The position numbers and the translations under genes are program-made. Shown here in pieces: positions 1 to 64,000 of a stretch of 64,000 bases of DNA. Every line of letters starts with the position of its first letter. Positions within the stretch are counted from its first letter, which is position 1. The stretch comes from an uncultured Bdellovibrionales bacterium (GTDB taxonomy: Bacteria > Bdellovibrionota > UBA1018 > CAIPTA01): contig CAZKBU010000003.1 in NCBI GenBank assembly GCA_964551325.1, positions 287,672 through 351,671 on the forward strand, given 5' to 3'. Below the pieces are notes generated by a model that had not been told where the DNA came from, searched no databases, and saw nothing but the letters and a program-made list of their open reading frames with translations.

Positions 1-80
1 AGTTGCAGCGAAAGGGCACTACTCCTAGCCGAAAGCCGGCTTCGTCGGACAGCGACGACCTGGACTTCACGAGTAAGTAG

Positions 81-1034
81 CTAACCCACCACCTGCTCTA
101 AAATTTCCAATCTACCCGCCTTGGTAATTCGGGCTTTCACTCCGAGCGGCAGTGGCTCGTTTCGTGGGCCGTGCCCCACCGGAGCGCCCGTGAGCACCGG
201 CACGCCTCGGCGCAAGAAACGATCTTCCATCACGGCACGCCACCACTTTTTTTCCGCCGGGGTCTTCACCACGAGGTCTGCTTCGAAGTCACCGCAAACC
301 ACTGCCCGCACGCCGTCTAAAGCTCCGCAGTTCCAGAGCTGCGTGATCATGCGATCCAAGCGATAGGCGGGCTCCGCGCAATCTTCCAAAAACAGAATCG
401 CGCCTCGGAAGGAGGGCTGCCACGGAGTGCCTGCGAGGGACGCAATCAGTGTGAGATTACCGCCTAGAAGGGTGCCTTCGATGCCGCGGGAAAGTTTTTC
501 CATCGGCCGGAGCTTCCAGCGAGCCGTGTGACTGGCCGATCCCAGCTTGGCGGATCCTTCCAGCCAATCTCGGAGCGCGCGCACCGTGCCTCCGCCCAAT
601 TTCAGAAATTTCGCAGTGGCCGCCAACGGCGCGTGCACGCTCTTCAGTCCACAGCGTTCCCAGAAATACAGATGAAGCGCGGTAATGTCGGAGTACCCGA
701 GCAAGGGCTTAGGGTCTCGCTTCATCGCGCGGGCCGTTCCCAGCCGATCGAGTTCGGGGAGCAGGCGAGGCACTCCATAGCCGCCGCGAGCACACCAAAG
801 GGTGCGGATCATCGGGTTCGTTACAAAATCGTGAATGTTGCGCGCGCGCACCTCGTCGGGCCCCGCAAGGAAACGTTCCTGGGCGAGGATGCGGTCGTCG
901 AAGCATACGGGATATCCCCAGGCGCCGATGCGTTCGGCGCCTTCATGGAGGAGATGAGGGTCGATCAAGGTGGCGGGTGCAAGAATTCCCACCATGTCGC
1001 CGCGGACCACAGACCGAGGGCTGAGTTTCTTCAT
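81..1034 (-). CDS. LD-carboxypeptidase (peptidase S66, LdcA/MccF-like)
   Basis: 317-aa ORF; N-terminal GILAPA...RGGYG pattern and overall length typical of the S66 LD-carboxypeptidase family; recognised by eye, no search run. Confidence 0.7.
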   Translation of the reverse strand: MKKLSPRSVVRGDMVGILAPATLIDPHLLHEGAERIGAWGYPVCFDDRILAQERFLAGPDEVRARNIHDFVTNPMIRTLWCARGGYGVPRLLPELDRLGTARAMKRDPKPLLGYSDITALHLYFWERCGLKSVHAPLAATAKFLKLGGGTVRALRDWLEGSAKLGSASHTARWKLRPMEKLSRGIEGTLLGGNLTLIASLAGTPWQPSFRGAILFLEDCAEPAYRLDRMITQLWNCGALDGVRAVVCGDFEADLVVKTPAEKKWWRAVMEDRFLRRGVPVLTGAPVGHGPRNEPLPLGVKARITKAGRLEILEQVVG

Positions 1035-1053
1035 GCCCTCAGTATAGCCGGAT

Positions 1054-1557
1054 TTAGCAGCCGCCGCCCACCAGGAAGATTTCCCAAATGGTGTTGTTTT
1101 CTTCGTCGATGATCAGCGGATCGGTCCACGTTACGCCGCACACGGAGCTTCCGCTCGTGGTGTAGCCAAACTTGAGGCCGGCGTCTTTCAGCTTTCGAGC
1201 GGCGGCCCAGATTTTCTCCACCGTGGCACGGTCGAGGTCACCGTTGTTCTTGCTCTCCGCTTCGCCGATGATCAGATCGATCGCTTGGGGGAACTTACAC
1301 AGACCCGTTTCGTTCACGCCGGACTCTTCCGCATTCGGAATTTCCCGAGGAAAATTTACCAGCTTGAACTCGTCCTTATCCATGCCGCTGATGCGCAAGG
1401 CGAAGTCCGTGAGCATTTCGTGGGCGTTCTTGCCCTTTACCTTCCAAGATTTCGACGAGTAGGCGTAACGAGCGAGATCTTTAACCAAGGCGTTGGTATT
1501 GGCGGCGAAGGCCGAGGTCGAGGCGAGAGCGAAACAAACGGCGAGAGCGAGTTTCAT
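1054..1557 (-). CDS. secreted hypothetical protein
   Basis: 167-aa ORF with a classic signal peptide MKLALAVCFALASTSAFA; no recognisable domain. Confidence 0.5.
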   Translation of the reverse strand: MKLALAVCFALASTSAFAANTNALVKDLARYAYSSKSWKVKGKNAHEMLTDFALRISGMDKDEFKLVNFPREIPNAEESGVNETGLCKFPQAIDLIIGEAESKNNGDLDRATVEKIWAAARKLKDAGLKFGYTTSGSSVCGVTWTDPLIIDEENNTIWEIFLVGGGC

Positions 1558-1604
1558 GAGATCCCCCTGAGTGATGGTTTGGACGCGCTGTTTCTAGCCG
1601 CAAG

Positions 1605-1660
1605 TCTGCATTGCGTCAAGATTCGGCAAAGTCGATATGATTCTCTGCATTGATTCAAGA
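1605..1660. repeat. two 17-nt direct repeats (tctgcattgCGtcaaga / tctgcattgATtcaaga) 39 nt apart in a divergent promoter region
   Basis: read directly in the 174-nt intergenic region between the divergent genes 1054..1557(-) and 1732..2781(+). Confidence 0.5.
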
Positions 1661-1731
1661 CGGTTTTGCTGCCTTAATCAGGAAATTGTTGTAAGGATTG
1701 AGGGCTGTAAAAATTTTACGGGAGGGGCCCC

Positions 1732-2781
1732 ATGGCCAAGAAGCTTTCCAACGAAAAGCTCAAAGAAATTCATTCCCTTATGGTGCTCGCGCGGCTGCTG
1801 GAAGAGCGCGTGATCAAAATGAACAAAGCCAACGAGGGATACTTTTGGATCGGTGGTCCGGGCGAGGAGGCTTTTGCCGTACCTCTTGGATTCTTGATCA
1901 ACAAGGGCCAGGGCATTCAGCACGATTTCTTGCACTTTCACTACCGAGCAGCGGCCACGATCTTAGCGATGGGCGGTGAGCCGATCAACGCCATCCGGCA
2001 GATGCGCGCCGTAGCCACGGACCCATATTCCGGGGGCCGCAACTTTGTGAACCACTACTCGATCAAGAAGTGGAACGTGGTGCCGGTGAGTAGCTGTATT
2101 GAGGTGCAGTACCTGCAGTCGATCGGCACCGCTCACGCCCAGCGAGCCAAGGGATGTAAGGGAATTTCGATCGTGACGGGTGGCGATGCCGGAACTGCCG
2201 AGGGCGACTTCGCCAGCGCCCTCGTGTGGAGCTCGCGTCCTGCCGGAGAGCTTCCACTTCTTATGATCGTAACCAATAACCGTTTCGGCATTTCCACGCC
2301 GTGGGACGGTCAGCACGGAGAGCGTTACATCGCCGACCGCGGCAAGGCGTTCGGCATCAAAACCGCCGTAGTGAACGGCAACGACGTGTTCGAGGCCTGG
2401 GAGGCCTTGGAAGACGCCATGAATTACGTGCGTACGGAACGCAAACCCTTCCTGATGGAAGTGGCCGTGAGCCGTCTCTACGGACACAGTTCCGCGAGCG
2501 GCGCCAATCGTGTTCCCCATGAGGCCGACTGCATTACGCTTTTCGAAGAAAAGCTGATGAAACAGAAGATCCTTACGGAAAAGGAAATCAAACAGATCTG
2601 GGACAAGCACCTGGCCCACATCACTGAGGCTTATCAGCAAGTGCGGAAAGAGCCTTTCCCTGATCCGCGCACCATTTACGATCACGTTTGGGCCGACGAC
2701 GGCAACAACGGACGCGACACATTTGCCGAGGGCATCGGCGTGGACTTCACGCTGAATCCGCCCCCACCGGCGCACCACTGA
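1732..2781 (+). CDS. 2-oxo-acid dehydrogenase E1 component, alpha subunit (TPP-dependent; pyruvate/branched-chain/acetoin type)
   Basis: 349-aa ORF preceded by GGGAGG RBS; TPP-dependent E1alpha-like sequence (YRAAATILAMGG..., GDAGTAEGDF); followed immediately by an E1beta gene. Confidence 0.85.
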   Translation: MAKKLSNEKLKEIHSLMVLARLLEERVIKMNKANEGYFWIGGPGEEAFAVPLGFLINKGQGIQHDFLHFHYRAAATILAMGGEPINAIRQMRAVATDPYSGGRNFVNHYSIKKWNVVPVSSCIEVQYLQSIGTAHAQRAKGCKGISIVTGGDAGTAEGDFASALVWSSRPAGELPLLMIVTNNRFGISTPWDGQHGERYIADRGKAFGIKTAVVNGNDVFEAWEALEDAMNYVRTERKPFLMEVAVSRLYGHSSASGANRVPHEADCITLFEEKLMKQKILTEKEIKQIWDKHLAHITEAYQQVRKEPFPDPRTIYDHVWADDGNNGRDTFAEGIGVDFTLNPPPPAHH

Positions 2782-2798
2782 TTTTTTAGGAGCAAACG

Positions 2799-3860
2799 AT
2801 GGCAACCGTAGCACAATCCATCCGCATGGCTCTGGCCTACGCCGAGCAAAATCTCGATCTGAAGGATATTTTCGGAGAAGACGTGGGACCTCCTCTGGGC
2901 GGTGCCTTCACGGTCACTCAAGGTCTTACCAAGAGCTGGAACTCGCCTCTCGACGAGCGCGGTATCATCGGCATGGCGACCGGTCTCGGTCTCGCCGGGC
3001 AGCGTTGCGTGGCGGAAATTCAATTCGCCGACTACATCTTCAACACGATCGATCTTCTGAAGCTTGCCGGAAACATCTCCTGGTCGTCGAACGGGGATTT
3101 CAACTGCCCGATCGTGGTGATGACTCCCTCGGGCTCCGGCATTCACGGTTCGATCTATCACTCCCACTCCTTCGAGGCCTGGGCCGCCCGGATTCCCGGC
3201 TGGAAAACAGTGATTCCCTCGAACGCGCTTGATGCCTATGGGCTGATGCTTTCCGCCATCGAAGACCCCAACCCGGTGATGTATCTCATTCCGAAGGCGC
3301 TGATGAGGGTTAAGGGCAAGGATCTCGTGCCCGGCGAACCGGCCGACGAGAAAGAGCTCAAGGCGATGATCGACGCTCCGGTGAATCCGGAGGACCGTAA
3401 GAAGTGGAAGCCGCGCTGGCCAAAGCTCGAGGCCTATAAGGTGCCGATCGGCAAGGCCCGCCACGTGATGCAGGGTGATCATGCCACGGTAGTGAGCTGC
3501 GGCCGCCCTCAGGTTTTGGTGGAAGCGGTGGCGGAAAAGCTGGCCGCCGAAGGGATTCACTACGATGTGTTCGACCTTCGCACGATTTATCCCTACGACT
3601 GGGATGCGATCCGCGCCTCCGTGGAGCGCACTGGCCGCGTGATCTACATCAATGAAGACACCGAAGTGTGTAATCTTTCCGAGCATCTCCTGCGCCGCAC
3701 CTGCGACGAGTTGTTTTATTCCTTGAAGGTTCGTCCGCGCGCCATCGGGGGTAAGCAGGTGCCCGGTATCGGCATTTGTCCCACGCTGGAAGATGTGAGT
3801 GTTCCGCAGATGAACCACATCGAGAAAGAAATGCGCGAGCTGGTGGAGGAACCGGCGTAA
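2799..3860 (+). CDS. 2-oxo-acid dehydrogenase E1 component, beta subunit
   Basis: 353-aa ORF with AGGAG RBS; transketolase-like E1beta pattern (IQFADYIF, VVMTPSGSGIHGS); genomic context with E1alpha. Confidence 0.85.
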   Translation: MATVAQSIRMALAYAEQNLDLKDIFGEDVGPPLGGAFTVTQGLTKSWNSPLDERGIIGMATGLGLAGQRCVAEIQFADYIFNTIDLLKLAGNISWSSNGDFNCPIVVMTPSGSGIHGSIYHSHSFEAWAARIPGWKTVIPSNALDAYGLMLSAIEDPNPVMYLIPKALMRVKGKDLVPGEPADEKELKAMIDAPVNPEDRKKWKPRWPKLEAYKVPIGKARHVMQGDHATVVSCGRPQVLVEAVAEKLAAEGIHYDVFDLRTIYPYDWDAIRASVERTGRVIYINEDTEVCNLSEHLLRRTCDELFYSLKVRPRAIGGKQVPGIGICPTLEDVSVPQMNHIEKEMRELVEEPA

Positions 3861-4891
3861 TGCTTCTCGATCTCGATCGCTTACTCCTTCGCCGCTGCTA
3901 CGACTTGGCTCGATCCGGGCGGAAAGCGCCAACGCGTCTGGGACTTCCGATCGAGCCAACTTGGTCCGCGCTATTGGCAAAAGGTGAGGAAGTGGTCGCT
4001 TCGGGGTTGCAGCTTCCGGGTGATCCGCAAGATGCGGTGAAGGCATTACCCGTGAGCGGCGACATGTCGGATCACACCCTGTACCTCACGATCGAGCCGT
4101 CCAGCACTTATCAACGGATCGCACCGGTTACGGAGAGCATCCGCGCCTTGGGCGTGAAGCGGGTGGTGGTGGGAGCGGAAAATCCGGTGCAGCGGTTCCG
4201 CGGCAAGGGAATCGCGGTGCTCCGTCAGTTCGGCATTGAGGTGATACTTGCCGACGGCGAAGACGGACGCCTGTGCCAGATGCTCTACGAAGATTTTTCA
4301 AAGTCGATGAATCGCTCTTTGCCCACTTTGCGATTGCTTCTCTCCCTGGATGTGGAGGAGGCTACTGCCCGCCCCGGGAGCGGGAACCACAGTCTCTCCA
4401 TCTCCTACGATGCTCTCCTTGTTCATGGTCGAGACGCGCTGCGAGTGCAGCTGAGAGAGGGTTCCTGGCTGGTGGTGATCGATCCGGACCTGGAGTTTCA
4501 TTCCCTCGAGCAATTGCCCGTGAAGAACGCGTTGGTGTTCCAGCCCGAAGGTCAGGACGTGGTGCGGGACGGATTCTACACTGTGCCTCGGCGCGATCTT
4601 TTTCTCGATCTCGCGATGGTGTTGCGAAAACTCCGTGACTTGGGACTGCTATCGGTAGTGAGTCCGGGTGGAAAAGATTTATTCCGCTATGCGATCGGCT
4701 CCGACTTAGTCGATTCCGCGATTTCCGTGGTTCAGTCGAAGGACGCGGCAGCGCTCACGCTTTCGCGCCTGGCCCAACTCAACGTGCGCGCTGATGGATG
4801 GGAGCCCCGGGTGAAGCTTTTGAGCCCGCGATTGATTGAGACCGCCGATCAGGACCTCATGGTCGAGTCGGAGATACGGTTGCAGAACTAA
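3860..4891 (+). CDS. RibD-like protein (deaminase-like N-terminal domain with degenerate Zn-binding motifs plus RibD_C-like reductase-like C-terminal part)
   Basis: start ATG overlaps the E1beta stop (TAATG); LYLTIEPSS aligns to the RibD 'ATLYVTLEPC' region but HAE and the PCxxC cysteines are absent. Confidence 0.45.
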   Translation: MLLDLDRLLLRRCYDLARSGRKAPTRLGLPIEPTWSALLAKGEEVVASGLQLPGDPQDAVKALPVSGDMSDHTLYLTIEPSSTYQRIAPVTESIRALGVKRVVVGAENPVQRFRGKGIAVLRQFGIEVILADGEDGRLCQMLYEDFSKSMNRSLPTLRLLLSLDVEEATARPGSGNHSLSISYDALLVHGRDALRVQLREGSWLVVIDPDLEFHSLEQLPVKNALVFQPEGQDVVRDGFYTVPRRDLFLDLAMVLRKLRDLGLLSVVSPGGKDLFRYAIGSDLVDSAISVVQSKDAAALTLSRLAQLNVRADGWEPRVKLLSPRLIETADQDLMVESEIRLQN

Positions 4892-4906
4892 TTCTTCCCC
4901 CTTACG

Positions 4907-5119
4907 ATGGACGCCAATATGCATCTCAATCTTCCGAAAAATCCCCACGAACGAACGATGAAATGCCCGGTTTGCGGCGTAAGTTTTTCCTCCATGCCGG
5001 TGAAGCGGGGCACTTCTCCCGATCGTCCTCTTGAGGAAGTGGTAGAGCAGCACGTGTGTCCGAATGGGCATGTGTACCTGACGGAAATCGGAAAGAGCGA
5101 AATGCTCTCCCAGCACTGA
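4907..5119 (+). CDS. small zinc-ribbon-like protein (two Cys pairs, CPVCG...CPNGH)
   Basis: 70-aa ORF; two CxxC-like pairs; weak. Confidence 0.3.
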   Translation: MDANMHLNLPKNPHERTMKCPVCGVSFSSMPVKRGTSPDRPLEEVVEQHVCPNGHVYLTEIGKSEMLSQH

Positions 5120-5269
5120 CTGAAAATCGGAAATTCTAAATCAATTTAAATAGTTAGTTGGAAAAACGCCGTTTGCTGTGGATCAGCTTTTCGTTGGCTA
5201 ATCTCGGGTTCTTGGTCTTTACGACACAATGTGTTAATTCCGGTCCATTCAAATTTGGAAGGGGATTTT

Positions 5270-5755
5270 ATGCGTCTGATTATCACTGCACTAGCTCTCG
5301 TAATTTCAAGCTCCGCCTTTGCTCAGCCTTGCGGACATCTCAGCCAGTTTGCCCATGCCAGGGCCTGTATGAAGCAGTTTGCAGAAGCGCGTGTGCCGCA
5401 GGGTTCGAATGGCGACCACCTCGTTTATGTGACTGCTTCGGAGAAGTCATTTGAAGCGATTCAGCAGCTGGTGACGGACTACACCGGGCGCGATCTCTCG
5501 GTGGCGCGTAAAGAACGTCTGCTGGAAAAGGTCTCCCATAGCGAGTGGGCTGCCTTGGTGATTCAGATGGACGACGAGCCCATCGTTCACTACTTCCTTT
5601 TGGAAAGCGGTGAGGAGCCGGTGAAGGTTCTTCGCTTCAATCCTGTAGATGCAGGCGACATCTTTTTCCCTAATCTTTTTGGAAAGTCTGGACCGTTCAC
5701 CCTTTACATAAAGAATCTCGAGAACTGGATCTACGAAATGTTTGAGCGCGGTTGA
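5270..5755 (+). CDS. secreted hypothetical protein
   Basis: GGAAGGGG RBS then ATG; signal peptide MRLIITALALVISSSAFA; local GC lower than surroundings; possible weak terminator hairpin 5797..5831. Confidence 0.5.
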   Translation: MRLIITALALVISSSAFAQPCGHLSQFAHARACMKQFAEARVPQGSNGDHLVYVTASEKSFEAIQQLVTDYTGRDLSVARKERLLEKVSHSEWAALVIQMDDEPIVHYFLLESGEEPVKVLRFNPVDAGDIFFPNLFGKSGPFTLYIKNLENWIYEMFERG

Positions 5756-5796
5756 GTCCGCTGCTCAGCATTGTCTGACAAAATTAATACGAAATG

Positions 5797-5831
5797 ACCC
5801 GGATAGAGTGCTTCTAGCCGGGTTTTTCTTT
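5797..5831 (+). terminator. weak candidate rho-independent terminator (acccgg-N13-ccgggt followed by TTTTTCTTT)
   Basis: 6-bp GC stem, 13-nt loop, T-run, immediately downstream of the 5270..5755 gene. Confidence 0.3.
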
Positions 5832-5886
5832 GCCCGCAGGGACCGTTTCTCTCAGGGTTTCACGGACTTGTTCCGATACGTTGGTG

Positions 5887-7929
5887 ATGAGGAATTGGGC
5901 GGAACTTCTTTACCGACGGGCAGGCGGCCGGGTCTACCCCACGGCGTCGCCGGCCATCCCTATTCTCGCCGTTATTTTGTTGATCGCCGTCTTTCTTGGG
6001 CCGGCTTCCATCAAAGAACACGGTGAACTCACCAGTGTGCGACCTTCGATTCCGATGGGCGATCGTTCCTGGCGCGTGGTTTATCCTAGGACGGGTGCGT
6101 CCGACCCCGTCACAGAAGCGGAATGTCCCGTGTCTCCGTTGTGTCTCGCTCGCACTGAAAACCCTCTCCTTTGGATGAGCAACTTTCGTAGAAGTGGTGA
6201 GGATCTCGCCTACCACTTCGGCCGACTTCAGGATTTGAAGAGCGAGCACTACTGGCTCGGTCTTCGGATTCCGCCTGAAAAGCTGCGAGAGGCGTTCCAT
6301 TCCGACGCCACAAGATTTCTCGTGGGCTACTTTTTTTCAAGCTTTGAAGTTTATGTCGACGGAAAACTCTGGGATCGGTTCGACCAAAAGCTCATTCGTC
6401 GTCCCTTGATGTTGGAGTTTTCAAAAGAGCGGCTCGCTTCAGGGAAGGAACTCTCGATTGCCATTCGAGTGAAACGAAATCCGGGGGAAAGTTTTCCCGA
6501 CGATTTCCACGCGGATCGCACCGGATTCGCCACGGAAAGAGAAAGCGCATTCTGGGCCAGGTCATCGGTGTTTGCCTATCAGAGTAAGCCGTTTTTTCTC
6601 GTGGGATTCAGCCTGTCGCTTTCTCTCTTTTTTCTGATGCTCTGGATGTTCAACAGTGATCGTCACGAATACGGAGCCATGGCTGCCTTCAATCTTCTGG
6701 AAGTAATGCGCCAGGGCCTTGAAATGAGCTTTGTTTGGTCCCAGCTCACGGGATTGCCCTGGTATCAGGCCAACCTAATTGCCGTTTGGTTTCAAGCGGT
6801 ATTCGGGCTAGCGCTAGCATTCTCCATTGCCCGATTTCGCTCTGGTCCCCAGGCGGTGGTGTTGCCGCTCCTCTTGCTTATTCCGTTCCCGATTGTGGCG
6901 GTTGTTTCCACAGGGCTCGGCCTTTGGAGCCTTGCGGTACCGATCGAGAGGTTCTTGGTGCCGGGTGCTTATTTCGTAGGCGCGGTTCTCTGCGGACTAC
7001 AATGGCGTGCTCTGCAGTCGGATGCAAAGCGAGCGGTTCTCATGGACCAGTTTCGCAGTTTGAAACTCGGCGCATTTTCTCTGGGGTTCGCGTTGTTGGG
7101 GGCTTTCCAGATTTTCGCCTCTCGTGAGCTGGATGAGCTCACTTCCACGTTGCCCTATACTTTTCGGTCCTCCGCTCTTCTCGTTACGGTGATCATGGGC
7201 GCCTTTGTTATGGCCGACATTCGTAGATCCCAGCACTTGATGAAAAAGATCCCCGTAAGTCGCTTCCATCGCCGGAATCAACTTCCGGAAGAGGTGCGTT
7301 GCGTGCTCCTCTCCATCGACATCAAGGGCTCGGAGGAACTTTTCCGGCTGGGGGCCAGTTTGGGTGTGGGGGGCGACTTCGTGCACTCCTGTATTGAAAA
7401 CATGGCGAGAGTTCTCGGGGCGCGAGGCTTTGAGATCGTGGCCACAGAGGGTGACTCCGTGATTGCCTTCCTGGAAGCAAGCGAGCCCGCCGCATCGGTA
7501 AGCCGTGCGGCCCAAGTGTTGCCGGAACTCGAAGCGGAACTGCAGGCGATCGGCGCCGACTATCGGAAGCGCCACGGTTTCCAGGGCGGCATTCACTTTC
7601 GTAGCGCCTTGGGATTCGGTGCCATCCGCCCTGTATGGGTGAAGGCCGGTGGTGTGAATCGTGCAGAGTGGACCGAAGCCGGCAAGACCAATCTATTTGT
7701 GGACGTGGCCCGAATTCTGGAAGGGGAGCGCGCAGTGGCGCCCGAAGGTATTTCTACTCTCGTGGTGGCAGAGGCTCTCAGTATGGCTGCCGTTTCCCAC
7801 GGCGGAGACGCACTGGAGCTGGTGAAGCGTTCGGTGGAAGTTTTTGATAAGAATCGGCAGCCGCATCGTGTGGCCTTGGTCGCGGTGTATCCGGCGGGGC
7901 TTCCTTCGGAGCAGATGGATGTGGGCTAG
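5887..7929 (+). CDS. 7TM receptor (7TMR-DISM-like periplasmic + 7 TM segments) fused to a class III nucleotidyl cyclase (CHD) domain
   Basis: ORF 5830..7929; likely start at Met20 (5887), since the T-run of the upstream hairpin overlaps 5830; N-terminal signal anchor and ~190-aa extracytoplasmic region; ~7 hydrophobic helices; C-terminal VLLSIDIKGSEELF...ATEGDSVIAF...GIHF...KTNLFVDVAR matches the cyclase-homology-domain core motifs. Confidence 0.55.
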   Translation: MRNWAELLYRRAGGRVYPTASPAIPILAVILLIAVFLGPASIKEHGELTSVRPSIPMGDRSWRVVYPRTGASDPVTEAECPVSPLCLARTENPLLWMSNFRRSGEDLAYHFGRLQDLKSEHYWLGLRIPPEKLREAFHSDATRFLVGYFFSSFEVYVDGKLWDRFDQKLIRRPLMLEFSKERLASGKELSIAIRVKRNPGESFPDDFHADRTGFATERESAFWARSSVFAYQSKPFFLVGFSLSLSLFFLMLWMFNSDRHEYGAMAAFNLLEVMRQGLEMSFVWSQLTGLPWYQANLIAVWFQAVFGLALAFSIARFRSGPQAVVLPLLLLIPFPIVAVVSTGLGLWSLAVPIERFLVPGAYFVGAVLCGLQWRALQSDAKRAVLMDQFRSLKLGAFSLGFALLGAFQIFASRELDELTSTLPYTFRSSALLVTVIMGAFVMADIRRSQHLMKKIPVSRFHRRNQLPEEVRCVLLSIDIKGSEELFRLGASLGVGGDFVHSCIENMARVLGARGFEIVATEGDSVIAFLEASEPAASVSRAAQVLPELEAELQAIGADYRKRHGFQGGIHFRSALGFGAIRPVWVKAGGVNRAEWTEAGKTNLFVDVARILEGERAVAPEGISTLVVAEALSMAAVSHGGDALELVKRSVEVFDKNRQPHRVALVAVYPAGLPSEQMDVG

Positions 7930-8890
7930 GCTGCTCTCGGTTGCCAGTATTTTCATCGCGTCGAGTGTCTGGGCAAGAGGATCCTCCTGTGCGGACCTCT
8001 ACGCCGAGCCGTCGGGCCTGGCAGTGGCGGCCGGTGACTTTGGGATCGGGCGATCCGCACTGATTCGCAAGGAAGTTCAGTCTATACGAGGATGGATTCA
8101 GGGAGAGGCCCGGGCGGTGGACGGCTTTGCGAGCCAGCTGCCGGAAACGGAAGTGGCCGTGAATCGGTTCCGCTTTGCGACCGGTCTCTACCGCGGCTCC
8201 CGAGACGTGGTTACGGTTCCGTCGCGAGCAATCGATTCGTGGGAGAAGATCGTCGGCCCGCAGTCGATCGAGGTTCTTTATGTGCCGGGAGCGGATGTAC
8301 CTTATCTCCCTGAGAAGGTGCGCCATGTGGGCCACATCGCGGTGAGGGTGGGCAACATGGTCTACCATCAAACCGGTGGATCCGGTTTCCGAAAGGAAAC
8401 TCTGCAGCAGTTCATTTTGGAAACGAAGGCGGATCACAAGGTCTATGGCACGGTGCTGAAGGCGTCGCCTCGGGAACGGGAGATCATGCGCCGGTATTTT
8501 GATGCGATGTTTGACAAGCAGGTGCCGTATTCGTTTCTCCTCAACAATTGTTCGGAAGCGGCCTGTCGGGCGATGAGCTATGCGGGAGTGATGAATTTGC
8601 CGCGGGCGGCGGGTCTCGATCCTTTCGTCATGAAGAAAATCGTGGCTCGCCGGAGCGACCGCGTGGTCGTGCGTACGGTTTACAACGCCGAAAAAGAAGG
8701 TGATTGGAGGGAGCTGCGAAACGCCGTACTCCGGAACCGGATGTTTTTTTACGGAGTTCCTGTCGGCGTAACGGGCGCTGCGGGAACGGGGTTGGGGTAT
8801 GGGATTTGGGAGGCTTCCGAGTTGCTCTCCGATTGGATTTCCGAAGTGAGGGATTCCATGGACGAAACCGGAGAAAACGCGGCGCGTTAA
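7919..8890 (+). CDS. secreted hypothetical protein (possible permuted papain-like/amidase fold; His...Cys order)
   Basis: signal peptide MWARLLSVASIFIASSVWA; the protein reads naturally, whereas the antisense 460-aa ORF is Arg/Pro junk; GHIAVRVGNMVYH and NNCSEAACRAM segments. Confidence 0.5.
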   Translation: MWARLLSVASIFIASSVWARGSSCADLYAEPSGLAVAAGDFGIGRSALIRKEVQSIRGWIQGEARAVDGFASQLPETEVAVNRFRFATGLYRGSRDVVTVPSRAIDSWEKIVGPQSIEVLYVPGADVPYLPEKVRHVGHIAVRVGNMVYHQTGGSGFRKETLQQFILETKADHKVYGTVLKASPREREIMRRYFDAMFDKQVPYSFLLNNCSEAACRAMSYAGVMNLPRAAGLDPFVMKKIVARRSDRVVVRTVYNAEKEGDWRELRNAVLRNRMFFYGVPVGVTGAAGTGLGYGIWEASELLSDWISEVRDSMDETGENAAR

Positions 8891-8939
8891 TCCGGTACCG
8901 TTCCTTGCGTTTGCCCGGCGCGAAAGATAAGTTCCGAGC

Positions 8940-9854
8940 ATGTCGGAAAACCTCACCCGTAAGCCGAAGCCTGAGTGGCTCAAAGTGCGCGCCCCCGGTG
9001 GGGAAAACTTTCTCAGAATCAAAGAGTTGATGCGCGAGCGACGACTCGCCACCGTTTGCGAAGAGGCCCGGTGTCCCAACATGGGAGAATGCTGGGGCGG
9101 TGGCACGGCTACGATCATGGTGATGGGCGACACCTGCACCCGGGGATGCCGTTTTTGCAACGTGAAGACCGCAAAATTTCCGGGCGCGCTGGATCCGGAC
9201 GAGCCAACGAACGTGGCCCGTCAACTGAAGGACATGGGGTTGGAATACGTGGTGATCACCACGGTGGACCGTGATGATTTGCCGGATCAAGGCGCGAATC
9301 ACTTTCGCCGAATCATCGAAGAAGTAAAAAAAGAGAATCCCCACCTTCGCGTGGAAACCCTGGCGGGAGATTTCCAGGGCAGAGAGGATCTGCTTTCCGT
9401 GTTTTTGGCCTGTGACGGACTCGATGTTTTTGCTCACAACATTGAAACCGTCGAACGGCTCACTCCGAAGGTGCGTGATCGACGGGCCGGCTATCGTCAG
9501 TCTCTTGAAGTGCTGGAGCGCGCCAAGCGGATGAAGCCGAACCTGATGACCAAGAGCTCCATCATGGTGGGACTGGGCGAGACGCCCGACGAGGTCATCT
9601 CCGCCATGAAGCACCTGCGAGAGGTGGAGGTAGACATCTTCACCTTGGGCCAATACCTCCAGCCCACTCAGCGTCACCTTCCGGTCACGGAGTTCATCAC
9701 GCCGGCACAGTTCGAAGAATACCGAAGAATCGGGATGGATCTCGGTTTCCGCTATGTAGCCAGCGGACCCCTCGTGCGAAGCTCTTATCGTGCCGGAGAA
9801 TTTTACATCAAAGCCTTGCTCGATGAGCGGGCCAGAAATCAGGAGACGAAGTAA
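8940..9854 (+). CDS. lipA: lipoyl synthase (radical SAM)
   Basis: 304 aa; CEEARCPNMGEC and CTRGCRFCNV cysteine clusters typical of LipA. Confidence 0.9.
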   Translation: MSENLTRKPKPEWLKVRAPGGENFLRIKELMRERRLATVCEEARCPNMGECWGGGTATIMVMGDTCTRGCRFCNVKTAKFPGALDPDEPTNVARQLKDMGLEYVVITTVDRDDLPDQGANHFRRIIEEVKKENPHLRVETLAGDFQGREDLLSVFLACDGLDVFAHNIETVERLTPKVRDRRAGYRQSLEVLERAKRMKPNLMTKSSIMVGLGETPDEVISAMKHLREVEVDIFTLGQYLQPTQRHLPVTEFITPAQFEEYRRIGMDLGFRYVASGPLVRSSYRAGEFYIKALLDERARNQETK

Positions 9855-11071
9855 TGGACCTCAAGCTTCCCGACCTCGGCGAAGGTGTACTCGAAGGTGA
9901 AATCGTAAAGTGGATGGTGAAGGCCGGCGACCAGGTGAAAGAAGACCAGGTTGTTGTGGAGGTCATGACCGACAAGGCCACGATGGAAATCCCCTCGAAA
10001 GGCAGCGGCGTGGTGGAGGCTCTTACCGCAAAAGAGGGCGAGATCGTAAAGGTCGGTCAGACCATCATGAAGCTGGTGGGCGGAGCTGGAGTACAGGCTC
10101 CTAAGGAAGCTCCTAAGGAGGCCCCCAAGACCGCTCCCGTAGCGGCGCCGAAGGCTGCTCCTGTTGCCGTTAATAGCAATGCGGATGTAGCCGCCTCTCC
10201 GGCCGTGCGAAAGCTCGCTCGTGAGGCCGGCGTAAATCTCGCTTCGCTTCGGGGCACGGGACCCAACGGCCGCATTCTTTTGGAAGACGTACAGCGAGGA
10301 CCGGGCTCCAGCGGCGGATCTCGCAATCGAGGTGTACGCGGTCAGCGCACCGAAGAGCGCGTTCCGGTTCGGGGCATGCGCCGAAAGATCATCGAGAAGA
10401 TGGCGCAGTCGAAGCGCACTGCCGCCCACTTCACCTATGTGGAAGAATGCGACATGACGGAGCTCAATGAGTTTCGTCAGAAGCTGAAGGGGGCCGCGGA
10501 AAAGCAAGGCACGAAGATCACCTTCATGCCGTTCATCGCGAAGGCTGCCTGCATTGCCCTCAAGGAGTTCCCGGAGCTGAACGCCCAGCTGATCGAAGAG
10601 AACGGCCAACCCACGGAGATCGTTTACAAGAAATACTACAACCTTGGCGTTGCCGTGGACACGGAAGAAGGTCTCACCGTACCGGTTCTTAAGGACGCCG
10701 ACTGTAAAGGCATCTGGGAGATTTCCCGTGAGATTTCTGATCTCGCCCAAAGAGCTCGCGATAAGAAACTCACGCCGGCTGATTTTCAGGAAGGCACCTT
10801 CACGATTACCAACGCGGGAAATATCGGCGGCCTGCTCGCCACTCCGGTGATCAACTATCCGGAAGTAGCCATCATGGGTGTGCACCAGATGAAAAAGCGC
10901 CCCGTGGTGATCGGCAACGAAATCAAGATTCGCGACATTATGTATCTCTCCGTATCGCTCGACCACCGCGTGGTCGATGGTGCAGTGGCCGCACGGTTCA
11001 TGAATCGAGTGGTCGGCCTCCTTCAGGATCCGAAAGTGATGCTGATGGAACTTTTGGGCGCTGATTTTTAA
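9854..11071 (+). CDS. dihydrolipoamide acyltransferase E2 (single lipoyl domain, AP-rich linker, catalytic domain)
   Basis: ATG overlaps the lipA stop (TAATG); lipoyl-lysine motif EVMTDKATMEIPS; APKEAPKEAPK linker; DHRVVDG catalytic His motif near the C-terminus. Confidence 0.9.
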   Translation: MDLKLPDLGEGVLEGEIVKWMVKAGDQVKEDQVVVEVMTDKATMEIPSKGSGVVEALTAKEGEIVKVGQTIMKLVGGAGVQAPKEAPKEAPKTAPVAAPKAAPVAVNSNADVAASPAVRKLAREAGVNLASLRGTGPNGRILLEDVQRGPGSSGGSRNRGVRGQRTEERVPVRGMRRKIIEKMAQSKRTAAHFTYVEECDMTELNEFRQKLKGAAEKQGTKITFMPFIAKAACIALKEFPELNAQLIEENGQPTEIVYKKYYNLGVAVDTEEGLTVPVLKDADCKGIWEISREISDLAQRARDKKLTPADFQEGTFTITNAGNIGGLLATPVINYPEVAIMGVHQMKKRPVVIGNEIKIRDIMYLSVSLDHRVVDGAVAARFMNRVVGLLQDPKVMLMELLGADF

Positions 11072-11083
11072 AAGGGAAGACAA

Positions 11084-12496
11084 GTGGAAACGAAGAAGTT
11101 TGATGCAGTAGTGATCGGTGCCGGACCCGGCGGTTATGTTTGTGCGATTCGCCTGGCTCAGTTAGGGAAGAAAACGGCGATCATCGAGCGCGATAATGTG
11201 GGCGGAGTGTGTCTCAACGTAGGCTGTATTCCCTCGAAGGCGCTGATCAAAGCCTCCACTATGTTTGAGAAAATGCAGAAGGCCTCCGACATGGGGTTTC
11301 AAGTCAAGGGCGTCGACGTCAACTTCGGCGCGCTCCAGGAGTGGAAACACGGAGTGGTCACGAAGCTCACCGGCGGAGTAGCCCAGCTTCTCAAGGGCAA
11401 CAAAGTGGAGATCATCAAGGGAGATGCGAAGTTCGTGGGCCCCAAGCAGATCGAAGTGACTTCGGGACCTGCAAAGATGGCCGTGCAGGCCGACCACATC
11501 GTGATCGCCGTGGGTTCCTCTCCGATCGAAATTCCCGGATTCAAGTTTGATGAGAAAAAGATTTTGTCCTCTACAGGCGCGCTCGCGATCGATAAACCCC
11601 TGAAGAGTGCCGTGGTGGTGGGAGCGGGCTACATCGGCCTGGAGCTCGGCACCTATCTTGCGAAGTTCGGCACCCAGGTGACCCTGATCGAGCAAGCGGA
11701 TCGCCTCCTTCCCGGTTATGACCCGGACGTAAGCCAGGTCATAACCCGCGGCCTCAAGAAGCGTAACGTGAATATCCTCACCAAGGCTTCCGCTAAGGGT
11801 GTGAAGGAAAAAGGTTCCGGCATGGTGGTGGAAGTGGAGGTCGACGGAAAACTCCAGCAGATCGAAGCAGAGAAGGTGCTGGTAACCGTAGGCCGTCGTC
11901 CGAACTCTATGCCGGGGATCGAAAAGGCGGGCATAAAAGTGGATCCGAAGGGATTCATCTCGGTAAACGACAAGCTGCAGACCAACGTTCCCGGCATTTA
12001 CGCCATCGGTGACGTGGCTGGTCAGCCGATGCTTGCCCACAAAGCTTCCAAAGAAGCGCTTGTGGTGGCGGAGGTGATCGCCGGTAAAAAGGGCGCGAAA
12101 TACGACGTTAAGGCCATGCCCGCGGTGATTTTCTGTGAGCCGGAAGTCAGCTCTGTGGGGCTCAACGAAACAGAAGCGAAGGCCAAGGGCATTACCCCCA
12201 TGGTGGGCTCCTTTCCGTTCGGCGCACTCGGCAAGGCGATTGCCTCCGGCGATACGGACGGCTTTGCAAAACTTATCGGCGACAAGAAGACCGGTCGACT
12301 GATCGGGGCCGTGATCGTGGGCGCCGAGTCGAGCTCGATGATTGCGGAGATGGCGCTCGCCATTGAAGCGGGCTTGCAGGTGGAAGACGTTGCCCTTACC
12401 GTGCACGCGCATCCTACGATGGGCGAGGCCACGATGGAGGCTGCGGAAGTGGCTCTCGGACACGCCGTGCACATTCTCCAGAAGGGCGTGCACTGA
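11084..12496 (+). CDS. lpd: dihydrolipoyl dehydrogenase E3
   Basis: GTG start; 470 aa; GAGPGG FAD motif and redox-active GGVCLNVGCIPSK disulfide motif. Confidence 0.9.
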   Translation: METKKFDAVVIGAGPGGYVCAIRLAQLGKKTAIIERDNVGGVCLNVGCIPSKALIKASTMFEKMQKASDMGFQVKGVDVNFGALQEWKHGVVTKLTGGVAQLLKGNKVEIIKGDAKFVGPKQIEVTSGPAKMAVQADHIVIAVGSSPIEIPGFKFDEKKILSSTGALAIDKPLKSAVVVGAGYIGLELGTYLAKFGTQVTLIEQADRLLPGYDPDVSQVITRGLKKRNVNILTKASAKGVKEKGSGMVVEVEVDGKLQQIEAEKVLVTVGRRPNSMPGIEKAGIKVDPKGFISVNDKLQTNVPGIYAIGDVAGQPMLAHKASKEALVVAEVIAGKKGAKYDVKAMPAVIFCEPEVSSVGLNETEAKAKGITPMVGSFPFGALGKAIASGDTDGFAKLIGDKKTGRLIGAVIVGAESSSMIAEMALAIEAGLQVEDVALTVHAHPTMGEATMEAAEVALGHAVHILQKGVH

Positions 12497-12498
12497 GC

Positions 12499-13149
12499 GT
12501 GGAGCGGATCCGAAACCTCGGCCGAGTTTCCTACGCGGAGGCGTGGGAGATTCAGCGCGAGCTTTTGGAGAAGCGGGCGCTCGGCGAGATCCCCGACACG
12601 CTTTTGATTCTTGAGCACCCCCATGTGATCACTCTCGGTAGAAAAACGCCTGGTGTAAGAGAGCTCGAAGAAAGCGGACAGAAGGAATGGCAGGGTGTGC
12701 CGCTCTACTTTGTAGAGCGAGGCGGAGAGGCCACTTATCACGGGCCAGGACAGATCGTGATGTATCCCATTTTTGAGCTCAGCGGGTCCTTTGGTCCTAA
12801 ACAATTTCTACGATTGATGGAACTCGCGATGGTGGAGCTGCTCAAAGAGTTTTCGATTGAGGCGTGGGCCTTGGAAGGGAAAACCGGGGTGTGGCTGAAG
12901 GACGCCCTCGGACGGGAGCGAAAAATCGCCTCGTTAGGGATCGCCGTGCGGAAGAATGTCAGCTGGCACGGGCTTGCCTTCAACGTAAATACGGACCTCT
13001 CCTATTTTAGAAAAATTTCTCCCTGTGGATTTTCTCCGGAGGTGATGACTTCGCTCGAAGAGCTTACGGGGCGGGCTGTTGATCAGAGCGCCACGGCCAC
13101 CCGTCTTGCCCAACTGCTTTTGGACCGCTTTCAAAGGGAGCGTAAGTGA
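12499..13149 (+). CDS. lipB: octanoyl-(ACP):protein N-octanoyltransferase
   Basis: GTG start; 216 aa; HPHVITLGRK and GxxxYHGPGQ motifs characteristic of LipB. Confidence 0.8.
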   Translation: MERIRNLGRVSYAEAWEIQRELLEKRALGEIPDTLLILEHPHVITLGRKTPGVRELEESGQKEWQGVPLYFVERGGEATYHGPGQIVMYPIFELSGSFGPKQFLRLMELAMVELLKEFSIEAWALEGKTGVWLKDALGRERKIASLGIAVRKNVSWHGLAFNVNTDLSYFRKISPCGFSPEVMTSLEELTGRAVDQSATATRLAQLLLDRFQRERK

Positions 13150-13847
13150 AATTTCCCGGGCCTCTTGTGGAGGCAAAATTTCTGCGAAGGGAAAAAAGAT
13201 TTTTTGCCTACTGTGAGGCGTCGGATGGCGCGGAGCTAGTGGCCCACTGCCCTAACCCGGGCTCCATGAAGGGTAATCGCGAGCCAGGAAGCCGAATGTG
13301 GCTCCTCGACTTTGGTTCAAGTCATCCGGGGAGGAAACTGCGTTACAAGTGGGTTTATGTCGAGAGCCAGGGCGTGAGAGTTTGTGTCGACACGAGTGTT
13401 GCCAACTCCGTGGTGGAAGAGGCTCTCCGGGAGGGCCGGGTTTCGGAAGTCAGTGACTGGCGCGAGGTGAAACCGGAAGCCACCGTGGGAGAGTCGAGAT
13501 TCGACTTTCTCTTGTCTGGTCCCGGACTTCCCGATTGTTTTCTTGAAGTGAAGAGCGTGTCGATGGGGGAAGGGAAGCAGGGTGCTTTCCCCGACTCCGT
13601 AACGGAGCGCGGACAGAAGCATCTCAGGCACCTCATGGATCTTCGCCGGACGGGAAAGCGAGCGATTCTATTCTTTTTGCTCATGCGTGAGGGAGGGAAG
13701 GAAGTGCGACCGGCGGGGGAAATCGATCCGGAATACGAGCGACTCCTGCGAGAGGCCGTAGAGACTGGAGTGGAAGTGCTAGTCTACGGCACACGCTTCG
13801 ACGCTCAAGGGATTTCTCTCGGAGAAAAAGGTACACTGGTGCTCTGA
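13146..13847 (+). CDS. sfsA: sugar fermentation stimulation protein SfsA family
   Basis: GTG start overlapping the lipB stop; 233-aa SfsA-like sequence (AHCPNPGSM, LEVKSV). Confidence 0.65.
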   Translation: MKFPGPLVEAKFLRREKRFFAYCEASDGAELVAHCPNPGSMKGNREPGSRMWLLDFGSSHPGRKLRYKWVYVESQGVRVCVDTSVANSVVEEALREGRVSEVSDWREVKPEATVGESRFDFLLSGPGLPDCFLEVKSVSMGEGKQGAFPDSVTERGQKHLRHLMDLRRTGKRAILFFLLMREGGKEVRPAGEIDPEYERLLREAVETGVEVLVYGTRFDAQGISLGEKGTLVL

Positions 13848-14806
13848 TGAATGCTTTGGCCAAAGAATTTTTGCCCCGCCTGGATCGCCTTTTTCACGAA
13901 GTGGTGCAGAAGGATCTGCGGGAGTCGCCGCTGAGAGAGATGCTTGAGTTCCAGTGGAAGAGCGGTGGCAAGAGGCTTCGCCCGCTCTGCGTAGCGATGG
14001 CGGCGGGAGAGGCGCGACATTCTGATCTAGCCCTTCGTTTTGCTCTTGCCGTGGAGATGATCCACAACGCCACTCTCATCCATGACGACATTCAAGACGG
14101 CGACACTCACCGCCGCGGCCAGCCCACGCTATGGAAAAAATACGGCCTCGCGCACGGCATCAATGCAGGTGACGCTCTTTTTTTTCTGCCCCAGGTGATT
14201 CTCGGGGTCGATCCGGGCGCGCTGCCGCTCCTCCGCCTACTGCATCGCTGCACCTTGGCGGTGATCGAAGGCCAGTGCCTAGAGGTGGATCTTCGGGAGC
14301 GGTTCGCTCGCGGAGAAGAGTTTGCCGTGGCCGACTACGAAAAAATGGTGGCCGGAAAAACTTCTGCACTTTTTCGCATGCCGGTAGAGGGCGGGAAGAT
14401 GCTGGCAGGTGAATCGCTGTCTCAGGATGAGGAGAAAGCGCTGGAGGCTCTCGGCCTTGCGTTTCAGATTCAAGACGACATGCTCGATCTCTGGGGCGAA
14501 AAGGGCCGTGACCGGCGGGGGAGCGACATTGCGGAAGGCAAGCTGAGCTACCCTGTGGTGGAGGGCTTGCGACTGTTAGAAGGCCCCGGGCGCCGGGAGT
14601 TCGTGAGAATCGTTACTGCGCCGAGAGAAGAAACCACACAGGCAGAGGTGGAGTGGGTGATCGATGCGTTGGAGCGCTGTGGGGCGAGGGATCATTCTCT
14701 GATTAAATTTCAAGGGCTGTCAGCCTGTCTGAAATCAAACCAGCAGGAGCGCCCTCTTTTTCAAATGATACTTTCATTGGGTAAAGTGAATTTTAGTCGA
14801 AATTAA
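13847..14806 (+). CDS. polyprenyl (geranylgeranyl/farnesyl) diphosphate synthase; last ~35 codons lie in low-GC DNA
   Basis: FARM motif DDIQDGD and second DDMLD motif; the C-terminal tail is encoded by AT-rich sequence continuous with the downstream low-GC island. Confidence 0.8.
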   Translation: MNALAKEFLPRLDRLFHEVVQKDLRESPLREMLEFQWKSGGKRLRPLCVAMAAGEARHSDLALRFALAVEMIHNATLIHDDIQDGDTHRRGQPTLWKKYGLAHGINAGDALFFLPQVILGVDPGALPLLRLLHRCTLAVIEGQCLEVDLRERFARGEEFAVADYEKMVAGKTSALFRMPVEGGKMLAGESLSQDEEKALEALGLAFQIQDDMLDLWGEKGRDRRGSDIAEGKLSYPVVEGLRLLEGPGRREFVRIVTAPREETTQAEVEWVIDALERCGARDHSLIKFQGLSACLKSNQQERPLFQMILSLGKVNFSRN

Positions 14807-14828
14807 ATGTCTAGTGAGCGGTCAAATT

Positions 14829-16496
14829 CTATAAATGCGTTGAACCAGATAAAAATTCATTCCAAATCTCCTTTAGAGCGTGATCCGATCGAATATTTTT
14901 CTTTAACAGGAAGTCATTTCGCCATGCGGGGCCGAATTGCATTAGTGCCTCGTTAAAACTACTGGAGGTTTGGGTGCTTCTAATCATTATGACTGAATTG
15001 CCGTCTGCGTTTTTAGAAAAAAATTCCCCAAGGTATTCATCGAGACTCTCACTTGGAGAGAGTTCAGATTTTTGGTCATGAAAGTAGCAAACATGTGAGT
15101 TGTCTGCGGACCTCCAAAGTCTCGAATTGTGAGCAGCAAGGTTTTGGCCAGTTGGCCCCCAGTAGTAGCTCTGAACATAGTGATTGGAGCACGGAAACAA
15201 CACAAATAGGTGGGGAACACCCCCATCTTTTTTTGCTAATTGGAAGGAAGAGTACAAGTGTGAAAATTGATGTGGAGGGAACGTCCATGTCCCTCCCATG
15301 TTCAACAGCTTAATGGTAAATAAAATTGCCCCAACCACTATCAGTGATAGTCGAATGCGTGACCAGCGCGGATTCGAAACTCTGATGCTGGTAACTAAAA
15401 CTAGAAATACTGCAATTACCCCAAAGAATGGCGTGTGATACCGAGGGCTATACGGATAGGTAGAAAATGTCCTTAGAAAAAAAAACAATGCGAAAACCAC
15501 TGAAATTAAAAAAACAAATCGGGCCACCCGCTCAGAATCGGAAGTTTTTACGGACGACCTCAATGAGACAGCTAAAAGTCCAGATCCCATGAGAACTAGC
15601 CATATCGGCAGGTCCCAGTATCGGAAATAGGAAAGTATGATTGGAATAACTTCAGAGAGAAGGGTTAAGGATTGAACCTTTTCCCATCGAAAACTTACAG
15701 GAGTAGGTAGTCCCATATAGTAGCTGTTCATTGCATAGGAGACGGCCACCAAAGACAGTGAGAGAAAAAAGTAACCCACCCGTGCTCCAGATCGGAGCTG
15801 TTCTCTCGCGATAGCAGATCGCAAAAAGTTATATACCGCTCCTGCTACAACGATAGGGACCGCAAAATAGTGTGTTCCACAAAAAAGAGCTCCAATCAGA
15901 GCCTGCCAGCCTTCGCTCTTGTGCCAAAATACAAAGCTCAAACACCAGATTAGGGATAACAAGGACGTTAAGGAATAGTGTCGTGCCTCTGCAGAGTAGT
16001 ATACCTCACCACCATGTCCTGAAATCCAGGCAGTCAAAAGTAAAGTGCAGATCAATGCAGTGAGACTAGAGTCCCGCCTCGAAAAATGACGCCAGCAAAA
16101 ATATGAAAATACAGAAACAGTGATGCAACTATAGAAGAGAGATGGAGCTCGAAGGGCGAGCTCGGACGTACCAGTGAGTGGGAACCAAAAATACTTTCTA
16201 AGTAGATAGTCCATTGCAGGCTGAATGGATGCCGCGGTCGTGGAAAAGAGCGCAACCAGTCCGTCAAATCCGCTCACATGAACGAGGTCTGCGTTGTGCA
16301 TTAGTTCATCCGACCAGAACTCACGATAGAGTTGTCCAATTCTGGGGCGCAGTGCGATCAAAAAAACGGAAAAAACTGCAAAGAAATATGCGAGTTTTGG
16401 CATTGTCGAGAAAAAAAGGTTAGCAGAAAAAAGTAGGCGAACATTTTGAAACCGAAGGTAAAATAAGACACTTTTCATTAAAACCAATTGTGCCAA
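14829..16496 (-). CDS. polytopic membrane protein, GT-C/ArnT-PMT-like glycosyltransferase (inferred)
   Basis: 555 aa; >10 predicted TM helices plus a C-terminal soluble region; low-GC island; paralogous architecture to 17930..19657 and 58207..60084. Confidence 0.4.
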   Translation of the reverse strand: MAQLVLMKSVLFYLRFQNVRLLFSANLFFSTMPKLAYFFAVFSVFLIALRPRIGQLYREFWSDELMHNADLVHVSGFDGLVALFSTTAASIQPAMDYLLRKYFWFPLTGTSELALRAPSLFYSCITVSVFSYFCWRHFSRRDSSLTALICTLLLTAWISGHGGEVYYSAEARHYSLTSLLSLIWCLSFVFWHKSEGWQALIGALFCGTHYFAVPIVVAGAVYNFLRSAIAREQLRSGARVGYFFLSLSLVAVSYAMNSYYMGLPTPVSFRWEKVQSLTLLSEVIPIILSYFRYWDLPIWLVLMGSGLLAVSLRSSVKTSDSERVARFVFLISVVFALFFFLRTFSTYPYSPRYHTPFFGVIAVFLVLVTSIRVSNPRWSRIRLSLIVVGAILFTIKLLNMGGTWTFPPHQFSHLYSSFQLAKKDGGVPHLFVLFPCSNHYVQSYYWGPTGQNLAAHNSRLWRSADNSHVCYFHDQKSELSPSESLDEYLGEFFSKNADGNSVIMIRSTQTSSSFNEALMQFGPAWRNDFLLKKNIRSDHALKEIWNEFLSGSTHL

Positions 16497-16538
16497 ATGA
16501 GTTTCGTGCTAAGCAATGGGCACAATACCCAAATCATC

Positions 16539-17933
16539 TCAATTTCTACACCGAAGGCTTCGGGACAGCTCCGATTGGGAAAGTATCAGTCTTGAAATAT
16601 TTGATGCGATTACCTCATTTCCCGCCTTTGTCAGGTGGCCGAATGTGCCACCAAAACGATCATAAAAGAACGTCGAGTAATTGCTTATATTAAGGGATTT
16701 CTCAAAGCCCGCCTTGTTTTCTAGTAGCCAAATCTTGTCGCCTTGAAGAATAGGGATCATCTGCCTAATTAGTTCGATGGGGCGGTTCGGATACTGCATG
16801 ACGATCAAATTGATGTTCGCGTCTCGCGTCAACTTCGAGATTGCCCGGTAGTTAGATATACTGGCCGGGATCGACTCAAATATGGGGAGGTCGGGTGGGG
16901 TGCTTCGGGGCGATCGACTATTTTTTGTTGAAAGCAAAAGACCTTGGATTTTTGCATCATGAGGGTAACGTTTCGCTGCTTTAATTAATAACCTCCTGGC
17001 ATCAGCAATACGGGAATGGGAAATCATTAGGTCGGCAAAGAGATGGATATTGTTTGGGGTTGTCTCTAGGTTTTCTAAAATACCATTGAAATCTTTCCAC
17101 CTGGCGTCCAATGCATAGTCGACAGCTAGTTCATAGAGGAACCAATTTTTTTCGCCAGGGTCAATCACTGAATTAAGGGCTAGATTGTGGAGTCGGATGG
17201 ACTCCCTATAGTTCATTTCTGTCCGGTATAGATTGGCGAGACCGAGCAATGCCCATGGATGCTCTGGAAACGCTCTTAGCGCCTTCATGTGAATCTGTTT
17301 TGAGTATTCGTGATCACCCAGATTAGTAAGTGGTTGAGTGACCAGCAGCGCAAAATTCTTGTCGTTTAGCGTTCGTCCTGCGATCATCTCATCAATAATT
17401 TGACTTGGCTTTACTCGTTGTTCTGCCTTCAATCTCCTGTTTTTTAGTTCTAATTTTGCCCAAAGGAAGAGTTTAAAGAGTTTTAAGGGCTTCGGACGAG
17501 ATAGCTCAATCGTTTCGGCGTTTGGAGTTGGTTTGTCGGTGGACGGGGCGGCAAGGGTATCATCGTTTATTCCCATCATCGTAATAATAAGCCGAGGCGC
17601 GAATTGAGAAATTTGAGCAGGGAGAGATTCTAAGATTATGCGGGTGTTTGTACCGGCCACCCCAAGGTTTATTACTTCGATATTTGGATTACACTTTTCA
17701 TTGAGAATTTTTTGCAAAATATTTGGATAGTTCCTGTCAGGATCTATTCCCCCAGATCCCTGAGTGGTTGACTCTCCAATCGCTAAAATTCGAATTGTAT
17801 TCTCGTTTCGATTAAGTGGCTGCTTTTGGAGCGCGAGCAATATACCGGCCGACACTCTTAAAAATAATTCGAGTGAAAGTAGAAACGTGAGCACAAATAG
17901 AGCTGAGTTGATTGCGTATTTTCTTAATCTCAC
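16539..17933 (-). CDS. TM-anchored SGNH/GDSL-family hydrolase with C-terminal TPR repeats
   Basis: N-terminal TM anchor; block I ILAIGESTTQGSGG, block II NLGVAGTN, block III MMGINDD; TPR-like helical repeats at the C-terminus; low GC. Confidence 0.5.
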   Translation of the reverse strand: MRLRKYAINSALFVLTFLLSLELFLRVSAGILLALQKQPLNRNENTIRILAIGESTTQGSGGIDPDRNYPNILQKILNEKCNPNIEVINLGVAGTNTRIILESLPAQISQFAPRLIITMMGINDDTLAAPSTDKPTPNAETIELSRPKPLKLFKLFLWAKLELKNRRLKAEQRVKPSQIIDEMIAGRTLNDKNFALLVTQPLTNLGDHEYSKQIHMKALRAFPEHPWALLGLANLYRTEMNYRESIRLHNLALNSVIDPGEKNWFLYELAVDYALDARWKDFNGILENLETTPNNIHLFADLMISHSRIADARRLLIKAAKRYPHDAKIQGLLLSTKNSRSPRSTPPDLPIFESIPASISNYRAISKLTRDANINLIVMQYPNRPIELIRQMIPILQGDKIWLLENKAGFEKSLNISNYSTFFYDRFGGTFGHLTKAGNEVIASNISRLILSQSELSRSLRCRN

Positions 17934-19657
17934 CTTTGGGCCTTATGTATTATTAAATAGTAGTATTGGTTTCCATCAATGTTGGGTCCGATAGTTTCTT
18001 TTATGGTCCAAAAAGTTCCATTTAGTTTCTGTTCTCGTTTTAGATCTAGAGACTTTCGGCCGTTCTGATCTATGAGAATTCTGTTAATGTTTGGATTGGC
18101 TCCGAGCAGTGTGGCCGGGAGGCTCGAATGCGGATTGCTTTTCCATTGACTGACTGCGTGCCAAATTGGAAGAGCGGACCTCCATTTAAACAGTTTTTTC
18201 TCTACTAGATGGCTATCAAGGACTGTCATCATAAAGTTAAATGAGTCGTCGAGATTTACGATCGCAATTGTGAGCGATTCGATTGGTGATTCGTGTTCAG
18301 TCAAAAACTTGATAAGTGTGGGATTTTTAGTCGGTTCTGGAAATCGCCAGTATCCGTTACTGCCGACTAATAATTTTGGATACCTATACAAGAAATTGGA
18401 AAACGGAGTAGAGATGAACGCAAGAGGCAAAATGGAAGTTAAAACAAGGGAGGCAATTAAGATCGGTGACTTCAGTCGCAGGCGTGACCTTGCTGTGCCG
18501 ATCCAAGCACTGGCAAGAATCAAAAAGAGCTCTCCAGTCATAAAGCGAGCAAAAGCTAATGACGTATCACGATTTGGGATAAGGCCGATTAACCCGGCCA
18601 CCGCAGCGGCCGAAATCAACGGGGTGAGGGTCCAGGATATGTTAGCCCTTAGGGGGCTTCGAATCGCGGCAAAGCTTGAAGCCAGAAGTGGGCCGATGCC
18701 CTTCCAGCCAACTAGGAATGAAAGAGCAATTGCGCAAAATGTTATGCCCCCCGTAGGGGAGCTAAGGGCGTTTTTTATGAAATCTAATTTTCTAGAACCA
18801 GAAGATCCCTCGGCCCAAAGCCAAGCTCGATTGCCAAACCAACTAAACCACACCCATGTTAAGAGGGTGTACGTAGAGAAGCTTATCAGCCACATGCTGG
18901 TGGTTCGGTCGCGTTTTAACGATAGGGCGGCGAGTCCTCCGATCAGAATGGATGCTAGAAGTATCCATTCTGAAGATTGAGACGACAGTTTGAAAAAAAA
19001 AATAAATGTAGCAGATGCGAGTATTGAAATGAGGTGCACCGATTGGCGGTGAATTATGGTTAGAAAGAAAAAATATACAAATGAAGTGATTCCGATCAGC
19101 CTTGCCGCTTCAAATGGGCGGAAGAACCCAGACACTCCGAGAAGCGCGCCAGCCAAGACCCAGCGCCTTGAAATTAGGGCCCAAAGAGACCAGGGAAGAA
19201 GGGCGAGGAAGCCGGGTTCTGAATAGAAGCCAATTAGAGATCGAAAAAGCGTTGGATCTAGGGCGAGCCAAATTAGAAATCCGCAAGATTGAGTGCGAGT
19301 TAATTTCATTGCCCGTCCGAGAGCCAAGCATCCGATCCAAAAAGTCAGAGCCGAACCGAAGGAGTATATAAACTTTGATTGGAGTACCGATAGTTTTAAC
19401 CCTCCAATTAAAAACAAAGCAATAAATGAGACCGCGCTTGCTCGCCCGCCGATTATCTTATTGGGGTCTTTGACGAAATCGGAAAGCGGCTGAGAATCCT
19501 GGACAAAACGAATTGACCCGTGGATGAATTCTGCGTCATCTGAAATGACTAAAGCAGAGCCGGAGTGGTGCCAAGTAAGATAGTTGATGACGCAGATTCC
19601 GATGGAGGTCGCGATCAGGGTGATTGAGCCAAGCCAAGATGCCCTCAAAGAATTCAC
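17930..19657 (-). CDS. polytopic membrane protein, GT-C-like (inferred), second copy in island
   Basis: 575 aa; many TM helices plus a C-terminal ~170-aa soluble domain; stop/start overlap with neighbouring genes suggests one operon. Confidence 0.4.
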   Translation of the reverse strand: MNSLRASWLGSITLIATSIGICVINYLTWHHSGSALVISDDAEFIHGSIRFVQDSQPLSDFVKDPNKIIGGRASAVSFIALFLIGGLKLSVLQSKFIYSFGSALTFWIGCLALGRAMKLTRTQSCGFLIWLALDPTLFRSLIGFYSEPGFLALLPWSLWALISRRWVLAGALLGVSGFFRPFEAARLIGITSFVYFFFLTIIHRQSVHLISILASATFIFFFKLSSQSSEWILLASILIGGLAALSLKRDRTTSMWLISFSTYTLLTWVWFSWFGNRAWLWAEGSSGSRKLDFIKNALSSPTGGITFCAIALSFLVGWKGIGPLLASSFAAIRSPLRANISWTLTPLISAAAVAGLIGLIPNRDTSLAFARFMTGELFLILASAWIGTARSRLRLKSPILIASLVLTSILPLAFISTPFSNFLYRYPKLLVGSNGYWRFPEPTKNPTLIKFLTEHESPIESLTIAIVNLDDSFNFMMTVLDSHLVEKKLFKWRSALPIWHAVSQWKSNPHSSLPATLLGANPNINRILIDQNGRKSLDLKREQKLNGTFWTIKETIGPNIDGNQYYYLIIHKAQR

Positions 19658-20580
19658 TTGCCCACCGTCACTCGATTCCTCCCCGCCTTCTTCGAGTCAT
19701 ACAAAGCGTTATCTGCCTCGCGGATCAGGTCGGGCGTGGAATGATGGTCTTTCTTTAGGGAAGCTACGCCCATGCTCGCCGTAACGGGAATCTGTTTTCC
19801 GTCAAACACAAAGGCTTGCTCTTCGATCTTTTTGCGCAGGCGCTCAGCCACATCCTGGGCCTTTTCAAGGTCACTGTCGTTGAGAATCACAAGAAACTCT
19901 TCGCCACCCCAGCGGCCCACCATGTCGCGCTCGCGGAGCCCGGCATTTTTCAAAAGCAAACCAAGCTGCGACAGCACATAGTCGCCGCCGTTGTGTCCCG
20001 AAGTGTCGTTGATCTTTTTGAAGTGATCGATATCCAGCATGATCACCGAAAAGTGGGAGTGCAGCGCCTTGGCTCGCTTGAATTCGGCCTCTAGTACGTC
20101 GCCGAAATAGTTCCGATTGAATACCCCGGTAAGTTTGTCGATGGAGGCAGCGTCGGTTTGGCGCGCGTGAAAAAGTGTTTCGAGCTCACCGGCAGGAAGA
20201 TATTTTAGAATCGTGCTGCCCACTTTGATCATGTCTTCTTTGGCGAGCTTTCGTGAGCCGTGGAGCTGATCATCGTTCACGAAGGTGCCATTTCGGGAGC
20301 CGGCGTCTTCGATGGTATGTCCGGTGCCGCTTCGGGAGATTTTGGCGTGCCGTCGGGAAATGTTCGGATCGCTTACAATCAGGTCGGCGCTCTTGTCGCG
20401 GCCGAGATACAACTCGTCGCGATCAAGAGTGAACTTGGATCCTTGAGGAGTCCCGCGAATGATGATGAGAATCGCGTTTTCCGCCTTCGCTTTTTCCCGG
20501 TCGAGTTTGAGAAGGTCGGTGTCGGGGTTGAGAACCCGCGTGGTGTCGTTGCTGTCTATTTTTTTTGAGTCACCGGCCAT
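19654..20580 (-). CDS. FHA domain - GGDEF diguanylate cyclase
   Basis: N-terminal FHA pattern (YLGRDKSADLIVSDPNISRRHAKI); GGDEF domain with RWGGEEF active-site motif. Confidence 0.8.
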   Translation of the reverse strand: MAGDSKKIDSNDTTRVLNPDTDLLKLDREKAKAENAILIIIRGTPQGSKFTLDRDELYLGRDKSADLIVSDPNISRRHAKISRSGTGHTIEDAGSRNGTFVNDDQLHGSRKLAKEDMIKVGSTILKYLPAGELETLFHARQTDAASIDKLTGVFNRNYFGDVLEAEFKRAKALHSHFSVIMLDIDHFKKINDTSGHNGGDYVLSQLGLLLKNAGLRERDMVGRWGGEEFLVILNDSDLEKAQDVAERLRKKIEEQAFVFDGKQIPVTASMGVASLKKDHHSTPDLIREADNALYDSKKAGRNRVTVGK

Positions 20581-20589
20581 TCTAGGATC

Positions 20590-21540
20590 TTATCTTCGCC
20601 TCTTTCGGGAAGCAAAACCCTCTAGGAAAGCCAGGGCGCAGCGCGCCACGAGTGCGGCAGTTTGATCGTCGCGGTCTACGGCTGGATTCAGCTCGTAGAT
20701 CCCAAAGCTCAACACGCCAGCGTGGGCGCCGGAGATGCGCGAGAAGGCGATTGCCTCCGCTCCTTTGAAACCAGTGGTTTGGGGGGCGCTTACTCCAGGG
20801 GCTTCCGACCACTGAACGCTATCGATGTCGAGGCTTACCTGGAGCGGTGCGGATCTTCCCAGCATTGCTATGCGGCGCCGAAAAGCGGCTTCGGGGCGAG
20901 CCATTTTTTCGAAAAAGTCTACGCTGATTTTTCTTTGTTTTGTCCAGGTAAAGAGGTCCGACGTGTTGGCGTTGCGCTGGATGCCGAACTCATAAATTCT
21001 GGATCGGGAGGCCTGGAAGCTCTTCGACTCTGCGAGCATGTACCAGGGGCTGCCGCTCGTGATTCCGTGGGTGGTGGGGCGAACGTCGAGGTGAGCGTCG
21101 ATATTGAGAAAGTTCGCTGGTTTCCCGCCCAAACTATCGAGAAGAGAGGTTGCCTCGGGAAAGGCTAAGTCGTGCCCGCCGCCGATCACCAGGGGAATCA
21201 ATTTCGCCCTCCTCACGGCAAGGAGCAGCTCGTGGGCGCGGGAGTGGGTGTCGGCAGGATCCGAGCCCCCGGGCACGTCGCCCAGGTCGTAGATTGGAAA
21301 CGTAAACTCGGTCGAGGCAAGACGATAGAATTTTTTTCGGAAGGCCGCCGGCCCCTGGGCGGCACCGGGGCGTCCTCCCACATTTTTCACGCCGGCGTCG
21401 CAAGCTAAACCAACAATCGCGATACCTGGTTTCAGGTGAGAAAGATTCGTGGGTGTTGCTGATGCTACGAAGGATCCGACTCTACCAGTGCTTCCGGACG
21501 AAGGTAGAAAGTCTCCTGGTCGATAAGAAATAATTTTCAT
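20590..21540 (-). CDS. arginase/ureohydrolase-family enzyme (formiminoglutamase/agmatinase-like)
   Basis: IGGGHDLAF, NIDAHLDV and SLDIDSV, the three Mn-binding signature segments of the arginase family. Confidence 0.6.
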   Translation of the reverse strand: MKIISYRPGDFLPSSGSTGRVGSFVASATPTNLSHLKPGIAIVGLACDAGVKNVGGRPGAAQGPAAFRKKFYRLASTEFTFPIYDLGDVPGGSDPADTHSRAHELLLAVRRAKLIPLVIGGGHDLAFPEATSLLDSLGGKPANFLNIDAHLDVRPTTHGITSGSPWYMLAESKSFQASRSRIYEFGIQRNANTSDLFTWTKQRKISVDFFEKMARPEAAFRRRIAMLGRSAPLQVSLDIDSVQWSEAPGVSAPQTTGFKGAEAIAFSRISGAHAGVLSFGIYELNPAVDRDDQTAALVARCALAFLEGFASRKRRR

Positions 21541-21578
21541 AGGAAAAACCGCCTTGTTTTCTATATTCTAAAAGAAAG

Positions 21579-23528
21579 ATGGGTGAAAAGATCTGGTTTG
21601 TATACATCTCTGATCACCACGAGGGCCCGTTCACGCCCGAAGAGGTGCAGGCGAAGATCGCGGAAGGTGCGGTAACTTCGCAAAGCCTCGTTTGGAAAGA
21701 CGGGATGCCCGAGTGGGTGGCAGCCGAAACTATTCCAGAGATCCACGCTCTGTTTTCGGGGGGGGCGGAATCTCCTGCCGCGCCTGCTTTGACCGTGGGA
21801 GATGGCGGGGAAGCGTCGTTGGCGCAACTCTTGTCTCAAGAACAGACGGGGGACGCACCCGTGGCGGAACCAGGCCAGACACTGGAACAGGTTTCTGAAC
21901 AGGCGCCCATGTCTTTGGATTCCCTCCCGACTGGAGGCGGCGCCGCACCGGGCGATGATGATCAGGTGTGGTCCATGCGCTCGGGCACGTCCGTATCGGG
22001 ACAGTTTTCCATGTCTACTTTGAAAGAGATGGCGGGGCGAGGGGAAGTACCAGCCGACGCGGAGTTTTGGCACCCCGGCATGACGGACTTCACGCCGCTT
22101 GCTGCTTACCCGGAGTTGGAGAAGTCACGAAAGTCTCCGAAACCCACGACGGCAAAACCTCTGGCCTCTCCTGGGCGAAAACCTGGAGGACTTGCCCCGC
22201 TTACGGCCGCAGCCACGGTTGGAAGCGAGGACGAATTTGAGGCCGCCCCTCCGAAAAAGGCCGGTAAGCTGGGAGTGTTCACCGAGAAATTGAAAGGGAT
22301 GTTCACTTTCAAGTTTGGGAAGAAGAAAGTGGCCGCCGCCAAGGCCGCTGCCGAGCAGAAGCCGGCCAAGAAAGTTGAAAAGAAGTCTGCCCCTTCTGGT
22401 AACGGGAAGCTGGCAAAACTGATCAAGCCTTTGATTGCCGTAGTGGTGGTTCTTCTCGTGGTGGGCGGAGGCGGCGCTGCCTACATGCTTTTCCTGAATT
22501 CGCCGGTGCCTAACCTCGAGGATGTGCCGCCCGAGAAGCTGGAAGAGATGAAGGCGACTGCAAAAGCTCCTGCCGAAGCCGGAGGAAAGCTTCTGCTGGT
22601 TCAAGCTCAGGGCGATGACTTCAGCCCCACTTTTTATGTGGCGACAAATCTCGCTGAAGGCACCCAGGTAACCCTCAAGATCGACGGGATTCCTGGAACA
22701 CTGGTGAATGCCATCAGCTTTTCTCAGAGCTGGACGGCAGCGGTGGAAAAGACCAAGCTAGCGGTTTTCCGTTCGCTTAGTGTGGAAGGCAAGCCGCTTC
22801 CGATGGGAGATTTTAAAATTAAGGTGAAAGCACCGGGAGCTACCGATCTCACGCTCGACCAGTTTATCGGCGGGAAGAAAAACCATATTTATGATCGAAG
22901 AATGAAAACCTGGAAAGAAAAACTCCAAGGTGAGTTAGATCGTGAGCTGCTGGAGCTCAAGGAGATTGCGGCCTCGTTGAGAAGCATTTACAGTGATCAT
23001 GAAAAAATGATGAATGCGGCGAGGGTCTCCGGGATTTCAGGTCCTCAGCGAGCGGCCATCAGTTCCAAGTGGGACAAATTTGGAACCGAAATGGATCTTT
23101 TCACCAAGGAGCTCGCTGAAAAGTTGTCGGATCGAGTGAAGCTTCCCGGTTTCGCTGACCGATTTTTCCCGGATCTTCTCAAGAGGTGCATTGATTGGCT
23201 TCCCAGACTCAACGCCGTCAGGCACAAGGAACGGGAGCGCGTGCAATCATTTTCTGCTCCCGTGAATGCGGAAGCGGAGGCGGCGTTGCTGGCGGAACTG
23301 GTAGCCATCGAGAGCGCGCTAACCGAAGCAGCCACTAAGAACCCCCTTGAAATTCTCGCAGAACGCGCCAAGTCTGCCGCGCCTTCAGCTGCCCCCGCAG
23401 CTCCGGCCACCGATGCGGCCCCGGTGGCTCCAGCCGACACTGCAACACCACCGCCCGCAGCGGCCCCCGCTGCGCCTTCGGCTGCCCCCGCGGCCCCGGC
23501 CACACCCGCGGTTCCCGCATCACCATGA
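21579..23528 (+). CDS. membrane protein with two N-terminal DUF4339 (GYF-like) repeats, single TM and Ala/Pro-rich C-terminal tail
   Basis: two copies of a W-x-x-G-P/W motif module (IWFVY..GPFTPEEV..WKDGMPEW; VWSMRSG...FWHPGMTDF); TM KPLIAVVVVLLVVGGGGAAYMLF; AP-rich low-complexity end. Confidence 0.6.
   Translation: MGEKIWFVYISDHHEGPFTPEEVQAKIAEGAVTSQSLVWKDGMPEWVAAETIPEIHALFSGGAESPAAPALTVGDGGEASLAQLLSQEQTGDAPVAEPGQTLEQVSEQAPMSLDSLPTGGGAAPGDDDQVWSMRSGTSVSGQFSMSTLKEMAGRGEVPADAEFWHPGMTDFTPLAAYPELEKSRKSPKPTTAKPLASPGRKPGGLAPLTAAATVGSEDEFEAAPPKKAGKLGVFTEKLKGMFTFKFGKKKVAAAKAAAEQKPAKKVEKKSAPSGNGKLAKLIKPLIAVVVVLLVVGGGGAAYMLFLNSPVPNLEDVPPEKLEEMKATAKAPAEAGGKLLLVQAQGDDFSPTFYVATNLAEGTQVTLKIDGIPGTLVNAISFSQSWTAAVEKTKLAVFRSLSVEGKPLPMGDFKIKVKAPGATDLTLDQFIGGKKNHIYDRRMKTWKEKLQGELDRELLELKEIAASLRSIYSDHEKMMNAARVSGISGPQRAAISSKWDKFGTEMDLFTKELAEKLSDRVKLPGFADRFFPDLLKRCIDWLPRLNAVRHKERERVQSFSAPVNAEAEAALLAELVAIESALTEAATKNPLEILAERAKSAAPSAAPAAPATDAAPVAPADTATPPPAAAPAAPSAAPAAPATPAVPASP
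23379..23503 (+). repeat. two 32-nt direct repeats (3 mismatches) 93 nt apart encoding an APSAAPAAPAT repeat
   Basis: gcgccttcagctgcccccgcagctccggccac (23379..23410) vs gcgccttcggctgcccccgcggccccggccac (23472..23503). Confidence 0.6.
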
Positions 23529-23899
23529 GCAAAACTCCGCCGCCAGGATCCGAGCGTCGCCGATCCAAGCGCCTGATGGTGCAGGAGTCGTTCTCTCTTT
23601 TTCTGGTGGTGCCCAAGGTGCTGGGAATGGTGAAAATCTATCTCCGCGATGTCAGCAAACTCGGCCTTTGCTTCCGAACTGAACTAGAGGGTGATTTCAA
23701 AAGGGACACTGTGTTGGACTTAAGGGTATACCTGAGTCCGATGTTCTACCTTCCGGTGAAGGCTCGTGTTGTGCGCGTATTGGGCGGTGAAGTGGCAGTG
23801 GAGTTTCTGGACTCAAAGTCCACCAAAGCAATCGGACATTTGGTGGAGTTCTTCGAGGCTGCCGCCGACGCTGGAGAATCCGATTCTAAATTGACCTGA
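23525..23899 (+). CDS. PilZ domain protein (c-di-GMP receptor)
   Basis: start overlaps the upstream stop (ATGA); RRRSKR and DVSKLGLCF (RxxxR / DxSxxG) PilZ motifs. Confidence 0.7.
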   Translation: MSKTPPPGSERRRSKRLMVQESFSLFLVVPKVLGMVKIYLRDVSKLGLCFRTELEGDFKRDTVLDLRVYLSPMFYLPVKARVVRVLGGEVAVEFLDSKSTKAIGHLVEFFEAAADAGESDSKLT

Positions 23900-23994
23900 G
23901 GCCTGTACCCGCCAACCGGTACCTCCTTTGCCGGCCAAAAACCTTCAAGTCTCGCGCACTTCCCTCCGATCAGTTCCCTGAGGAAGGGAGGCCC

Positions 23995-24453
23995 ATGATG
24001 GGTCACAAGCAGACTGGCAATGTGGTTTCGTTAAACGAGGCTCGTGAGGAGCGAATCGAAGAGCGTCGTCGCGAATTTGAGCGCGTGGTGTTCAAGAGCA
24101 ATTTTGGCGCTTACACACCGGTAGAGGGGCGAGGCCTTCAAGCCATCGAGCTGGTGGATATCAGCGAGGGCGGAATTCTGTTCCAAGTGTCGGAGAGTTC
24201 CAATTTCAGTCTCCAGCCGGGCGACACCACGAGTGTGCGTCTCTACTTCGCCACGGAAGCATTTATTTCCATCGATGTTAAGGTGGCCCGCTCTTTCATT
24301 GCCGTGGAGAACGGTAAGGCCGTGCATCGCTACGGATGCATCATGGACAAGACGATGACTTCCTATGGAGCGTTTTACCACCTCGTTCACTTCATTACGA
24401 AGTGCGCTGAGCATGGGCATCACGATGCTCAGAATCACAAAATTTTCTACTGA
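23995..24453 (+). CDS. PilZ domain protein
   Basis: RREFER and DISEGGILF PilZ motifs. Confidence 0.7.
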   Translation: MMGHKQTGNVVSLNEAREERIEERRREFERVVFKSNFGAYTPVEGRGLQAIELVDISEGGILFQVSESSNFSLQPGDTTSVRLYFATEAFISIDVKVARSFIAVENGKAVHRYGCIMDKTMTSYGAFYHLVHFITKCAEHGHHDAQNHKIFY

Positions 24454-24664
24454 TCGCAGCGTCGATTGAGTGCAAAGATTGGATTGTGCGGCCCATAGTG
24501 TTGGCTGGTAATCGGTCATGGCGTGATCGAAGTGCGTACGCCGCGGGAGAAATCGCCCCTAGTCCCCTGACAGCGCCCCATCCGAGAGCTCTCACTCGCG
24601 AGCTGATCGCCACGTTACTCACTCAAATGAACAGGTGGGCCGCGCCCACAATCCTAGAACAGGC

Positions 24665-24726
24665 ACCCAAATAGAAAGGCCGAGAGTTTCCTCCCGGCCC
24701 AACAAAAAACCAACACTCTCGGCCGC
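24665..24726 (-). terminator. rho-independent terminator downstream of the SBP gene (also placed to terminate the convergent PilZ gene)
   Basis: 9-bp inverted repeat ggccgagag...ctctcggcc (24678-24686 / 24716-24724); the minus-sense transcript has T-rich tttctattt after the stem. Confidence 0.45.
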
Positions 24727-24730
24727 ACAA

Positions 24731-26557
24731 TCAGAACTTCTCTTTCAAATACCTCTGCTTCATATCCTTATCGATATCGATGTATTTCAGATCGTTCGAA
24801 ATCATGCTGTTCGGACGGTAGTTTTTCACCCACCCGTGGCGGAGCGAGAAACGAATCGGGTAATAGAGCATGCTCCACACCGCATCACTGAACGCGATGT
24901 CTTCCGCGCGCTTGATCATCGCCGAGCGCTCCTTCGAGGGCGACATCTGCGCGATCTTTTCATATAGAGCGTCGTATTCCTTGTTCACCCAGTTCGAAGC
25001 ATTCGGTCCGGGCGAGACGTTCTTCCCGTAGAGAAGCTGCATGAAATTCTCCGCGTCCGGGTAGTCCGCATTCCATCCGCCAAAGAAGAACTGAAGGTTT
25101 CCATTCTTCTCCTTCTCGAGATAGGCCGGGAAAGTGTTCACCACCACTTCGATCGGCACGCCGATCGCGGCCATACTCTTGGCCACGTATTCCGCTTGTT
25201 GACGTGCCGTAGTGCTGGCGCCGCGCAGGTCGAACTTGATCGGCGAGAGTCCCTTACCGCCAGGGAATCCAGCTTTTGCGAGATATTTCTTGGCTTCTTC
25301 CACGTTGAAATCGCCTTCCAGCTTTTCCCGAGCCACGTGGCCGGAAATGACCGGCGGCACAATGCTCGTGGCCTTCTGGCCCCGGCAATTCAGGAAGAGC
25401 TTGATCATTTCATCGCGGTTCAGAGCGCGCACCATGGCCTTACGCAGGTTCGCGTTTTGACCGAGGAGTTTGTCCTTCACGTTGAAGTTCAAATACCAGA
25501 TCACGGGTTCCGGACTAGTGAAGAGTTGAATTCCCTTCTTGTCCAACTCGGGGCCGAGCTTCGCATTTTTGAGCGCGTTGCTGCAGTCGGCGTCCACGCC
25601 GGTTTGAATCGCCGACGAGAAGTTGTCCTTCGGAATTCCGGAGGCATCGATGCTACCTTTCTGGAACTGGAGCCACTGGGGCTGATCTTCCTTGAACACG
25701 TGGAAAATGATTCCGTCGATGAAAGGAATGGCCTTTCCAGCGTCTGCGAGCAGGCCGGCGGCCTTCGCGTCGGCGTCGCCCTCGGAAGGGAAAGATTCAC
25801 CACGGAAGGTTGGGTTCTTTACGAGCTCGATCTTCGAGCCGCGGGTAACCTTCTTGAGAAGGAACGGGCCAGTGCCCACCATTCGCTCCGCAAGTCCCTC
25901 TTGTCCATACTTGGTGGTCACTTCCTTCGCCACCGGAGCGGCGAAACCCATGGTCATGATGTGGATCAGCTGGGGGTAGGGCTGGGTGAGTTTCACCTGA
26001 AGCGTGTGACTGTCGAGAGCCTTTAGTCCCTCGATCGGCGTGGCCAGGTGGTCCTCGATGCTCTTCGTCTTGTCGTTCCACATGGCCTTTTTGAGTTCGG
26101 AGTAGCCTACCACTTTGTCTTCATAAACCCAGGTGCCGGGGCTCTTGAGCGCCGGCACTAGGAGACGCTTCCAGCCGTAGACAAAATCTTCCGCTACGAG
26201 CTCGCGGCCTTTGCCGCCGGGGAAGGCTGCGTCGTCTTGGAACATCACGCCTTTCTTGATTTTGATGGTGTAGGTCTTTTTGTCCGGGGAAATCTTCGGC
26301 ATTCCGTCGGCGAGGAGCGGCTCCACTTCAAGCGGCGACTTCAGGAAGGAGTATTGGTAGAGCGGTTCCACGGCGAGCGGCATCACAGTGTTGGATACCG
26401 TGTCGTAAACAAGGGCCGGATCGAGAGATTTCACATCGTCGCCGAGTGGGAAGTTTACGATCTTGAGCTTCGAATCGTTCATCTCGCGGCTGGTGCAACC
26501 CGTGGCGAGCGCCACAGCGGCAAGAGCCAAAGCCAGTACCTTCAGAATGTTTTTCAT
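24731..26557 (-). CDS. ABC transporter substrate-binding lipoprotein, family 5 (peptide/oligopeptide-type, OppA/DppA-like)
   Basis: 608 aa; lipoprotein signal MKNILKVLALALAAVALATGC; family-5 SBP-like length and sequence. Confidence 0.7.
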   Translation of the reverse strand: MKNILKVLALALAAVALATGCTSREMNDSKLKIVNFPLGDDVKSLDPALVYDTVSNTVMPLAVEPLYQYSFLKSPLEVEPLLADGMPKISPDKKTYTIKIKKGVMFQDDAAFPGGKGRELVAEDFVYGWKRLLVPALKSPGTWVYEDKVVGYSELKKAMWNDKTKSIEDHLATPIEGLKALDSHTLQVKLTQPYPQLIHIMTMGFAAPVAKEVTTKYGQEGLAERMVGTGPFLLKKVTRGSKIELVKNPTFRGESFPSEGDADAKAAGLLADAGKAIPFIDGIIFHVFKEDQPQWLQFQKGSIDASGIPKDNFSSAIQTGVDADCSNALKNAKLGPELDKKGIQLFTSPEPVIWYLNFNVKDKLLGQNANLRKAMVRALNRDEMIKLFLNCRGQKATSIVPPVISGHVAREKLEGDFNVEEAKKYLAKAGFPGGKGLSPIKFDLRGASTTARQQAEYVAKSMAAIGVPIEVVVNTFPAYLEKEKNGNLQFFFGGWNADYPDAENFMQLLYGKNVSPGPNASNWVNKEYDALYEKIAQMSPSKERSAMIKRAEDIAFSDAVWSMLYYPIRFSLRHGWVKNYRPNSMISNDLKYIDIDKDMKQRYLKEKF

Positions 26558-26628
26558 TTTATTTCCCCAATGGTGGAACCGTCAGGGCAGAAAACTATCA
26601 CGGGGAAAAAACGAGTCTCAAGAATTTA

Positions 26629-29259
26629 CTATACAGACGCGGCGATTTGATCGAGCGCGGCAGAGATACCGGAGGCATTGCTACCGCCGGCCTGGGCCAA
26701 CTCCGGCTTTCCACCGCCTTTTCCACCAATCAGAGGGGCTGCGGCCTGAATCAGCTTCCCGGCATTGTAAGTTTTCGTAAGATCGGGGGATACGGAGACC
26801 ATTAACGTCACCTTTCCCTGGCTTTGATCGTGAATGGCGAGCGCGATAAGGCCCGAGGGCATGAGGCTCCGTGATCGCTCGCAAACAACCTTCAGAAAGT
26901 CCGCCGAGCCGTCGCTCAGGGACGCTGCAAGAATCTTCACACCGTTGCGATCTTTCGCCTTGGCCACAAGATCCCGGGCCATGGCTCCGGCCGACTCTTC
27001 CTGCACGGCTTGAAGTTTTTTCTCGAGTTCTTTCTCGCGCGCTTGCAGTCGCTCCACTTTGGCCACTACCTCTTCGGGCGAAACCGCCTTGAGGCGTTCT
27101 TGCACTTCGGACAGCACGTTCACGCGTGAGCGCATGTGGTCCACCGCCGGTTGTCCCGTGAGCGCGGTGATTCGGCGCACACCAGCGGCGATGCCGGCCT
27201 CGCTGGTGATGAGCAGAAGGCGGATTTCCGCCGTATTGTTTACGTGCACGCCGCCGCAGAGCTCGGTGCTTTCGGCCATGGAGACCACACGAACGTCGTT
27301 GTCGTATTTCTCGCCGAAGAGAGCCATGGCTCCGGCCTGGATAGCATCGTCCTTTTTCATAAGACGGGTATTCACCTCAGAGGCGGAGGCGATTCGATCG
27401 TTCACCATTTGCTCCACACTTTCCAGCTCCTCCGGTTTCATGGCCTGGAAGTGGGTGAAGTCGAAACGAAGCACTTCGGGGTTAACCAACGAACCAGCCT
27501 GCTTCACATGGGTTCCGAGCACCTGCCGAAGCGCCCAGTGGAGCAGGTGAGTGCCGGAGTGATTCGCGGCGGTGCGCCGGCGTTGACTCGCGGGCACTTT
27601 TTGGAAATAGCGAGCGCCCACCTTCAGCAAACCTGTGACATCGGCCTTAACAACCGTGAGCTCTGGCAGTGGCTTCTTTACGTCGAGAACCTTCGCCACT
27701 AGGCGTTCACCGTCGAAAATTTCTCCGGTATCGCCCACCTGACCGCCACTTTCGCCGTAGAAGGGAGAGGAGTCGAAGATCAAATCCGCCTTCGTGCCTG
27801 CCTGTACTTCTCGCACTTCCTGGCCGCCCACGAGTATGGCAACGATATTGCCTTCACCGTCACAGTCCGAGTAGCCCGAAAACACGGTCGGCTTCAAACG
27901 GCTCGCCAGCGCAGCATAAATCTCGCTGCCTTTGCTGGTGGCGTCACCTTTCACGCCTCGGCTCTGGGCGCGCTGCTTGTCCATGAGCTTTTCGAAACCG
28001 GTTTCATCCACGTCGAGGCCCTGTTCGGCGGCGATCACGCGGGTGAGATCTACGGGGAAACCGAAGGAGTCGTAGAGAAGGAACACCACATCGCCGGGAA
28101 TCTTTCCGCCTTTTTTCAGTTTTGCCGTTTCCCCCACGAGAATCTCGAGGCCGCGGCCAAGCGTTTCGAAGAACTTGTCTTCTTCCGCTTTGATCGCTGT
28201 TCGCACGAAATTCTCTTTTTCACGCAACTCCGGGTAGGCGCTTCCCATGGCCTTTACAAGACAGGGGACGAGTTTCTCTAAGAACGCGCCCTCAAAGCCA
28301 AGTTTTTTCCCGTAGCGAACGGCGCGACGGAGAATTCGGCGGAGCACATACCCACGGCCTTCATTGGAGGGCATTACGCCATCGGCGATGAGAAAGCTCA
28401 CGGCGCGGAGATGGTCTGCAATCACGCGCATGGCTACTACGTCATCCGGCGCGCCGCCCTGATACTTTCGGCCGGAAAGTTTTTCAATCCCCGCAAAGAT
28501 CTCACGGAACAAGTCAATATCGTAGTTGGTAGGAACGTCCTGGAGGATCGAGGAGATGCGCTCAAGACCCATTCCGGTGTCTACGCTCGGCTTGGGAAGC
28601 GGGGAGAGATTGCCCTGGGCGTCGCGATTAAACTGCATGAACACGAGGTTGTAGAATTCGAGGTATCGCCCGCCGTCGCCGCCCATGCGGTCGAGTTCAG
28701 CATCGCCGGTGTTGTAGGCAGGTCCGCGGTCGAAATAGATCTCCGTGCAGGGGCCACAGGGACCAACGTCGCCCGCTGCCCAGAAGTTGTCCTTTTCGTC
28801 GAAGCGGAAAATATGGTCCTTGGGCACGCCAACGGACTTGTGCCAGATGTCGTAGGCTTCGTCGTCGGTGCGGAAAACGGTTACATACAGGCGATCTTTG
28901 GGGAGTTTGTAAACTTCCGTGCAAAGTTCCCAGGCCCAGGCGATGGCTTCTTTCTTGAAATAGTCGCCGAAGGAAAAGTTGCCGAGCATTTCAAAGAAAG
29001 TGTGATGGCGTGCCGTGAAACCCACATTTTCCAGGTCGTTGTGCTTACCGCCTGCGCGCAAGCATTTCTGAGCGGTGGTAGCGCGGGTATAGGCTCTCTT
29101 TTCGATTCCGGTGAAGACATCTTTGAATTGCACCATTCCGGCCGACGTAAACAGAAGGGTGGGATCGTTGACCGGGACCAGCGATGAACTGCGCTCCCGG
29201 GCGCAGCCTTTCGACTCGAAAAACTTGAGGAACGCTTCGCGGATATCGGCGGTATGCAT
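26629..29259 (-). CDS. alaS: alanine--tRNA ligase
   Basis: 876 aa; class II aaRS core, editing domain HxxxH/CxxxH region and C-terminal DHHA1-like tail; unmistakable AlaS sequence (FTSAGMVQFK, SGTHLLH). Confidence 0.95.
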   Translation of the reverse strand: MHTADIREAFLKFFESKGCARERSSSLVPVNDPTLLFTSAGMVQFKDVFTGIEKRAYTRATTAQKCLRAGGKHNDLENVGFTARHHTFFEMLGNFSFGDYFKKEAIAWAWELCTEVYKLPKDRLYVTVFRTDDEAYDIWHKSVGVPKDHIFRFDEKDNFWAAGDVGPCGPCTEIYFDRGPAYNTGDAELDRMGGDGGRYLEFYNLVFMQFNRDAQGNLSPLPKPSVDTGMGLERISSILQDVPTNYDIDLFREIFAGIEKLSGRKYQGGAPDDVVAMRVIADHLRAVSFLIADGVMPSNEGRGYVLRRILRRAVRYGKKLGFEGAFLEKLVPCLVKAMGSAYPELREKENFVRTAIKAEEDKFFETLGRGLEILVGETAKLKKGGKIPGDVVFLLYDSFGFPVDLTRVIAAEQGLDVDETGFEKLMDKQRAQSRGVKGDATSKGSEIYAALASRLKPTVFSGYSDCDGEGNIVAILVGGQEVREVQAGTKADLIFDSSPFYGESGGQVGDTGEIFDGERLVAKVLDVKKPLPELTVVKADVTGLLKVGARYFQKVPASQRRRTAANHSGTHLLHWALRQVLGTHVKQAGSLVNPEVLRFDFTHFQAMKPEELESVEQMVNDRIASASEVNTRLMKKDDAIQAGAMALFGEKYDNDVRVVSMAESTELCGGVHVNNTAEIRLLLITSEAGIAAGVRRITALTGQPAVDHMRSRVNVLSEVQERLKAVSPEEVVAKVERLQAREKELEKKLQAVQEESAGAMARDLVAKAKDRNGVKILAASLSDGSADFLKVVCERSRSLMPSGLIALAIHDQSQGKVTLMVSVSPDLTKTYNAGKLIQAAAPLIGGKGGGKPELAQAGGSNASGISAALDQIAASV

Positions 29260-29313
29260 AGGTTCTAGTTTTATCCGGACTGCCGCTTTGCTGCAATGGC
29301 GGCAGGCGGGGCT

Positions 29314-31359
29314 TCAGAAATTCGTGAAACCCCAGGCGGGAGCGATTTTTTCGTTTTTAGTGGCGGCGATCAGGGCGCGCAGGAACTGGGATGTCCAAGG
29401 GCCTACGAAATCAGCCCTCTGGAAAGCGCCGAGGTCCATGTTGGCTTCATCGTCGGCCGTACCCGACTCCGGTCCGCCGGGTTTTACGCGGAAATCGAAA
29501 AGAGCCGGGTTTTGAAATGAGGTTTCGCTGCGGATGATCCGAGAGCTCGTGATGCGGTTGCTTTTTACGGCAAAAGCACTCTTCCAGGTGGAGTTCCGGC
29601 CGAGCGACGAGGCTGCCACTTGAGTCTGGGAAAGGAGACCGAAATTGCCCCGGAAGAATACGTTGTTTTGAAGCACAAATTTGGCGGGGGAGCCCAGAAG
29701 GTGCACACCCACGTCGGCGTCGATGAACGTATTGAATTTCACCTGGAAGGAGGGCGTTTGCGCACCGGCCGCCATGCCGTTTCCGGCTTGCATCACCAGG
29801 TTTCGCTGCAGTTTGGCCGAGCATCCGTCGCCAGCCATTACCCCTTGGCCCCAGGGACCAAAAATACCGTTGGCCTCGAACTCGAGGTTGGAATTTTCAC
29901 AGACCACGCCCTTGGAGTTGGATTTTCCTGCTGGGAACACATTTCCAGCCACCGTTACTTCCTTTGACTTTTCCAATCGAAGCGCTGATCCGCCCCGAGC
30001 CTCCAAAACGTTGCCAGTGATTTGCACTCGGCGCGAGCCACGAACGTGAAAGGTGCTGTCGCTACCGAGCTGCTGGGCTGGGGGCTGTAAGCGAAGGCCG
30101 GTAATCACCACGTCCTCAAGCCCGTCGGCCTGAAGAACGGGCGACGACTTTCCGGAAATAACCGTGAGATCCGGGCCAGATCCCACGAGGGAAAAATGAT
30201 CCCGAAGGAGCACTGGCTTCTCCTCCAAGTATTTTCCTTCCATCACCTTCACTACCACCCGCTCCGCTTCGGCGGGGCTTAGTTCTCGATCACGAGCGGG
30301 AGTGAAGCGCTTGGGGTCCATACGAGGCGCTTCGCCCGATTCGATGGCGGCGATGGCCGCGTTTACGGACTTATAGGCTCCTTCCACCGAAGGCGACACG
30401 AGCACTCCCCGGCCCATCACGACTCCAAGCATCGCGGGCGGCATGGCCTTAAGCTTAGACGCTTTGGTCACCAGCTGCTGGAGGGCACTGGCTAGCACGC
30501 CCTTTTGTTTCGGCAGAAGAATTCCCACTAACTCACCTTGGGAATTGATGAGGCCGGTTCCGGCGTGTTCGGGCTTGAGTTCCCAGGGAAACGTGCGGAG
30601 GGCGCTGTTGTCTTTGGTAACCGAAAGGGTGCCCTTGTCTTGGTTCAGGCCGGCCAGTTTTCCCATCATCACTTTCGATTTTGTGGGAGTGCCGGGGGCA
30701 GAACTTTGGTTGTGAACAATAATGAAAAGGCTGGTTTGGGGGCGCTCGTCTATGGCGCGGGTAAAGGGGATTGCTGCTGGCCGGATCTCTGGGTCCAGGA
30801 GCACCAGATCGAGCTGCTCGTTCACGAGGGCGATGTCGGCGTTGTATTGCTCGCCATCGTGCTGAGTGATCACCACTTCGTCGGCCCATTGCACGCTGTT
30901 GCCGAGCACCACCGATAGGGGGGCGGCGATGTAACGAGCTGACCGTCCGCCGCCTTCGCCCAGGGCCACGCCCATTCCCGAGCCGAGCACGTTACCGCCG
31001 CCATCGCGCACGGTCACGGTAACCATCGCCTCTTTGTAGCGGTCGAGAAACATTTCGGCCACTTTCACGGTGCCGTCTTTAGTGCGGAAGCGCCCGAGCG
31101 ACTTTGAGGCCCCGGGGTCGGCAATGATGGTGTCTTGCTGCTGTTGTTGCCCGGGTTGTTGCGTGGGCTGTGTTTGTCCCGGCTTGGCGGCTCCTTGTGA
31201 GGGAGGCGGTTCCGTGGCTACGCCAGAGTTTGACGTATTGCTCTTGAGGCCTGTGATCGGCGGCAAAGCCGGATCGTCGGCTGCTTTGCCGTGAAGGGAA
31301 AATAAAATACCCAGGCCCGCGAGTGCGAGCACTGGGGATTTTCGGAACTTACCGACCAT
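29314..31359 (-). CDS. secreted protein with N-terminal trypsin-like (S1) fold domain and C-terminal parallel beta-helix repeats
   Basis: signal peptide; DIALV and HAGTGLINSQGELVGIL resemble S1 Asp and 'GDSGG' regions but the canonical Ser motif is not intact; C-terminal NVxxxG-type beta-helix repeats. Confidence 0.4.
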   Translation of the reverse strand: MVGKFRKSPVLALAGLGILFSLHGKAADDPALPPITGLKSNTSNSGVATEPPPSQGAAKPGQTQPTQQPGQQQQQDTIIADPGASKSLGRFRTKDGTVKVAEMFLDRYKEAMVTVTVRDGGGNVLGSGMGVALGEGGGRSARYIAAPLSVVLGNSVQWADEVVITQHDGEQYNADIALVNEQLDLVLLDPEIRPAAIPFTRAIDERPQTSLFIIVHNQSSAPGTPTKSKVMMGKLAGLNQDKGTLSVTKDNSALRTFPWELKPEHAGTGLINSQGELVGILLPKQKGVLASALQQLVTKASKLKAMPPAMLGVVMGRGVLVSPSVEGAYKSVNAAIAAIESGEAPRMDPKRFTPARDRELSPAEAERVVVKVMEGKYLEEKPVLLRDHFSLVGSGPDLTVISGKSSPVLQADGLEDVVITGLRLQPPAQQLGSDSTFHVRGSRRVQITGNVLEARGGSALRLEKSKEVTVAGNVFPAGKSNSKGVVCENSNLEFEANGIFGPWGQGVMAGDGCSAKLQRNLVMQAGNGMAAGAQTPSFQVKFNTFIDADVGVHLLGSPAKFVLQNNVFFRGNFGLLSQTQVAASSLGRNSTWKSAFAVKSNRITSSRIIRSETSFQNPALFDFRVKPGGPESGTADDEANMDLGAFQRADFVGPWTSQFLRALIAATKNEKIAPAWGFTNF

Positions 31360-31388
31360 GGCGTCAGCTTAACATTCCGGCGTTTTTG

Positions 31389-32477
31389 TTACTGAATTTT
31401 CTTGGCGGGCTTGGCCGTTTTGTCGGACTTGTCTTCCGACTTCGGCTCAGCCTTCACAGCGGCGCCCTCTACCCCTTTGGCGGTGAGGATCTTTGCGCGG
31501 AGCTCGTCGATCAGCTTGGAGTGATCTTTGAAGTACTCCCGCACGGCTTCGCGTCCCTGACCGAGGCGTTCACCGGCGTAGCTGTACCAGGTGCCGCTCT
31601 TCTCCACGATGTTCATGTTCGTGGCGAGATCGAGCACGTCGCCTTCGCGGCAGATGCCTTTCCCGTAGAGAATGTCGAACTCGGCCTCTTTGAAAGGAGG
31701 GGCCACTTTGTTCTTCACTACTTTTACGCGGGTGCGGTTACCGATCACGTCGTCGCCGTTCTTGATGGCGGCGATACGGCGCACGTCCATACGCACAGAG
31801 GAGTAGAACTTGAGGGCATTACCACCGGTGGTGGTTTCCGGGTTGCCGAACATCACGCCGATTTTCATTCGCACTTGGTTGATGAAGATCACGGTGCTCT
31901 TCGACTTGCTGATGGAGCCGGTGAGTTTACGGAGAGCCTGGCTCATGAGGCGGGCTTGAGCGCCCATGGTGGCATCGCCCATGTCGCCTTCGAGTTCCGC
32001 GCGCGGCACGAGGGCAGCCACCGAATCCACCACAAGAATGTCCACAGCGGAGCTCTTGATCAGCATGTCGGCGATCTCGAGGGCCTGTTCGCCGGTGTCG
32101 GGCTGGGAGATGAGCATGTTGTCCACGTCCACGCCGAGCTTGCGCGCGTAGTTCACGTCGAGCGCGTGTTCGGCGTCTACGAATGCCGCCGTTCCGCCCT
32201 GCTTCTGGCACTCGGCCACGATGGAAAGGGAGAGGGTGGTTTTACCCGAAGACTCGGGACCATAGATCTCCACGATCCGGCCCTTCGGAATGCCACCGAT
32301 GCCGAGAGCGAGGTCCAAGGAGAGGCTGCCCGTAGGAATTACACCAACGCCTTCATTGAGGGTTTGGCCTGTGCCCAGGCGCATGATGCTGCCGCGGCCG
32401 AACTGCTTCTCGATCGATTGAATCGCAAGTTCGAGAGCCTTCGATTTGTTGGCTGCAGTGTTGGTGTTGGTTTCCAT
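31389..32477 (-). CDS. recA: recombinase RecA
   Basis: ORF 31389..32561; start reassigned to Met29 (32477) preceded by GGAGAT RBS; Walker [10 protein letters not shown]; canonical RecA sequence. Confidence 0.95.
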
Positions 32478-32567
32478 TTTTATCTCCTTTTTCTCCGCCG
32501 AAGCGGGTGTACCGTAAACGTGTAAGTGAATTGAGCTTAGCGAATGCCCGCGTCCGTGCAACCGATT

Positions 32568-33857
32568 TCAACCGAGATCTTCCAAGATCATCAGTCGCAG
32601 GGCGTCTAACGCAAGGTTCATGGCGATTACGCGATTCTGATCCCTTGAACCTTTCCCGTTCAAAATCACCTGGTGGAGCGTTTTCATACGATGTGGTCCC
32701 AGAATCGCTACATAAACAGTGCCCACGGGTTTGTCGGGAGTGCCGCCGTCGGGGCCGCTGATTCCGGAAATGGCGAGAGCATAGTCGGTGCCGAGCTTTT
32801 GCTTAATGCCCTGGGCCATTTCCTCCACCGTGGATTGGCTCACGGCGCCATGATTTTCCAGGGTCTGTTTTCGTACGCCGAGCAGCGCTTCCTTGGCGGC
32901 GTTCGCATAACTTACCGCTCCTCCCACAAACACGCTCGACGAGCCGGAAAAGTCGGTGAAGGTTTTTCCCACGAGTCCCCCGGTGCAGCTCTCGGCGGCG
33001 CTTAACGTGAGGCGATGGGCGCGCAAGATTTGAAAAACCACATCAGGAATCGTTTTGCGCTCGCGAGTTACGAGAATATCAGTGGTCACCTTTTCCACAT
33101 GCGCCACGAGCGCGGCCACTTCTCTTTCACTCGGGCTCTTCCGGCCTGCCTCCTCCCAAGTTTCCAAAGACAAATCGATGCAGGGAAAGGTGATGTGGAC
33201 GCCAAAGTAAAAAGTGTGGGGATACTTTTTCTCGAGTTTCTCCACCTGCGGAGCGATCTCTTGGTAGAGCTTGCTTTCACCCCACCCAAAGGTGCGCCAG
33301 AATGCGGAATGAGTTCTTCGCTTCTGAAAGAGCTCCTGCGCTTTCGGCAAAACGGAAGCAAGAAACATAGGACGGCATTCCGTGGGAACACCGGGGAGAA
33401 AACAAATCTGGCTGCGCACGAGCTTGATCCAGAATCCGGGAGCGGTTCCTGACGGATTCTCCACGAGTGCGGCGCCCCGGGGGACTCGGGCAAGGCGCTT
33501 GCGGCTCGTCGTGAGAGGAAGCTTTCTCGCAGCGTAGCGTTCTTTCACATGACGTAACGACTCTGGCGTGATTGTCAGTGGGCGACGAAATTCACGAGCG
33601 GCGGCCTCCGCTGTGCGATCATCGTTGGTGGGGCCTAGTCCGCCCGTGACTACCACGAGCGGATACCGGGAAGCCTCGCGTAGGGCGTGGCGTATGCGAT
33701 CGGGCTCATCGCCCACGGCGCGCACCTCCGCTACGGGCACGCCTGCCACACGCAGCTCTTCGCCGAACCATTGGGCGTTAGAGTTGAGCGTGCGACCGTC
33801 GAGAAGTTCGTTGCCGATGGAAAGTAGGAAAACGCCTTGAGGCCGAGTTCTGAGCAT
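32568..33857 (-). CDS. cinA: CinA (competence/damage-inducible protein A; MoCF-like N-domain + nicotinamide-nucleotide amidase C-domain)
   Basis: 429 aa; classic cinA-recA gene order. Confidence 0.8.
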   Translation of the reverse strand: MLRTRPQGVFLLSIGNELLDGRTLNSNAQWFGEELRVAGVPVAEVRAVGDEPDRIRHALREASRYPLVVVTGGLGPTNDDRTAEAAAREFRRPLTITPESLRHVKERYAARKLPLTTSRKRLARVPRGAALVENPSGTAPGFWIKLVRSQICFLPGVPTECRPMFLASVLPKAQELFQKRRTHSAFWRTFGWGESKLYQEIAPQVEKLEKKYPHTFYFGVHITFPCIDLSLETWEEAGRKSPSEREVAALVAHVEKVTTDILVTRERKTIPDVVFQILRAHRLTLSAAESCTGGLVGKTFTDFSGSSSVFVGGAVSYANAAKEALLGVRKQTLENHGAVSQSTVEEMAQGIKQKLGTDYALAISGISGPDGGTPDKPVGTVYVAILGPHRMKTLHQVILNGKGSRDQNRVIAMNLALDALRLMILEDLG

Positions 33858-33927
33858 GGGGGAACGGTATCAGAAAAGGGGATCGGGGTGGAGACCTTGG
33901 ATGTTATAAGAAGACAAGGGAGTATGC

Positions 33928-34545
33928 ATGCAGCAGTTATCAAAAGCGGTTTGGTATCTTCACGTGGATGGTGAGGTGTTCGGTCCAATGGGTGCAACCG
34001 CCATTGCCGTGATTTTGGAACAGCAGCGTGCCAGTTTTGTGGACTTCGTGTGGACCCGCGGATTTTCCCGATGGGAGCGAATATGCGATGTGGACCTTTT
34101 CTGTGCACTCGCTCCCGCTTATCCAGTAGTTTCTACTCCCGACCCAGGCAGTGTTTTTTCAGGACAGCCGGGCGAGCGCCGAGTGGTGAAGGCCCCTGAG
34201 CGCTGGCCGGAACCGCCTCGTCCGACTCGCCAGCGTAAGCCGAAATTGCGACGCGATTTCGAGGTGTTGTTCAGCGAGGCGGTGGAGATAATGGGGCATG
34301 GCACCTACTCTTCAGCCAATCTCCGCGAGGGGGGTATCTACATCTTGACGGATGAACCGATTTTGCCCGGGATGGATGTAATTTTGAAGTTTTCGCTTCC
34401 AGATGGCCCGGTGAAAATCGAGGGGCGAGTGATTCGCGCAAGCAACGGAGAAGCGGAGCCGCGGGGGTTTGCTGTGGAGTTTACAGATCTCTCAAGTGAG
34501 GTAAAACTCAGGATTCAGAATTTTTTGATCCAGCGAAAGCGCTGA
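33928..34545 (+). CDS. DUF4339 (GYF-like) - PilZ fusion protein
   Basis: N-terminal AVWYLHVDGEVFGPMGATAI...WTRGFSRWE module as in 21579..23528; C-terminal RQRKPKLRR ... NLREGG PilZ-like motifs. Confidence 0.55.
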   Translation: MQQLSKAVWYLHVDGEVFGPMGATAIAVILEQQRASFVDFVWTRGFSRWERICDVDLFCALAPAYPVVSTPDPGSVFSGQPGERRVVKAPERWPEPPRPTRQRKPKLRRDFEVLFSEAVEIMGHGTYSSANLREGGIYILTDEPILPGMDVILKFSLPDGPVKIEGRVIRASNGEAEPRGFAVEFTDLSSEVKLRIQNFLIQRKR

Positions 34546-34550
34546 AACGC

Positions 34551-35012
34551 TCAAGAAAATCGTTGTAACAGATACACCACCACGAGACTGATTCCTCCGG
34601 CGAGAGCGTCGTCGAGCATGGCTCCGAATCCGCCCTTCACGCGGGAGTCGGCGAGGGAGATGGGGAACGGTTTCCAAATGTCGAAGATTCGGAACGTCAC
34701 GAAGGCGGCCCCGAACATCCAAATATTTCCAGCGGCGGTGGCGCTCGCGAGAAAAATCCCCACCACTTCGTCGATCACGATGTCTTGCGGATCTTCAGCA
34801 CCGCGGGCGCGGATCACGATTTCACTCGCAAGGGTGCCGAGCGCAAAAACGAGAGCTACAGCACTCCATGCCGGCACTGGCGGAAGCTGCCAGAGAAACC
34901 AGGCCACCGGCAGCGCCGCTAATGACCCAGCAGTGCCCGGGGCCCTGGGGAATTTCCCCAACCAGCCAAACGAAGCCACGAAATATGCGATGCGAAAACT
35001 AATGCTCTGCAT
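34551..35012 (-). CDS. pgpA: phosphatidylglycerophosphatase A
   Basis: 153 aa; FGWLGKFPRAPGTAGSLAALP PgpA signature. Confidence 0.75.
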   Translation of the reverse strand: MQSISFRIAYFVASFGWLGKFPRAPGTAGSLAALPVAWFLWQLPPVPAWSAVALVFALGTLASEIVIRARGAEDPQDIVIDEVVGIFLASATAAGNIWMFGAAFVTFRIFDIWKPFPISLADSRVKGGFGAMLDDALAGGISLVVVYLLQRFS

Positions 35013-35090
35013 TCTTCACCAGGATACCCTCCGGGCTTTCCCGATGCAAAACCTCTGGAAATCCTTTAGGGTGACCCGAGTGGGGGCAGG

Positions 35091-36311
35091 GTGGAAGAAC
35101 TGATCCGATACATTGATTCGCTTTATCTAGGGCGCGACCTGATGGATCTCATGTTGCGCGGAAAGAGCGTGATCGATTCCCGGCGAGGACTGGCGATCGC
35201 CACTCGCGATTCCGCCGCTCGTTTTCTTGCGGGCTACGGCTACAATCTCGATAATCCGGTGGAGGCCGCCGAGCTTCTTGGGAACTACCAGGAGGCGCTG
35301 CAGTTTATTCGCAAGTATTTCCTGAAGCCGGAAGCTCCCGAGGGGGCTGACCTGGAAATACCCCGCATGTTTTTCGAAGTGAGCGATGTGCGAGACCTTT
35401 TTGTGTGGGCGGGCGACAAAGGCCTGGCCCATGAGGAAGTGCTCCGGATGCGCTGGGCTTGTGCCGTGCTAAGGGTGATGCACACGATTTCCCATATCGA
35501 TAAGGATCTCCGTCACGATTACTTCTCCACCATCCAGCAGCAGGTTTTCGACCGTTTCTACAAAGAGCTGCACAACGTGGACGGTAAGCTCTTCCTGAGC
35601 GATCCCAAGAGCGACGGTATCGAGCTCGTGAAGTTTCAAACCAAGCCGCGGAAGGCTCGCGATTCCTTGATTATTAAGCTCCTTCATAAGGCCGAAAATG
35701 TGGCGGAAGAAGTTTTCGATCAAGTGGGCGTGCGTTTTGTGACAAAGAGTTCGGTCGACACCGTGCGAGTGTTGATGTTTCTCAACGACCGGAACATTGT
35801 GATGCCGATGAACCTGCGTCCCTCCCGATCGCGCAACAATCTCGTGGACCCGCTCGTGTATCGCCGCACTTGGAGAGAAGCGAAGCGCGAGGTGAAGGGC
35901 GGTATTCTTTCCTCGCGGGCTGAAGTCGACGGGCTTATGGAGCGGGCCCTGGAGGCGGGTGCGCAGCGGGGCGACGGCAAGGGCCATAACCCGTTCTCCA
36001 GCGCCAATTATAAGTCGATTCAGTTCACCTGTCGGCAGCTCATCAAGTTTAAAAATCCGGCTTACGAACAGCTGAAGGCGCTGCGCACGGCCCTCAAGGG
36101 GTCAGTGGACCCGGCCGTGAAGGCTGCCGTGGAGCAGATCGATATTTCACGGCTCACCCGGGAGCAGCGGTTCTTTTACCCCTTTGAAGTGCAGATCGTG
36201 GATCTGAAGAACCATCAGGAGGCGGAGAGCGGCCAGGCTTCTCACACCGCCTACAAAGCGGCCCAACAGCAGACCGCCATGAAGCGAGTCCTGGGGCAGC
36301 TGCTCGACTAG
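35091..36311 (+). CDS. conserved hypothetical protein
   Basis: 406-aa protein-like ORF without a domain I can assign. Confidence 0.5.
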   Translation: MEELIRYIDSLYLGRDLMDLMLRGKSVIDSRRGLAIATRDSAARFLAGYGYNLDNPVEAAELLGNYQEALQFIRKYFLKPEAPEGADLEIPRMFFEVSDVRDLFVWAGDKGLAHEEVLRMRWACAVLRVMHTISHIDKDLRHDYFSTIQQQVFDRFYKELHNVDGKLFLSDPKSDGIELVKFQTKPRKARDSLIIKLLHKAENVAEEVFDQVGVRFVTKSSVDTVRVLMFLNDRNIVMPMNLRPSRSRNNLVDPLVYRRTWREAKREVKGGILSSRAEVDGLMERALEAGAQRGDGKGHNPFSSANYKSIQFTCRQLIKFKNPAYEQLKALRTALKGSVDPAVKAAVEQIDISRLTREQRFFYPFEVQIVDLKNHQEAESGQASHTAYKAAQQQTAMKRVLGQLLD

Positions 36312-36440
36312 CCTTTTCTTCCTACTATTCAATTTATGAATAATAACCTGCTAACTATGATTTTTACTTCTGTCTTAGCGACGCGTAAACCCTGCGCAAG
36401 TTTGAAAAACCAAACCAACAACAACTTTGAACGCAGGAGA

Positions 36441-36911
36441 ATGAAAATGAATAAGTTGATCGCAGTATTGGCAATCGCAATGGCATCCACCACCGCAATG
36501 GCAGACGGTTTTCAGTGTGAATCCGCTGACGGCCTCGTGGCAAAAGTATACAACCACACCGCTCCGGAAGCCGGAACCCGCAACGCCGCCGTGATGGTGC
36601 TCTCGGATGCCGCCGTTGGTGCCGGTCGGAAGACGATCGCTCGCTTCACCGACGTGAACGGAACGCTCACGAATGCCGGAGCGATCTACATGGCCCGCGT
36701 GGACCATCGCTTCAACGACAGCAACCGTAAGGGCGAGCTCCTCGCCGGAACCAAGATCGCCTTCGTGAAGGACATCGAGCTTCGCATCGATTTCTCCTAC
36801 GGTGCCCCTGTGGCCAGCGGTGACCACGCTCCCGGCGTGCTCACGATCATTAAGCGCAATGGCGATGTGACGGGCGTAGAAATGGACTGCTACCGTTATT
36901 TGAAGAACTAA
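36441..36911 (+). CDS. secreted hypothetical protein
   Basis: AGGAGA RBS; signal peptide MKMNKLIAVLAIAMASTTAMA; strong terminator immediately downstream. Confidence 0.6.
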   Translation: MKMNKLIAVLAIAMASTTAMADGFQCESADGLVAKVYNHTAPEAGTRNAAVMVLSDAAVGAGRKTIARFTDVNGTLTNAGAIYMARVDHRFNDSNRKGELLAGTKIAFVKDIELRIDFSYGAPVASGDHAPGVLTIIKRNGDVTGVEMDCYRYLKN

Positions 36912-36952
36912 GTCTGGACGGGGAGGCATGCCTCCTTATCTAGGAAGAGGGG

Positions 36953-36984
36953 TCCCCGGCTTTCGAAAGGAAGCCGGGGTTTTT
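36953..36984 (+). terminator. rho-independent terminator
   Basis: 9-bp stem ccccggctt/aagccgggg with 8-nt loop followed by TTTTT. Confidence 0.7.
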
Positions 36985-37094
36985 GATTAGGGCGTATCAG
37001 TAGACTGTGGCCTTTGACATCGACGGGGGCCAAGGCATGGATTTAGGAGTTTAAGTCCACGCACCATTTTAAGGGGCGTCTGATTGAGTTAGAA

Positions 37095-37409
37095 ATGGAA
37101 GCCATGAAATTAATTTTACTATCCGTTATGGCACTCGTGTTTCCGGTGATCAACGCCCAAGGCTCGGAGATTGCTATTCAATACCGCGCGCGCTGCTCGG
37201 AATGCCACGGAGCAGGCGGAGTCAGTGGTGTTTCCTATATTCCTAATATCGGGGGGCAAAAGGCCGAATACCTAGCCACACAGCTGAAGGATTTTCGTGA
37301 CGGCCTGCGCTCGGGTTCCGCGATGCCGATCGTAGTTCGAAGAATGACTAACGAAGAAATCAGCGCTCTCGCCGACTACATTTCTTCGCTCGACAGGTGC
37401 GCGCCCTAG
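37095..37409 (+). CDS. class I c-type cytochrome (single haem)
   Basis: signal peptide; CSECH haem-binding motif; 104 aa. Confidence 0.7.
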   Translation: MEAMKLILLSVMALVFPVINAQGSEIAIQYRARCSECHGAGGVSGVSYIPNIGGQKAEYLATQLKDFRDGLRSGSAMPIVVRRMTNEEISALADYISSLDRCAP

Positions 37410-38062
37410 GGGACGAATTCAAGAATCGCGCACCCTGACCGGGCTTCGCACTCTTGCGGCGTGAATGTCTTAATCACCCTCCAGCGTCCTGACGCCTGGA
37501 AGTCGGCGAGCTCCACGCAGTTGTTATAAATTACCAGCGGGCGCCGGCTTACTTTTTTTGTTGCCCACTGCTTTTCGAGATTGGCGAGGAAGGGGCGCAT
37601 CACCACGGAGGTAAAGGGGTTGTAGAGATAAAAGACAGTACCGGGAAGGTCTTTCATCGCGGCCACGTCGGTCTCGATAACTTCCACGTTTGCGTAATTT
37701 TTTAGCCTCGATCTCGTGAACTCCGCCACCGTGGGGTTGACTTCAATCCCCACGAGCCTTCCTTGCCAGTTTTCAGAGAGGAGGAAATTGAAAAATCTGC
37801 CCTTGCCGCAACCCACGTCTACGATTACATCGTCGGGCCGAAGCTCCACGAAACTGAACAGATACTTGAAAACTCGATAGTCCGTGTTCATCGTGTGGAG
37901 AAACCCTTTATCTTCCTGGGAACTCCTCACCACGCCACCCAAAAATTTCCCCCCGTAGCGGAAGTCGAGATACACGTTCTTTAAAAGTCTCTTCCAGCCG
38001 CCATCACTGAAGAGTGAGGTCATCAGCTGGGGGATGATTCCAGTGGAGAAGTTGGGTGCCAT
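37406..38062 (-). CDS. class I SAM-dependent methyltransferase
   Basis: motif I VIVDVGCGKGRF. Confidence 0.65.
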   Translation of the reverse strand: MAPNFSTGIIPQLMTSLFSDGGWKRLLKNVYLDFRYGGKFLGGVVRSSQEDKGFLHTMNTDYRVFKYLFSFVELRPDDVIVDVGCGKGRFFNFLLSENWQGRLVGIEVNPTVAEFTRSRLKNYANVEVIETDVAAMKDLPGTVFYLYNPFTSVVMRPFLANLEKQWATKKVSRRPLVIYNNCVELADFQASGRWRVIKTFTPQECEARSGCAILEFVP

Positions 38063-38115
38063 CGCAACAGTTTAGGAGCAGGAGCCGAGAGAGGCAAGCA
38101 GGGTGGTGGGAGGCA

Positions 38116-39087
38116 CTAGCGTGCTAGAGTGAAGATACCGTAGGTAGACCACTTATTGAGTTCTTCCCGAGTGATGAGAAACGTGCCCTCGCGGAGGCTG
38201 CAGTTGGCTTGAAGGTAGGGTTTGAAGGACTCGCACCAATGTCCCCAGCTGTTCCGAACCACGTACATGCATCGCTTTCCCACGAGCTTGCGTCCTACGA
38301 TCGACATCGCGTGGCTTCCCGGGGACTGGTTCTTCATGAAACGCTTGGAGTCTGTGCTCCAGCCCACCGGTCTTCCCTTATTGAGATGGGCGTCCACAAG
38401 TTCGTGCGTCTTTTCTTTTTCAGATGCGTTCTGGCGGAATATTCGCATTCCTTGTGGCATTGGAATTCTGTGATCCTTGCAGGCCACCAAGGCCGCTCTC
38501 GCGAGAATATGCACGAGTTCTTCATGCGAGTGGGCCGCTATCACCCTTACCAGCTCCTCGGCGGGAAGTCCCAGATGAAAAGAGGCCGCTAGCTGGCACT
38601 GGCGCTCGGTAAAGAAGCTGCGGAGCTCCTCCTCTCCATATCCTAATGACAAAGTGTAACGTATGGACTCCAGCTCACCCATTTGTTGGGTGAACGGTTT
38701 TCCTGCCCGACGAGATTCGTCATTTGTTGCGGGCATCGCTTCGTTTTTGCATAGCCCGATGTTCCTCATCTGGAGCGCTTCCAGAATCGACTCCGCGTTG
38801 GCCCCGGGTCCGCCCTTGAGCAGACTGCCAGCTCCTACAGCGGGAAAGTGAGGCGAGAGCGAGTGAGTGGCATAAGCGATATCGTAGGGAGAGATCGGCG
38901 TGTCGAACTCCATGGAAAAGAGATCTGCCATAGCGAAGGATGCGCAAAAACTGGAGTCGTCTTGGTCTTGGGGAAGCATGAAATGCATCTCGGTCTGGGG
39001 CGACAGGCCCGTGCGCACGTCGAGCGATGAGCATTCGTCGGCATGCGCAACAAAAGGCAAAAATACCAAGGCGAGGAGCAGGATCAT
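38116..39087 (-). CDS. secreted papain-family (C1-like) cysteine peptidase
   Basis: signal peptide; Cys region SFCASFAMADL, His region GSHAMSIVG, and the hallmark NSWG motif (VVRNSWGHW). Confidence 0.6.
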   Translation of the reverse strand: MILLLALVFLPFVAHADECSSLDVRTGLSPQTEMHFMLPQDQDDSSFCASFAMADLFSMEFDTPISPYDIAYATHSLSPHFPAVGAGSLLKGGPGANAESILEALQMRNIGLCKNEAMPATNDESRRAGKPFTQQMGELESIRYTLSLGYGEEELRSFFTERQCQLAASFHLGLPAEELVRVIAAHSHEELVHILARAALVACKDHRIPMPQGMRIFRQNASEKEKTHELVDAHLNKGRPVGWSTDSKRFMKNQSPGSHAMSIVGRKLVGKRCMYVVRNSWGHWCESFKPYLQANCSLREGTFLITREELNKWSTYGIFTLAR

Positions 39088-39183
39088 GGCAATATCCTAT
39101 CGGATCAAAGTGTTGGGGGATTTACACGGCATTCGTTGGATGAAACAGATCGGGAATTCCCAGTTCTGCCCTGGGGCGCTTCA

Positions 39184-40008
39184 TCAGTATTGAAATTGCG
39201 GATGCGCTGCCAAAGCCGTGTAATCGGCCAGTCCGATGGGCGAGAGGGAATAGTTTTCCGACCGTAATGGTGCCGCATTGCCAGAGGCAAGTACTCGCTT
39301 TAGCCAGCGCTTCGCCAGGGGGCGTCGCAATTCTCCGTAGTGGATTGCGGCGATTGTTGTTTCGTCCTTCGTGTCAATGGCATCGCCAGTACCGACGAAG
39401 AATCCCGCGAGAAGTAGAGATGTTCGTGTGGCGGTGGAGCGTGAATAATTTGTGAGCAGGCAGGGAGTGGAAATCTTGGCTCGAAGTTCCTGAAAAAGAG
39501 GCAGCGTCCACATGTCCGCATTGGTTGCGGGGGAGTAGGGGTCCCAGAAGATGCTATGAGGTGAGGGCAGGGATCGATCCATGAGCGTGTCTTGAAAATC
39601 ACCTTTGTGAAAAAGCCAACGGATGCCCGGGGCCGGCTGGGCCACCCCATGCTGTAATAGATCGAGCACATGATCTCGGTGGGGAGCGAGATAGGGGAGC
39701 GAGTCAGTGTTGGCGACAGCGAACTCCAGGGGTGCGGTGGTTTTGTCGAAGCTGTGGAGTTCCACGTCCGCTCCCGTGGACGCTAAAGCGTTGATGGCGG
39801 CAGTGGCGTTGGCTCCGGCCCCCAACCCAACGTCCCAGATCACAAGTCGCTGAAACCAACGGCATCGCTCCACAAGCCGCTGTTGCTCAACATGGAGAAT
39901 TCTAGCCTCTTCCACGGGCCCGATTCCGGGATGGTAAGTTTCCCGATTGGCAAGCGATCTTAGGCTGTTCACGCCAGATTTCAGGGCGACGATTTCAAAC
40001 TTCTCCAT
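39184..40008 (-). CDS. MnmC-like (DUF752-type) SAM-dependent methyltransferase
   Basis: VIWDVGLGAGANATAAINAL resembles the MnmC2 ExGFGTGLN motif. Confidence 0.4.
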   Translation of the reverse strand: MEKFEIVALKSGVNSLRSLANRETYHPGIGPVEEARILHVEQQRLVERCRWFQRLVIWDVGLGAGANATAAINALASTGADVELHSFDKTTAPLEFAVANTDSLPYLAPHRDHVLDLLQHGVAQPAPGIRWLFHKGDFQDTLMDRSLPSPHSIFWDPYSPATNADMWTLPLFQELRAKISTPCLLTNYSRSTATRTSLLLAGFFVGTGDAIDTKDETTIAAIHYGELRRPLAKRWLKRVLASGNAAPLRSENYSLSPIGLADYTALAAHPQFQY

Positions 40009-40109
40009 CGGTGGATCGAGTTATACACGAAATCCTCTTCGGTGAAACAGGCATCGGCTGGCCCGTGTTTTCCTATCGTGAGACATTTATGGAAATGAAG
40101 GAGTTACCT

Positions 40110-40409
40110 ATGACCAGGGAATTTGTGGCGTTTTTGAAGAACTACGGCGTGGTGGGGATGGCGATCGCGGTGGTGATCGGCGGCAAACTCAACGAGTTTG
40201 TCACAAGTCTTGTGCAAGATCTGCTGATGCCCCTGGTGTTTCAGCCGGCGCTGCGTGCTGCGCAGGTGGATGACATCCGCAAGCTGAGTTACAACGGAAT
40301 TCTCTACGGAAAGGCTCTTGGCTCCGCCGTGGATTTTCTAATCGTGGCGCTCGTGGTTTTTATGTTCGCGAAACTGGTTCTTCGGGAAGAATCGGTCTCG
40401 AAGAAATAA
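40110..40409 (+). CDS. mscL: large-conductance mechanosensitive channel
   Basis: ORF 40011..40409; AAGGAG RBS 6 nt before ATG at 40110; FLKNYGVVGMAIAVVIG...DFLIVALVVF aligns with MscL TM1/TM2. Confidence 0.75.
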   Translation: MTREFVAFLKNYGVVGMAIAVVIGGKLNEFVTSLVQDLLMPLVFQPALRAAQVDDIRKLSYNGILYGKALGSAVDFLIVALVVFMFAKLVLREESVSKK

Positions 40410-40420
40410 GAGCGTGTGCT

Positions 40421-41392
40421 CTATTTGCTCGCACGTGAGGAGCCGGGGCGCTTTTGCGTCTTAGGAGGGGGAAGGGCTTTCCGTTTCTCCGGCGCCGGGA
40501 GCGCTTTTCGCAGTCCCATATGCCGGTCTAGGAACTTCTCTAGCTCCTTGTTTACGAGGTCCGGCTTTTCCATCTGAGCGCAGTGCGAGCCCTCTTTGAT
40601 CTCCAAGAATTCGCTTCCGGGAATCAGTTTATGAAAGATGCGTTGATTTACGGGTGGCGTGATCAAATCGCGCTCTCCGCAGAGGATCATCGCCGGACAT
40701 TTCACCTGGTTGAGCCAGGGCGTGGCATCGAAGGCGATGAAATCCTGGGTGAGGTGGAGAAAAATGGGAAGGTTCACGGTACTCGTGATGCGGAGGTATT
40801 CGGCAATATCTTCTTTTTTCGCATACTTCATGTTGAAGCCGAGACGTCCGATAATTTCGAGATTCATCGGATTCGTGCCTTGCCAGCGCCAGAATTTTTC
40901 CGCCAGCTCAGGAGCGAGTTCGTAGAGTTTTAAAACAGTCTTCACCGCCGGCTGCATGAAGTTGTGATGAAACATGGTCTCGAAAGGATCTTTCGGCGAT
41001 CCGTTGGCGAGCACCATGCATCTTACGAGCTGGGGGTGGAGGCGGTATAGCTCGAGCACGATGTTCACGCCGAGGGAGTGTCCTAGCACTGCCACTGGCG
41101 GCAGGTTCAGCTCTTTGATGAGTTGGGCCAGGTCGCGAGCCAGGTTTTCGATGGTCATCGAGGCCGGATTTTCCGGAGTGTCGCTATTGTTGTGGCCGCG
41201 ATAGTCCATGTAGAGCACGCGATACTTCTGCTTAAAGTAGTCGATTTGGTATTGCCACTGCAGTTTGGAGCACACGAGTCCGTAGCAAAAAAGAAGTATC
41301 GGTCCGTCTTGCGGGCCGTCGAAAGAGTAGAAGAGCCGTAGTCCGTCGGCGGTGCGAATGTAGCCGTGTTCGTGATGGGGCGAGAGCGTCAT
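40421..41392 (-). CDS. alpha/beta-fold hydrolase
   Basis: GHSLG nucleophile elbow; 323 aa. Confidence 0.65.
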   Translation of the reverse strand: MTLSPHHEHGYIRTADGLRLFYSFDGPQDGPILLFCYGLVCSKLQWQYQIDYFKQKYRVLYMDYRGHNNSDTPENPASMTIENLARDLAQLIKELNLPPVAVLGHSLGVNIVLELYRLHPQLVRCMVLANGSPKDPFETMFHHNFMQPAVKTVLKLYELAPELAEKFWRWQGTNPMNLEIIGRLGFNMKYAKKEDIAEYLRITSTVNLPIFLHLTQDFIAFDATPWLNQVKCPAMILCGERDLITPPVNQRIFHKLIPGSEFLEIKEGSHCAQMEKPDLVNKELEKFLDRHMGLRKALPAPEKRKALPPPKTQKRPGSSRASK

Positions 41393-41407
41393 GGGAGTCC
41401 TTGAGAG

Positions 41408-41911
41408 TTACCGCTTGCCCGGGAGAGGCGGCGGCAGAGGGGGTTTACCACCGCCGGCACGGGGTGGCATAGGGGGCTTCGTAGCGCCGGTAGCGCCGGT
41501 AGCGCCACCCTTCAAAAAATCGAGAGCGTCGAGGATCGCCTTTTCCTTGGATCCTTCCACCACGCGTGCCTCAAACTGGGGGTTTTGAAAGGGGCTTGGC
41601 GGACTCGCTGCCTCTTGGCTCAAATGAAGGAAATGAATCGTGGTCTTCCCCATGTTCACCGTGTCGTTGCTTTTGATGGGGGCGGGGTCCACCACGGTTC
41701 TCCCGCTTACGCGCACTTCCACATCGGGGTTTAAGTTCTCGATTACAAAGCCGGCACCTTCGGGGCGCACCTGAATCTGTTGCTCGCCCAGGTTCGGATC
41801 GTCGATGATCATGTCGCCCGATGCACTGCCCACGACCAATTCGTTATGAGGGTGGGTGTAGGCAGCGATTTGGCCTTTGTCGGGAGTTTGGATGATTTTA
41901 AACTCGATCAT
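41408..41911 (-). CDS. FHA domain protein with Pro-rich C-terminus
   Basis: FHA core (GSASGDMIIDD...VSGRTV) then PPPLPGKR-type tail. Confidence 0.6.
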   Translation of the reverse strand: MIEFKIIQTPDKGQIAAYTHPHNELVVGSASGDMIIDDPNLGEQQIQVRPEGAGFVIENLNPDVEVRVSGRTVVDPAPIKSNDTVNMGKTTIHFLHLSQEAASPPSPFQNPQFEARVVEGSKEKAILDALDFLKGGATGATGATKPPMPPRAGGGKPPLPPPLPGKR

Positions 41912-41973
41912 CGTAGTTTCATTGTAGCAAAACCCCTTGGGATCGCTGAACTATTGGATTAGATTGGCCAATC

Positions 41974-44900
41974 ATGCAGATACCGGAAACGCGTAAAGAA
42001 CGGGTGGAGCTTCTTCGCCGTAGGCTCAAGGAACGTGTGCTTGTGCTCGATGGCGCCACGGGAACGGCCCTTCAGGACGCCAACCTCACGGCCGCTGATT
42101 TTGGCGGCGAAAAATACGAGGGCTGCAACGAATACCTGGTAATCACCCGGCCCGACGTGATCAAGGGCGTGCACACGCGGTACCTGCAGGCTGGTGCCGA
42201 CATCGTGGAAACCGACACCTTTGGCGGTACCCCAATGGTGCTGGGCGAATTTGGTCTTTCCGACCGAGCCCATGAAATCAATAAGCGCGCCTGTGAAATT
42301 GCTCGCGAAGCCTGCCGGGAGTTTTCCACTCCGGACTGGCCTCGGTTCGTGGCCGGCTCAATTGGCCCAACCACGAAGGCTCTTTCTGTCACCGGGGGGA
42401 TTACCTACGCCGAGCTGGTGGACCAGTTCTATGCCCAGGTTAAAGGTATTTATGAAGGCGGCGCCGACTACTTCCTGATCGAAACCTGCAACGACACGCT
42501 CAACATCAAGGCTTGTTTGGAAGCGATCGACCGACTTCATAGTGAGGTTGAGGTTCCGTTGCCGGTGGCGATCTCCGGCACCATTGAGCCGATGGGAACA
42601 ATGCTCGCCGGTCAGGGAGTGGATGCTCTTCTTGCCAGCGTGGAGCATCGTGATCTTCTGTATATCGGGCTCAACTGCGCCACGGGTCCGGAGTTCATGA
42701 CCGACCACATTCGCACGCTCTCCCAGATGGCGCGAGCTCCGGTGGCTTGTGTGCCGAATGCCGGACTTCCCGACGAAAACGGCCAATACCTGGAAACCCC
42801 TGAGCTTGTGGGGAAGGTCCTCCACCGGTTCTTGGAAAAAGGGTGGCTCAACGTGATCGGCGGCTGCTGCGGCACCCATGCCGGTCACGTAAAAGAACTC
42901 CGCGCTCTTGCAGACCACGCCCATCCACGCGTTCCGATGAGTTCCCATGCCTCGCGTCTTTCCGGAATCGAGTACTTGGAAGTCACCGATGAGCTACGGC
43001 CGGTGCTCGTGGGTGAAAGAACAAACGTGGTGGGCTCCAAGAAGTTCCGTGAGCTGATCGTGGGCGGCAAGTGGGAAGAGGCGAGCGAAGTGGGGCGCGC
43101 TCAGGTGAAAAAGGGAGCGCAAATCATCGATGTGTGTCTCGCCAATCCGGACCGGAACGAGCTCGCCGATATCGAGAAGTTTCTTCCTGAGCTCGTGAAG
43201 AAAATCAAAGTGCCGGTCATGGTTGATTCTACCGACGACCGGGTGATTCACCGGGCCCTTCAGATGCTGCAGGGAAAGGCGATCATCAACTCCGTGAACC
43301 TGGAGGACGGCGAAGAGCGCTTCGAGAAAGTACTTCCGCTCGCGCGGCGCTACGGGGCTGCCGTAGTAGTGGGCACGATCGACGACGATCCGGTGCAGGG
43401 AATGGGAGTGACTCGGGCGCGAAAGATGGCGATTGCCGAGCGCGAGTTCGAGCTTTTGACGAAAAAATACGGCATCCCGCCCGAAGACATCTACTGGGAC
43501 GCACTTGTGTTCCCCTGCGGCACGGGCGACGAGCAATATAAGGGTTCTGCCGTGGAAACGATCGAGGCCGTGGGAATGCTCAAGAAGCGATTTCCCGGCA
43601 CTAAGACGATTCTTGGTGTGTCGAACGTGAGCTTCGGTCTTCCGCCGAACGGCCGCGAAGTCTTGAACGCTGTTTTTCTTTACCACTGCGTGAAACAAGG
43701 ACTCGATCTTGCGATCGTGAACACGGAAAAGCTGCCGAGATATTCCCACCTCACGCCTGAGGAAATTGCTGTTTGTGAGGACATTCTATGGAATCGGGGC
43801 GCAGACCCGGTGGCGGCTTTCGCGGCATTCTTTCGGGCCCGGGTGCCGAGAACCACTGAAGCGAAGGCTGCTTTGCCGCTCGACGAGCGCCTTGCCAACT
43901 ACATCATCGAAGGATCGAAGGATGGTTTAGTAGCCGACCTCGATCTCAAACTGAAAGAGGCTCGTCCCCTTGAAATCGTGAACGGTGCCCTGATGAAGGG
44001 CATGGACGAAGTGGGTCGCCGTTTCAATCGAAACGAAATGATCGTGGCCGAGGTGCTTCAGAGTGCCGAAGCGATGAAGGCGGCGGTTACCCATCTGGAA
44101 CAGTTTATGGAGCGGAGCGCGGACTCCGTGCGGGGCACGGTTGTCCTCGCCACCGTGAAGGGTGATGTGCACGACATCGGGAAGAACCTGGTGGAGATCA
44201 TTCTCTCCAACAATGGGTTTCGGGTAGTGAATCTGGGGATTAAAGTTCCGAGCGAACAGCTGTTGCAGGCCGTAAAGGAACACAAGCCCGACCTCGTGGG
44301 CCTTTCCGGATTGCTCGTGAAGAGCGCGCTCCAAATGGAAACGTCGGCGGGTGATTTGCGGCAGGCCGGTGTTGAGGTTCCGATTCTCGTGGGCGGGGCG
44401 GCTCTTTCGTCGAATTTCACGGATAAGCGCATTGCTAGGGCCTACGGTGACGGCACCGTGGCTTACGCGAAAGATGCCATGGAGGGACTGGAGCACGCGA
44501 AGAGGCTGGTTGATCCGGAACAGCGGCTCGATTTCGTGCAATCTCTCAAGCATCGTCAACAACGCCTCCAGAGCGAAGATGCCGAGGTGACGGCAAGGGC
44601 CCGGGGTCCGGCGAGCACGGCACGGAGCGGGGACGTGGACGTTCTAAAGGAAATTCCGCGTGCCCCCGATTTTGAGCGGCATGTGATTCGCAACACTCCG
44701 GTGGATCATGTGTGGCCGTGGATCAACAACTTGGTGCTCTTTTATCGGCACCTGGGAATTCCCGGCGAGGCCGTGAAGCTTTGGCAGAAGGGCGATCGCA
44801 AGGGACTCGAGGCCCATCCGGCCGGAGCAAAGATGCTTGAGTTTGCGGGGCTCCTCGAATCGATCAAAGACGAGCTACGCCGCACCGGCGCGATGAAGGT

Positions 44901-45501
44901 TTCGGCCGTGTATCGCTATTTTTCAGCCGCGAGCGAGGGCAATCGTCTGCTCCTTTGGGAGGGGGCGTCGTTTCAGGGGGATCCAGCGGCAGTGTTCGAT
45001 TTTCCGCGACAGGCGAAGGACAACGGATTCTGCTTGTCCGACTTCGCTTTGCCTCTGGCGGAAGCGCGGAGTCGCGGCTCTGCGGATAACGTGGCTCTCT
45101 TTTGCGTGACAGCAGGGGAGGGGGTGCGTGCGGCCACCGCAGCGCTGAAAGAAAAAGGAGAGTATCTCAAGAGCCACGCCATGGCGGCGCTTGCGATTGA
45201 AACCGCCGAAGCCTATGCCGAGTTTCTCCATGGAAAGCTGCGGGCGCAGTGGGGCTTCCCGGATTCTCCCGACACCACAATGATGGAGCGATTCCAGGCG
45301 AAGTATCGCGGTTGCCGATTTTCCTTTGGTTATCCGGCCTGTCCTCGGCTCGACGATCAGGCGCTACTTTGGAAGCTTCTTCGTCCGGAGGAGATTGGCG
45401 TGCAGCTCACCGACGGCTTCATGATGGACCCGGAAGCCAGCGTGAGCGCTATTGTGTTTCACCACCCGCAGGCGAAGTATTTTTCGGTGGGTGGCGAGTA
45501 G
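41974..45501 (+). CDS. metH: cobalamin-dependent methionine synthase
   Basis: 1175 aa; Hcy-binding, pterin-binding, B12-binding (GDVHDIGKN) and AdoMet-activation domains in the canonical order. Confidence 0.95.
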   Translation: MQIPETRKERVELLRRRLKERVLVLDGATGTALQDANLTAADFGGEKYEGCNEYLVITRPDVIKGVHTRYLQAGADIVETDTFGGTPMVLGEFGLSDRAHEINKRACEIAREACREFSTPDWPRFVAGSIGPTTKALSVTGGITYAELVDQFYAQVKGIYEGGADYFLIETCNDTLNIKACLEAIDRLHSEVEVPLPVAISGTIEPMGTMLAGQGVDALLASVEHRDLLYIGLNCATGPEFMTDHIRTLSQMARAPVACVPNAGLPDENGQYLETPELVGKVLHRFLEKGWLNVIGGCCGTHAGHVKELRALADHAHPRVPMSSHASRLSGIEYLEVTDELRPVLVGERTNVVGSKKFRELIVGGKWEEASEVGRAQVKKGAQIIDVCLANPDRNELADIEKFLPELVKKIKVPVMVDSTDDRVIHRALQMLQGKAIINSVNLEDGEERFEKVLPLARRYGAAVVVGTIDDDPVQGMGVTRARKMAIAEREFELLTKKYGIPPEDIYWDALVFPCGTGDEQYKGSAVETIEAVGMLKKRFPGTKTILGVSNVSFGLPPNGREVLNAVFLYHCVKQGLDLAIVNTEKLPRYSHLTPEEIAVCEDILWNRGADPVAAFAAFFRARVPRTTEAKAALPLDERLANYIIEGSKDGLVADLDLKLKEARPLEIVNGALMKGMDEVGRRFNRNEMIVAEVLQSAEAMKAAVTHLEQFMERSADSVRGTVVLATVKGDVHDIGKNLVEIILSNNGFRVVNLGIKVPSEQLLQAVKEHKPDLVGLSGLLVKSALQMETSAGDLRQAGVEVPILVGGAALSSNFTDKRIARAYGDGTVAYAKDAMEGLEHAKRLVDPEQRLDFVQSLKHRQQRLQSEDAEVTARARGPASTARSGDVDVLKEIPRAPDFERHVIRNTPVDHVWPWINNLVLFYRHLGIPGEAVKLWQKGDRKGLEAHPAGAKMLEFAGLLESIKDELRRTGAMKVSAVYRYFSAASEGNRLLLWEGASFQGDPAAVFDFPRQAKDNGFCLSDFALPLAEARSRGSADNVALFCVTAGEGVRAATAALKEKGEYLKSHAMAALAIETAEAYAEFLHGKLRAQWGFPDSPDTTMMERFQAKYRGCRFSFGYPACPRLDDQALLWKLLRPEEIGVQLTDGFMMDPEASVSAIVFHHPQAKYFSVGGE

Positions 45502-45620
45502 GCGGGCAGTCATGTGCCGAGGCCTCAGATTTTTGTTCATAAAATCATACGCTTAGGGTTCTTTCGCTGTTCCGGCCTCGCTCAGAACAGTTCCCCGTAA
45601 ATTTGGCCCGCCCCGAAATA

Positions 45621-45644
45621 ATGCATTGCGCAAATGCGCTGCAT
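45621..45644. promoter_or_regulatory. imperfect 24-bp palindrome atgcattgcgcaaatgcgctgcat ~37 nt upstream of the first HEARH-family gene
   Basis: read directly; the inner gcgcaaatgcgc is perfectly palindromic; it shares the TGCATTGCG core with the repeat at 1605..1621. Confidence 0.35.
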
Positions 45645-45680
45645 CATTGTAGGTTCCGCCTCAACATTTCGGAGGGTTCC

Positions 45681-46793
45681 ATGCAGAAGTTCCTATTCTT
45701 GTTATTGAGTGTGGTCGTTTTGGCGGGTTGCGAAGAGCAGCCAAAAAATCCAACTAATATTTTGCTGACTTCCAGCGTGCCGAACAAGCAGCAGGGGCTC
45801 CTGGTTGGTGACTTCAATTTCTTCCGCACCCAAAATTTCGCGGAGAACTCTGAAGAGCTTAAGAAAGTTATGGGCGTTACGGAAGTGACCCCGTTTGCCC
45901 TTCAGAATTGGCTCGAAGAACGCGTGAAGTACGTAGTGGGTGAAGACTACGGGTTTGAGAGCAACGCCTCCCTCGTGGATCGGAATTGGCAGTTTGAAAA
46001 TCCCGGTGTTCTTCCCGAAGTGATTCGGAGAAAAATGGGCGGCCGCGCTCTTCGTGGCTTCAATCCGGTGGGTTCATCGGAGTGGTTGATTCCTGAGACG
46101 AGCCGAGTGATGACCGTGATGAGCAATATCGGTGCTGCAGGATATCTTGTTGGAAAAGTGGAAGGCGCTTTGATTGGAATGCGAATTCCCGACGTGGGCA
46201 CCGTTCCGGCGAAGAGTCCGCGTATCGGCGTGATTCAGGTGGGCGAAGGACTCTTTGCTACCACCCTCAAAAAGCGCCAGATGGAAAAGGAAGCCGCTGC
46301 AACGCGAATTTTCCGTCTCGCCACTTTCTTCCACGAAGCCCGTCACTCTGACGGTAACGGAAAGAGTCTCGCGTTTGCTCACGAGGAGTGTCCGCTCGGT
46401 CACGACTTCGCCGGCTACAACGCTTGCGATGCTAATCTCAACGGGCCCTACAAGGTGGGCGGCGTGATGAATAAGCTCCTGGCGAAGAACTGCGCGAGCT
46501 GTTCCGCCGGCGATCTTGAGATTCTCAGACTGTTCCAGGCCGATGAAGAGAGCCGCGTGATTTGGAGCGCCGCCGCCGCGAACCGTTCTTCGAATGGTAG
46601 CGACGCACGCGTCAATGAAACGATGCGCGAGACCTGTGAGCTTCTCCGCAGAATGGATCCGCGAAATGTGCCTTCCATGTGCGAAAAGTATCTGAACCCA
46701 GCTCCAGCGGCTCCCGCAACTCCGGGTGCTGCCGACGACGCCGCCGGTTGGTGGGATGCTCGTCCTGAGGGCATGGGACTCTTCCGTCGCTAA
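45681..46793 (+). CDS. lipoprotein, HEARH-motif (HExxH) Cys-rich family, paralogue 1
   Basis: GGAGGG RBS; lipobox LAGC; conserved block FRLATFFHEARHSDGNGKSLAFAH..CP...D..G.NACDANLNGPY...C..C shared with the two downstream paralogues; HEARH at 46332..46346. Confidence 0.7.
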   Translation: MQKFLFLLLSVVVLAGCEEQPKNPTNILLTSSVPNKQQGLLVGDFNFFRTQNFAENSEELKKVMGVTEVTPFALQNWLEERVKYVVGEDYGFESNASLVDRNWQFENPGVLPEVIRRKMGGRALRGFNPVGSSEWLIPETSRVMTVMSNIGAAGYLVGKVEGALIGMRIPDVGTVPAKSPRIGVIQVGEGLFATTLKKRQMEKEAAATRIFRLATFFHEARHSDGNGKSLAFAHEECPLGHDFAGYNACDANLNGPYKVGGVMNKLLAKNCASCSAGDLEILRLFQADEESRVIWSAAAANRSSNGSDARVNETMRETCELLRRMDPRNVPSMCEKYLNPAPAAPATPGAADDAAGWWDARPEGMGLFRR

Positions 46794-46801
46794 TCGGGCG
46801 C

Positions 46802-47344
46802 GTGATGAAGAAGTGGATACTTGGATTGGGAGCGGTGTCGGTGCTGGTGCTTGTTGCGCTGGCACTGATCCGCAACCAAATCGAGGCGACACCAGAGCCG
46901 TCCGCGGATGTTTCGCCGCGGGAAACAACCACGCCGGTTCCGGTTCATCCCCAGAAGACTGAGCCAAAGGCTGTGACAGTTTCCGATAGGGCACGGGTTT
47001 ATTCGTCTCCCGAGTTTCGGAGCTTTGCAGGTGAGGTGCTTCGTGACCTTCCCACCCGGGCTGATCTCCAGCGTCTTTCTCCTGAGGAAGTGCACCATAC
47101 GCCGAAGCCGGTTACCGATGCGGGCGTGAAGCTCGGAGAAATCGCGGAAATACTGGCCAAGCAACCGGAGCTGGAGGGCGACGCCTTTGGTTTCTACGAA
47201 AGTTGCGCCACGGGCTCCGACTATCCGCAAAGCGTGCGGGCCCTTTGTTTCTTCCATTGGGAGCGGCTGGGTAAGAAATTGGGGCGTACGATTCAGCCCG
47301 AAAAAGTGCCGGAAAGTGTCCGGAGAATCGCCCAGCAGCTTTAA
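46802..47344 (+). CDS. secreted hypothetical protein interleaved in the HEARH-family array
   Basis: signal/TM MMKKWILGLGAVSVLVLVALAL; 180 aa. Confidence 0.5.
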   Translation: MMKKWILGLGAVSVLVLVALALIRNQIEATPEPSADVSPRETTTPVPVHPQKTEPKAVTVSDRARVYSSPEFRSFAGEVLRDLPTRADLQRLSPEEVHHTPKPVTDAGVKLGEIAEILAKQPELEGDAFGFYESCATGSDYPQSVRALCFFHWERLGKKLGRTIQPEKVPESVRRIAQQL

Positions 47345-47472
47345 GGGCGCGCTCGCCCAAAACGGGAAAATTATAAACCATTGAAATTACTCGGTTACGC
47401 CGCTCGTCAGTAGTTGATAATATATGTCGGATTTGATAGGATGGGGCGCCCTTTGGGCACCATGGAGGCCCC

Positions 47473-48363
47473 GTGATCAGGCTTTGGATCTCACTCTTGG
47501 CAATTCTCTCTTCGTTGGCGGCTCAGGCAGCTCCAGCGGAAGAGCCCCACTTTGTGTGGGCCGACGATGTGAATTTCCATCACCAGTCCACGCTGCATGC
47601 CGACGCCTCCTGGCTTCTAGCACAAAAAGAGACAGCTCCTGAATTGGCTCGAGTGATCGGGGAAGAGGCACCTGGCGGTGATGCGCTCCATGCCTGGCTC
47701 AAGGAAAGAGTGAAAGTGATTCTCTCGAAGGACTGGACCTTGGGGGATAGCTGGGAGGCACTCGCCGAAAAGGTTGATTACCCGCTGACTTCCAAAGGCG
47801 GCATCAAGAGCAATACCGTGGCGATCAATATCGGTAGCGCCCTCTATGCGTTCGGCAAGCGAAACAAAATTCTTGTGGGCGTGAATGTGCCGGGCCTTTC
47901 CGCACCGCTCGCGATTAAGAGCCCACGGGTGGGTTTGGTGCAGATCGGGGACCTTCTCTTTTCCCAGCACTCCCGCGGCGACACTCAGGCAGATCGAATC
48001 TTTCGCCTGTCCGCTCTTTTTCATGAGGCCCGCCACTCCGACGGAAATGGCCCGAGTCTGGGATTCCAGCACTCGCCATGTCCGCCCGATAGTGACCTTC
48101 CTGGTGTCTCGGCCTGCGACGCAAATCGGAACGGCCCCTACTCTGTGGACGCTCAGTTCACGCTCTCGTTTCTGAAATCTTGTAAGAACTGCACCGAAGG
48201 GGGAAAAGATTTTCTTCGCGTCACGGCCGCCAACTCGCTTTCGCGGGTGATTTCCGTCCTGAAGAAGGAGGAAATGTCGTGCGACGAAACAACCTGTCGC
48301 GTAACCATCACCGAAGCCAAGGACACCACCGAATGGGACACTACGCCCGAATCCTTGGACTGA
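47473..48363 (+). CDS. secreted HEARH-motif Cys-rich family protein, paralogue 2
   Basis: signal peptide; FRLSALFHEARHSDGNGPSLGFQH..CP; HEARH at 48022..48036. Confidence 0.7.
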   Translation: MIRLWISLLAILSSLAAQAAPAEEPHFVWADDVNFHHQSTLHADASWLLAQKETAPELARVIGEEAPGGDALHAWLKERVKVILSKDWTLGDSWEALAEKVDYPLTSKGGIKSNTVAINIGSALYAFGKRNKILVGVNVPGLSAPLAIKSPRVGLVQIGDLLFSQHSRGDTQADRIFRLSALFHEARHSDGNGPSLGFQHSPCPPDSDLPGVSACDANRNGPYSVDAQFTLSFLKSCKNCTEGGKDFLRVTAANSLSRVISVLKKEEMSCDETTCRVTITEAKDTTEWDTTPESLD

Positions 48364-49349
48364 GTTTTCTTCTCTTCAGTGCCGACGCCTCCGCATCCTG
48401 GCTTCACTGGTGCGACGATGTGCCGAACGCGCAACGGACTCGCATCGAGCGTGATCTCGAGGAGTTTTCGCTTCTTCCCGCGGTTCAGGAGGATCCAATT
48501 CTTGCGCGTATGTTAGAGCTCCGGGAGGCTACACCGGAAGCTTTTCTCGAATGGATTCGTGCCCGCGTGAAATATGTTACCGGGCGCAAATTCGATCTCG
48601 ATGCTCCCGGAGTTACCGTGGTGTTGCGCGAGGGCGTGAACTATCCGCAGAAGCGAGAATTACCCTGGGGAGTCGCCGCCAAACAGCCGGCACCCGCTCA
48701 CGAGTCGCTGGAGCAGCCCAAAAGCGTAACAGAAATGTCGAACCTAGGATCAGCGGTGTTTCTTGATGGAAAACTCGCTGGCAATCTTTTGGGAATGCGA
48801 TTGCCCGGAATTGCCGAGCCGGTTCCCGTGACCTCGCCGCGAGTAGGAGTAGTGCAAATCGACCGGGGGCTCTTCCAGAGCCCCGATCCGGACAGACTCG
48901 CCGCTCGCCTTCATAGAGTGAGCACTCTCCTTCACGAGGCGCGCCACTCCGATGGAAACGGAAAGAGTCTGGGTTTTTTTCACTTTGTTTGCCCGGACGG
49001 ATCCGACTATCCGGGTGAAGAAGCCTGCGACGTGGCCGAAAACGGCTCCTACGCCATCGAAGCCCGGGCCTTGAAAATCTTCGCTTCCACTTGCGGAAAA
49101 GACTGCACAAAAAAAGAGCGGGAAATTCTCAGGGTAGAAGCCGCCGATATGCTTGCCCGTGTTTACGATGAGCTTCCCGCATTTTCCGGCGAAGATGCGA
49201 TGCCGCTAAGAAAAAAATGTCTGGAGCGCGGCGATCGATCAGAAGAGTGCCGAAAGGTGTTAACGGAGGCCGAGGGCGGGATGGTTCCGATCGTAAAGGC
49301 GTCCTGGTGGGACACGCGTCCTGAGACTCTCACACTGCCACGGGAATGA
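48333..49349 (+). CDS. secreted HEARH-motif Cys-rich family protein, paralogue 3
   Basis: ORF 48279..49349; probable start at Met19 (48333) giving signal-like LGLSFLLFSADASA; overlaps paralogue 2 by 31 nt; HRVSTLLHEARHSDGNGKSLGFFH; HEARH at 48933..48947. Confidence 0.65.
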   Translation: MGHYARILGLSFLLFSADASASWLHWCDDVPNAQRTRIERDLEEFSLLPAVQEDPILARMLELREATPEAFLEWIRARVKYVTGRKFDLDAPGVTVVLREGVNYPQKRELPWGVAAKQPAPAHESLEQPKSVTEMSNLGSAVFLDGKLAGNLLGMRLPGIAEPVPVTSPRVGVVQIDRGLFQSPDPDRLAARLHRVSTLLHEARHSDGNGKSLGFFHFVCPDGSDYPGEEACDVAENGSYAIEARALKIFASTCGKDCTKKEREILRVEAADMLARVYDELPAFSGEDAMPLRKKCLERGDRSEECRKVLTEAEGGMVPIVKASWWDTRPETLTLPRE

Positions 49350-51009
49350 TTCGGAACTGACCCACATCCACGAGGCCCTTGTCGGTGAGCTTAAGATGAG
49401 GGATCACCGGTAAGCTCAGAAACGCCAGTTGAAGGAACGGCTCTGCGAGGGAGCAGCCCGCGGCGTGGCTGGCAGCATGAAGGTCCCGCAAAGATTTCTC
49501 CACCCGATCGGCGGAGAGTGGAGTCATGAGGCCCCCGAATGGGAGAGCCAACTCGGCCATAACCGCTCCGTTATGGACCACGCAAAATCCGCCGCCGCTT
49601 CGAATCAAGGACTGGAAGGCGAGAGTCATGTCGTGAGTATCTGAACCCACGCAGATGAGATTATGACTGTCGTGTCCCACGCTGGAGGCGATCGCGCCGC
49701 GGAAGTTATCGCCAAATCCTTTCACATAACCGTTGGCCGGGCGGCTGCCATGGCCATAGCGCTCGAGAACTGAAAGTCGGGCCACTCCCGGAGCGTTGTG
49801 AGGAAGTGTGTGGTGATGGGTAATAATCTTTCCCTCTTCCACGCCGATTACATGCACATGACCCGCCGGACCTTCGAGGTCCTTCGGTGCGGGTGCAGCG
49901 GCACGTACCGTATTGGGAAAGGACGTCGCCGAAATCGTAGGGGTTGAAACCTCAGGTAGGGGAATCCCTCGGCAAAACACTTCGCGGATAGAAACCTGGC
50001 GAACGTCGTCGAGAAGCAGAAGGTCCGCTCGCCAACCCGGGGCCACAGCGCCCTTCCGGTCCGGGCCTCGATCCAGCCCGTAGTGCCGGGCCACGCTCCA
50101 GGAGCTGGCCCGGTAGGCTACCTCTGGTGCTACTCCCCCGCGTATCGCTTCCCGTACCAGCCAGTCAATGTGTCCTTCTCGGGCAATGTCGAGAGGGTTG
50201 CGGTCGTCGGTACAGAAGCCCACGCTCGTGGACGTGGCAAGCTTCACAAGCGGCAGAAGAGTGTGAAGGTCTTTGGCCACGCTTCCCTCTCGAATCCAAA
50301 CGGAAATTCCCTTGGTGAGCTTTTCCTCCGCTTCGGGTAGCTGGGAGGATTCGTGGCAGCAGGAAATTCCACACGCGGCATAGGCCGAGAGTTCGCGCCC
50401 CCGGAGGAGAGGGGCGTGGCCGTCGAGTGGGCGATCGGAGAATGCCTGAAGTTTCTCGTGAACGATCGGATCGCCATGGAGCACACCCGGAACGTTCATC
50501 ATCTCCGCAAGTCCAAGAGTCTTCGGATGATCCTTTAGCGGAAGAAGGTCCTTCGCTCCGAGCACCCCAGCCCCGTTGGTCTCCATTCCGGTGGCCGGCA
50601 CGCACGAGGGGAGCATCACCCTAAGATCGAGTGGGAGCGTCTCCGCAGCGCGAAGAAAATATCGAATTCCTTCCACGCCGATTACGTTGGCGATCTCATG
50701 AGGATCGGCGATCACGGTGGTGGTGCCGCGAGGAAGTACGGTAGAGGAAAAATTTTCCGGAATGAGCAGCGAACTTTCAATGTGCACATGGGCGTCGATG
50801 AAACCGGGTACAAGAAATTTTCCCCGTCCGTCGATCTCCCGAATGGCCTGAAGACCTGGCTCGAGTGCCACTATCACCCCATCGGCTATAGCCACGTCGC
50901 CCGTGTGCCAGGAGCAGGAAAAGACGTCGAGCCAAGTTACGTTACGGAAGATCAAGTCGCAGGGGGCTCGCCCTTGGGCGGCGTCGAGGCGTCGAAGTAG
51001 AGAGCTCAT
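49330..51009 (-). CDS. ade: adenine deaminase
   Basis: ORF runs to 51087; more likely start at Met27 (51009), removing the head-on start overlap with 51060(+); GFIDAHVHIESS metal-binding motif, adenine-deaminase subfamily of amidohydrolases. Confidence 0.8.
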   Translation of the reverse strand: MSSLLRRLDAAQGRAPCDLIFRNVTWLDVFSCSWHTGDVAIADGVIVALEPGLQAIREIDGRGKFLVPGFIDAHVHIESSLLIPENFSSTVLPRGTTTVIADPHEIANVIGVEGIRYFLRAAETLPLDLRVMLPSCVPATGMETNGAGVLGAKDLLPLKDHPKTLGLAEMMNVPGVLHGDPIVHEKLQAFSDRPLDGHAPLLRGRELSAYAACGISCCHESSQLPEAEEKLTKGISVWIREGSVAKDLHTLLPLVKLATSTSVGFCTDDRNPLDIAREGHIDWLVREAIRGGVAPEVAYRASSWSVARHYGLDRGPDRKGAVAPGWRADLLLLDDVRQVSIREVFCRGIPLPEVSTPTISATSFPNTVRAAAPAPKDLEGPAGHVHVIGVEEGKIITHHHTLPHNAPGVARLSVLERYGHGSRPANGYVKGFGDNFRGAIASSVGHDSHNLICVGSDTHDMTLAFQSLIRSGGGFCVVHNGAVMAELALPFGGLMTPLSADRVEKSLRDLHAASHAAGCSLAEPFLQLAFLSLPVIPHLKLTDKGLVDVGQFRIIPVAV

Positions 51010-51059
51010 AGAGGGAATGCTACCGCGGCTTTTGGAGGCACGCACACTTTTGTGCCAGA

Positions 51060-51929
51060 ATGACCGCGATGAAGACCGATGGAACAAAACGTTATGCTGC
51101 TGTGCTTTCTCTCACAGAGATGGGGCTCGGGAGCTTACTCCACTCCCTTCACATCCCTCTGGCCGGGCACGCCCTTTCCCTGAACCAGGGAGCGATTCTC
51201 ACATTCGCGCTCAAGCGAGCCGAAAACAGGCGAAAGGCCGTGGAAGGGAGCGCAGCGATTTCCTTGGCGGCCGCTGGAATGAAAGCCCTGTCCCCGGCGG
51301 GAAAGCGCCTCACTCCGATGCTGGGAATTTCAGTGCAGGGCTTTCTTTACGCGCTCGGCACGGCGCTGGGGGGGCGAAATCTGGCGGGGGCAGTGCTGGG
51401 AATGGCTCTCCTTTCCGTGTGGGCGTTTGCTCAGCCCGTGCTTTTGGCTTGGATCATTTTCGGCAAAGAGCTTTTTTATTCCGTTTTTGATCTTTGGCAG
51501 GGCTTGGCGGAAAAAATTGGGTTGCCGGTGGAGACTGGCATCTGGGTGTTGGCAGCGGTGGTGGCGTTGAAAGTACTAGCGGGAGTGGGCGTGGGAGCTT
51601 TGAGCTGGTTGGCAGCGCCCGCGCGCGAGGAGAGTTACATCGCAGGTCTTTCCGAGCGGGTAACCCGGGAGTTCCATCGCATGCGTGGTCCCGTGGAGGT
51701 TGAGTCGGGACGCAGGCTGGCGGTGCTTGCGCTGCGGGATATGGCGCGCCCGTGGTTTGTGGCGAGTTTCGGAGTTTCCTTGGCGTGTTTTTTCGCCTTT
51801 CGAGATAGCAACGTGGAAGCAGCCGTGGTCTATGGTTTTCGGGTTTTGTTGACGGGTTGGCTCGCGTTCTGGTTTTTTCGGTGGGCGGCCAAGCGATGGC
51901 AACTTTGGGAGAAATGGAATGAGAATTAA
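51060..51929 (+). CDS. hypothetical integral membrane protein
   Basis: 289 aa; 6-7 hydrophobic helices; sits inside the purine-catabolism cluster. Confidence 0.45.
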   Translation: MTAMKTDGTKRYAAVLSLTEMGLGSLLHSLHIPLAGHALSLNQGAILTFALKRAENRRKAVEGSAAISLAAAGMKALSPAGKRLTPMLGISVQGFLYALGTALGGRNLAGAVLGMALLSVWAFAQPVLLAWIIFGKELFYSVFDLWQGLAEKIGLPVETGIWVLAAVVALKVLAGVGVGALSWLAAPAREESYIAGLSERVTREFHRMRGPVEVESGRRLAVLALRDMARPWFVASFGVSLACFFAFRDSNVEAAVVYGFRVLLTGWLAFWFFRWAAKRWQLWEKWNEN

Positions 51930-52488
51930 GCCGCTGGCAGATTATCCGCTTCTGGTGCGCCTGATTTTTTGGGCGCAACGAAAAAAATACGGTGAGGTGC
52001 TTTTGCCAGCTCGAATCTGGGGTCGTTCGCCGAAGCTGCTCTATGGTCTTCAGTGTTTTTATCGAGCTATTGATCGTAAAAGTTCCCCGATTGAACCCGC
52101 TCTACGGGCTTTGATCAATGTGAAGGTTTCTCAGATCAACCACTGTGCGTTCTGTGTAGACATCAGCAGTTCGCTTCTCGAAAAACGCGGAGTGTCGGCT
52201 GAAAAAATAGCGGCCTTGCCCCATTTTATGGAGACCGCGCTTTTTTCCTCAAGGGAACGTGTTGCATTAGCCTACGCTGTGGCTATCACTCTGCCGGAGA
52301 GAAGAGTTGACGATGCTTTGTTTCAGGAATTGAGAAAAGAGTTTTCCGAGGACGAGGTTGTGGAGCTTACGGCCCTGATCGGGTACCAAAACCTCTCTAG
52401 CAAATTCAACGCTGCTTTGGAGGTGCCGCCCCAGGGGTTTTGTCTTGTAGGGCGGGCTTCATACTCAGAAGCTCCGCGGCCACACTGA
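51919..52488 (+). CDS. carboxymuconolactone decarboxylase / AhpD-like family protein
   Basis: INHCAFCVD CxxC-type AhpD core motif; 189 aa; 83-nt convergent overlap with xdhC. Confidence 0.55.
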   Translation: MRIKPLADYPLLVRLIFWAQRKKYGEVLLPARIWGRSPKLLYGLQCFYRAIDRKSSPIEPALRALINVKVSQINHCAFCVDISSSLLEKRGVSAEKIAALPHFMETALFSSRERVALAYAVAITLPERRVDDALFQELRKEFSEDEVVELTALIGYQNLSSKFNAALEVPPQGFCLVGRASYSEAPRPH

Positions 52489-53221
52489 TCGCAATTTCCT
52501 GCGGATCATTGCCGCCGATTGAAAGGCCGATGGGCGAGCGCAGCTCCTCGATCAGTGCAGGCGGAACTCCACTTTCTTCCAGTTCCCGGCGCATTTTTCC
52601 CGCTTTCACTTGGCTGCCCATGGCACCGATGAACGGGGCCGACGGATGCACGCGAAACAGTTCACGAAGAATCGGCATGTCCGTGGCATGGCCCTGGGTC
52701 ATCACCACGAAAAACGCCGTAGATGGAAGTGATGCCACAAGATTTGCAGGTTCCGCCACCAGCTCAACTCGGAGATTCGGGGCTGATGGAAGGCGAGCAA
52801 TCCACTCATTCCTCGGATCAACGCAGGTGATTCGGCAGGAAAGCGGCAGCAACACGCGCACCAGGGCCTGGGCCACATGGCCCGCTCCAAAGATCACGAT
52901 TTCCCAGGCGCTTGAGGCGTGGGGTTCAAAGAGGTAGGTGGTCTCGCCTCCGCAGGTCATGCCGATGTCGCGCTGAAGATTCCAAGTAGCGAGCCATGGC
53001 GCGGTTTCCATTTCTGCGAGCATTCTCTGAGATTCTCTGATGCAGCGAGCTTCGATCTTACCGCCCCCCACAGTGCCGTGATGTAAGCCCCTTGCCGTAA
53101 TAATCGCCTTTGCCCCCGGATCCGACGGCGCACCACCGCGAACTCCCACCAGGGTGACCACCACAAATGGTGTGCCCAAACGCATAAGTTCTTCGGCTGC
53201 GGAAAAATGTGTCAACGCCAC
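52406..53221 (-). CDS. xdhC: xanthine dehydrogenase accessory/maturation factor XdhC
   Basis: XdhC/CoxI-like N-domain plus Rossmann-like VIFGAGHVAQALVRVL; stop/start overlap with xdhB. Confidence 0.7.
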   Translation of the reverse strand: MALTHFSAAEELMRLGTPFVVVTLVGVRGGAPSDPGAKAIITARGLHHGTVGGGKIEARCIRESQRMLAEMETAPWLATWNLQRDIGMTCGGETTYLFEPHASSAWEIVIFGAGHVAQALVRVLLPLSCRITCVDPRNEWIARLPSAPNLRVELVAEPANLVASLPSTAFFVVMTQGHATDMPILRELFRVHPSAPFIGAMGSQVKAGKMRRELEESGVPPALIEELRSPIGLSIGGNDPQEIAISVAAELLSMKPALQDKTPGAAPPKQR

Positions 53222-55572
53222 TCCTCGAATCGCTCTGGATCAATGGCACGAAAAACCTCTTCCTGCGTGGCTGGGAGCTCCAGTTCGGGAAGCTTTTCCT
53301 TCCATGACGGCAATCCTCGGAGGGCGTCGTGAATTGCGGTCCAAACGGAAATCGCCAAAAGGAGAGGAGGTTCTCCAACCGCTTTCGTGCCCCGCACGTT
53401 TACGCTGTTGTGGGGATTATCCAGTAGGTCGATGTTAAATTCCCGCGGCGTATCCTGAATGTTCGGAATCTTGTAGGTGGAGGGGGCGTGGGAGAGGAGC
53501 AGGCCGCCTTCCGAGTAGTGAAGTTTTTCCGTGGTCACCCATCCCATGCCTTGCACGAAAGCTCCCGCCACCTGACCTCGGTCGAGAGACTCGTTCACGG
53601 GGCGTCCTAAATCCATCAGAATGTCCACCCGTCGAACCTTTGTTTCGCCAGTGTGAGAGTCGATCTCCACTTCCGAGCACGCGGCACCTTGGGTGAAGTA
53701 GAGAAACGCTCTTCCCTGACCAGTGAGTTTATTGAAGGTGAGGTGAGGAAACTTGTAGTGAGCATACTCCGACAGAGAAACTCGGTTCAGGTAGGCCTCG
53801 TTAACCACATCTTGAAACGAAACTTTTCGCTTCGGATCGGCGCGATCCACCACATATCCGTTACAAAAATCCACCGCTGGTTCTTCCGCTGGAATCACCG
53901 CTTCGGACTCGGTGCCGAGGCCGGCGGTTTTGGCGGCCCAACGCTCGCTCGGGAGCTGCATCAGGCGAAGGGCGATATGACCAAGTCGGTGACGGATGCG
54001 AAAGGAGGCCACTTCAGCGGCGGCTCCATTCAAGTCGGTACCCGACGATGCGGCAGTGGGAGAGGTGTTGGCGTTTTTTTCCGTAGACGTGGGCATCAGC
54101 CGCACCGATACGGCGGGTAAACCGAACACATCGGCCACGATCTTTCCAATTCGCGTATTTACACCTTGGCCCATTTCCGTGGCGCCAGTGCTGACCTGAA
54201 GCGAGCCGTCTCGGTGAATCACAACAAGAGCATTTGCTTGGTTCAGGTACCGAGTCGTGAATGAGATACCGAATTTCACGGGCGTGAGAGAGAGTCCTCG
54301 CCGCGTGGCTTGCGACTTCCGATTATGAGTCTCGATCTCTCGTCTACGAGCCCGATACGCGCAGCTTTTCTCTAAGCGGGAGAAAAGTTCGGGAAGTAGG
54401 TTATTTTCCACCTTCTGGCCGTAGGGGGTTATGTCGTGGTCCGGCCCCTCGTAACAGTTGATCCGTCTCACATCGAGCGGGTCCATTTTCAGAAAGTGGG
54501 CGATCTCTTCCACGATACGTTCGATGGTGGCCACGCCCTTGGGGCCGCCAAAACCGCGAAACGCCGTGTGGGGATGAAAATTGGTCCGGCAAACCTGGCC
54601 GCGCACTTGAAAATCGGGAATGAAATACGCGTTGTCGGTGTGGAGCATCGCCCGCTCCATGATGGCAGTGGAGAGATCCGCGCACGCGCCACCGTCGGAG
54701 AAAAGATTCACATCAAGAGCGAGGATACGGCCCTTCTGATCGAATCCCACCTTCCAATGGTTTTCGAAGGGGTTCCGCTTACCAGTGATCACCATGTCGT
54801 CGTCTTTGGTGAGCGCGATGCGGGCCGGTCGTCCGAGTTTTTGGGCGGCGAGGGCGGCATACGCGGCGAATGGAGCAGCCTGGGATTCTTTTCCGCCAAA
54901 AGCACCGCCCATGCGCTTCACCACACAAATCACCCGGGAGTAGTCGATGCCGAGAGCGTGAGCTACCACATGCTGCACCTCGGAGGGATGTTGGGCGGAA
55001 GAGTGGACCTCGATCACACCGTCTTCCCGGGGAATGGCGGCGGCGGCCTGGCTTTCGAGATAGAAGTGCTCTGCGCCTCGAATCACGATGGTACCTTCCA
55101 GACGATGTGGAGCGCTTAGGAGGGCGCTTTCAGCATCTCCGCGGGCAATTGTTCTTTCGAATCCAATAAACGACTTGCGGCTCCTAGCCTCTTGGATGGA
55201 GAGAATGGGATTCAGAATTTCCCAATCCACCTTCACTAAGTCTCGAGCCAGGCGCGCAGCGGTGGGGGAGTCGGCGACCACGAGCGCATAGGGCTCGCCG
55301 CAATAATTTACTTCTTCGTGGGCGAGAAGAGGTTGATCCTGAAAAACTGTGCCCCAGAGGTTCTCGTGAAAATCGTCGGCTGTGAACACGGCCACCACGC
55401 CGGGTGCCTTTGTGGCAGCGAGAGTGTGGAGGCGCTTAATACGGGCCCGGGCATGAGGGCTCCAACACACCTCCACATAGACCTCGCCGCGCACGGGCGG
55501 ACGATCGTCGATATACTCGCTGCGCCCCGTAACGTGACTTCGCGCAGAATCGTGGGAGGCATCGCGTTTCAC
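53212..55572 (-). CDS. xdhB: xanthine dehydrogenase molybdopterin-binding subunit
   Basis: 786 aa; aldehyde oxidase/xanthine dehydrogenase a/b hammerhead and MoCo-binding domains (GGAFGGKE, QGMGW motifs). Confidence 0.9.
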   Translation of the reverse strand: MKRDASHDSARSHVTGRSEYIDDRPPVRGEVYVEVCWSPHARARIKRLHTLAATKAPGVVAVFTADDFHENLWGTVFQDQPLLAHEEVNYCGEPYALVVADSPTAARLARDLVKVDWEILNPILSIQEARSRKSFIGFERTIARGDAESALLSAPHRLEGTIVIRGAEHFYLESQAAAAIPREDGVIEVHSSAQHPSEVQHVVAHALGIDYSRVICVVKRMGGAFGGKESQAAPFAAYAALAAQKLGRPARIALTKDDDMVITGKRNPFENHWKVGFDQKGRILALDVNLFSDGGACADLSTAIMERAMLHTDNAYFIPDFQVRGQVCRTNFHPHTAFRGFGGPKGVATIERIVEEIAHFLKMDPLDVRRINCYEGPDHDITPYGQKVENNLLPELFSRLEKSCAYRARRREIETHNRKSQATRRGLSLTPVKFGISFTTRYLNQANALVVIHRDGSLQVSTGATEMGQGVNTRIGKIVADVFGLPAVSVRLMPTSTEKNANTSPTAASSGTDLNGAAAEVASFRIRHRLGHIALRLMQLPSERWAAKTAGLGTESEAVIPAEEPAVDFCNGYVVDRADPKRKVSFQDVVNEAYLNRVSLSEYAHYKFPHLTFNKLTGQGRAFLYFTQGAACSEVEIDSHTGETKVRRVDILMDLGRPVNESLDRGQVAGAFVQGMGWVTTEKLHYSEGGLLLSHAPSTYKIPNIQDTPREFNIDLLDNPHNSVNVRGTKAVGEPPLLLAISVWTAIHDALRGLPSWKEKLPELELPATQEEVFRAIDPERFEEWR

Positions 55573-56990
55573 AGGGATCCCCCCGCTTCGTCGAAGAACT
55601 TCTTCAGAAAAGCTTCGGCGAGTCCCCGTCGAAAAGCACTCGATCCGCGGAGATCGGATAGTGGCGAGATTTCTTTTTGCAGAGCGTTTCGTGCTTCGTG
55701 GAATGCCTCTTTATCGAGACGACGCCCAAGGAGCGCCTTCTCCGTGGCCGGCAGGCGAAGAGCGGTTGCGGCCACGCCGCCGTAGGCGATGGAGATCTGT
55801 TCGAGAGTTTCATTCCGTTTCTTCCAACGAAATGCCGCGTTTACGGCGGAAATATCGAGATCCTTTCGCTGGGATGCCTTGAAGATGCGAACCACTTCAT
55901 TCTTCTTCGGAAGATCGAAAATCACATGGGTCACGATTTCTCCCGGACGGAGAGCGGTTTTCTTGTAGCCGAGGAAAAAATTCCGGAGTGGAACTTTGCG
56001 CTTTCCCTTGGGTCCGTGGACTTCCACATCCGCCTCGAGCACGAGGAGCGCGGGAGGGGTGTCGGCGATTGGAGAAGCGTTCACCACGTTGCCCACGAGA
56101 GTCGCTACGTTCTTGATTTGCGGTGAGGCGAACAGATCCAGAAATCGGCCGAGCTCGGAGTTTTTTGTAGCTTGCCTAACGTTGGCCAAAGTAACCCGGG
56201 CACCGACCCGAAGCCGGCCTTTGGTTGCTTTCATTTCATAAAGCTCCGAAACCTGGTGCAGGCTCAGAAGATGAGTGAGGCGGTGCCGATATTTATTGTG
56301 AACCACCCCTAAATCAGTGGCTGCACCTGCGATCCGCACTTGCTTATTTTTTTTGATCCACGCCAGGGCGGCACGGAGAGTGGTCGGGGCGAAAAAGGAA
56401 TAGTCGGCAGTCTCAAGAAGGAGGGGTTTTCGGAGCAGAGTCCTCAACTCCCGCTTTTGGGCCGGGGAAAGAAATCGCTTTTCCACCGACTCGCAGGCGC
56501 TCACATTCACCGAGCATGCCGCGTCCAAAATCGACTGGTAGCCGGTGCAGCGGCATAGGTTGCCGGTGAGGGCATTGGCGGCGTCCTTCTGGGTGATGCC
56601 TTCGTGGGTGGGGATTTTCTTCTCCACGAGGCCCGTGAGCGACATCACGAATCCCGGTGTGCAGTATCCGCATTGGGAGCCATGACAATCCACCATGGCC
56701 TGTTGAACTGGCGACAGCTTTTGCTCTGTACCGAGGGCTTCCACCGTGATGAGGCTGGAGCCGTGGAGCTGTCCGAGCGGGGCGATGCAGGAGTTGATGG
56801 GAAGAAACCGCCCCCGCTTTTCGAGGGGAAACCAACGCAAGACTGTGCAGGCGCCGCAGTCGCCCTCAGCGCAGACGACCTTGGTGCCCGTCAGGCCTCG
56901 TTCCCTGCGAAGGTATTCCGCGAGCATCAGGGGGGCGTGGTCGGCGCCGACCTCCACCCGTTCTCCATTCAGATGGAAGACGATTTTCAT
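55569..56990 (-). CDS. xdhA: xanthine dehydrogenase small subunit (2Fe-2S + FAD-binding)
   Basis: CAEGDCGACTV and CGYCTPG [2Fe-2S] motifs; FAD-binding PCMH domain; ATGA overlap with xdhB. Confidence 0.9.
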   Translation of the reverse strand: MKIVFHLNGERVEVGADHAPLMLAEYLRRERGLTGTKVVCAEGDCGACTVLRWFPLEKRGRFLPINSCIAPLGQLHGSSLITVEALGTEQKLSPVQQAMVDCHGSQCGYCTPGFVMSLTGLVEKKIPTHEGITQKDAANALTGNLCRCTGYQSILDAACSVNVSACESVEKRFLSPAQKRELRTLLRKPLLLETADYSFFAPTTLRAALAWIKKNKQVRIAGAATDLGVVHNKYRHRLTHLLSLHQVSELYEMKATKGRLRVGARVTLANVRQATKNSELGRFLDLFASPQIKNVATLVGNVVNASPIADTPPALLVLEADVEVHGPKGKRKVPLRNFFLGYKKTALRPGEIVTHVIFDLPKKNEVVRIFKASQRKDLDISAVNAAFRWKKRNETLEQISIAYGGVAATALRLPATEKALLGRRLDKEAFHEARNALQKEISPLSDLRGSSAFRRGLAEAFLKKFFDEAGGSL

Positions 56991-57037
56991 GGCCCTCTCA
57001 GGGTGCTAAACCGCGGAATCGGTGTCAATATCGGTGC

Positions 57038-58183
57038 ATGGAACTATGGTTGGAATATCTACTTCGTTTCTCCCATCTGGTGGCGGGGATCGCCTGGATC
57101 GGGAGCTCCTTTTATTTCATCTGGCTCGACAGTAGCTTCGAACCGCCGGAGACGCCGCGTCGTAACGTCGAGGGTGAGCTCTTCATGGTCCACGGTGGTT
57201 TTTACTACCAGGTGGAGAAGAAAAAGATCTATCCCGGCGAACTTCCCCGGGTGCTGCATTGGTTCAAGTGGGAGGCGACTCTCACCTGGGTGACCGGGAT
57301 CGTGCTCCTGGCGGTGCTTTACTTCCTTAAAGGGGCGAGTCTTCTGATAGATCCGTCTGTGATGGCTCTCACCCAGGCCCAGGCGGTTACCCTGGCGCTG
57401 GGGCTCATCGCGGGTTGCTGGCTGGTCTATGATCTTCTCTGGAATCCACGGGTACCGAAGCCGCTGAGCACGGCCGTGTCGGTGGTTTTCTTCGCACTTC
57501 TGATTTGGGGCCTTACCCGCGTATTTAGCGGGCGCGGTGCTTTCATCATGACGGGAGCGATTTTCGGCAGTCTCATGTTGGCCAATGTGTGGATGAGAAT
57601 TCTCCCTGGGCAAGCAAAAATGCTGCGTGAAGCACAGGAGGGAAGAGTTCCCGATTACTCGGTGGGATTGAAGTCGAAAACCCGCTCCGTACACAACACC
57701 TACTTCACGTTTCCGGTGCTTTTCATCATGCTGAGCAACCATTACCCGCAGATCTACAACCACGCTTGGAACTGGCTTCTGTTGATCGTGCTTGCGGTGA
57801 GCGGCGCTCTCACACGCCATGCGATGGTCACGAAGCGGCCCTTAGAGCGATGGACCCTTTTCCCTGCGGCGATGGGACTTGCCGCGTTGGTATGGGCTTC
57901 GGGTCACACCGGATCTGCGTCCATGGGGGGCGGCGCTCGACCTACCTGGGCGGAAGTGGCGCCGGTAATCGAGAGGCGTTGTGCGTCTTGCCACAGCCTC
58001 CGGCCCACCGATGATGTATGGAAGGTGGCGCCTCTTGGCGCGATTTTCGATTCAGAGAATTCTTTGCGAGCGAAAGCAGAAAAAGTAATGCTTCAAGTGG
58101 TCACTGCCCGCACGATGCCTCTTGGCAATAAAACCGCGATGACCGACGAGGAGCGGGACCTAGTGCGTCGGTTCTTGGAATAG
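57038..58183 (+). CDS. candidate membrane cytochrome-c urate hydroxylase (PuuD-like: multi-TM DUF989-type domain + C-terminal haem-c domain)
   Basis: 381 aa; ~7-8 TM helices followed by a C-terminal soluble domain with CASCH haem-binding motif; divergently adjacent to xdhABC. Confidence 0.5.
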   Translation: MELWLEYLLRFSHLVAGIAWIGSSFYFIWLDSSFEPPETPRRNVEGELFMVHGGFYYQVEKKKIYPGELPRVLHWFKWEATLTWVTGIVLLAVLYFLKGASLLIDPSVMALTQAQAVTLALGLIAGCWLVYDLLWNPRVPKPLSTAVSVVFFALLIWGLTRVFSGRGAFIMTGAIFGSLMLANVWMRILPGQAKMLREAQEGRVPDYSVGLKSKTRSVHNTYFTFPVLFIMLSNHYPQIYNHAWNWLLLIVLAVSGALTRHAMVTKRPLERWTLFPAAMGLAALVWASGHTGSASMGGGARPTWAEVAPVIERRCASCHSLRPTDDVWKVAPLGAIFDSENSLRAKAEKVMLQVVTARTMPLGNKTAMTDEERDLVRRFLE

Positions 58184-58206
58184 ACGCGCGGGGCGGGCAA
58201 TAAGGA

Positions 58207-60084
58207 ATGACTTCAACCAACAAGCTCGATTTTTCCGTGTGGGCTGAAGTTTGGATTGGCCGCACGAAGTTTACGGTGTTCGGCCTTTTTTCGCTCGGCC
58301 TTCTTCTCCATTGGGTTCTAGGCGGAAAATTTCACTGGCTTGCCTTGTATTGTTCTCTGGGTTTCATGGCAGCTGCGTGGGGGAGCTGGCCCAGAGAGGG
58401 CGTGGCCACGTCAAAGTTTCTCCCGTGGGTTACTCTATGTTTGGTTTTGGTCGCGGGGGGAATCCACTTTGAAGATTTGGCCCAACGTCCGATCTGGAGT
58501 GACGAAGATTTGCAGGTGGGGCCGTTGTTATTTGGTGCTTCTGGAGTGGAGGCTGCCACAAACGTGATGCAACCGCCCCTGTTTCACGAAATTTCTGGAC
58601 TAAGCATGCGGTTGCTGGGGCCGTCTTCCTTTTCCGCAAGGCTAGTGTCTTGGTTTGCGGGCACAGTCAGTGTCGGCATAACGTGGTTGATCGCATTGTC
58701 TTTGGGGGCGCCTTGGTGGTTTGCGCTGTCGGCTGCTACCGCTGTTTTGGGCAATAATTTGTTGATTTCATATTCTCAAGAGGCGAAACCAATCGCATTA
58801 GGATTCTTGTTTTCTCTTTTTTTCCTTCACTCGCTGCTCTCTCGAAAGTCGGTGAAATCGTTTAGCGCAGCCAGTTCCACATTTGCCTTACAGGCGGCTA
58901 TTGGTTTCCAGGGGCCCATTCTGGCCGTTCTTCTGGGCGCGCTTCGCAGAAATAAGGGCGTTCTGATTGGTCTTCTGTGGAGTGCCCCATTTTTTTTGCA
59001 GATTGTCGGTGGTCCTCAAACACGAACCTTTGTAGAGCTTCTTTCACCGGCCGGACTGTTGGCGCGGTGGAATATGATGATCGAAGCGCTCAGTCGACAG
59101 ATTCCAGAAACGTATTCGGGATCTGAATATATTTTTCTTTATATTCTCGGCTTAGAGATGGCGCGATGGTTGGGTAGGCTGAAAATTCCTTCCTTACTCC
59201 CCGTAGTCATTACCCCTCTGTGCCTCTTGGTGGGGCACTTCCTTTTTGTGAACAATGTGTTCGCCTTACGCTATGGCATCGTGGTGATACCCGTTGCTGT
59301 GCTGTGGCTGGTGTATGCTCTTGCGCATAGTCGCTCTATGAAAATGACTGTGCTGCAGGGGATTGCCTCTGTTTGTCTGATTTTTTGGGGAGTAACTTCC
59401 TGGACATTAAAACGCGATAAAATTTATGAGTATCGGGGTCGTGAAACCATCCAATACGCAAACAGCCTTCAGTCGAAAGTGAAAAATCCTGTATTGGTGT
59501 TTCAATTCACTTTCAATCCACCGAAGTCCTCCGAGTCTACTGGGTTGCCGACCACTCGACTTTTGGATTCAAATGGTTTTCCGTCTTCGTTCAAGTATTT
59601 TGATCTATGGGAAACCAAGGAATATCAAAGTGAGATCATTGGGCGTTTGGCTAGGGAAAATCCCGATGCCCGCCGAGCGTTGATTCTTATGCCGCGATCA
59701 ATTTCAAAGGTTTCCCATGAGTTCTGGAGTACTAAAACTATCCCGGGTGTGAAAGTCGAGAATGTGGTGGTGCTCGACTCGCACATGCCCCGAGACGCCA
59801 CGGATCTGATTGATGTCACTTGGACCGGGGCGCCTACAGACGGTCTATCCCGACTCTTTCACAGCATGGACACCTTAATGGCGGATGAGCACCTAAAGCT
59901 CAACCTTCGATTGGTACTTGTGGCTTTAGCACTTAATTCGGGTGATTGCGGGACAGTGAGCAGGGAATGGCAAAGGCTTTTAGCGTTTCTCAAGTTTACC
60001 GGGCAGGATGGCCATCTCAGTATGCGTGTATTTAATACGGAGAGAGAGAAGTTGTGCAGGACGGGAGCCTTCGCGTCGCAGTAA
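58207..60084 (+). CDS. polytopic membrane protein, GT-C/ArnT-PMT-like (inferred)
   Basis: 625 aa; ~11 TM helices in the N-terminal two thirds, soluble C-terminal third; similar architecture to the two island-encoded proteins. Confidence 0.35.
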   Translation: MTSTNKLDFSVWAEVWIGRTKFTVFGLFSLGLLLHWVLGGKFHWLALYCSLGFMAAAWGSWPREGVATSKFLPWVTLCLVLVAGGIHFEDLAQRPIWSDEDLQVGPLLFGASGVEAATNVMQPPLFHEISGLSMRLLGPSSFSARLVSWFAGTVSVGITWLIALSLGAPWWFALSAATAVLGNNLLISYSQEAKPIALGFLFSLFFLHSLLSRKSVKSFSAASSTFALQAAIGFQGPILAVLLGALRRNKGVLIGLLWSAPFFLQIVGGPQTRTFVELLSPAGLLARWNMMIEALSRQIPETYSGSEYIFLYILGLEMARWLGRLKIPSLLPVVITPLCLLVGHFLFVNNVFALRYGIVVIPVAVLWLVYALAHSRSMKMTVLQGIASVCLIFWGVTSWTLKRDKIYEYRGRETIQYANSLQSKVKNPVLVFQFTFNPPKSSESTGLPTTRLLDSNGFPSSFKYFDLWETKEYQSEIIGRLARENPDARRALILMPRSISKVSHEFWSTKTIPGVKVENVVVLDSHMPRDATDLIDVTWTGAPTDGLSRLFHSMDTLMADEHLKLNLRLVLVALALNSGDCGTVSREWQRLLAFLKFTGQDGHLSMRVFNTEREKLCRTGAFASQ

Positions 60085-60097
60085 AATAAGACGAAGC

Positions 60098-63000
60098 TTA
60101 TTTCGAAAACACCCTAATTCGATTCACTCCGCCGTCGGGCCATGTCTCGAGTCTGATCTCGGATATTTCACCGGCATAATTCACGGGAATAATCTTGCGG
60201 TTGCCGGCAAAGGCTTTTACCGGTACTCGTCCGCCGGAAAGGTCTATCCAGCCCGTGGGTGTTCGCCCCCAGAGAGCCACTTCCACCGGGTTGTTGTTTA
60301 CAAAAAAGGTGAAGTCGAGCTCCACTTTTTTGATTCGGGCGGAGTGTTCAAGTGCGATCGTGACCTCTTCGTGATGTCCGGGAACTCGACTGCGGGCGCT
60401 CTCGAGTCCGTCGAACATGTGAATGGGCGGGAAGGGCGAGATTACCTGAGCTGCCGGCCCATAGTGCTCATTGGAAGCATGCACCACTCTGCTACCGGCG
60501 AACGGAATCGTGAGGGGCTTTTTCGCTTTGGGGATTGCGTCCGAATAGCGACCGAAGCCGGGGCTAAATCCTGGAGGTGGCTCACTCCACAGGCCGAGAC
60601 GGGTGAGGCCGCCATCGGGGCCGGCTTCCACTCGAATTTCTTGAAATTCTTCCGTGAGTGAATTCAGATCCACGCGGCAATAGCCGTGGCCCACAAGCTT
60701 CACGGCAGGGAGAAACTCCTTCCACGGATCTTTTGAAGACCGTCGACCCAGCAGTCGCGCCCATTCCATCTGATTCCCATCGTGGAAGCGGGTTGAAAGC
60801 TCCACAAATCGAACGCGGCCCGGGCGCAATAGGCGAAGCTCCAAATACTCTTGCCCTGTTTCGTTGTGCCGGGCTGTTTCCCAGCTATCCATGATTTTCC
60901 CTTGCCGTCCGAAGAGCTCTGGATCAAAAACCGGCTCGTGAGAACTCACCAGGTTTTCCGCGCGCGCGAATTTCTGGTTCGAGCAGCGCAAAACGAAGGC
61001 TCCCGCAGCGAGATTCGATGCGGCTGCTGCGCTCACCGGTCCCTTCACGAGAATTTCCTCCGGGAGGTCAGGCAAAAAGGCGTCGAAGAGAAGCTTCTTG
61101 TAGCCGAGATTCACGATTTGCTCTTGTGGTAAGCTGCTCGACTGAAAATCGTGAGTGAACTCTCCTACGCCCTGAATGCCGAGGGCGCGAATCAGGGTCT
61201 GGGCGACTTCCGCCACAAAAGGCACGGCTTCATTATCGCCTTCAGAAAAAATAACGAATCCTTTGCCACGGTCCGGGCCCGCAAAACAGTGAACATAGAT
61301 GGCCCGGTAGCCTTCGTTGGCACCCTGATGAATCATCAAGCGATTCGAGCCTGCTTCGGCCACAAAAACACCGAGGCCCATAAAGCATCCCATGAAATCC
61401 CGGCAGCCTCGGTCGGTTCCATGGAGCATCTGCACTGCTGTGTCGTGGGAGATTGGTCCCGCCCCGTTCACGCTATGATAGGCGTCTTCCAAAGACTGGA
61501 GGAAACGGGCCATTCCTCGAGCTGTGGCGTAGCCTCCGGCAGCGAAAGCGGGGAAACGCAGATGACCAGGTGCGAGCCCATCGATTTCGGAGGTGTCGAG
61601 GGTGATTTCGGGAAATGCTTGGAGAAATTCTTTCGTGGCCAGGGCCGCAGGCTTTCCCGTGTTTTTTTCCACAAGGTGTTGGAGCACTAAGTAGCCTCCA
61701 CCCGAGTAGTGAAACTCTCGTCCCGGCTTGGCGATGACCTTCACCGGATCGTAACCGTGTTTACCCTGGATAAGCTCTTCCACTGGAGGCACCGGCCCTG
61801 AAAATCCCTTCACATAGTGCATGGAAAGGGCGCTGTGGCTCATGAGGTGGGCCAAGGTTACTCCCTCCATGCCCGGAATTTCCTCCACTTTGCGATTCAC
61901 GTCGCGGAAAAGTTCACAGCAATAGGCGCTCGCCACGGTTTTACTGAGCGACGCAATTTGAAACTTCGAATTCGGCTGGGCACATCCGAGAGCAATTTCC
62001 TGCACATGACCGAGGTGAATAACGGCGAGGGAGGCGGCCCGGATTCCGTGTTTCTTGCGTACCACCTCAAGGCCTGAAAGTCCGCAGGCTTCGTGAATGC
62101 GTTTTCGTGAAATTTCCCAAAGTGCTTCGCGGGCGGCAGTAATCTCTTCGTTTCGAGAGCGGGATATTCGTGCTTGCAGAATTTTTAGGAGTTCCTCCCC
62201 GGTTTTTCCTTTCGCCGAAACGAGAAACTTGAAACCGAACTTTTTTCGATACTCATCTCCCAAGGAACAAAGAACGGCCTTTTCTGTTTTTACTTCCGCC
62301 TGCTCGCCTGCCGCCAGAGCGTCTAAAGTGCGGGAGGATTGACCGATATCGCCGTGAAAAGACGCGGCCTCCTGAATCTCCGCTTCGGAAAAACTCTTCA
62401 CGAGGCTTTCCGCAAAGGGCAGGTCCACAACCGCCCGGCGGGTCATTTCATCTGCAAATCGGCGGCACCCGCACACTTCAAACCAGTGATTCCATTTCTC
62501 CACCTTGGGGGGGAGACGGAACTTATCCGCGTCCAAACGGACGGCGGCGGCCCAGGGGTCGGAAGCATTGCGTACTTCATCTAGTGTGAACGGGAGGAGA
62601 AGTTCAGTGGCGAACTCCGCGGGTTCGGGATCGGTCATGAGCTGGAGCATGAGCCGCTGAGCGATTGGGTACCAGCGAGACGTGCGCTCATCCCATTTTA
62701 CTTGCACGATTTTCTTCTCATTCGAAAGATCGCGACGAATGAAATTCATCTCTTCGTGAACGATGCAAAGGAAATCTTCCAAGGAGAAGCGTCCGTGGCG
62801 AATCTCGTGCCAGACTTCCCATCGCGAACGCTCGGCAGTGGCCAGGTCGTCCATCACACGCACGGCTTCCCCTTCCACCACCGTAGGGAGAGCCACGCAC
62901 CCGTTTCCGCTCAACCAGTCCGTGAGGTACTGAAGTGACTGGAACACGTTGTAGCGGATTTCGTCTGGGTGATGATTGGGAATGAAATCGGACTCTTTGA

Positions 63001-64000
63001 TGTCGGCAACGATGAGCGATCGAACGTATTGGGGATCGTTCTTATCCAGGCCCTCGATATCGGGCCCGTCGATAAAATTAAAAAGATCGTGGTGGAACTC
63101 TTGAGGGAGGAGACCGCTCACCAGTTCCGTGAGTGGGCCGGGGTTGCCTTGGGAGCGCAGCTTCCAGGCTTCCACAAGCGCTAGCCCGATTCGCACGAAG
63201 TCGGGGTGCGCCACCCAGTAACCGGTGAGGTTGCGCTTCATCTGTGTCACTACGTCGCGGATAAAACCCTTGAGCGTTACATGTAGAGAGCGTTCTTTTC
63301 CGGTGATCGGAAGGATTCCATACATTCCCCCCACCTGAATTCCACCGCGGGAACCCACCGCATCGGCTAGAAGCAGATGGGAGGCTTTGATGTACTTGAT
63401 TACGATATCGGGATCGGCCTTCACAGGAATCCGATAGTGCGGCTCTTCTCGGAAAATGCGAGCCATGGACGCGAGATAGTCGTGCCAGCCAAGCGAAGCG
63501 CCGGCGAAATAAGGATAAAGTGCATCCATGATTTCGTGGGCACGAAGAATGGCCCGAGGGTTCTCCAACACGATCATGAGACGAACGGTGCCGAGCTTGT
63601 ATTCGGGATGAATTTTTTGGATGCGCGCTTCCGCCGCTCTGATCATCTTGGCTACGTAAGCAGCCTCTTCCTCGTTTTCGAGTTTCGGCACGTAGAACAC
63701 GAGGGCGCGCGGGTTATGCCAGTTACGGAAAAGATGAAGTGCGAAATCCCAGAGATGGAGGGGGATAGGGTTTTCTTTCCAGAATAGAAATGGCGCGGGC
63801 ATGGCGAGGCCCGGGAAGCGTTTGATCGGAAGGGATAGGTGGTCTTTGGCTAACTCATAGCTACGACCGTTCTCCTCCAAATGTAGGGAGCCATCGAAAC
63901 AACGGGAAAGATTCTCGGCCGCGTCGCAGAGATTTTGTCGGAGTGGAGTTTTTGAGTCTTCGTCGTCGGCTCCCCACATCGGCGAGGCACCTTTTTCGAG
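60098..64000 (-). CDS. multidomain purine-catabolism fusion protein: malate synthase - OHCU decarboxylase - serine beta-lactamase-like - allantoicase (x2 repeats); N-terminus runs off the window
   Basis: reading frame is open from Met at 63979 to the window edge, and the malate synthase core starts too early to be complete; malate synthase motifs FYVPKLENEEEA, ASLGWHDY, GGIQVGGMYGILP (~aa 1-475); OHCU decarboxylase HGDIGQ...FGFKFLVSAKGKTGEELL (~aa 480-630; 62090..62542); SxxK serine-hydrolase motif IASLSKT (~aa 640-945; 61145..62062); two allantoicase repeats with DSWETAR (~aa 960-1293; 60101..61102). Confidence 0.75.
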   Translation of the reverse strand, partial: LEKGASPMWGADDEDSKTPLRQNLCDAAENLSRCFDGSLHLEENGRSYELAKDHLSLPIKRFPGLAMPAPFLFWKENPIPLHLWDFALHLFRNWHNPRALVFYVPKLENEEEAAYVAKMIRAAEARIQKIHPEYKLGTVRLMIVLENPRAILRAHEIMDALYPYFAGASLGWHDYLASMARIFREEPHYRIPVKADPDIVIKYIKASHLLLADAVGSRGGIQVGGMYGILPITGKERSLHVTLKGFIRDVVTQMKRNLTGYWVAHPDFVRIGLALVEAWKLRSQGNPGPLTELVSGLLPQEFHHDLFNFIDGPDIEGLDKNDPQYVRSLIVADIKESDFIPNHHPDEIRYNVFQSLQYLTDWLSGNGCVALPTVVEGEAVRVMDDLATAERSRWEVWHEIRHGRFSLEDFLCIVHEEMNFIRRDLSNEKKIVQVKWDERTSRWYPIAQRLMLQLMTDPEPAEFATELLLPFTLDEVRNASDPWAAAVRLDADKFRLPPKVEKWNHWFEVCGCRRFADEMTRRAVVDLPFAESLVKSFSEAEIQEAASFHGDIGQSSRTLDALAAGEQAEVKTEKAVLCSLGDEYRKKFGFKFLVSAKGKTGEELLKILQARISRSRNEEITAAREALWEISRKRIHEACGLSGLEVVRKKHGIRAASLAVIHLGHVQEIALGCAQPNSKFQIASLSKTVASAYCCELFRDVNRKVEEIPGMEGVTLAHLMSHSALSMHYVKGFSGPVPPVEELIQGKHGYDPVKVIAKPGREFHYSGGGYLVLQHLVEKNTGKPAALATKEFLQAFPEITLDTSEIDGLAPGHLRFPAFAAGGYATARGMARFLQSLEDAYHSVNGAGPISHDTAVQMLHGTDRGCRDFMGCFMGLGVFVAEAGSNRLMIHQGANEGYRAIYVHCFAGPDRGKGFVIFSEGDNEAVPFVAEVAQTLIRALGIQGVGEFTHDFQSSSLPQEQIVNLGYKKLLFDAFLPDLPEEILVKGPVSAAAASNLAAGAFVLRCSNQKFARAENLVSSHEPVFDPELFGRQGKIMDSWETARHNETGQEYLELRLLRPGRVRFVELSTRFHDGNQMEWARLLGRRSSKDPWKEFLPAVKLVGHGYCRVDLNSLTEEFQEIRVEAGPDGGLTRLGLWSEPPPGFSPGFGRYSDAIPKAKKPLTIPFAGSRVVHASNEHYGPAAQVISPFPPIHMFDGLESARSRVPGHHEEVTIALEHSARIKKVELDFTFFVNNNPVEVALWGRTPTGWIDLSGGRVPVKAFAGNRKIIPVNYAGEISEIRLETWPDGGVNRIRVFSK

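Follow-up and report, generated by a model that had tools for sequence, protein, structure and literature searches.

A low-GC island with putative glycan-modification genes at the 3′ end of a polyprenyl diphosphate synthase gene in an uncultured Bdellovibrionales bacterium

Genes at the synthase/FHA-GGDEF junction

The window analysed, a 64-kb stretch of DNA from an uncultured Bdellovibrionales bacterium, carries approximately 4.96 kb of low-GC inserted DNA (14692–19653, not assigned to a strand), extending from a homology breakpoint in a trans-polyprenyl diphosphate synthase gene to the stop codon of an FHA-GGDEF gene. On the plus strand, the native body of the synthase gene (codons 1–281; 13847–14691), identified by PF00348 and by DNA homology to contig L085 of a sister lineage, the closest relative, reads through into a foreign tail of 38 codons and a stop codon in island DNA (14692–14806). 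The minus strand carries a string consisting of an arginase-family gene (first; 20590–21540; PF00491, E 9e-40), the FHA-GGDEF gene (19654–20580; Pfam FHA and GGDEF), and the island genes C, B, and A, in this order. The first two genes are native, and the pair is conserved in all relatives examined. The FHA-GGDEF protein is a diguanylate cyclase homologous to Bdellovibrio DgcB, its top PDB match being the full-length B. bacteriovorus protein (6HBZ, E 1.5e-55; PMC6733907), and its C-terminus was intact by comparison with two relatives (L005 and L006).

Gene C starts with a GTG that overlaps the FHA-GGDEF stop codon (GTGA), and overlaps of 4 nt join both FHA-GGDEF to C and C to B, while B and A are separated by 42–60 nt or more, according to the start of A. 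An earlier sequence-only reading gave the ORF positions correctly and described a minus-strand string continuing from the FHA-GGDEF gene, as found here; its stop/start overlap of all three island genes applies to C/B and not to B/A. Terminator and promoter signals were absent within the arginase-family/dgcB/C/B/A string. From this absence and the 4-nt overlaps, we infer that C, B, and A would be co-transcribed with the arginase-family/dgcB unit.

Gene A (14829–16496, minus strand) encodes a polytopic membrane protein of 555 aa from a TTG start, the likelier start being ATG 16478 (549 aa, as annotated in the public assemblies) or ATG 16403, and has a C-terminal soluble domain of approximately 150 aa. 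It belongs to a family with a handful of members among billions of proteins; the closest homologues are 33–38% identical, and those recovered include L090:12450-14048 (33% identity, E 3.7e-73) and P0122 (28%). In hhalign, the A family matched the protein L093:3873-5354, which itself passes Pfam PMT_2, at 96.7% (E 3.4e-10, 173 columns), a link that runs through this one intermediate protein, retrieved with a pattern containing W-x-DE, and a 3-sequence profile. The acidic W-x-D-E motif (D63-E64; 16305–16310, minus strand) lies in the loop that follows TM helix 1. Gene A, L090:12450-14048, P0122, and the protein encoded at 58207–60084 share it without variation, and it aligned with LWLDEA in the PMT_2 protein. 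D63-E64 is in register with D31-E32 of an E. coli ArnT sequence validated as a member of the PMT family. Gene A is thus putatively a very divergent PMT_2/ArnT-like GT-C glycosyltransferase.

Gene B (16539–17933, minus strand) encodes a 464-aa SGNH hydrolase with a single TM segment at residues 17–35. As had been proposed for this TM-anchored SGNH/TPR protein, it matched Lipase_GDSL_2 (43.9 bits, cut-off 32.9) and TPR_19 (25.8 bits, cut-off 25), and its PDB matches were a lysophospholipase L1-like esterase (E 2.5e-5) and a consensus TPR (E 1.4e-6). SGNH blocks I–III lie at residues 53–125 (GESTT, GVAG, and GIND) and align with this esterase. A TPR-containing insert of approximately 230 aa splits the fold ahead of the candidate block V His (residue 433), and a block V Asp was not evident. 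The positive-inside rule makes a periplasmic location of the domain probable.

The product of gene C (17930–19657, minus strand) is a polytopic membrane protein of 575 aa. Its family is unclassified and near-orphan, and conserves an I-S-D-D-A-E motif following TM helix 1. A word-indexed search of 5.8 billion proteins returned no homologue, and a HMMER scan of 1.84 billion representatives returned three matches besides gene C itself. One homologue, P0124, is encoded in an LPS locus with a GT2 gene and an A-like gene as neighbours. Neither A nor C matched any model in Pfam, NCBIfam, or PDB, and AlphaFold models of both were unusable (pLDDT 38–40). The view that both are GT-C-like therefore stands for A, by way of the PMT_2 protein, and not for C, whose family showed no tie to any GT-C family and no HMM or structural placement in an enzyme class.

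A third GT-C-like gene, which lies at 58207–60084 (plus strand) inside a purine-catabolism cluster, had been placed in normal-GC DNA. Its 625-aa polytopic membrane protein matched the A family in hhalign at 58–66% (E 5e-5 to 1e-4) over a region including W-x-DE and Y-S-x-E-A-[RK], and is a probable distant paralogue of A. Its GC is mildly low rather than normal (0.499; GC3 0.535), the lowest of any gene outside the island.

Composition of the island and the breakpoint in the synthase gene

The sharp GC drop previously noted between ~14.7 and 19.66 kb was confirmed by GC, GC3, and tetranucleotide statistics. GC changed from ~0.57 to ~0.44 across the island (14692 to about 19655), with values per kb of 0.42–0.46 at 15–19 kb and 0.51–0.61 in the rest of the window. 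In 200-nt windows, GC fell at the left edge from 0.625 (14500–14699) to 0.365 (14700–14899) and returned to 0.51–0.55 near 19.5–19.7 kb at the right edge. GC3 was 0.432, 0.452, and 0.470 in the three island genes, compared to 0.51–0.73 in all other plausible genes (0.58–0.73 in nearly all; host about 0.63), indicating that the drop is not caused by hydrophobic amino-acid content. The tetranucleotide correlation between the island and the rest of the window was 0.234 raw and 0.707 GC-normalised, against 0.94 ± 0.019 and 0.938 ± 0.013, respectively, in background 5-kb windows, so that after GC normalisation the signature of the island stands over 17 SD apart from that of the remaining window. 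Elsewhere in the window, a 121-aa ORF at 4273–4638 has a GC3 of 0.36 and is probably spurious. An assembly artefact was considered and rejected because the island junctions recur in independent assemblies from other sequencing runs; L001 spans both junctions, and L002, L004, and L094 span the left one. As a small genomic island, it is genuine though fairly ordinary.

By blastn, window positions 10440–14691 aligned with positions 1–4227 of L085 at 78.6% identity, terminating at 14691, with 49 of 52 positions identical immediately before this point and random identity beyond it. The breakpoint is at synthase codon 282 and coincides with the fall in GC, the tail having a GC of 0.371 versus 0.596 in the body. 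The tail showed no homology to that of sister L085; with a family-tail HMM, 854 of 2000 shuffles scored at least as well as the tail, and the old tail has left no trace in any frame of 14600–19900. An open run of 38 codons has P ~0.13 in island DNA. The synthase gene has thus had its 3′ end replaced, and its last codons lie in low-GC DNA, as the sequence-only reading held; the protein is, however, not longer than usual, as that reading also held, but shorter (319 aa versus 338–339 aa in about 100 relatives). A conserved C-terminal tail of approximately 57 residues has been lost, and the ORF reads 38 island codons to the first stop. PF00348 covers synthase residues 29–273 (E 4.9e-53), the body holds the complete Pfam domain and both DDxxD motifs, and dN/dS for codons 1–281 against L085 was 0.058, showing that strong purifying selection acts on a catalytic body that has remained intact.

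The junction in relatives and horizontal acquisition

In three related Bdellovibrionota contigs (L005, L088, and L089), the synthase gene directly adjoins the FHA-GGDEF gene and the island is absent. Four relatives carry different cargo at this junction: an HD_5 gene (L087), a 587-aa gene without a Pfam match (P0006 contig), two genes (L006), and an AT3-SGNH O-acyltransferase gene (L085), the last seen only in part because the contig stops 600 bp past the breakpoint. Genes A, B, and C were not present in any syntenic relative examined. Composition and this absence bear out the horizontal acquisition suggested earlier: approximately 4.96 kb of foreign AT-rich DNA was acquired at a recurrent insertion point, where the convergent 3′ ends of the synthase gene and the dgcB-like FHA-GGDEF gene meet. 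This junction of convergent genes has been struck independently in several lineages.

Sister L085 shares the breakpoint nucleotide and carries different low-GC cargo (GC3 ~0.55 past the breakpoint, 0.72–0.76 before), suggesting that the locus behaves as a small variable surface-glycan cassette site and that loss of the synthase tail is probably older than, or separate from, the arrival of A, B, and C. Other relatives with inserts at the junction retain the full synthase tail, and their breakpoints thus differ. As a donor of the island, L092 was rejected because its A homologue is too distant (38% over residues 52–225), although its GC is 0.43. In agreement with the sequence-only reading, checks of the flanks and neighbouring genes found no tRNA gene, no convincing flanking direct repeat, and no integrase; furthermore, island DNA and proteins had no match in plasmid, phage, or viral-contig collections and no defence match. 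Cassettes may be exchanged through recombination in the conserved flanks, without a dedicated integrase.

Proposed role and comparison with known systems

In locus L090, genes for LpxB, LpxK, a lipid A acyltransferase, DUF3108, a GT9 heptosyltransferase, GT4, and a 507-aa protein are followed by two opposite-strand genes, one for a 286-aa protein and one for an MBOAT protein, and then by C-like, GT2, and A-like genes, all at native GC, indicating that the gene family is not intrinsically AT-rich. The top NCBIfam matches of the GT2, all below cut-off, were polyprenyl-phosphate sugar synthases, and the PMT_2 relative in L093 also adjoins a GT2 gene. That A and C homologues flank such a GT2 gene in a lipid A/core locus suggests that the island may function in periplasmic LPS or glycan modification. 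We propose the following scenario. Gene A would take a sugar from a polyprenyl-phosphate-sugar donor and pass it, at the periplasmic face, to an acceptor, for which lipid A/core or another envelope glycan is the likeliest candidate. As a partner in the same pathway, gene C may be a second transferase, polymerase, or translocase, and gene B, as a membrane-anchored periplasmic SGNH protein, may attach an O-acyl group to the glycan of A or cleave one from it. The island contains no GT2 or flippase gene and is thus not a self-sufficient pathway; the donor-forming GT2 would be encoded elsewhere in the genome, outside the island.

We consider it fairly probable that this scenario as a whole, comprising a horizontal cassette at a recurrent site, a lost synthase tail, and an A/B/C glycan-modification string, explains the locus. 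The acquisition, the gene string, the SGNH/TPR protein, the 3′-end replacement, and the lack of integrase, tRNA gene, and repeats are retained from the sequence-only reading, and the longer synthase, the GT-C assignment of C, and the overlap of all genes are not. It is very improbable that nothing was inserted and that native genes have simply acquired an AT bias, for instance through membrane-residue content or weak expression. Membrane proteins do depress GC1 and GC2, and the A-like gene at 58207–60084 is likewise somewhat low in GC; however, the GC3 of the island genes (0.43–0.47; host ~0.63), their tetranucleotide distance after GC normalisation, the absence of A, B, and C from the syntenic relatives, the end of sister DNA homology at a single nucleotide, and the host-like GC of the L090 homologues all argue against this. 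Also improbable, though less so, is an origin from a serotype-converting prophage or another mobile element, akin to gtr or oac modules, of which a remnant would have stayed behind after site-specific integration into the synthase 3′ end, the shared breakpoint being its attachment site. The identical breakpoint nucleotide in two lineages with different cargo, both consisting of glycan-modification genes as in seroconversion modules, fits such an origin, but neither mobility features nor phage, plasmid, or viral-contig matches were found at the island, GtrA and GtrB are missing, the inserts of other relatives leave the full synthase tail and have different breakpoints, and one ancestral event followed by cargo turnover is a simpler account of the shared breakpoint.

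Somewhat more credible, while still unlikely, is a small variable locus of the O-antigen or capsule type, in which C is a Wzy-like polymerase or WaaL-like ligase and A its partner, serving polymerisation or ligation and not side-branch modification. Wzy and WaaL proteins are highly divergent, low-GC, and polytopic, with homologues that are often undetectable, which matches the near-orphan C; the other cargo at the site in the sister genome and the C homologue in an LPS core locus are also consistent with this. However, C and P0124 had no Wzy_C match, a Wzy_C protein from L093 matched the C family at 0.2% in hhalign, and the island lacks Wzx, an initiating transferase, and sugar-nucleotide genes. 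Furthermore, the pairing of the L090 C-like gene with a polyprenyl-phosphate-sugar-synthase-like GT2 is a better fit to modification of the GT-C type.

ArnT/PMT_2 GT-C enzymes (PF13231, PF02366; GT83, GT39) transfer polyprenyl-phosphate sugars to lipid A or proteins at the periplasmic face. Like them, gene A has the N-terminal catalytic region shared with the PMT_2-passing protein, the first-loop D-E pair with a Y-Y-S-x-E-A-R segment, the polytopic architecture with a C-terminal soluble domain, and homologues adjoining polyprenyl-phosphate-sugar-synthase-like GT2 genes; the spacing from D-E to 'G-x-x-E/N-x-x-x-R' equals that in the E. coli ArnT sequence. Unlike them, it falls below every Pfam and NCBIfam threshold, has no PDB relative by sequence, and belongs to a tiny family. 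Gene B resembles periplasmic SGNH enzymes (Ape1, PatB, OatA C-domain, AlgJ/AlgX, and TesA-like lysophospholipase L1) in blocks I–III and in a signal-anchor that puts the domain outside the cytoplasm, and differs in its TPR-split fold, in showing no evident block V Asp, and in lacking an MBOAT or AT3 partner within the island; it showed no detectable similarity to the L090 286-aa 'GDSTT' protein encoded beside the MBOAT gene.

The island shares atypical composition, presence/absence among relatives, and surface-related accessory cargo with classical genomic islands, but is only 5 kb long, lacks integrase, tRNA gene, and repeats, and occupies a convergent-gene junction used independently in several lineages. 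Seroconversion modules of Shigella and Salmonella, namely gtrABC glucosylation clusters and oac/OafA AT3-SGNH O-acetyltransferases, are small low-GC exchanged cassettes that encode a GT-C-type transferase and/or an SGNH-type acyl enzyme acting on an envelope glycan. Compared to these, the island and the window lack a GtrA flippase and a GtrB-type GT2, and the island, without a phage, integrase, or tRNA link, was inserted inside a coding region and not beside a tRNA gene. Like these modules, however, it is small, low in GC, and horizontally exchanged, related genomes carry different cassettes at one site, and the cargo of sister L085 is an AT3-fused SGNH gene.

Composition of the island and the break within the synthase gene

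GC content was 0.42–0.46 at 15–19 kb and 0.51–0.61 in all other 1-kb bins of the window, and in 200-nt windows it fell from 0.625 (14500–14699) to 0.365 (14700–14899), returning to 0.51–0.55 near 19.5–19.7 kb. The ORF scan placed three minus-strand genes in the island, A (14829–16496), B (16539–17933) and C (17930–19657), between the plus-strand synthase gene (13847–14806) and the minus-strand FHA-GGDEF gene (19654–20580). The GC3 values of the three island ORFs were 0.432, 0.452 and 0.470, compared with 0.51–0.73 in the other plausible window genes, indicating that the drop in GC is not due to hydrophobic amino-acid content. The tetranucleotide correlation between the island and the rest of the window was 0.234 raw and 0.707 after base-composition normalisation, as against 0.94 ± 0.019 and 0.938 ± 0.013, respectively, for background 5-kb windows. 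The low-GC island described in the sequence-only reading was thus borne out by GC, GC3 and the tetranucleotide spectrum. The overlaps described there for all three island genes held for FHA-GGDEF/C and C/B, each of 4 nt, whereas B and A are separated by a gap of 42–60 nt or more. The junctions were identical in assemblies from several independent sequencing runs (L001, L002, L004 and L094), ruling out an assembly artefact; the sole strain variant found when one was sought for selection analysis of A was 99.98% identical. The island is foreign DNA with exact boundaries.

In blastn, window positions 10440–14691 aligned with positions 1–4227 of L085, a contig of the closest relative, at 78.6% identity, and the alignment ended at 14691. 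Direct alignment of the two gave 49 of 52 identical positions just before this breakpoint and random similarity beyond it. Position 14692 is the first base of codon 282, 9 codons past the end of the Pfam domain (residues 29–273), and the fall in GC, from 0.596 in the body of the gene (codons 1–281) to 0.371 in its tail (the last 38 codons, 14692–14806), coincides exactly with the breakpoint. Scanning the synthase protein against species-representative genomes gave relatives in Bdellovibrionota MAGs at approximately 51% identity, and a protein search gave a much nearer relative, the sister lineage's synthase P0002 (NCBI GCA_013359435.1), at 85%. A strongly conserved tail, DFxxHLKEARTxSLWEEVxxYLAGWLEEKVxGF, is common to approximately 100 relatives of 325–345 aa, from which we built an HMM, and queries were compared with 2000 shuffles. 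The 38-residue window tail scored −1.7 bits (854 of the 2000 shuffles were as good) and the 33-residue tail of P0002 scored 0.2 bits (616 of 2000), and the HMM detected no remnant of the old tail in any frame of 14600–19900. Because the tail scores like shuffled sequence and no remnant lies nearby, the native tail was replaced, as the breakpoint and the HMM test together confirm for the earlier claim of a replaced C-terminus. The accompanying claim that the synthase is longer than usual proved wrong, the protein being shorter (319 aa) than the norm of 338–339 aa. A reading of the window tail as a diverged family tail, prompted by similar length and an F-Q match, was rejected by the comparison of HMM scores with shuffles. 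A 38-codon stop-free run in island DNA has a probability of approximately 0.13 and is thus unremarkable, so that read-through into the insert adequately explains the tail.

The dN/dS ratio relative to the sister lineage was 0.058 for synthase codons 1–281, similar to those of LipB (0.044) and SfsA (0.070), and the enzyme body is thus clearly still functional. The synthase lost its native tail with selection kept on the body. The protein matched PF00348 over profile positions 4–249 of 251 (E 4.9e-53), with both DDIQD and DDMLD present in the translation. Its best NCBIfam synthase matches were IdsA and FPP- or GGPP-synthase-like models, all below cut-offs, and no NCBIfam equivalog cut-off was reached. 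These matches point to a trans-type short-chain, GGPP/FPP-synthase-like enzyme. A trans-type short-chain synthase is not known to make the undecaprenyl carrier itself.

The synthase/FHA-GGDEF junction in related genomes

The order of the flanks is conserved across relatives, LipB-(SfsA)-synthase converging on the FHA-GGDEF gene and an arginase-family gene, with GYF and PilZ genes beyond, and the contents of the synthase/FHA-GGDEF junction vary. The two sides abut directly or overlap in three syntenic Bdellovibrionota contigs (L005, L088 and L089); the junction holds one HD_5 gene in L087, two unrelated genes in L006, one 587-aa gene similar in size to A and C and without a Pfam match in the P0006 contig (GCA_041443045.1), an AT3-fused SGNH acyltransferase gene in L085, and A, B and C in the window. 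Since unrelated cargo occupies this junction in other relatives, we read the position of the synthase beside glycan genes as positional, not functional. GC3 of the inserts was host-like in L087 and L006 and low in the L085 cargo, as in the island. The tblastn search found no homologues of A, B or C at the syntenic loci of relatives. We looked among the relatives for the same genes at normal GC in the same synteny, which would have spoken for native genes, and found none. Atypical composition and absence from the syntenic loci of relatives thus support the horizontal acquisition proposed from sequence alone.

The break lies at the same position in the sister lineage, where both tail and cargo are different, at a synthase dS of approximately 1.3. 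Most simply, a single old insertion truncated the gene in the common ancestor and the cargo was exchanged later; independent site-specific events at the breakpoint are less likely. Genomic GC ranges from 0.45 to 0.60 across L005, L088, L089, L087, L006 and L085. Relatives matching the island in base composition (approximately 0.44–0.47) exist in the same broad clade and could thus in principle be donors. Donation by a low-GC syntenic relative via homologous replacement within the synthase was rejected, as the tail has no similarity to synthase tails.

The rival view that the island genes are native and merely AT-biased is excluded by GC3, the tetranucleotide signature, synteny and the break in homology at a single nucleotide. 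That the island is a remnant of a phage or integrative element with its attachment site at codon 282 is very unlikely. No tRNA was found within the 64-kb window, the best direct repeat at the boundaries (19 nt, 74% identity) was at chance level, and the neighbours (LipB, SfsA, the synthase, FHA-GGDEF and the arginase-family gene) include no integrase or recombinase, in agreement with the earlier observation that integrase, tRNA and flanking direct repeats are lacking. Furthermore, neither the island DNA nor A, B or C had a match in plasmid, phage or viral collections, and other lineages with insertions at the junction keep an intact synthase tail, which also argues against such a remnant. Rfam gave nothing across the window. 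An 18-nt inverted repeat (16 of 18 positions complementary) pairs 14676–14693, spanning the 14691 breakpoint, with 18804–18821 inside C; it is probably coincidental, as a rough count gives approximately 0.3 such pairs expected by chance in 5.5 kb.

Island proteins and the loci of their homologues

A, C and the product of a third gene, an A-like membrane protein encoded at 58207–60084, matched no family in Pfam (E ≤ 10) or NCBIfam (E ≤ 1), and the same was true of the homologues P0122 (of A), P0124 (of C) and L090:12450–14048. A and C also had no PADLOC match and no PDB sequence match, and such searches likewise gave no family for the third protein or the homologues. Among 5.8 billion clustered proteins A had a single non-self match and C had no homologue, and HMMER, run in full over 1.84 billion representatives, gave three non-self matches for C. 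BLASTP detected no mutual similarity among A, C and the third protein, and the A-family and C-family profiles were unrelated in hhalign.

Scanning metagenomes with the alignment of the A family yielded two loci, L092, a low-GC contig (GC 0.43) with an A-like fragment 38% identical, and L093, in which a 493-aa protein (L093:3873–5354) matched PMT_2 (41.6 bits, cut-off 26.1) and PMT (25.6 bits, cut-off 22.7) and adjoins a GT2 gene. The A-family profile aligned with this protein in hhalign at 96.7% (E 3.4e-10) over 173 columns of the catalytic N-terminal region, in which the paired motifs of A and the L093 protein are W-x-D-E/LWLDEA, F-W-F-P-L-x-G-x-S-E-x-x-L-R/LFGYSEIALR and Y-Y-S-x-E-A-R-H-Y/YYSQEARMY. 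W61-x-D63-E64 of A is invariant across four family members. An E. coli ArnT sequence was validated as PMT-family by its 211 bits against PMT; it matched A weakly (E 0.0016), with its D31-E32 in exact register with D63-E64 of A. The profile link and the intact acidic motif identify A as PMT_2-like, and A appears to be a very divergent PMT_2/ArnT-type GT-C protein missed by current HMMs. The reading of two GT-C-like proteins in the island thus stands for A, through its profile link to a PMT_2 protein, and not for C, which reached 0.1% against the same protein. A crude hydropathy scan bearing on the GT-C fold gave 6–10 hydrophobic segments and a soluble tail of approximately 150 aa. The AlphaFold2 models were too poor for use, with a mean pLDDT of 37.9 for A (2-sequence alignment) and 39.5 for C (single sequence).

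The third gene (58207–60084) aligned with the A family in hhalign at 58–66% (E 5e-5 to 1e-4) and probably encodes a distant A paralogue. No other gene outside the island is as low in GC (0.499; GC3 0.535), so that the earlier description of a third GT-C-like gene in normal-GC DNA needs qualification in its second half; the gene may represent a second, older single-gene insertion. It sits in a purine-catabolism cluster with xanthine dehydrogenase subunits (53212–56990), a PuuD-type urate oxidase (57038–58183) and a minus-strand fusion gene (60098–63979). The 1293-aa product of the latter joins ureide-pathway enzymes in an unusual combination, comprising a malate-synthase-like TIM barrel and C-domain, an OHCU decarboxylase, a beta-lactamase-like domain and two allantoicase repeats. 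Elsewhere in the window, a plus-strand ORF of 699 aa (5830–7929) has host-like composition and matches no Pfam family at E ≤ 1e-5.

The C family is undescribed, and A and C are both near-orphans. In hhalign, the C family had no link to ArnT, DUF2079, PMT_2, Wzy_C, MBOAT or the other unknowns of L090 and L086, the scores against the ArnT and DUF2079 proteins being 0.1% each, as against the L093 protein. Its profile links were to P0126, an unclassified 368-aa protein (80%), and weakly to a 507-aa protein of L090 (E 0.02). Residues 38–43 of C form a conserved I-S-D-D-A-E loop motif that aligned to no known family; this motif, the architecture and the genomic company are suggestive of a GT-C-like protein. 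An alternative role for C as a Wzy- or WaaL-type protein is improbable, since no Wzy_C signal was found and the family is paired with a GT2 resembling polyprenyl-phosphate sugar synthases.

This pairing was found in L090 (Logan ERR650993 contig), where positions 1–14048 carry genes for LpxB, LpxK, a lipid A acyltransferase, DUF3108, a GT9 heptosyltransferase, GT4 and the 507-aa protein, then 286-aa and MBOAT genes on the opposite strand, and then P0124, a 247-aa GT2 and a 532-aa gene. The 532-aa protein is an A homologue (33% identity over 498 aa, E 3.7e-73), so that members of both families, A and C, stand next to a GT2 in the LPS locus of a second genome, unrelated and high in GC. Both the A-like and C-like genes of L090 have native composition. 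The best NCBIfam matches of the L090 GT2 were dolichyl-P hexose transferase, AglJ, PpgS and ArnC, all of which represent polyprenyl-phosphate sugar synthases and all of which fell below cut-offs. The GT2 gene lies between the C-like and A-like genes, the slot of B in the window. The 286-aa opposite-strand protein carries 'GDSTT', and the 507-aa polytopic protein matches no family. L086 (JGI 3300082978 contig), from the genome that also encodes P0122, carries at 1145–5094, a different locus from that of P0122, genes for a DUF2079 membrane protein, for a 468-aa protein weakly matching the putative glycosyltransferase family LA_3751/3752, and for a GT2 79% identical to that of L090.

B matched Lipase_GDSL_2 (43.9 bits, cut-off 32.9) and Lipase_GDSL (30.0 bits, cut-off 23.6) only over profile positions 1–83 of 178. 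Its SGNH blocks I (GESTT, 53–57), II (GVAG, 91–94) and III (GIND, 121–124) align with PDB 9otv, and a candidate block V His lies near the C-terminus (F-G-H-L-T, 431–435), where the usual Asp three residues before it is absent. TPR_19 scored 25.8 bits against a cut-off of 25, a marginal match, and residues 205–259 matched consensus-TPR PDB chains (E 1.4e-6), so that B probably carries 1–3 TPR repeats within an insert after blocks I–III. With one N-terminal TM segment, B is an SGNH enzyme with a signal-anchor, and Pfam and PDB matches likewise uphold the earlier description of a TM-anchored SGNH/TPR protein.

Proposed scenario and comparison with known systems

The FHA-GGDEF protein has an N-terminal FHA and a C-terminal GGDEF domain in Pfam and matched PDB 6HBZ over residues 39–306 (E 1.5e-55). 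This structure is the full-length DgcB (Bd0742) of B. bacteriovorus, a cyclase reported to govern the start of prey invasion (PMC6733907). The window protein is thus a full-length DgcB homologue. The scan for terminators and promoters gave no excess over shuffled sequence, and RNA folding downstream of A gave z = −0.9. We propose the following scenario. Considering the 4-nt overlaps and the lack of excess promoter or terminator signals, A, B and C would be expressed by read-through from the arginase-family/FHA-GGDEF unit. A may move a sugar from a polyprenyl-phosphate donor onto lipid A/core or another periplasmic acceptor, C may act as a second transferase, polymerase or translocase in the pathway of A, and B may put on or take off an O-acyl group of the A/C product. 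Since tblastn found no GT2 in the island or elsewhere in the window, whereas one accompanies the A–C pair in L090, another part of the genome would have to encode the source of the donor.

This arrangement raises the interesting possibility that envelope-modifying cargo is coupled to a DgcB-like gene, and co-expression of the two could tie c-di-GMP signalling to envelope decoration in Bdellovibrionota. It is possible, though doubtful, that A, a highly divergent PMT_2-like GT-C protein, and C, of a family with no known relatives, form an undescribed two-membrane-protein system of envelope glycosylation; in a Bdellovibrio-like bacterium the pair would have become attached, as a mobile low-GC cassette lacking its GT2, to the end of the dgcB operon with its link to prey invasion and c-di-GMP. 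Surface-glycan change would then belong to the DgcB regulon, and a more speculative extension would make codon 282 of the synthase a dedicated site of cassette exchange. The locus is a clean, well-bounded case of a convergent-gene junction serving as a recurrent surface-glycan landing pad without an integrase. It also indicates that a polyprenyl synthase can have a conserved part of its C-terminus overwritten and still be under strong purifying selection. Two very rare membrane-protein families, A and C, are defined here that travel together, and LPS/core modification with polyprenyl-phosphate sugars is their proposed context. These results do not overturn existing concepts and would not surprise a specialist; their value lies mainly in annotation and in a glycobiology lead in a poorly studied phylum, the useful leads being that A and C occur as a pair, that the breakpoint is conserved and lies within a coding sequence, and that the cargo is linked to dgcB.

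The locus resembles a classical integrase-mediated island in its atypical composition and its absence from related genomes but differs in having no integrase, tRNA target or flanking direct repeats, and it does not belong to that class. It also resembles ArnT-type lipid A modification. In enterobacterial seroconversion, small exchangeable surface-glycan cassettes are represented by gtr clusters and by the Oac/OafA AT3-SGNH acetyltransferases; a gtrABC cluster combines the GtrA flippase, GtrB (a GT2 bactoprenol-P-glucose synthase) and a type-specific GT-C protein, and is usually phage-borne. No small GtrA-like ORF was found among the three island genes, and the locus is not of the gtr family, as it has neither GtrA nor GtrB and no phage context. 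In its working, the locus is like the gtr and Oac/OafA cassettes, a small exchangeable module for surface-glycan modification.

What the first reader, a model, noticed from the sequence alone, without database searches (positions are those of the whole stretch)
49330..60084. Compact purine-catabolism locus with a PuuD-like membrane cytochrome-c urate hydroxylase, and no HIU hydrolase in view
Adenine deaminase, xdhC-xdhB-xdhA and a divergent gene encoding a multi-TM protein with a C-terminal CxxCH haem domain (57038..58183) form a contiguous locus. The last matches the architecture of the integral-membrane cytochrome-c urate oxidase family (PuuD/DUF989), not cofactor-less uricase or FAD-dependent HpxO. 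The downstream fusion protein supplies OHCU decarboxylase and allantoicase. A transthyretin-like 5-hydroxyisourate hydrolase is not present in this window. A GT-C-like membrane protein, an AhpD-like CMD protein and another membrane protein are interspersed in the cluster without an obvious role.
Basis: partly seen in the sequence, partly recalled or inferred. Interest (0 to 1): 0.55.

Follow-up and report, generated by a model that had tools for sequence, protein, structure and literature searches.

The report
Purine-to-malate locus with unassigned hydrolase domain
This is an ordinary bacterial gene cluster for breaking down purines with a known membrane-bound urate oxidase; the "missing" enzyme almost certainly lies just past the window edge. 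The part worth attention is an uncharacterised beta-lactamase-like domain inside a giant fusion enzyme, which probably does the allantoin-opening step.

Summary
The described genes are all present. They are adenine deaminase, xdhC-xdhB-xdhA, and a divergent PuuD-type urate oxidase (Urate_ox_N E=4e-96, 8 hydrophobic helices, CASCH haem motif, 39% identical over its full length to annotated PuuD).

No HIU hydrolase is in the window, but this is an edge effect. The neighbouring fusion gene (60098 to beyond 64000, minus strand) is cut about 185 codons after its start. In 85 of 96 related Bdellovibrionota loci a canonical HIU hydrolase sits directly 5' of that gene.

The serine-hydrolase domain defines a distinct family.
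- It always lies between OHCU decarboxylase and allantoicase, or stands alone in protists, often with a peroxisomal PTS1 ending.
- Its catalytic motifs are at least 97% conserved.
- No canonical allantoinase (AllB or PuuE) occurs in the 1.48 Mb around these genes.

I infer, at about 0.5-0.55 probability, that it is a third, non-homologous allantoinase.

The 625-aa "GT-C-like" protein is an ORFan. The 289-aa membrane protein is a conserved unknown that often lies next to xdh.

The parts
49330..51087 (-). Adenine deaminase (ade): adenine to hypoxanthine
   Evidence: TIGR01178 539.5 bits against a 472.5 cutoff. Pfam Adenine_deam_C E=1.9e-51 and Amidohydro_1.
51060..51929 (+). 289-aa all-helical membrane protein of unknown function, from a small family that is often next to xdhABC
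   Evidence: No Pfam or NCBIfam hit. 22 unnamed homologues, the named ones from Bdellovibrionales. Adjacent to xdh genes in L027, L060, L079 and L128, but not in L127. AF2 model pLDDT 87 with 11 helices. No PDB fold analogue, all E>0.1.
51919..52488 (+). CMD/AhpD-like protein (YciW-related); overlaps the stop of the previous gene; role in the locus unknown
   Evidence: PF02627 E=3.2e-13. NF053654 YciW-related E=3e-43 but below its cutoff. Not recurrent in related loci.
52406..53221 (-). xdhC, xanthine dehydrogenase maturation factor
   Evidence: TIGR02964 170.4 bits against a 161.6 cutoff. Pfam XdhC_CoxI and XdhC_C.
53212..55572 (-). xdhB, molybdopterin subunit of xanthine dehydrogenase
   Evidence: TIGR02965 889.6 bits against an 849.5 cutoff.
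55569..56990 (-). xdhA, Fe-S/FAD subunit of xanthine dehydrogenase
   Evidence: TIGR02963 449.1 bits (cutoff 467). Pfam Fer2, Fer2_2, FAD_binding_5 and CO_deh_flav_C.
57038..58183 (+). PuuD-type integral-membrane cytochrome c urate oxidase. DUF989/Urate_ox_N domain at aa 4-284; cytochrome c domain at about aa 300-381.
   Evidence: PF06181 E=4e-96, profile positions 6-291 of 295. 8 hydrophobic helices. 39% identity over aa 8-381 to annotated 'urate hydroxylase PuuD' of Pseudoalteromonas.
57980..57994 (+). CASCH haem c attachment motif (aa 315-319). Axial Met360 and Arg373 follow.
   Evidence: The Met lies 41 residues after the His, and the Arg 13 residues after the Met, matching the invariant Cys340/Cys343/His344/Met385/Arg398 pattern in PMC4562309. 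Weak matches to Cytochrome_CBB3 (E=0.006), Cytochrom_C and Haem_bd.
58207..60084 (+). 625-aa ORFan membrane protein: about 12-13 hydrophobic segments, then a soluble tail of about 225 aa. Lower GC. Not part of the conserved module.
   Evidence: Only homologue is a 98% identical Logan protein. No Pfam hit at E<=5 and no PDB hit. GC 0.50 against about 0.57. In related loci puuD lies close to the fusion gene and nothing similar to this protein occurs; it clusters with nothing in the all-against-all comparison.
62570..64000 (-). Fusion protein, domain 1: malate synthase A-like. The N-terminal ~185 aa are cut off by the window end.
   Evidence: MS_TIM-barrel E=5e-19 and MS_C E=6e-12. Reading frame is open to base 64000. 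31% identity to E. coli AceB. AceB positions D117, E119, D120, R166, E250, D278 and D447 are invariant in the alignment. Full-length orthologues are 1530-1600 aa.
62087..62485 (-). Fusion protein, domain 2: OHCU decarboxylase (aa 499-631)
   Evidence: PF09349 E=1.9e-17, 64.7 bits against a 24 cutoff. NF010372 E=5e-19.
61046..62068 (-). Fusion protein, domain 3: beta-lactamase/PBP-fold serine hydrolase of an uncharacterised family; proposed allantoinase
   Evidence: PF00144 E=1.6e-17. AF2 pLDDT 91.5. Foldseek best hits are a family VIII esterase, LACTB, R61 DD-peptidase, D-amino-acid amidase and AmpC, with TM 0.6-0.69 and only 13-20% identity. No PDB sequence hit. The family always sits between OHCU decarboxylase and allantoicase.
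61937..61954 (-). ASLSKT: the SxxK catalytic motif of the serine-hydrolase domain
   Evidence: Invariant in alignment A1. Across about 200 family members: Ser 178/184, Lys 180/184, Tyr of YSG 201/202, His of HQG 208/213.
60098..61009 (-). Fusion protein, domain 4: allantoicase (two repeats, aa 991-1292)
   Evidence: PF03561 E=3e-39 with 2 stretches. TIGR02961 E=1.6e-43, covering profile positions 9-323 of 324.

Best explanation
The window ends inside a purine-to-malate catabolic locus of a Bdellovibrionota bacterium.

Proposed pathway:
1. Adenine deaminase makes hypoxanthine.
2. XdhAB, matured by XdhC, oxidises hypoxanthine to xanthine and then to urate.
3. The membrane enzyme PuuD oxidises urate to 5-hydroxyisourate. 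It passes the electrons to its own periplasmic c-type haem rather than making H2O2.
4. A canonical transthyretin-like HIU hydrolase converts 5-hydroxyisourate to OHCU. Its gene is predicted to lie 0.56-0.9 kb beyond base 64000, directly 5' of the truncated fusion gene.
5. The four-domain fusion protein (about 1,490 aa when complete) does the rest.
   - Its OHCU decarboxylase domain makes (S)-allantoin.
   - Its allantoicase domain splits allantoate into ureidoglycolate and urea.
   - Its malate synthase domain condenses the final glyoxylate with acetyl-CoA.
   - The beta-lactamase/PBP-fold serine-hydrolase domain between the decarboxylase and allantoicase most likely opens the allantoin ring through a Ser-Lys-Tyr acyl-enzyme mechanism. 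That would make it a non-homologous allantoinase.

What is shown: gene identities, domain order, conservation of motifs and synteny, and absence of AllB/PuuE near these genes.

What is inferred: the position of the HIU hydrolase (probability about 0.85-0.9), the allantoinase activity (about 0.5-0.55), and who cleaves ureidoglycolate (unassigned).

The 625-aa ORFan and the CMD protein are probably not part of the pathway.
For: PuuD:
- PF06181 E=4e-96.
- Full-length 39% alignment to annotated PuuD, including the CxxCH, the MPL motif and the Arg.
- 8 hydrophobic helices.
- These features match the family definition in PMC4562309.

HIU hydrolase off-window:
- The fusion ORF is open to base 64000.
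- Its first visible residue aligns about 185 aa into full-length orthologues.
- 85 of 96 related loci have UraH within 1.5 kb 5' of the fusion start.
- The closest relatives, L088, L089 and L115 (74-75% identity), have it abutting the start.
- Typical gene order is PuuD, HIUase, fusion, with xdhABC nearby.

Fusion:
- Pfam domain order in the window and in full-length orthologues.
- Malate synthase catalytic and Mg-binding residues are retained.

Serine-hydrolase domain:
- It is a distinct family, with scores dropping sharply outside it.
- Its architectures are Blac alone, Blac-Allc, OHCU-Blac-Allc and MS-OHCU-Blac-Allc, always in that order. One contig has MS, a 160-aa gene and Blac-Allc as three separate genes.
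- Catalytic motifs are at least 97% conserved.
- Protist members end in PTS1 in 16 of 50 cases, which fits peroxisomal uricolysis.
- tblastn over 1.48 Mb around the fusion genes gives PuuE 0, AllA 0, AllC 0, AllE 0 and AllB 1. The single AllB hit sits in a pyrimidine-degradation operon.
- Allantoinase is the only pathway step adjacent to both the OHCU decarboxylase step and the allantoicase step.
- Unlike the HIU and OHCU steps, allantoin hydrolysis does not occur spontaneously: dal1 mutants cannot use allantoin (PMC3646786). That paper also notes an allantoinase-allantoicase complex in amphibians.
Against: - The DNA beyond base 64000 was not seen. 9 of 96 related loci show no HIU hydrolase in view.
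- No whole genome could be scanned, so a canonical allantoinase elsewhere in these genomes is not excluded.
- Ureidoglycolate lyase is also missing from the loci, so the unknown domain could serve that step instead.
- I know of no biochemical precedent for a PBP-fold enzyme acting on a hydantoin.
- The second motif is YSG, not the usual YxN.
- No activity was tested for any protein here.
Confidence: 0.7

Rival explanations
1. The organism truly lacks a transthyretin-like HIU hydrolase. 5-hydroxyisourate is hydrolysed spontaneously or by a non-homologous enzyme, for example the beta-lactamase-fold domain.
For: No HIU hydrolase in the 64 kb. 9 of 96 related loci show none in view. HIU decays spontaneously at a slow rate (PMC3646786).
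Against: The window stops inside the fusion gene, exactly where 89% of relatives carry the HIU hydrolase. The beta-lactamase-fold domain co-occurs with a canonical HIU hydrolase in the same operon in 85 loci, so it is not that enzyme's replacement.
Confidence: 0.08
2. The serine-hydrolase domain acts after allantoicase. It cleaves ureidoglycolate (amidohydrolase or urea-releasing) to give the glyoxylate that malate synthase uses. Allantoinase is encoded elsewhere in the genome.
For: AllA-type ureidoglycolate lyase is also absent from all loci. The domain is most often fused directly to allantoicase, as in the Blac-Allc proteins. An allantoicase-ureidoglycolate hydrolase fusion exists in Cryptococcus (PMC3646786).
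Against: The domain always lies N-terminal to allantoicase and C-terminal to OHCU decarboxylase, which mirrors pathway order for allantoinase. Every other step would then be clustered except the one that cannot occur spontaneously. The known ureidoglycolate lyase reaction is not a hydrolysis of the kind that Ser-Lys enzymes perform.
Confidence: 0.17
3. The beta-lactamase-fold domain has no catalytic role in purine breakdown. It could be a structural spacer or oligomerisation module, or a peptidase or esterase unrelated to the pathway.
For: Fold neighbours are esterases, DD-peptidases and LACTB. LACTB is deposited as a filament (PDB 7ulw, 'CryoEM structure of human LACTB filament').
Against: Catalytic Ser, Lys, Tyr and His are kept in at least 97% of about 200 members. 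The family is found only with ureide-pathway partners or as a PTS1 protein in protists.
Confidence: 0.06
4. The multi-TM cytochrome at 57038-58183 is not a urate oxidase. It is a transporter or a different redox protein, and urate is oxidised by another enzyme elsewhere.
For: PuuD activity has only genetic support in one organism. No in vitro assay exists (PMC4562309).
Against: It meets all sequence criteria of the family and sits between xdhA and the uricolytic fusion. PuuD homologues accompany the fusion in 64 loci, and no other urate oxidase was noticed among the recurrent neighbour genes, though uricase and HpxO were not searched for by sequence.
Confidence: 0.05

Closest known systems
PuuD (COG3748, DUF989/Urate_ox_N plus cytochrome c) urate oxidase of Agrobacterium fabrum (Doniselli et al. 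2015, PMC4562309)
   Same: Full-length Urate_ox_N domain, 8 hydrophobic helices, and a C-terminal CxxCH with Met and Arg at the family's spacing. Placed among xdh and uricolysis genes. 38-39% identical to proteins that NCBI names urate hydroxylase PuuD.
   Different: None at the level of sequence features. It comes from Bdellovibrionota rather than Pseudomonadota. Relatives in Bacteriovoracaceae replace the cytochrome with a cupredoxin-like domain, but the window's copy does not.
Known allantoinases: AllB/DAL1 (amidohydrolase metalloenzyme) and PuuE (polysaccharide-deacetylase fold)
   Same: Proposed to catalyse the same reaction, (S)-allantoin to allantoate, at the same place in the pathway, between OHCU decarboxylase and allantoicase.
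   Different: No sequence or fold relationship. The window domain is a Ser-Lys-Tyr PBP/beta-lactamase-fold protein (PF00144). The activity is inferred only.
Class C beta-lactamase / R61 DD-peptidase / family VIII esterase / D-amino-acid amidase / LACTB fold (Pfam PF00144)
   Same: Same fold (Foldseek probability 1.0, TM 0.6-0.69). SxxK, Tyr and H-x-G motifs; the last resembles the HTG of R61.
   Different: Only 13-20% identity and no PDB sequence hit. The second motif is YSG. Further family-specific invariant motifs are MHYV, FPxFAAGG and HQxANxGFR. Found exclusively with ureide-pathway domains or a PTS1 ending.
Known fusions of uricolytic enzymes: B. subtilis PucL (OHCU decarboxylase-uricase; from my own knowledge), plant allantoin synthase (OHCU decarboxylase-HIU hydrolase), Cryptococcus Dal2,3,3 (allantoicase-ureidoglycolate hydrolase), and the NCBIfam PRK13797 allantoicase model of 521 positions
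   Same: Consecutive pathway enzymes are joined in one polypeptide, presumably to hand on unstable intermediates (PMC3646786).
   Different: Four domains, including malate synthase and a domain of unknown activity. I found no description of this architecture in the held literature.
S. cerevisiae DAL7 and animal peroxisomal malate synthase-like proteins
   Same: A malate synthase dedicated to removing glyoxylate made from allantoin (PMC3646786; PMC8919083).
   Different: Here it is covalently fused to the ureide enzymes. It is only 31% identical to AceB and scores below the TIGR01344 cutoff, although the catalytic residues are kept.

Membership tests
PuuD urate oxidase (DUF989 + cytochrome c) | Full-length DUF989/Urate_ox_N domain | tested here: met
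   PF06181 E=4e-96, 322 bits against a 26.9 cutoff, profile positions 6-291 of 295.
PuuD urate oxidase (DUF989 + cytochrome c) | Eight transmembrane helices before the cytochrome domain | tested here: met
   Eight hydropathy peaks between aa 14 and 289. This is a crude Kyte-Doolittle scan, not a topology predictor.
PuuD urate oxidase (DUF989 + cytochrome c) | C-terminal c-type cytochrome: invariant CxxCH, a Met about 40 residues later, and an Arg 13 residues after the Met | tested here: met
   C315-A-S-C-H319, M360 (41 residues after the His) and R373 (13 after the Met). All align with the same residues of an annotated PuuD. Weak cytochrome c HMM hits with E=0.006-0.04, as also reported for the family in PMC4562309.
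PuuD urate oxidase (DUF989 + cytochrome c) | Gene neighbourhood of purine catabolism | tested here: met
   Divergent from xdhA. The uricolytic fusion gene lies downstream, convergent with it. The same linkage is seen in 64 related loci.
PuuD urate oxidase (DUF989 + cytochrome c) | Urate oxidation without H2O2, dependent on haem c | not testable with these tools
   Needs genetics or biochemistry.
Transthyretin-like HIU hydrolase | Protein of about 105-120 aa with an N-terminal HxLD motif and a C-terminal YRGS | tested here: not met
   None in the window. Present directly 5' of the orthologous fusion gene in 85 of 96 related loci, a position that lies beyond base 64000 here.
Serine beta-lactamase / PBP fold (PF00144) | Fold plus the SxxK, YxN and K/H-x-G motifs | tested here: met
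   PF00144 64 bits against a 27 cutoff. Foldseek probability 1.0 to AmpC, R61 and esterases. SLSK and HQG are present. The second motif is YSG: the Tyr is kept and the Asn is replaced by Gly.
Allantoinase AllB/DAL1 (cyclic amidohydrolase) | Amidohydrolase TIM barrel with a binuclear metal site; TIGR03178 | tested here: not met
   No such gene in the locus. The only weak TIGR03178 hit is the N-terminus of adenine deaminase, at 27.9 bits against a 357.85 cutoff. There is 1 AllB-like hit in 1.48 Mb of related loci, and it lies in a pyrimidine-degradation operon.
Allantoinase PuuE (polysaccharide deacetylase fold) | Homology to PuuE | tested here: not met
   tblastn with Pseudoalteromonas PuuE gives 0 hits in the window and in about 118 related loci.
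Malate synthase A | MS TIM barrel and C-terminal domain, catalytic Asp and Arg, Mg ligands Glu and Asp | tested here: met
   PF01274 and PF20659 match. AceB positions R166, E250, D278 and D447 are invariant in the alignment; their catalytic roles are from my memory of the AceB structure papers. TIGR01344 scores only 121.8 against a 594.5 cutoff, partly because the domain is truncated and divergent.
OHCU decarboxylase | PF09349 domain | tested here: met
   64.7 bits against a 24 cutoff, profile positions 41-154 of 155. TIGR03180 is below its cutoff, 66.5 against 139.4. Catalytic residues were not checked.
Allantoicase | Two allantoicase repeats (PF03561) | tested here: met
   134.7 bits with 2 stretches. 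TIGR02961 covers positions 9-323 of 324 but scores below its cutoff, 148.7 against 277.9.
   About 12-13 hydrophobic segments and a soluble tail fit the general shape. There is no Pfam hit at E<=5, no PDB hit and no homologues for building a model.

The most novel reading that the evidence does not exclude
The beta-lactamase/PBP-fold domain (61046-62068, minus strand) founds a third, non-homologous class of allantoinase, a serine hydrolase rather than a metalloenzyme. It would be shared by predatory Bdellovibrionota, as part of a malate synthase-OHCU decarboxylase-allantoinase-allantoicase mega-enzyme, and by diverse protists (haptophytes, chrysophytes, dinoflagellates, ichthyosporeans), where it is a peroxisomal PTS1 protein or is fused to allantoicase.
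Probability: 0.5. Interest if true: 0.75.

Novelty: new variant of a known kind. Interest (0 to 1): 0.55.

Why it matters
The PuuD locus itself only adds a Bdellovibrionota example to a family described in 2015. The 'missing' HIU hydrolase is not a real gap.

The value lies in the fusion gene. It links an uncharacterised serine-hydrolase family to the ureide pathway by repeated domain fusion, conserved synteny and peroxisomal targeting.

If that family is an allantoinase:
- It would be a third independent origin of this activity.
- It would assign a small-molecule metabolic role to a PBP/beta-lactamase-fold family.
- It would fill an annotation gap in the purine and nitrogen recycling of predatory bacteria and of ecologically important marine protists.

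The claim can be tested directly with one recombinant protein.

Tried and rejected
- PDB sequence searches with the serine-hydrolase domain, PuuD and the 625-aa protein found nothing useful.
- Genomic context of stand-alone homologues P0014 and P0016 was uninformative, because their contigs are eukaryotic (neighbours with eEF1A-family GTPase and SMC domains).
- P0001 and P0008 turned out to be contig-end fragments of the large fusion, not shorter architectures. The 'split' genes on L129 and L130 are probably frameshifts, since the OHCU domain spans the called gene boundary.
- I considered that the serine-hydrolase domain might be the missing HIU hydrolase. I rejected this because a canonical HIU hydrolase sits in the same operon in 85 loci.
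- I considered that the AllB-like gene in L063 might be an allantoinase. I rejected this because it lies in an operon of aldehyde dehydrogenase, CN-hydrolase and class III aminotransferase genes, which I read as pyrimidine degradation.
- I tried to recover the window's own contig. The exact PuuD protein is found only on two 5-kb Logan contigs that do not reach the fusion's 5' end. The best metagenome relatives are 75% identical.
- The 289-aa membrane protein gave a good AF2 model but no fold match in the PDB.
- An Rfam scan of the whole window found no riboswitch or other RNA family.
- Promoter and terminator scans around puuD were at chance level.
- Six literature searches found no paper that links a beta-lactamase-fold protein to allantoin or ureide metabolism. 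The library lacks most subscription journals, so this is not proof of absence.

Full report
**1. What is in the sequence**

- Adenine deaminase, 49330-51087(-): TIGR01178, above cutoff.
- xdhC, 52406-53221(-); xdhB, 53212-55572(-); xdhA, 55569-56990(-).
- Divergent from xdhA by 47 nt, a 381-aa protein at 57038-58183(+) that matches Pfam Urate_ox_N (DUF989) at E=4e-96 over nearly the whole profile.
- A 289-aa membrane protein, 51060-51929(+), and a CMD/AhpD-like protein, 51919-52488(+), lie between ade and xdhC.
- A 625-aa membrane protein, 58207-60084(+), follows puuD.

Homologues place the organism in Bdellovibrionota. The closest named relatives are Bdellovibrionales MAGs. The exact PuuD protein occurs only on two short metagenome contigs.

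**2. The PuuD assignment holds**

The paper that defined the family (PMC4562309) lists its features:
- an 8-helix DUF989 domain;
- a C-terminal cytochrome c with a strictly conserved CXXCH;
- an invariant Met about 40 residues later;
- an invariant Arg 13 residues after the Met.

The window protein has eight hydropathy peaks between residues 14 and 289. It has C315-A-S-C-H319, M360 and R373. It aligns at 39% identity over residues 8-381 with a Pseudoalteromonas protein annotated as urate hydroxylase PuuD, and these residues are in register. The isolated C-terminal 92 residues give weak hits to Cytochrome_CBB3, Cytochrom_C and Haem_bd, the same weak-similarity picture reported in the paper. This is a new member of a known family.

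**3. The 'missing' HIU hydrolase is a window-edge effect**

The window contains no HIU hydrolase. No ORF ends in Y[RK]GS, and tblastn with a real UraH gives only noise.

However, the large gene at 60098-63979(-) does not start at the ATG the ORF tool reports. The 21 bases up to position 64000 are in frame with no stop codon. The first visible residues align with position ~91 of the malate synthase A model and about 185 residues into full-length orthologues.

I collected 80 loci from species-representative genomes and 36 from metagenomes that encode this protein. In 85 of the 96 loci with at least 450 nt of upstream sequence, a canonical transthyretin-like HIU hydrolase lies within 1.5 kb 5' of the fusion's start. 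It is 105-120 aa, with STHILDT near the N-terminus and HVPLLLxPxGYSTYRGS at the end. It is on the same strand in 66 loci, often with its stop abutting the fusion start, and divergent in 19. The closest relatives, at 74-75% identity (L088, L089, L115), have the abutting arrangement. The common gene order is PuuD, HIUase, fusion, with xdhABC nearby.

The expected position in this genome is therefore about 0.56-0.9 kb beyond the window.

**4. The fusion protein**

Pfam finds four enzymes in one chain:
- malate synthase (MS_TIM-barrel and MS_C);
- OHCU decarboxylase (aa 499-631);
- a Beta-lactamase PF00144 domain (aa 642-920);
- allantoicase (aa 991-1292, two repeats).

Full-length orthologues of 1530-1600 aa show the same order. 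The malate synthase part is only 31% identical to E. coli AceB. It keeps AceB positions D117, E119, D120, R166, E250, D278 and D447. These include the residues I recall as the catalytic Asp and the Mg ligands, so it is probably active. A dedicated malate synthase for glyoxylate from allantoin has a precedent in yeast DAL7 (PMC3646786).

**5. The beta-lactamase-fold domain**

A search of 5.8 billion proteins with this domain found a compact family. Scores were 455-92 bits and then fell to 58 bits or less. An exhaustive profile search recovered the family's architectures:
- the domain alone (390-455 aa);
- domain-allantoicase (711-808 aa);
- OHCU decarboxylase-domain-allantoicase (about 1,000 aa);
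- the four-domain form.

The order is always the same. One contig has malate synthase, a 160-aa gene and domain-allantoicase as three separate genes in that order.

Stand-alone members come from eukaryotes: Phaeocystis, Epipyxis, Sphaeroforma, and contigs whose neighbours have eEF1A-family GTPase and SMC domains. A dinoflagellate protein, from Effrenium, carries the allantoicase fusion. Sixteen of 50 stand-alone members end in a strict PTS1 tripeptide such as SKL, ARL, SRL or AKM. That is far above chance and fits peroxisomal urate degradation.

The AlphaFold model is confident (pLDDT 91.5). It matches family VIII esterases, LACTB, R61 DD-peptidase, D-amino-acid amidase and AmpC at TM 0.6-0.69, but only 13-20% identity. 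There is no PDB sequence hit.

The catalytic motifs are conserved across about 200 members:
- Ser of SxxK, 178/184;
- Lys of SxxK, 180/184;
- Tyr of YSG, 201/202;
- His of HQG, 208/213.

This indicates an active enzyme.

**6. Which reaction?**

The locus and its relatives encode every step from urate to malate except two: allantoinase and ureidoglycolate lyase.

I ran tblastn over 1.48 Mb around the fusion genes with E. coli AllA, AllB, AllC and AllE and with Pseudoalteromonas PuuE. UraH was found in 89 loci and PuuD in 64. There was no PuuE, AllA, AllC or AllE, and a single AllB-like gene. That gene sits with aldehyde dehydrogenase, CN-hydrolase and class III aminotransferase genes, which I read as a dihydropyrimidinase in a pyrimidine-degradation operon.

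The domain cannot be the HIU hydrolase, because it co-occurs with one. Four points favour allantoinase:
- Allantoinase is the only step adjacent to both of the domain's fusion partners.
- It matches the domain's position in the chain.
- It is a cyclic-amide hydrolysis, which suits a Ser-Lys-Tyr acyl-enzyme mechanism.
- Unlike the HIU and OHCU steps, it cannot be skipped: dal1 mutants do not grow on allantoin, whereas uro2 and uro3 mutants are leaky (PMC3646786).

That paper also cites an allantoinase-allantoicase complex in amphibians.

I put allantoinase at about 0.5-0.55, a ureidoglycolate-cleaving role at about 0.17, and a non-catalytic or unrelated role at about 0.06. The main weaknesses are that no whole genome could be scanned for a distant allB or puuE, and that nothing was assayed. 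Six full-text searches found no paper that links this fold to ureide metabolism.

**7. The interspersed genes**

- The 625-aa protein is an ORFan. Its only homologue is 98% identical. It has no Pfam or PDB match and lower GC, 0.50 against about 0.57. Nothing similar to it occurs in related loci, where puuD lies close to the fusion gene. 'GT-C-like' remains an untested impression. The protein is probably a lineage-specific insertion.
- The 289-aa protein belongs to a small unnamed family. It lies next to xdh genes in L027, L060, L079 and L128, but not in L127. It models as an all-helical membrane protein (pLDDT 87) with no PDB analogue. A purine transport role or a role linked to xanthine dehydrogenase is a guess.
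- The CMD protein is real, but it is not conserved in related loci.

**8. Verdict**

The PuuD interpretation is supported. The emphasis on a missing HIU hydrolase is not.

The locus is an ordinary PuuD-type purine catabolic cluster in an unusual phylum. That hydrolase is the best candidate for a third type of allantoinase.

Noticed in passing
Related loci, e.g. L027:5546-7192 (Peredibacter sp. HCB2-198), L014:5594-7219, L045:5560-7206: Of 56 PuuD homologues next to the fusion gene, 27 carry the CxxCH cytochrome c, as the window copy does. The other 29 (about 540-560 aa where complete, mostly from Bacteriovoracaceae-type genomes) have no CxxCH. Instead they have a C-terminal cupredoxin-like domain with His...Cys-x2-His-x3-Met, which hits blue-copper proteins, amicyanin and pseudoazurin in the PDB (5fc9, E=2e-4), followed by a CarboxypepD_reg-like domain. 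The PuuD paper states that CXXCH is strictly conserved, so a copper-domain PuuD looks undescribed.
   Followed up: partly
window 51060-51929 (+): A conserved membrane protein family without any Pfam, NCBIfam or PDB relative. It has invariant polar residues in its helices (H28, N42, K75, Q93, Q125, K171, R261, R274). It is repeatedly adjacent to xdhABC in Bdellovibrionota, and its function is unknown.
   Followed up: partly
window 58207-60084 (+): A 625-aa ORFan with about 12-13 hydrophobic segments and lower GC (0.50), inserted between puuD and the fusion gene. Only a 98% identical copy exists in 5.8 billion proteins.
   Followed up: partly
window ~14800-19700 (-): A low-GC stretch (0.44-0.49 against about 0.57). 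It holds two ORFs of 555 and 575 aa without Pfam matches and a GDSL-lipase/TPR protein. It is flanked by an FHA-GGDEF diguanylate cyclase (19654-20580) and an arginase-family protein (20590-21540). It may be acquired DNA.
   Followed up: no
window 45603-46793, 47473-48363, 48279-49349 (+): Three paralogous proteins (396, 296 and 356 aa) with no informative Pfam match lie just upstream of the purine locus. The first has a lipoprotein signal match. They cluster together in the all-against-all comparison.
   Followed up: no
L091, L092, L093, L095, L052, L057, L078, L080, L114: Nine related loci have the fusion gene but no HIU hydrolase in view, despite at least 0.8 kb (in most cases several kb) of upstream sequence. 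I did not examine whether the gene has moved elsewhere or has been lost in these lineages.
   Followed up: no
P0014, P0017, P0020, P0022, P0032, P0045, P0047, P0082, P0083, P0096 and others: Eukaryotic stand-alone members of the serine-hydrolase family end in PTS1-like tripeptides (SKL, ARL, SRL, AKM). The same family in predatory bacteria and in protists suggests gene transfer between the two. I did not examine the direction.
   Followed up: partly

What the first reader, a model, noticed from the sequence alone, without database searches (positions are those of the whole stretch)
60098..64000. Megaprotein fusing four purine-catabolism activities: malate synthase + OHCU decarboxylase + beta-lactamase-like + allantoicase
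One >1293-aa ORF carries, N to C, four domains read directly from the translation:
- a malate synthase core (FYVPKLENEEEA / ASLGWHDY / GGMYGILP);
- an OHCU decarboxylase domain (FGFKFLVSAKGKTGEELL...);
- a serine beta-lactamase/PBP-like domain (SLSK);
- two allantoicase repeats (DSWETAR).

OHCU decarboxylase makes allantoin, allantoicase consumes allantoate and yields glyoxylate plus urea, and malate synthase condenses glyoxylate with acetyl-CoA. The polypeptide could therefore channel the ureide branch of urate degradation to malate. It sits next to xdhABC, adenine deaminase and a PuuD-like urate hydroxylase. I do not know of a described enzyme with this architecture.
Basis: partly seen in the sequence, partly recalled or inferred. 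Interest (0 to 1): 0.9.

Follow-up and report, generated by a model that had tools for sequence, protein, structure and literature searches.

The report
Four-domain urate-breakdown enzyme, candidate new allantoinase
One very long, conserved bacterial gene joins four enzyme domains of uric-acid breakdown, and its beta-lactamase-like domain is probably a previously unrecognised kind of allantoinase, while its "malate synthase" domain may in fact split ureidoglycolate.

Summary
Window 60098-64000 (- strand) is one uninterrupted reading frame that runs off the window. The full protein is 1474 aa. Pfam finds malate-synthase barrel plus C-domain, OHCU decarboxylase, serine beta-lactamase and two allantoicase repeats.

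More than 640 homologues share this architecture, in Bdellovibrionota and Planctomycetota MAGs. They usually sit next to HIU hydrolase, PuuD urate oxidase and xdhABC. No paper describes the protein.

The interpretation needs revision in two places.

1. **Beta-lactamase domain.** No AllB- or PuuE-type allantoinase lies near any of about 40 loci. In two unfused loci every urate-to-glyoxylate step has a known enzyme except allantoinase, and the only unassigned part is this domain, fused to allantoicase. It is therefore the best allantoinase candidate, which would be a third, serine-type allantoinase.

2. **Malate-synthase domain.** It belongs to a deep, distinct "GWHDY" clade (R276W, W277H, an insertion before the catalytic Asp). 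In those same two loci it is absent and a classical AllA ureidoglycolate lyase sits beside the gene. It probably supplies ureidoglycolate lyase activity, as eukaryotic malate-synthase-like proteins do. Its CoA-contact residues are largely kept, so true malate synthase activity is not excluded.

All functions are inferred from sequence and gene context; none has been assayed.

The parts
60098..64000 (-). Four-domain gene, C-terminal 1300 codons plus stop. The N-terminal 174 codons lie beyond the window end. The full product is P0001, 1474 aa.
   Evidence: Open frame; 100% match to P0001
62531..64000 (-). Malate-synthase-family domain of the 'GWHDY' clade (P0001 residues 1-664; the window holds residues 175-664). 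Equivalents of E. coli MSA residues: R166 at 63818-63820, E250 at 63563-63565, R276->W at 63485-63487, W277->H at 63482-63484, D278 at 63479-63481, D447 at 62846-62848.
   Evidence: Pfam MS_TIM-barrel and MS_C; alignment to 3CUZ; residue mapping; clade tree
62081..62530 (-). OHCU decarboxylase domain (P0001 residues 665-814). His at 62354-62356, Glu at 62303-62305, C-terminal Arg at 62099-62101.
   Evidence: Pfam PF09349; alignment to Klebsiella HpxQ 3O7H/5UOU, E 3e-10; 33% identity to the stand-alone OHCU decarboxylase of L049
61118..62080 (-). Class-C/DD-peptidase-fold serine hydrolase domain, the candidate allantoinase (P0001 residues 815-1135). Ser of S-L-S-K at 61949-61951, Lys at 61940-61942, Tyr of Y-S-G at 61706-61708, His of H-Q-G at 61328-61330.
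   Evidence: Pfam PF00144; AlphaFold2 pLDDT 94; Foldseek PDB matches; invariant motifs; gene-context logic
60101..61117 (-). Allantoicase, two repeats (P0001 residues 1136-1474). Motifs MDSWETARH (W at 60881-60883) and MFDGLESARSR (E at 60401-60403).
   Evidence: Pfam PF03561 with 2 stretches, E 3e-39; TIGR02961 match over 998-1299; conservation
57038..58183 (+). PuuD-type (Urate_ox_N) membrane urate oxidase, the pathway step upstream of the fusion protein.
   Evidence: Pfam PF06181, E 4e-96; adjacent to the fusion gene in 18 related loci
52406..56990 (-). xdhA (55569-56990), xdhB (53212-55572) and xdhC (52406-53221): xanthine dehydrogenase and its maturation factor, which supply urate.
   Evidence: Pfam; recurrent neighbours in about 10 loci
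49330..51087 (-). Adenine deaminase, which feeds adenine into the pathway.
   Evidence: Pfam Adenine_deam_C and Amidohydro_1

Best explanation
The gene encodes a cytoplasmic multi-enzyme of uric-acid breakdown. PuuD urate oxidase and a separately encoded HIU hydrolase make OHCU. The fusion protein then carries the remaining steps.

1. The OHCU decarboxylase domain makes (S)-allantoin.
2. The beta-lactamase-fold domain opens the hydantoin ring to give allantoate. It would do this by serine acylation and deacylation using Ser-x-x-Lys, Tyr-Ser-Gly and His-Gln-Gly. That makes it a non-homologous, third type of allantoinase.
3. The two-repeat allantoicase domain releases urea and (S)-ureidoglycolate.
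4. The divergent malate-synthase-family domain handles the last intermediate. Most likely it cleaves ureidoglycolate to glyoxylate and urea (ureidoglycolate lyase). It may then also condense glyoxylate with acetyl-CoA.

**Shown here:** the domain families, intact catalytic motifs, purifying selection across two phyla, and the gene contexts. **Inferred:** each catalytic activity, above all steps 2 and 4, and any channelling between domains.
For: **Real and conserved.**
- 642 homologues; the 120 listed share one architecture.
- 39 genome loci in Bdellovibrionota and Planctomycetota.
- Catalytic motifs of all four domains are invariant in 157 sequences.

**Pathway context.**
- An HIU hydrolase (transthyretin family) gene is called, usually directly beside the fusion gene, in 23 loci.
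- PuuD is present in 18 loci, xdhABC in about 10, and classical uricase in L013.

**Allantoinase gap.**
- tblastn with E. coli AllB, AllA, AllC, AllE, AllD, Gcl and AceA found nothing in the window or in 42 loci.
- Pfam scans of all recurrent neighbour clusters and of 40 further neighbour ORFs found no Amidohydro_1 or PuuE-type allantoinase.

**Natural unfused versions.** L049 and L054 have different gene orders. Both encode HIU hydrolase, PuuD, a stand-alone OHCU decarboxylase, a two-domain BL+allantoicase protein and an AllA-type ureidoglycolate lyase. Every step has a known family except allantoinase, and the beta-lactamase domain is the only unassigned part.

**AllA and the malate-synthase-like domain replace each other.**
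- AllA is adjacent when the MS-like domain is absent (2 independent loci).
- AllA is absent within 10 kb when the MS-like domain is present (about 45 loci).

**The BL-allantoicase pair stays fused** when the MS-like part is a separate gene (L028, L055).

**Beta-lactamase domain structure.** It folds confidently (pLDDT 94) as a class-C/DD-peptidase-type serine hydrolase. Its structural neighbours include small-amide hydrolases such as D-amino-acid amidase.

**MS-like clade.**
- It is monophyletic in 100 of 100 bootstraps.
- It carries R276W, W277H and an 8-13 aa insertion before the catalytic Asp.
- It is fused to allantoicase a second time, independently, in probable eukaryotes with PTS1-like C-termini.

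**Precedent.** Zebrafish malate-synthase-like protein is a ureidoglycolate lyase and lacks malate synthase activity (PMC10120013).
Against: - No activity has been measured.
- Whole genomes could not be searched, so an AllB or PuuE allantoinase, or an AllA, could lie elsewhere in these genomes.
- Only two independent unfused AllA loci were found, and the loci compared are phylogenetically related.
- In the Halobacteriovoraceae-type BL+allantoicase proteins the motif Tyr is Phe, and His-Gln-Gly is His-His-Ala or His-His-Ser. This is odd for an essential catalytic residue.
- No BL-fold enzyme is known to open a hydantoin ring (own knowledge).
- The MS-like domain keeps the residues that contact acetyl-CoA in E. 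coli MSA (listed in PMC3112382): I94->L, G96, M102 (M or L), M330 and P369. Only T95->F changes. In the zebrafish lyase that site is degenerate.
- Genuine malate synthase G has Phe-Leu at the R276-W277 positions (own knowledge), so R276W alone does not argue against malate synthase.
- Stand-alone members of the MS-like clade (L041, L042) are not in purine contexts.
- The zebrafish sequence could not be obtained for direct comparison.
Confidence: 0.55

Rival explanations
1. The N-terminal domain is a true malate synthase that traps glyoxylate as malate. Ureidoglycolate is split by an enzyme encoded elsewhere, spontaneously, or by a side activity of allantoicase. The beta-lactamase domain still needs a role, which may or may not be allantoinase.
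For: - The catalytic Arg166, Glu250, Asp278 and Asp447 equivalents are all invariant.
- The acetyl-CoA contact residues of E. coli MSA are largely retained in the fusion-protein clade (residue list from PMC3112382).
- Genuine malate synthase genes do occur in purine clusters of other bacteria and in the yeast DAL cluster (PMC10120013, discussion).
- Trapping toxic glyoxylate makes physiological sense.
Against: - It scores 123 bits against a 594-bit cut-off for TIGR01344 malate synthase A.
- About 45% of residues conserved in at least 90% of 21 canonical MSA sequences are replaced.
- The domain lies in a clade separated by a long branch and fused twice independently to allantoicase.
- It alternates with AllA in otherwise equivalent clusters.
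- This model leaves the ureidoglycolate step uncovered in about 40 loci.
Confidence: 0.3
2. The beta-lactamase-like domain is not an allantoinase. It could be a structural or oligomerisation module. It could also be a hydrolase for another step (ureidoglycolate or allantoate amidohydrolysis) or act on an unrelated substrate. The real allantoinase would then be encoded elsewhere.
For: - Tyr-to-Phe and His-to-Asn changes occur in one sub-lineage.
- Stand-alone homologues of 427-431 aa exist in eukaryotes, outside any recognisable purine context.
- Sequence similarity to any characterised enzyme is nil (PDB E about 0.1).
- Whole genomes were not searched.
Against: - Ser-x-x-Lys, Tyr-Ser-Gly and His-Gln-Gly, and about 40 further positions, are invariant over about 60 members at 43-55% identity. 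This speaks for catalysis.
- In L049 and L054 allantoicase and AllA already cover the allantoate and ureidoglycolate steps, so the only uncovered step is allantoinase.
- The domain is always fused N-terminal to allantoicase, which uses the product of allantoinase.
Confidence: 0.25
3. The long ORF is an artefact, with separate genes joined by a sequencing or assembly error.
For: Some database relatives are clearly broken by frameshifts or contig ends (L051, L056, L057, L040). This shows that errors do occur in this gene family.
Against: - The errors split the gene rather than join it.
- The uninterrupted four-domain frame recurs in hundreds of independent assemblies from several sources.
- Inter-domain linkers are conserved.
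Confidence: 0.01

Closest known systems
Eukaryotic malate-synthase-like ureidoglycolate lyase (zebrafish DrMSL/UGL; PMC10120013)
   Same: It is a malate-synthase-family protein recruited to the end of purine catabolism and associated with allantoicase. The glyoxylate and Mg site and the catalytic Asp are kept. Arg276 is replaced, and there is an insertion near the junction of the glyoxylate and CoA sites.
   Different: - Arg276 is Trp here (Ile in DrMSL), and Trp365 is kept (Met in DrMSL).
- The insertion is 8-13 aa here, against 2 aa.
- CoA-contact residues are largely kept here.
- This protein is bacterial and fused to three other enzymes, whereas that paper found the UGL group only in eukaryotes.
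- A direct sequence comparison was not possible.
Malate synthase A (E. coli AceB, PDB 3CUZ)
   Same: It has the same TIM barrel plus C-terminal domain. The R166, E250, D278, D447, W365 and M330 equivalents are present.
   Different: - Identity is 23-28%, and the score is far below the family cut-off.
- The motif is GWHDY instead of GRWDY.
- Many canonical invariants are replaced.
- It forms a separate clade.
Bifunctional allantoicase/OHCU decarboxylase (NCBIfam NF010371, PRK13797)
   Same: It is a fusion of allantoicase with OHCU decarboxylase in one polypeptide of purine catabolism.
   Different: That protein has two domains and about 520 aa, with no beta-lactamase or malate-synthase domain. 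The match here is 124 bits against a cut-off of 814.
Known allantoinases: AllB/DAL1 (metal-dependent amidohydrolase) and PuuE (metal-independent, polysaccharide-deacetylase fold)
   Same: The proposed reaction and pathway position are the same. PuuE is a precedent for recruiting an unrelated fold to this step when AllB is missing (own knowledge).
   Different: There is no sequence or fold relationship. The candidate here is a serine acyl-enzyme hydrolase of the class-C beta-lactamase/DD-peptidase fold.
Class-C beta-lactamase/DD-peptidase-fold hydrolases (family VIII esterase IS11 7SPN, R61 DD-peptidase 3PTE, D-amino-acid amidase 2DRW, Pab87 2QMI, LACTB 7V21)
   Same: The fold matches (TM about 0.7), with S-x-x-K, a Tyr motif and an H-x-G motif.
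   Different: - Identity is only 16-19%.
- The second motif is Y-S-G rather than Y-x-N.
- The domain is compact (about 320 aa).
- It is always tied to allantoicase in bacteria.

Membership tests
Malate synthase A (TIGR01344 / Pfam MS_TIM-barrel + MS_C) | Matches the family profile above the curated cut-off | tested here: inconclusive
   The Pfam domain models pass: 68.7 bits against a cut-off of 26.4, and 46.4 against 23.1. The equivalog model TIGR01344 fails: 122.7 bits against 594.5.
Malate synthase A (TIGR01344 / Pfam MS_TIM-barrel + MS_C) | Catalytic Arg166, Mg ligands Glu250 and Asp278, catalytic base Asp447 | tested here: met
   All are present and invariant in the clade.
Malate synthase A (TIGR01344 / Pfam MS_TIM-barrel + MS_C) | Canonical G-R-W-D-Y glyoxylate-site motif and the other residues conserved in canonical MSA | tested here: not met
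   The motif is G-W-H-D-Y. About 45% of residues conserved in at least 90% of 21 canonical MSA sequences are replaced, and there is an 8-aa insertion before Asp447.
Malate synthase A (TIGR01344 / Pfam MS_TIM-barrel + MS_C) | Acetyl-CoA binding pocket (ecMSA I94, T95, G96, M102, M330, P369; PMC3112382) | tested here: inconclusive
   The equivalents are L, F, G, M or L, M and P. The pocket is mostly kept, but binding cannot be tested by sequence.
Malate synthase A (TIGR01344 / Pfam MS_TIM-barrel + MS_C) | Acetyl-CoA + glyoxylate -> malate + CoA activity | not testable with these tools
   Needs an enzyme assay.
Malate-synthase-like ureidoglycolate lyase (PMC10120013) | Arg276 and Trp365 replaced, CoA site degenerate, small insertion at the site interface | tested here: inconclusive
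   Arg276 is replaced by Trp and an insertion is present. Trp365 and most CoA contacts are kept.
Malate-synthase-like ureidoglycolate lyase (PMC10120013) | Association with allantoicase and substitution for AllA-type lyase | tested here: met
   The domain is fused to allantoicase in two architectures. It is mutually exclusive with adjacent AllA across loci.
OHCU decarboxylase (PF09349) | Profile match plus the conserved His, Glu-Gln and C-terminal Arg seen in solved enzymes | tested here: met
   Pfam scores 64.7 bits against a cut-off of 24. The alignment to 3O7H/5UOU shows FHGDIG, EQ, SAKG and the Arg. The NCBIfam equivalog-domain models are below cut-off.
Allantoicase (PF03561, TIGR02961) | Two allantoicase repeats with the conserved (D/E)-x-W-E-x-x-R and P-D-G-G motifs | tested here: met
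   Two Pfam stretches score 134.7 bits against a cut-off of 27. The motifs are invariant. The TIGR02961 equivalog scores 148.7 against 277.9, so the domain is a divergent member.
Serine beta-lactamase / DD-peptidase superfamily (PF00144) | Fold plus S-x-x-K, Y-x-N and (K/H)-x-G motifs | tested here: met
   Pfam scores 64.1 bits against a cut-off of 27. The AlphaFold2 model has pLDDT 94, and Foldseek gives E 1e-16 to 7SPN, 3PTE and others. S-L-S-K, Y-S-G (Gly in place of Asn) and H-Q-G are invariant.
Allantoinase (functional class, EC 3.5.2.5) | Homology to AllB/DAL1 or PuuE | tested here: not met
   There is no similarity. The candidate would be a non-homologous analogue.
Allantoinase (functional class, EC 3.5.2.5) | Hydrolysis of (S)-allantoin to allantoate | not testable with these tools
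   This is inferred only from the pathway gap and gene context.

The most novel reading that the evidence does not exclude
The beta-lactamase-fold domain is a third, serine-nucleophile type of allantoinase, unrelated to AllB and PuuE. The GWHDY malate-synthase-family domain is a bacterial ureidoglycolate lyase. It may even be a two-step enzyme that releases urea from ureidoglycolate and then condenses the bound glyoxylate with acetyl-CoA. Together with OHCU decarboxylase and allantoicase, these would make one polypeptide that carries four or five consecutive steps from OHCU to glyoxylate or malate. A bacterial lyase of this family would also overturn the view that malate-synthase-derived ureidoglycolate lyases arose only in eukaryotes.
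Probability: 0.4. Interest if true: 0.8.

Novelty: new variant of a known kind. Interest (0 to 1): 0.7.

Why it matters
The ureide pathway is a textbook case of steps filled by unrelated enzymes: three urate oxidase types, two allantoinases, two routes from allantoate, and two ureidoglycolate lyase types.

- A serine-hydrolase allantoinase would add a new enzyme family to the pathway. It would also give a first physiological substrate to a large, unannotated branch of the beta-lactamase superfamily, now labelled 'serine hydrolase', which includes stand-alone eukaryotic homologues.
- A bacterial malate-synthase-like ureidoglycolate lyase would revise the proposed eukaryote-only origin of that enzyme.
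- Four consecutive activities on one chain would give a compact system for studying substrate channelling of unstable or toxic intermediates (OHCU, ureidoglycolate, glyoxylate).
- It would also correct the annotation of purine catabolism in Bdellovibrionota and Planctomycetota genomes, which would otherwise appear to lack allantoinase.

Tried and rejected
- **Extending the window.** The exact-sequence look-up of P0001 found no contig on record. The genome scan did not return the source genome itself.
- **Getting the zebrafish MSL sequence.** The paper has no supplement held as text. A search with the eukaryote-like P0203 gave only 12 unnamed hits. None of the top 150 representatives looked like it.
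- **Lohman et al. 2008 on E. coli MSA** is not held. CoA-contact residues were taken from PMC3112382 instead.
- **Stand-alone members of the MS-like clade** (P0148, P0150) gave uninformative contexts.
- **Apparent 'BL+allantoicase' and 'OHCU+BL+allantoicase' proteins** P0290, P0291 and P0295 turned out to be frameshifted or truncated fusion genes. They were not used as natural splits.
- **The AlphaFold database fold library** was not available.
- **A first tree script** timed out and was redone.
- **Rejected:** R276W as decisive evidence against malate synthase. Malate synthase G has non-Arg residues at that position (own knowledge).
- **Rejected:** the assembly-artefact explanation.
- **Not done:**
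  - a whole-genome presence/absence test for allB, puuE and allA;
  - a structure model of the MS-like domain, which would not discriminate between the two functions.

Full report
**1. The observation**

The - strand frame from 64000 to the stop at 60098-60100 has 1300 sense codons and no stop. The ATG at 63979 that the ORF tool lists is internal, because the frame is open to the window edge.

A database protein, P0001 (1474 aa, NCBI, on a 487,739-bp contig), is 100% identical over the window part. It adds 174 N-terminal residues.

Pfam places five models above their curated cut-offs:

| Model | Window-protein residues |
|---|---|
| MS_TIM-barrel | 63-273 |
| MS_C | 346-466 |
| OHCU_decarbox | 530-635 |
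| Beta-lactamase | 649-927 |
| Allantoicase (two repeats) | 1000 to the C-terminus (NCBIfam match 998-1299) |

The NCBIfam equivalog models for malate synthase A, allantoicase and OHCU decarboxylase all match but stay well below their cut-offs. Each domain is therefore a divergent member of its family.

**2. The fusion is real and widespread**

- 642 homologues were found. The best 120 (53-62% identity, most of them 1500-1580 aa) carry the same four Pfam families. Where named, they are called 'serine hydrolase' or 'malate synthase' from Bdellovibrionota MAGs.
- A scan of one genome per species found 39 loci, all in MAGs. They come from Bacteriovoracaceae, Pseudobdellovibrionaceae, Oligoflexia, Silvanigrellaceae and, at 48-50% identity, Planctomycetia and Phycisphaerales.
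- In an alignment of 157 members, the diagnostic motifs of all four domains are at least 95% conserved. The protein is under purifying selection throughout.
- Broken copies exist (L040, L051, L056, L057). These are frameshifts or contig ends that split the gene. That is the opposite of an artefactual fusion.

**3. Gene context**

I called ORFs in all loci, clustered them and annotated every recurrent cluster.

- An HIU hydrolase (transthyretin family) gene is called in 23 loci, usually directly beside the fusion gene. tblastn detects one in 34 loci.
- PuuD is adjacent in 18 loci and xdhABC in about 10.
- A cytidine/guanine-deaminase-type gene is present in 7 loci.
- A classical uricase replaces PuuD in L013.

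The fusion therefore sits in a urate-degradation operon, downstream of urate oxidase and HIU hydrolase. Together those two enzymes make OHCU.

**4. The missing step and the beta-lactamase domain**

Four steps lead from OHCU to glyoxylate: OHCU decarboxylase, allantoinase, allantoicase and ureidoglycolate lyase.

No known allantoinase is nearby:

- tblastn with E. coli AllB, and also AllA, AllC, AllE, AllD, Gcl, Hyi, GlxR, GlxK and AceA, gave no hit at E < 1e-3 in the 64-kb window or in 42 loci.
- Pfam scans of the recurrent clusters and of 40 further neighbour ORFs (230-520 aa, within 5 kb) found no amidohydrolase-type or PuuE-type protein.

The decisive material came from a search with the unfused Halobacteriovoraceae gene. 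Two loci with different gene orders, L049 and L054, encode the following (Pfam confirmed):

- HIU hydrolase
- PuuD
- a stand-alone OHCU decarboxylase
- a two-domain BL+allantoicase protein (P0288, P0289)
- a classical AllA-type ureidoglycolate lyase (PF04115, E 1e-50 and 2e-40)

In these loci every step has a known enzyme family except allantoinase, and the beta-lactamase domain is the only part without a role.

Further support:

- The BL-allantoicase pair also stays fused when the malate-synthase-like part is a separate gene (L028, L055).
- The domain has no sequence relative in the PDB (E about 0.1). It nevertheless models with pLDDT 94 and pTM 0.93.
- It matches family VIII esterases, R61 DD-peptidase, SurE, Pab87, LACTB, D-amino-acid amidase and AmpC at TM about 0.7 and 16-19% identity.
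- S-L-S-K, Y-S-G, H-Q-G and about 40 more positions are invariant. The same signature occurs in the two-domain proteins and in stand-alone eukaryotic homologues such as one from Amorphochlora amoebiformis.

I therefore propose that a serine acyl-enzyme mechanism opens the C4-N3 amide of allantoin. This is an inference from pathway logic, not a demonstrated activity.

Caveats:

- In the Halobacteriovoraceae sub-lineage the Tyr is Phe, and H-Q-G is H-H-A or H-H-S.
- Whole genomes could not be searched.

**5. The malate-synthase-like domain**

*What is kept.* Aligned to E. coli MSA (3CUZ, and AceB from NC_000913), the domain keeps Arg166, Glu250, Asp278, Asp447, Trp365 and Cys438.

*What differs.*

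- Identity to AceB is only 23-28%.
- G-R-W-D-Y is replaced by G-W-H-D-Y.
- An 8-13 aa insertion lies directly before Asp447.
- About 45% of the residues conserved in at least 90% of 21 canonical MSA sequences are replaced.

*The clade.* An exhaustive profile-free search gave 724 relatives. A neighbour-joining tree shows a 'GWHDY' clade separated from canonical MSA in 100 of 100 bootstraps. The clade holds three kinds of protein:

- the fusion-protein domains;
- stand-alone proteins of 666-780 aa;
- two-domain MS-like+allantoicase proteins of about 1030-1110 aa. These lie on short, single-gene contigs with polypyrimidine-rich flanks, and their C-termini are PTS1-like (-AKL, -ASL). They are probably eukaryotic.

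*Published precedent.* A 2023 PNAS paper showed that zebrafish malate-synthase-like protein is a ureidoglycolate lyase without malate synthase activity. It has Arg276 and Trp365 replaced, a degenerate CoA site and a small insertion. The authors found that group only in eukaryotes (PMC10120013).

*Comparative evidence here.* The pattern points the same way. AllA is adjacent exactly where the MS-like domain is absent (L049/L050, L054). AllA is absent within 10 kb in all of the roughly 45 loci that have the MS-like domain.

*Evidence against a pure lyase.*

- The residues that contact acetyl-CoA in E. coli MSA (I94, T95, G96, M102, M330, P369; PMC3112382) are L, F, G, M or L, M and P in the fusion clade. 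The pocket is largely kept.
- Malate synthase G has non-Arg residues at the Arg276 position (own knowledge).

I rate lyase activity, alone or followed by condensation with acetyl-CoA, at about 55-60%. I rate malate synthase only at about 30%.

**6. The other two domains**

- *OHCU decarboxylase.* This part aligns to Klebsiella HpxQ (E 3e-10) with the His, Glu-Gln, S-A-K-G and C-terminal Arg conserved. It is 33% identical to the stand-alone enzyme of L049.
- *Allantoicase.* This part has both repeats with invariant MDSWE..RH, PDGG..R, MFDG.E..RSR and NNNP motifs.

**7. Comparison with what is known, and novelty**

Fusions of allantoicase with OHCU decarboxylase are known (NCBIfam NF010371). So are links between malate synthase and purine clusters (PMC10120013).

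Six literature searches found no description of any of the following:

- this four-domain protein;
- a beta-lactamase-fold allantoinase;
- a bacterial malate-synthase-like lyase.

The sequences are already in public databases under generic names. I class the finding as a new variant of a known pathway. It contains one probable new enzyme family for a known reaction.

**8. Verdict**

- Interest is 0.7. The claims are specific and can be tested directly with simple assays.

Noticed in passing
window 58207-60084 (+): A 625-aa ORF lies between PuuD and the fusion gene. It encodes a polytopic membrane protein with no Pfam match. Its G+C is lower (0.46-0.51) than that of its neighbours (0.55-0.58). 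It resembles a glycosyltransferase of the ArnT/PMT type only by eye.
   Followed up: partly
window 45603-46793, 47473-48363, 48279-49349 (+): Three neighbouring ORFs (396, 296 and 356 aa) cluster together by BLASTP as paralogues. The two that were scanned (47473-48363 and 48279-49349) have no Pfam match. They lie just upstream of adenine deaminase.
   Followed up: no
window 51060-52488 (+): A 289-aa ORF without a Pfam match and a carboxymuconolactone-decarboxylase-family (CMD) protein sit between adenine deaminase and xdhC. Their role in the purine cluster is unknown.
   Followed up: no
window 57038-58183 (+) versus L001 8168-9706, L028 16602-17996: The window's PuuD-type urate oxidase is 381 aa. 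Orthologues next to the fusion gene in other loci are 460-560 aa, and at least one of them (L028) ends in a CxxCH (haem c) motif. The window copy may lack a C-terminal part or use a separate partner.
   Followed up: no
L028 9887-16263; L055 2231-8629: This is the Halobacteriovoraceae-type unfused cluster. It holds a stand-alone MS-like gene, BL+allantoicase with Tyr->Phe and H-Q-G->H-H-A/S, a third single allantoicase repeat (166-179 aa) and one or two class-V aminotransferases that may turn glyoxylate into glycine. No OHCU decarboxylase or HIU hydrolase is nearby.
   Followed up: partly
P0301 (Amorphochlora amoebiformis), P0302-P0309; L052, L053: Stand-alone 427-431 aa homologues of the beta-lactamase-like domain (36-40% identity, same ASLSK / YSGGG / HQAAN signature) occur in eukaryotic contexts with split genes, protein kinases and WD40 proteins. 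Their function is unknown.
   Followed up: partly
P0197, P0203, P0271-P0275; L045-L048: These are two-domain MS-like+allantoicase proteins with PTS1-like C-termini. They lie on 3-4 kb single-gene contigs with polypyrimidine-rich flanks, so they are probably protist transcripts or genes. This is a second, independent fusion of the GWHDY clade to allantoicase.
   Followed up: partly
P0178 (1312 aa): This family member has degenerate MS-like and OHCU parts: the Asp278 and Arg166 regions and the OHCU His are lost. Its beta-lactamase and allantoicase parts keep all motifs.
   Followed up: no
L013 8649-9809 (-); L039: In some Planctomycetota loci a classical cofactor-less uricase (PF01014) sits next to the fusion gene in place of PuuD.
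   Followed up: partly
L003, L014, L015, L019 (gene directly upstream of the fusion gene): A RidA/L-PSP-family gene (127-131 aa) replaces HIU hydrolase as the immediate upstream neighbour in four loci. It lies beside adenylate or guanylate cyclase genes and a TonB-dependent receptor.
   Followed up: no
L040 1-4985: In a MAG labelled Gammaproteobacteria the fusion gene is broken into five ORF pieces. This is either a pseudogene or a poor assembly.
   Followed up: no
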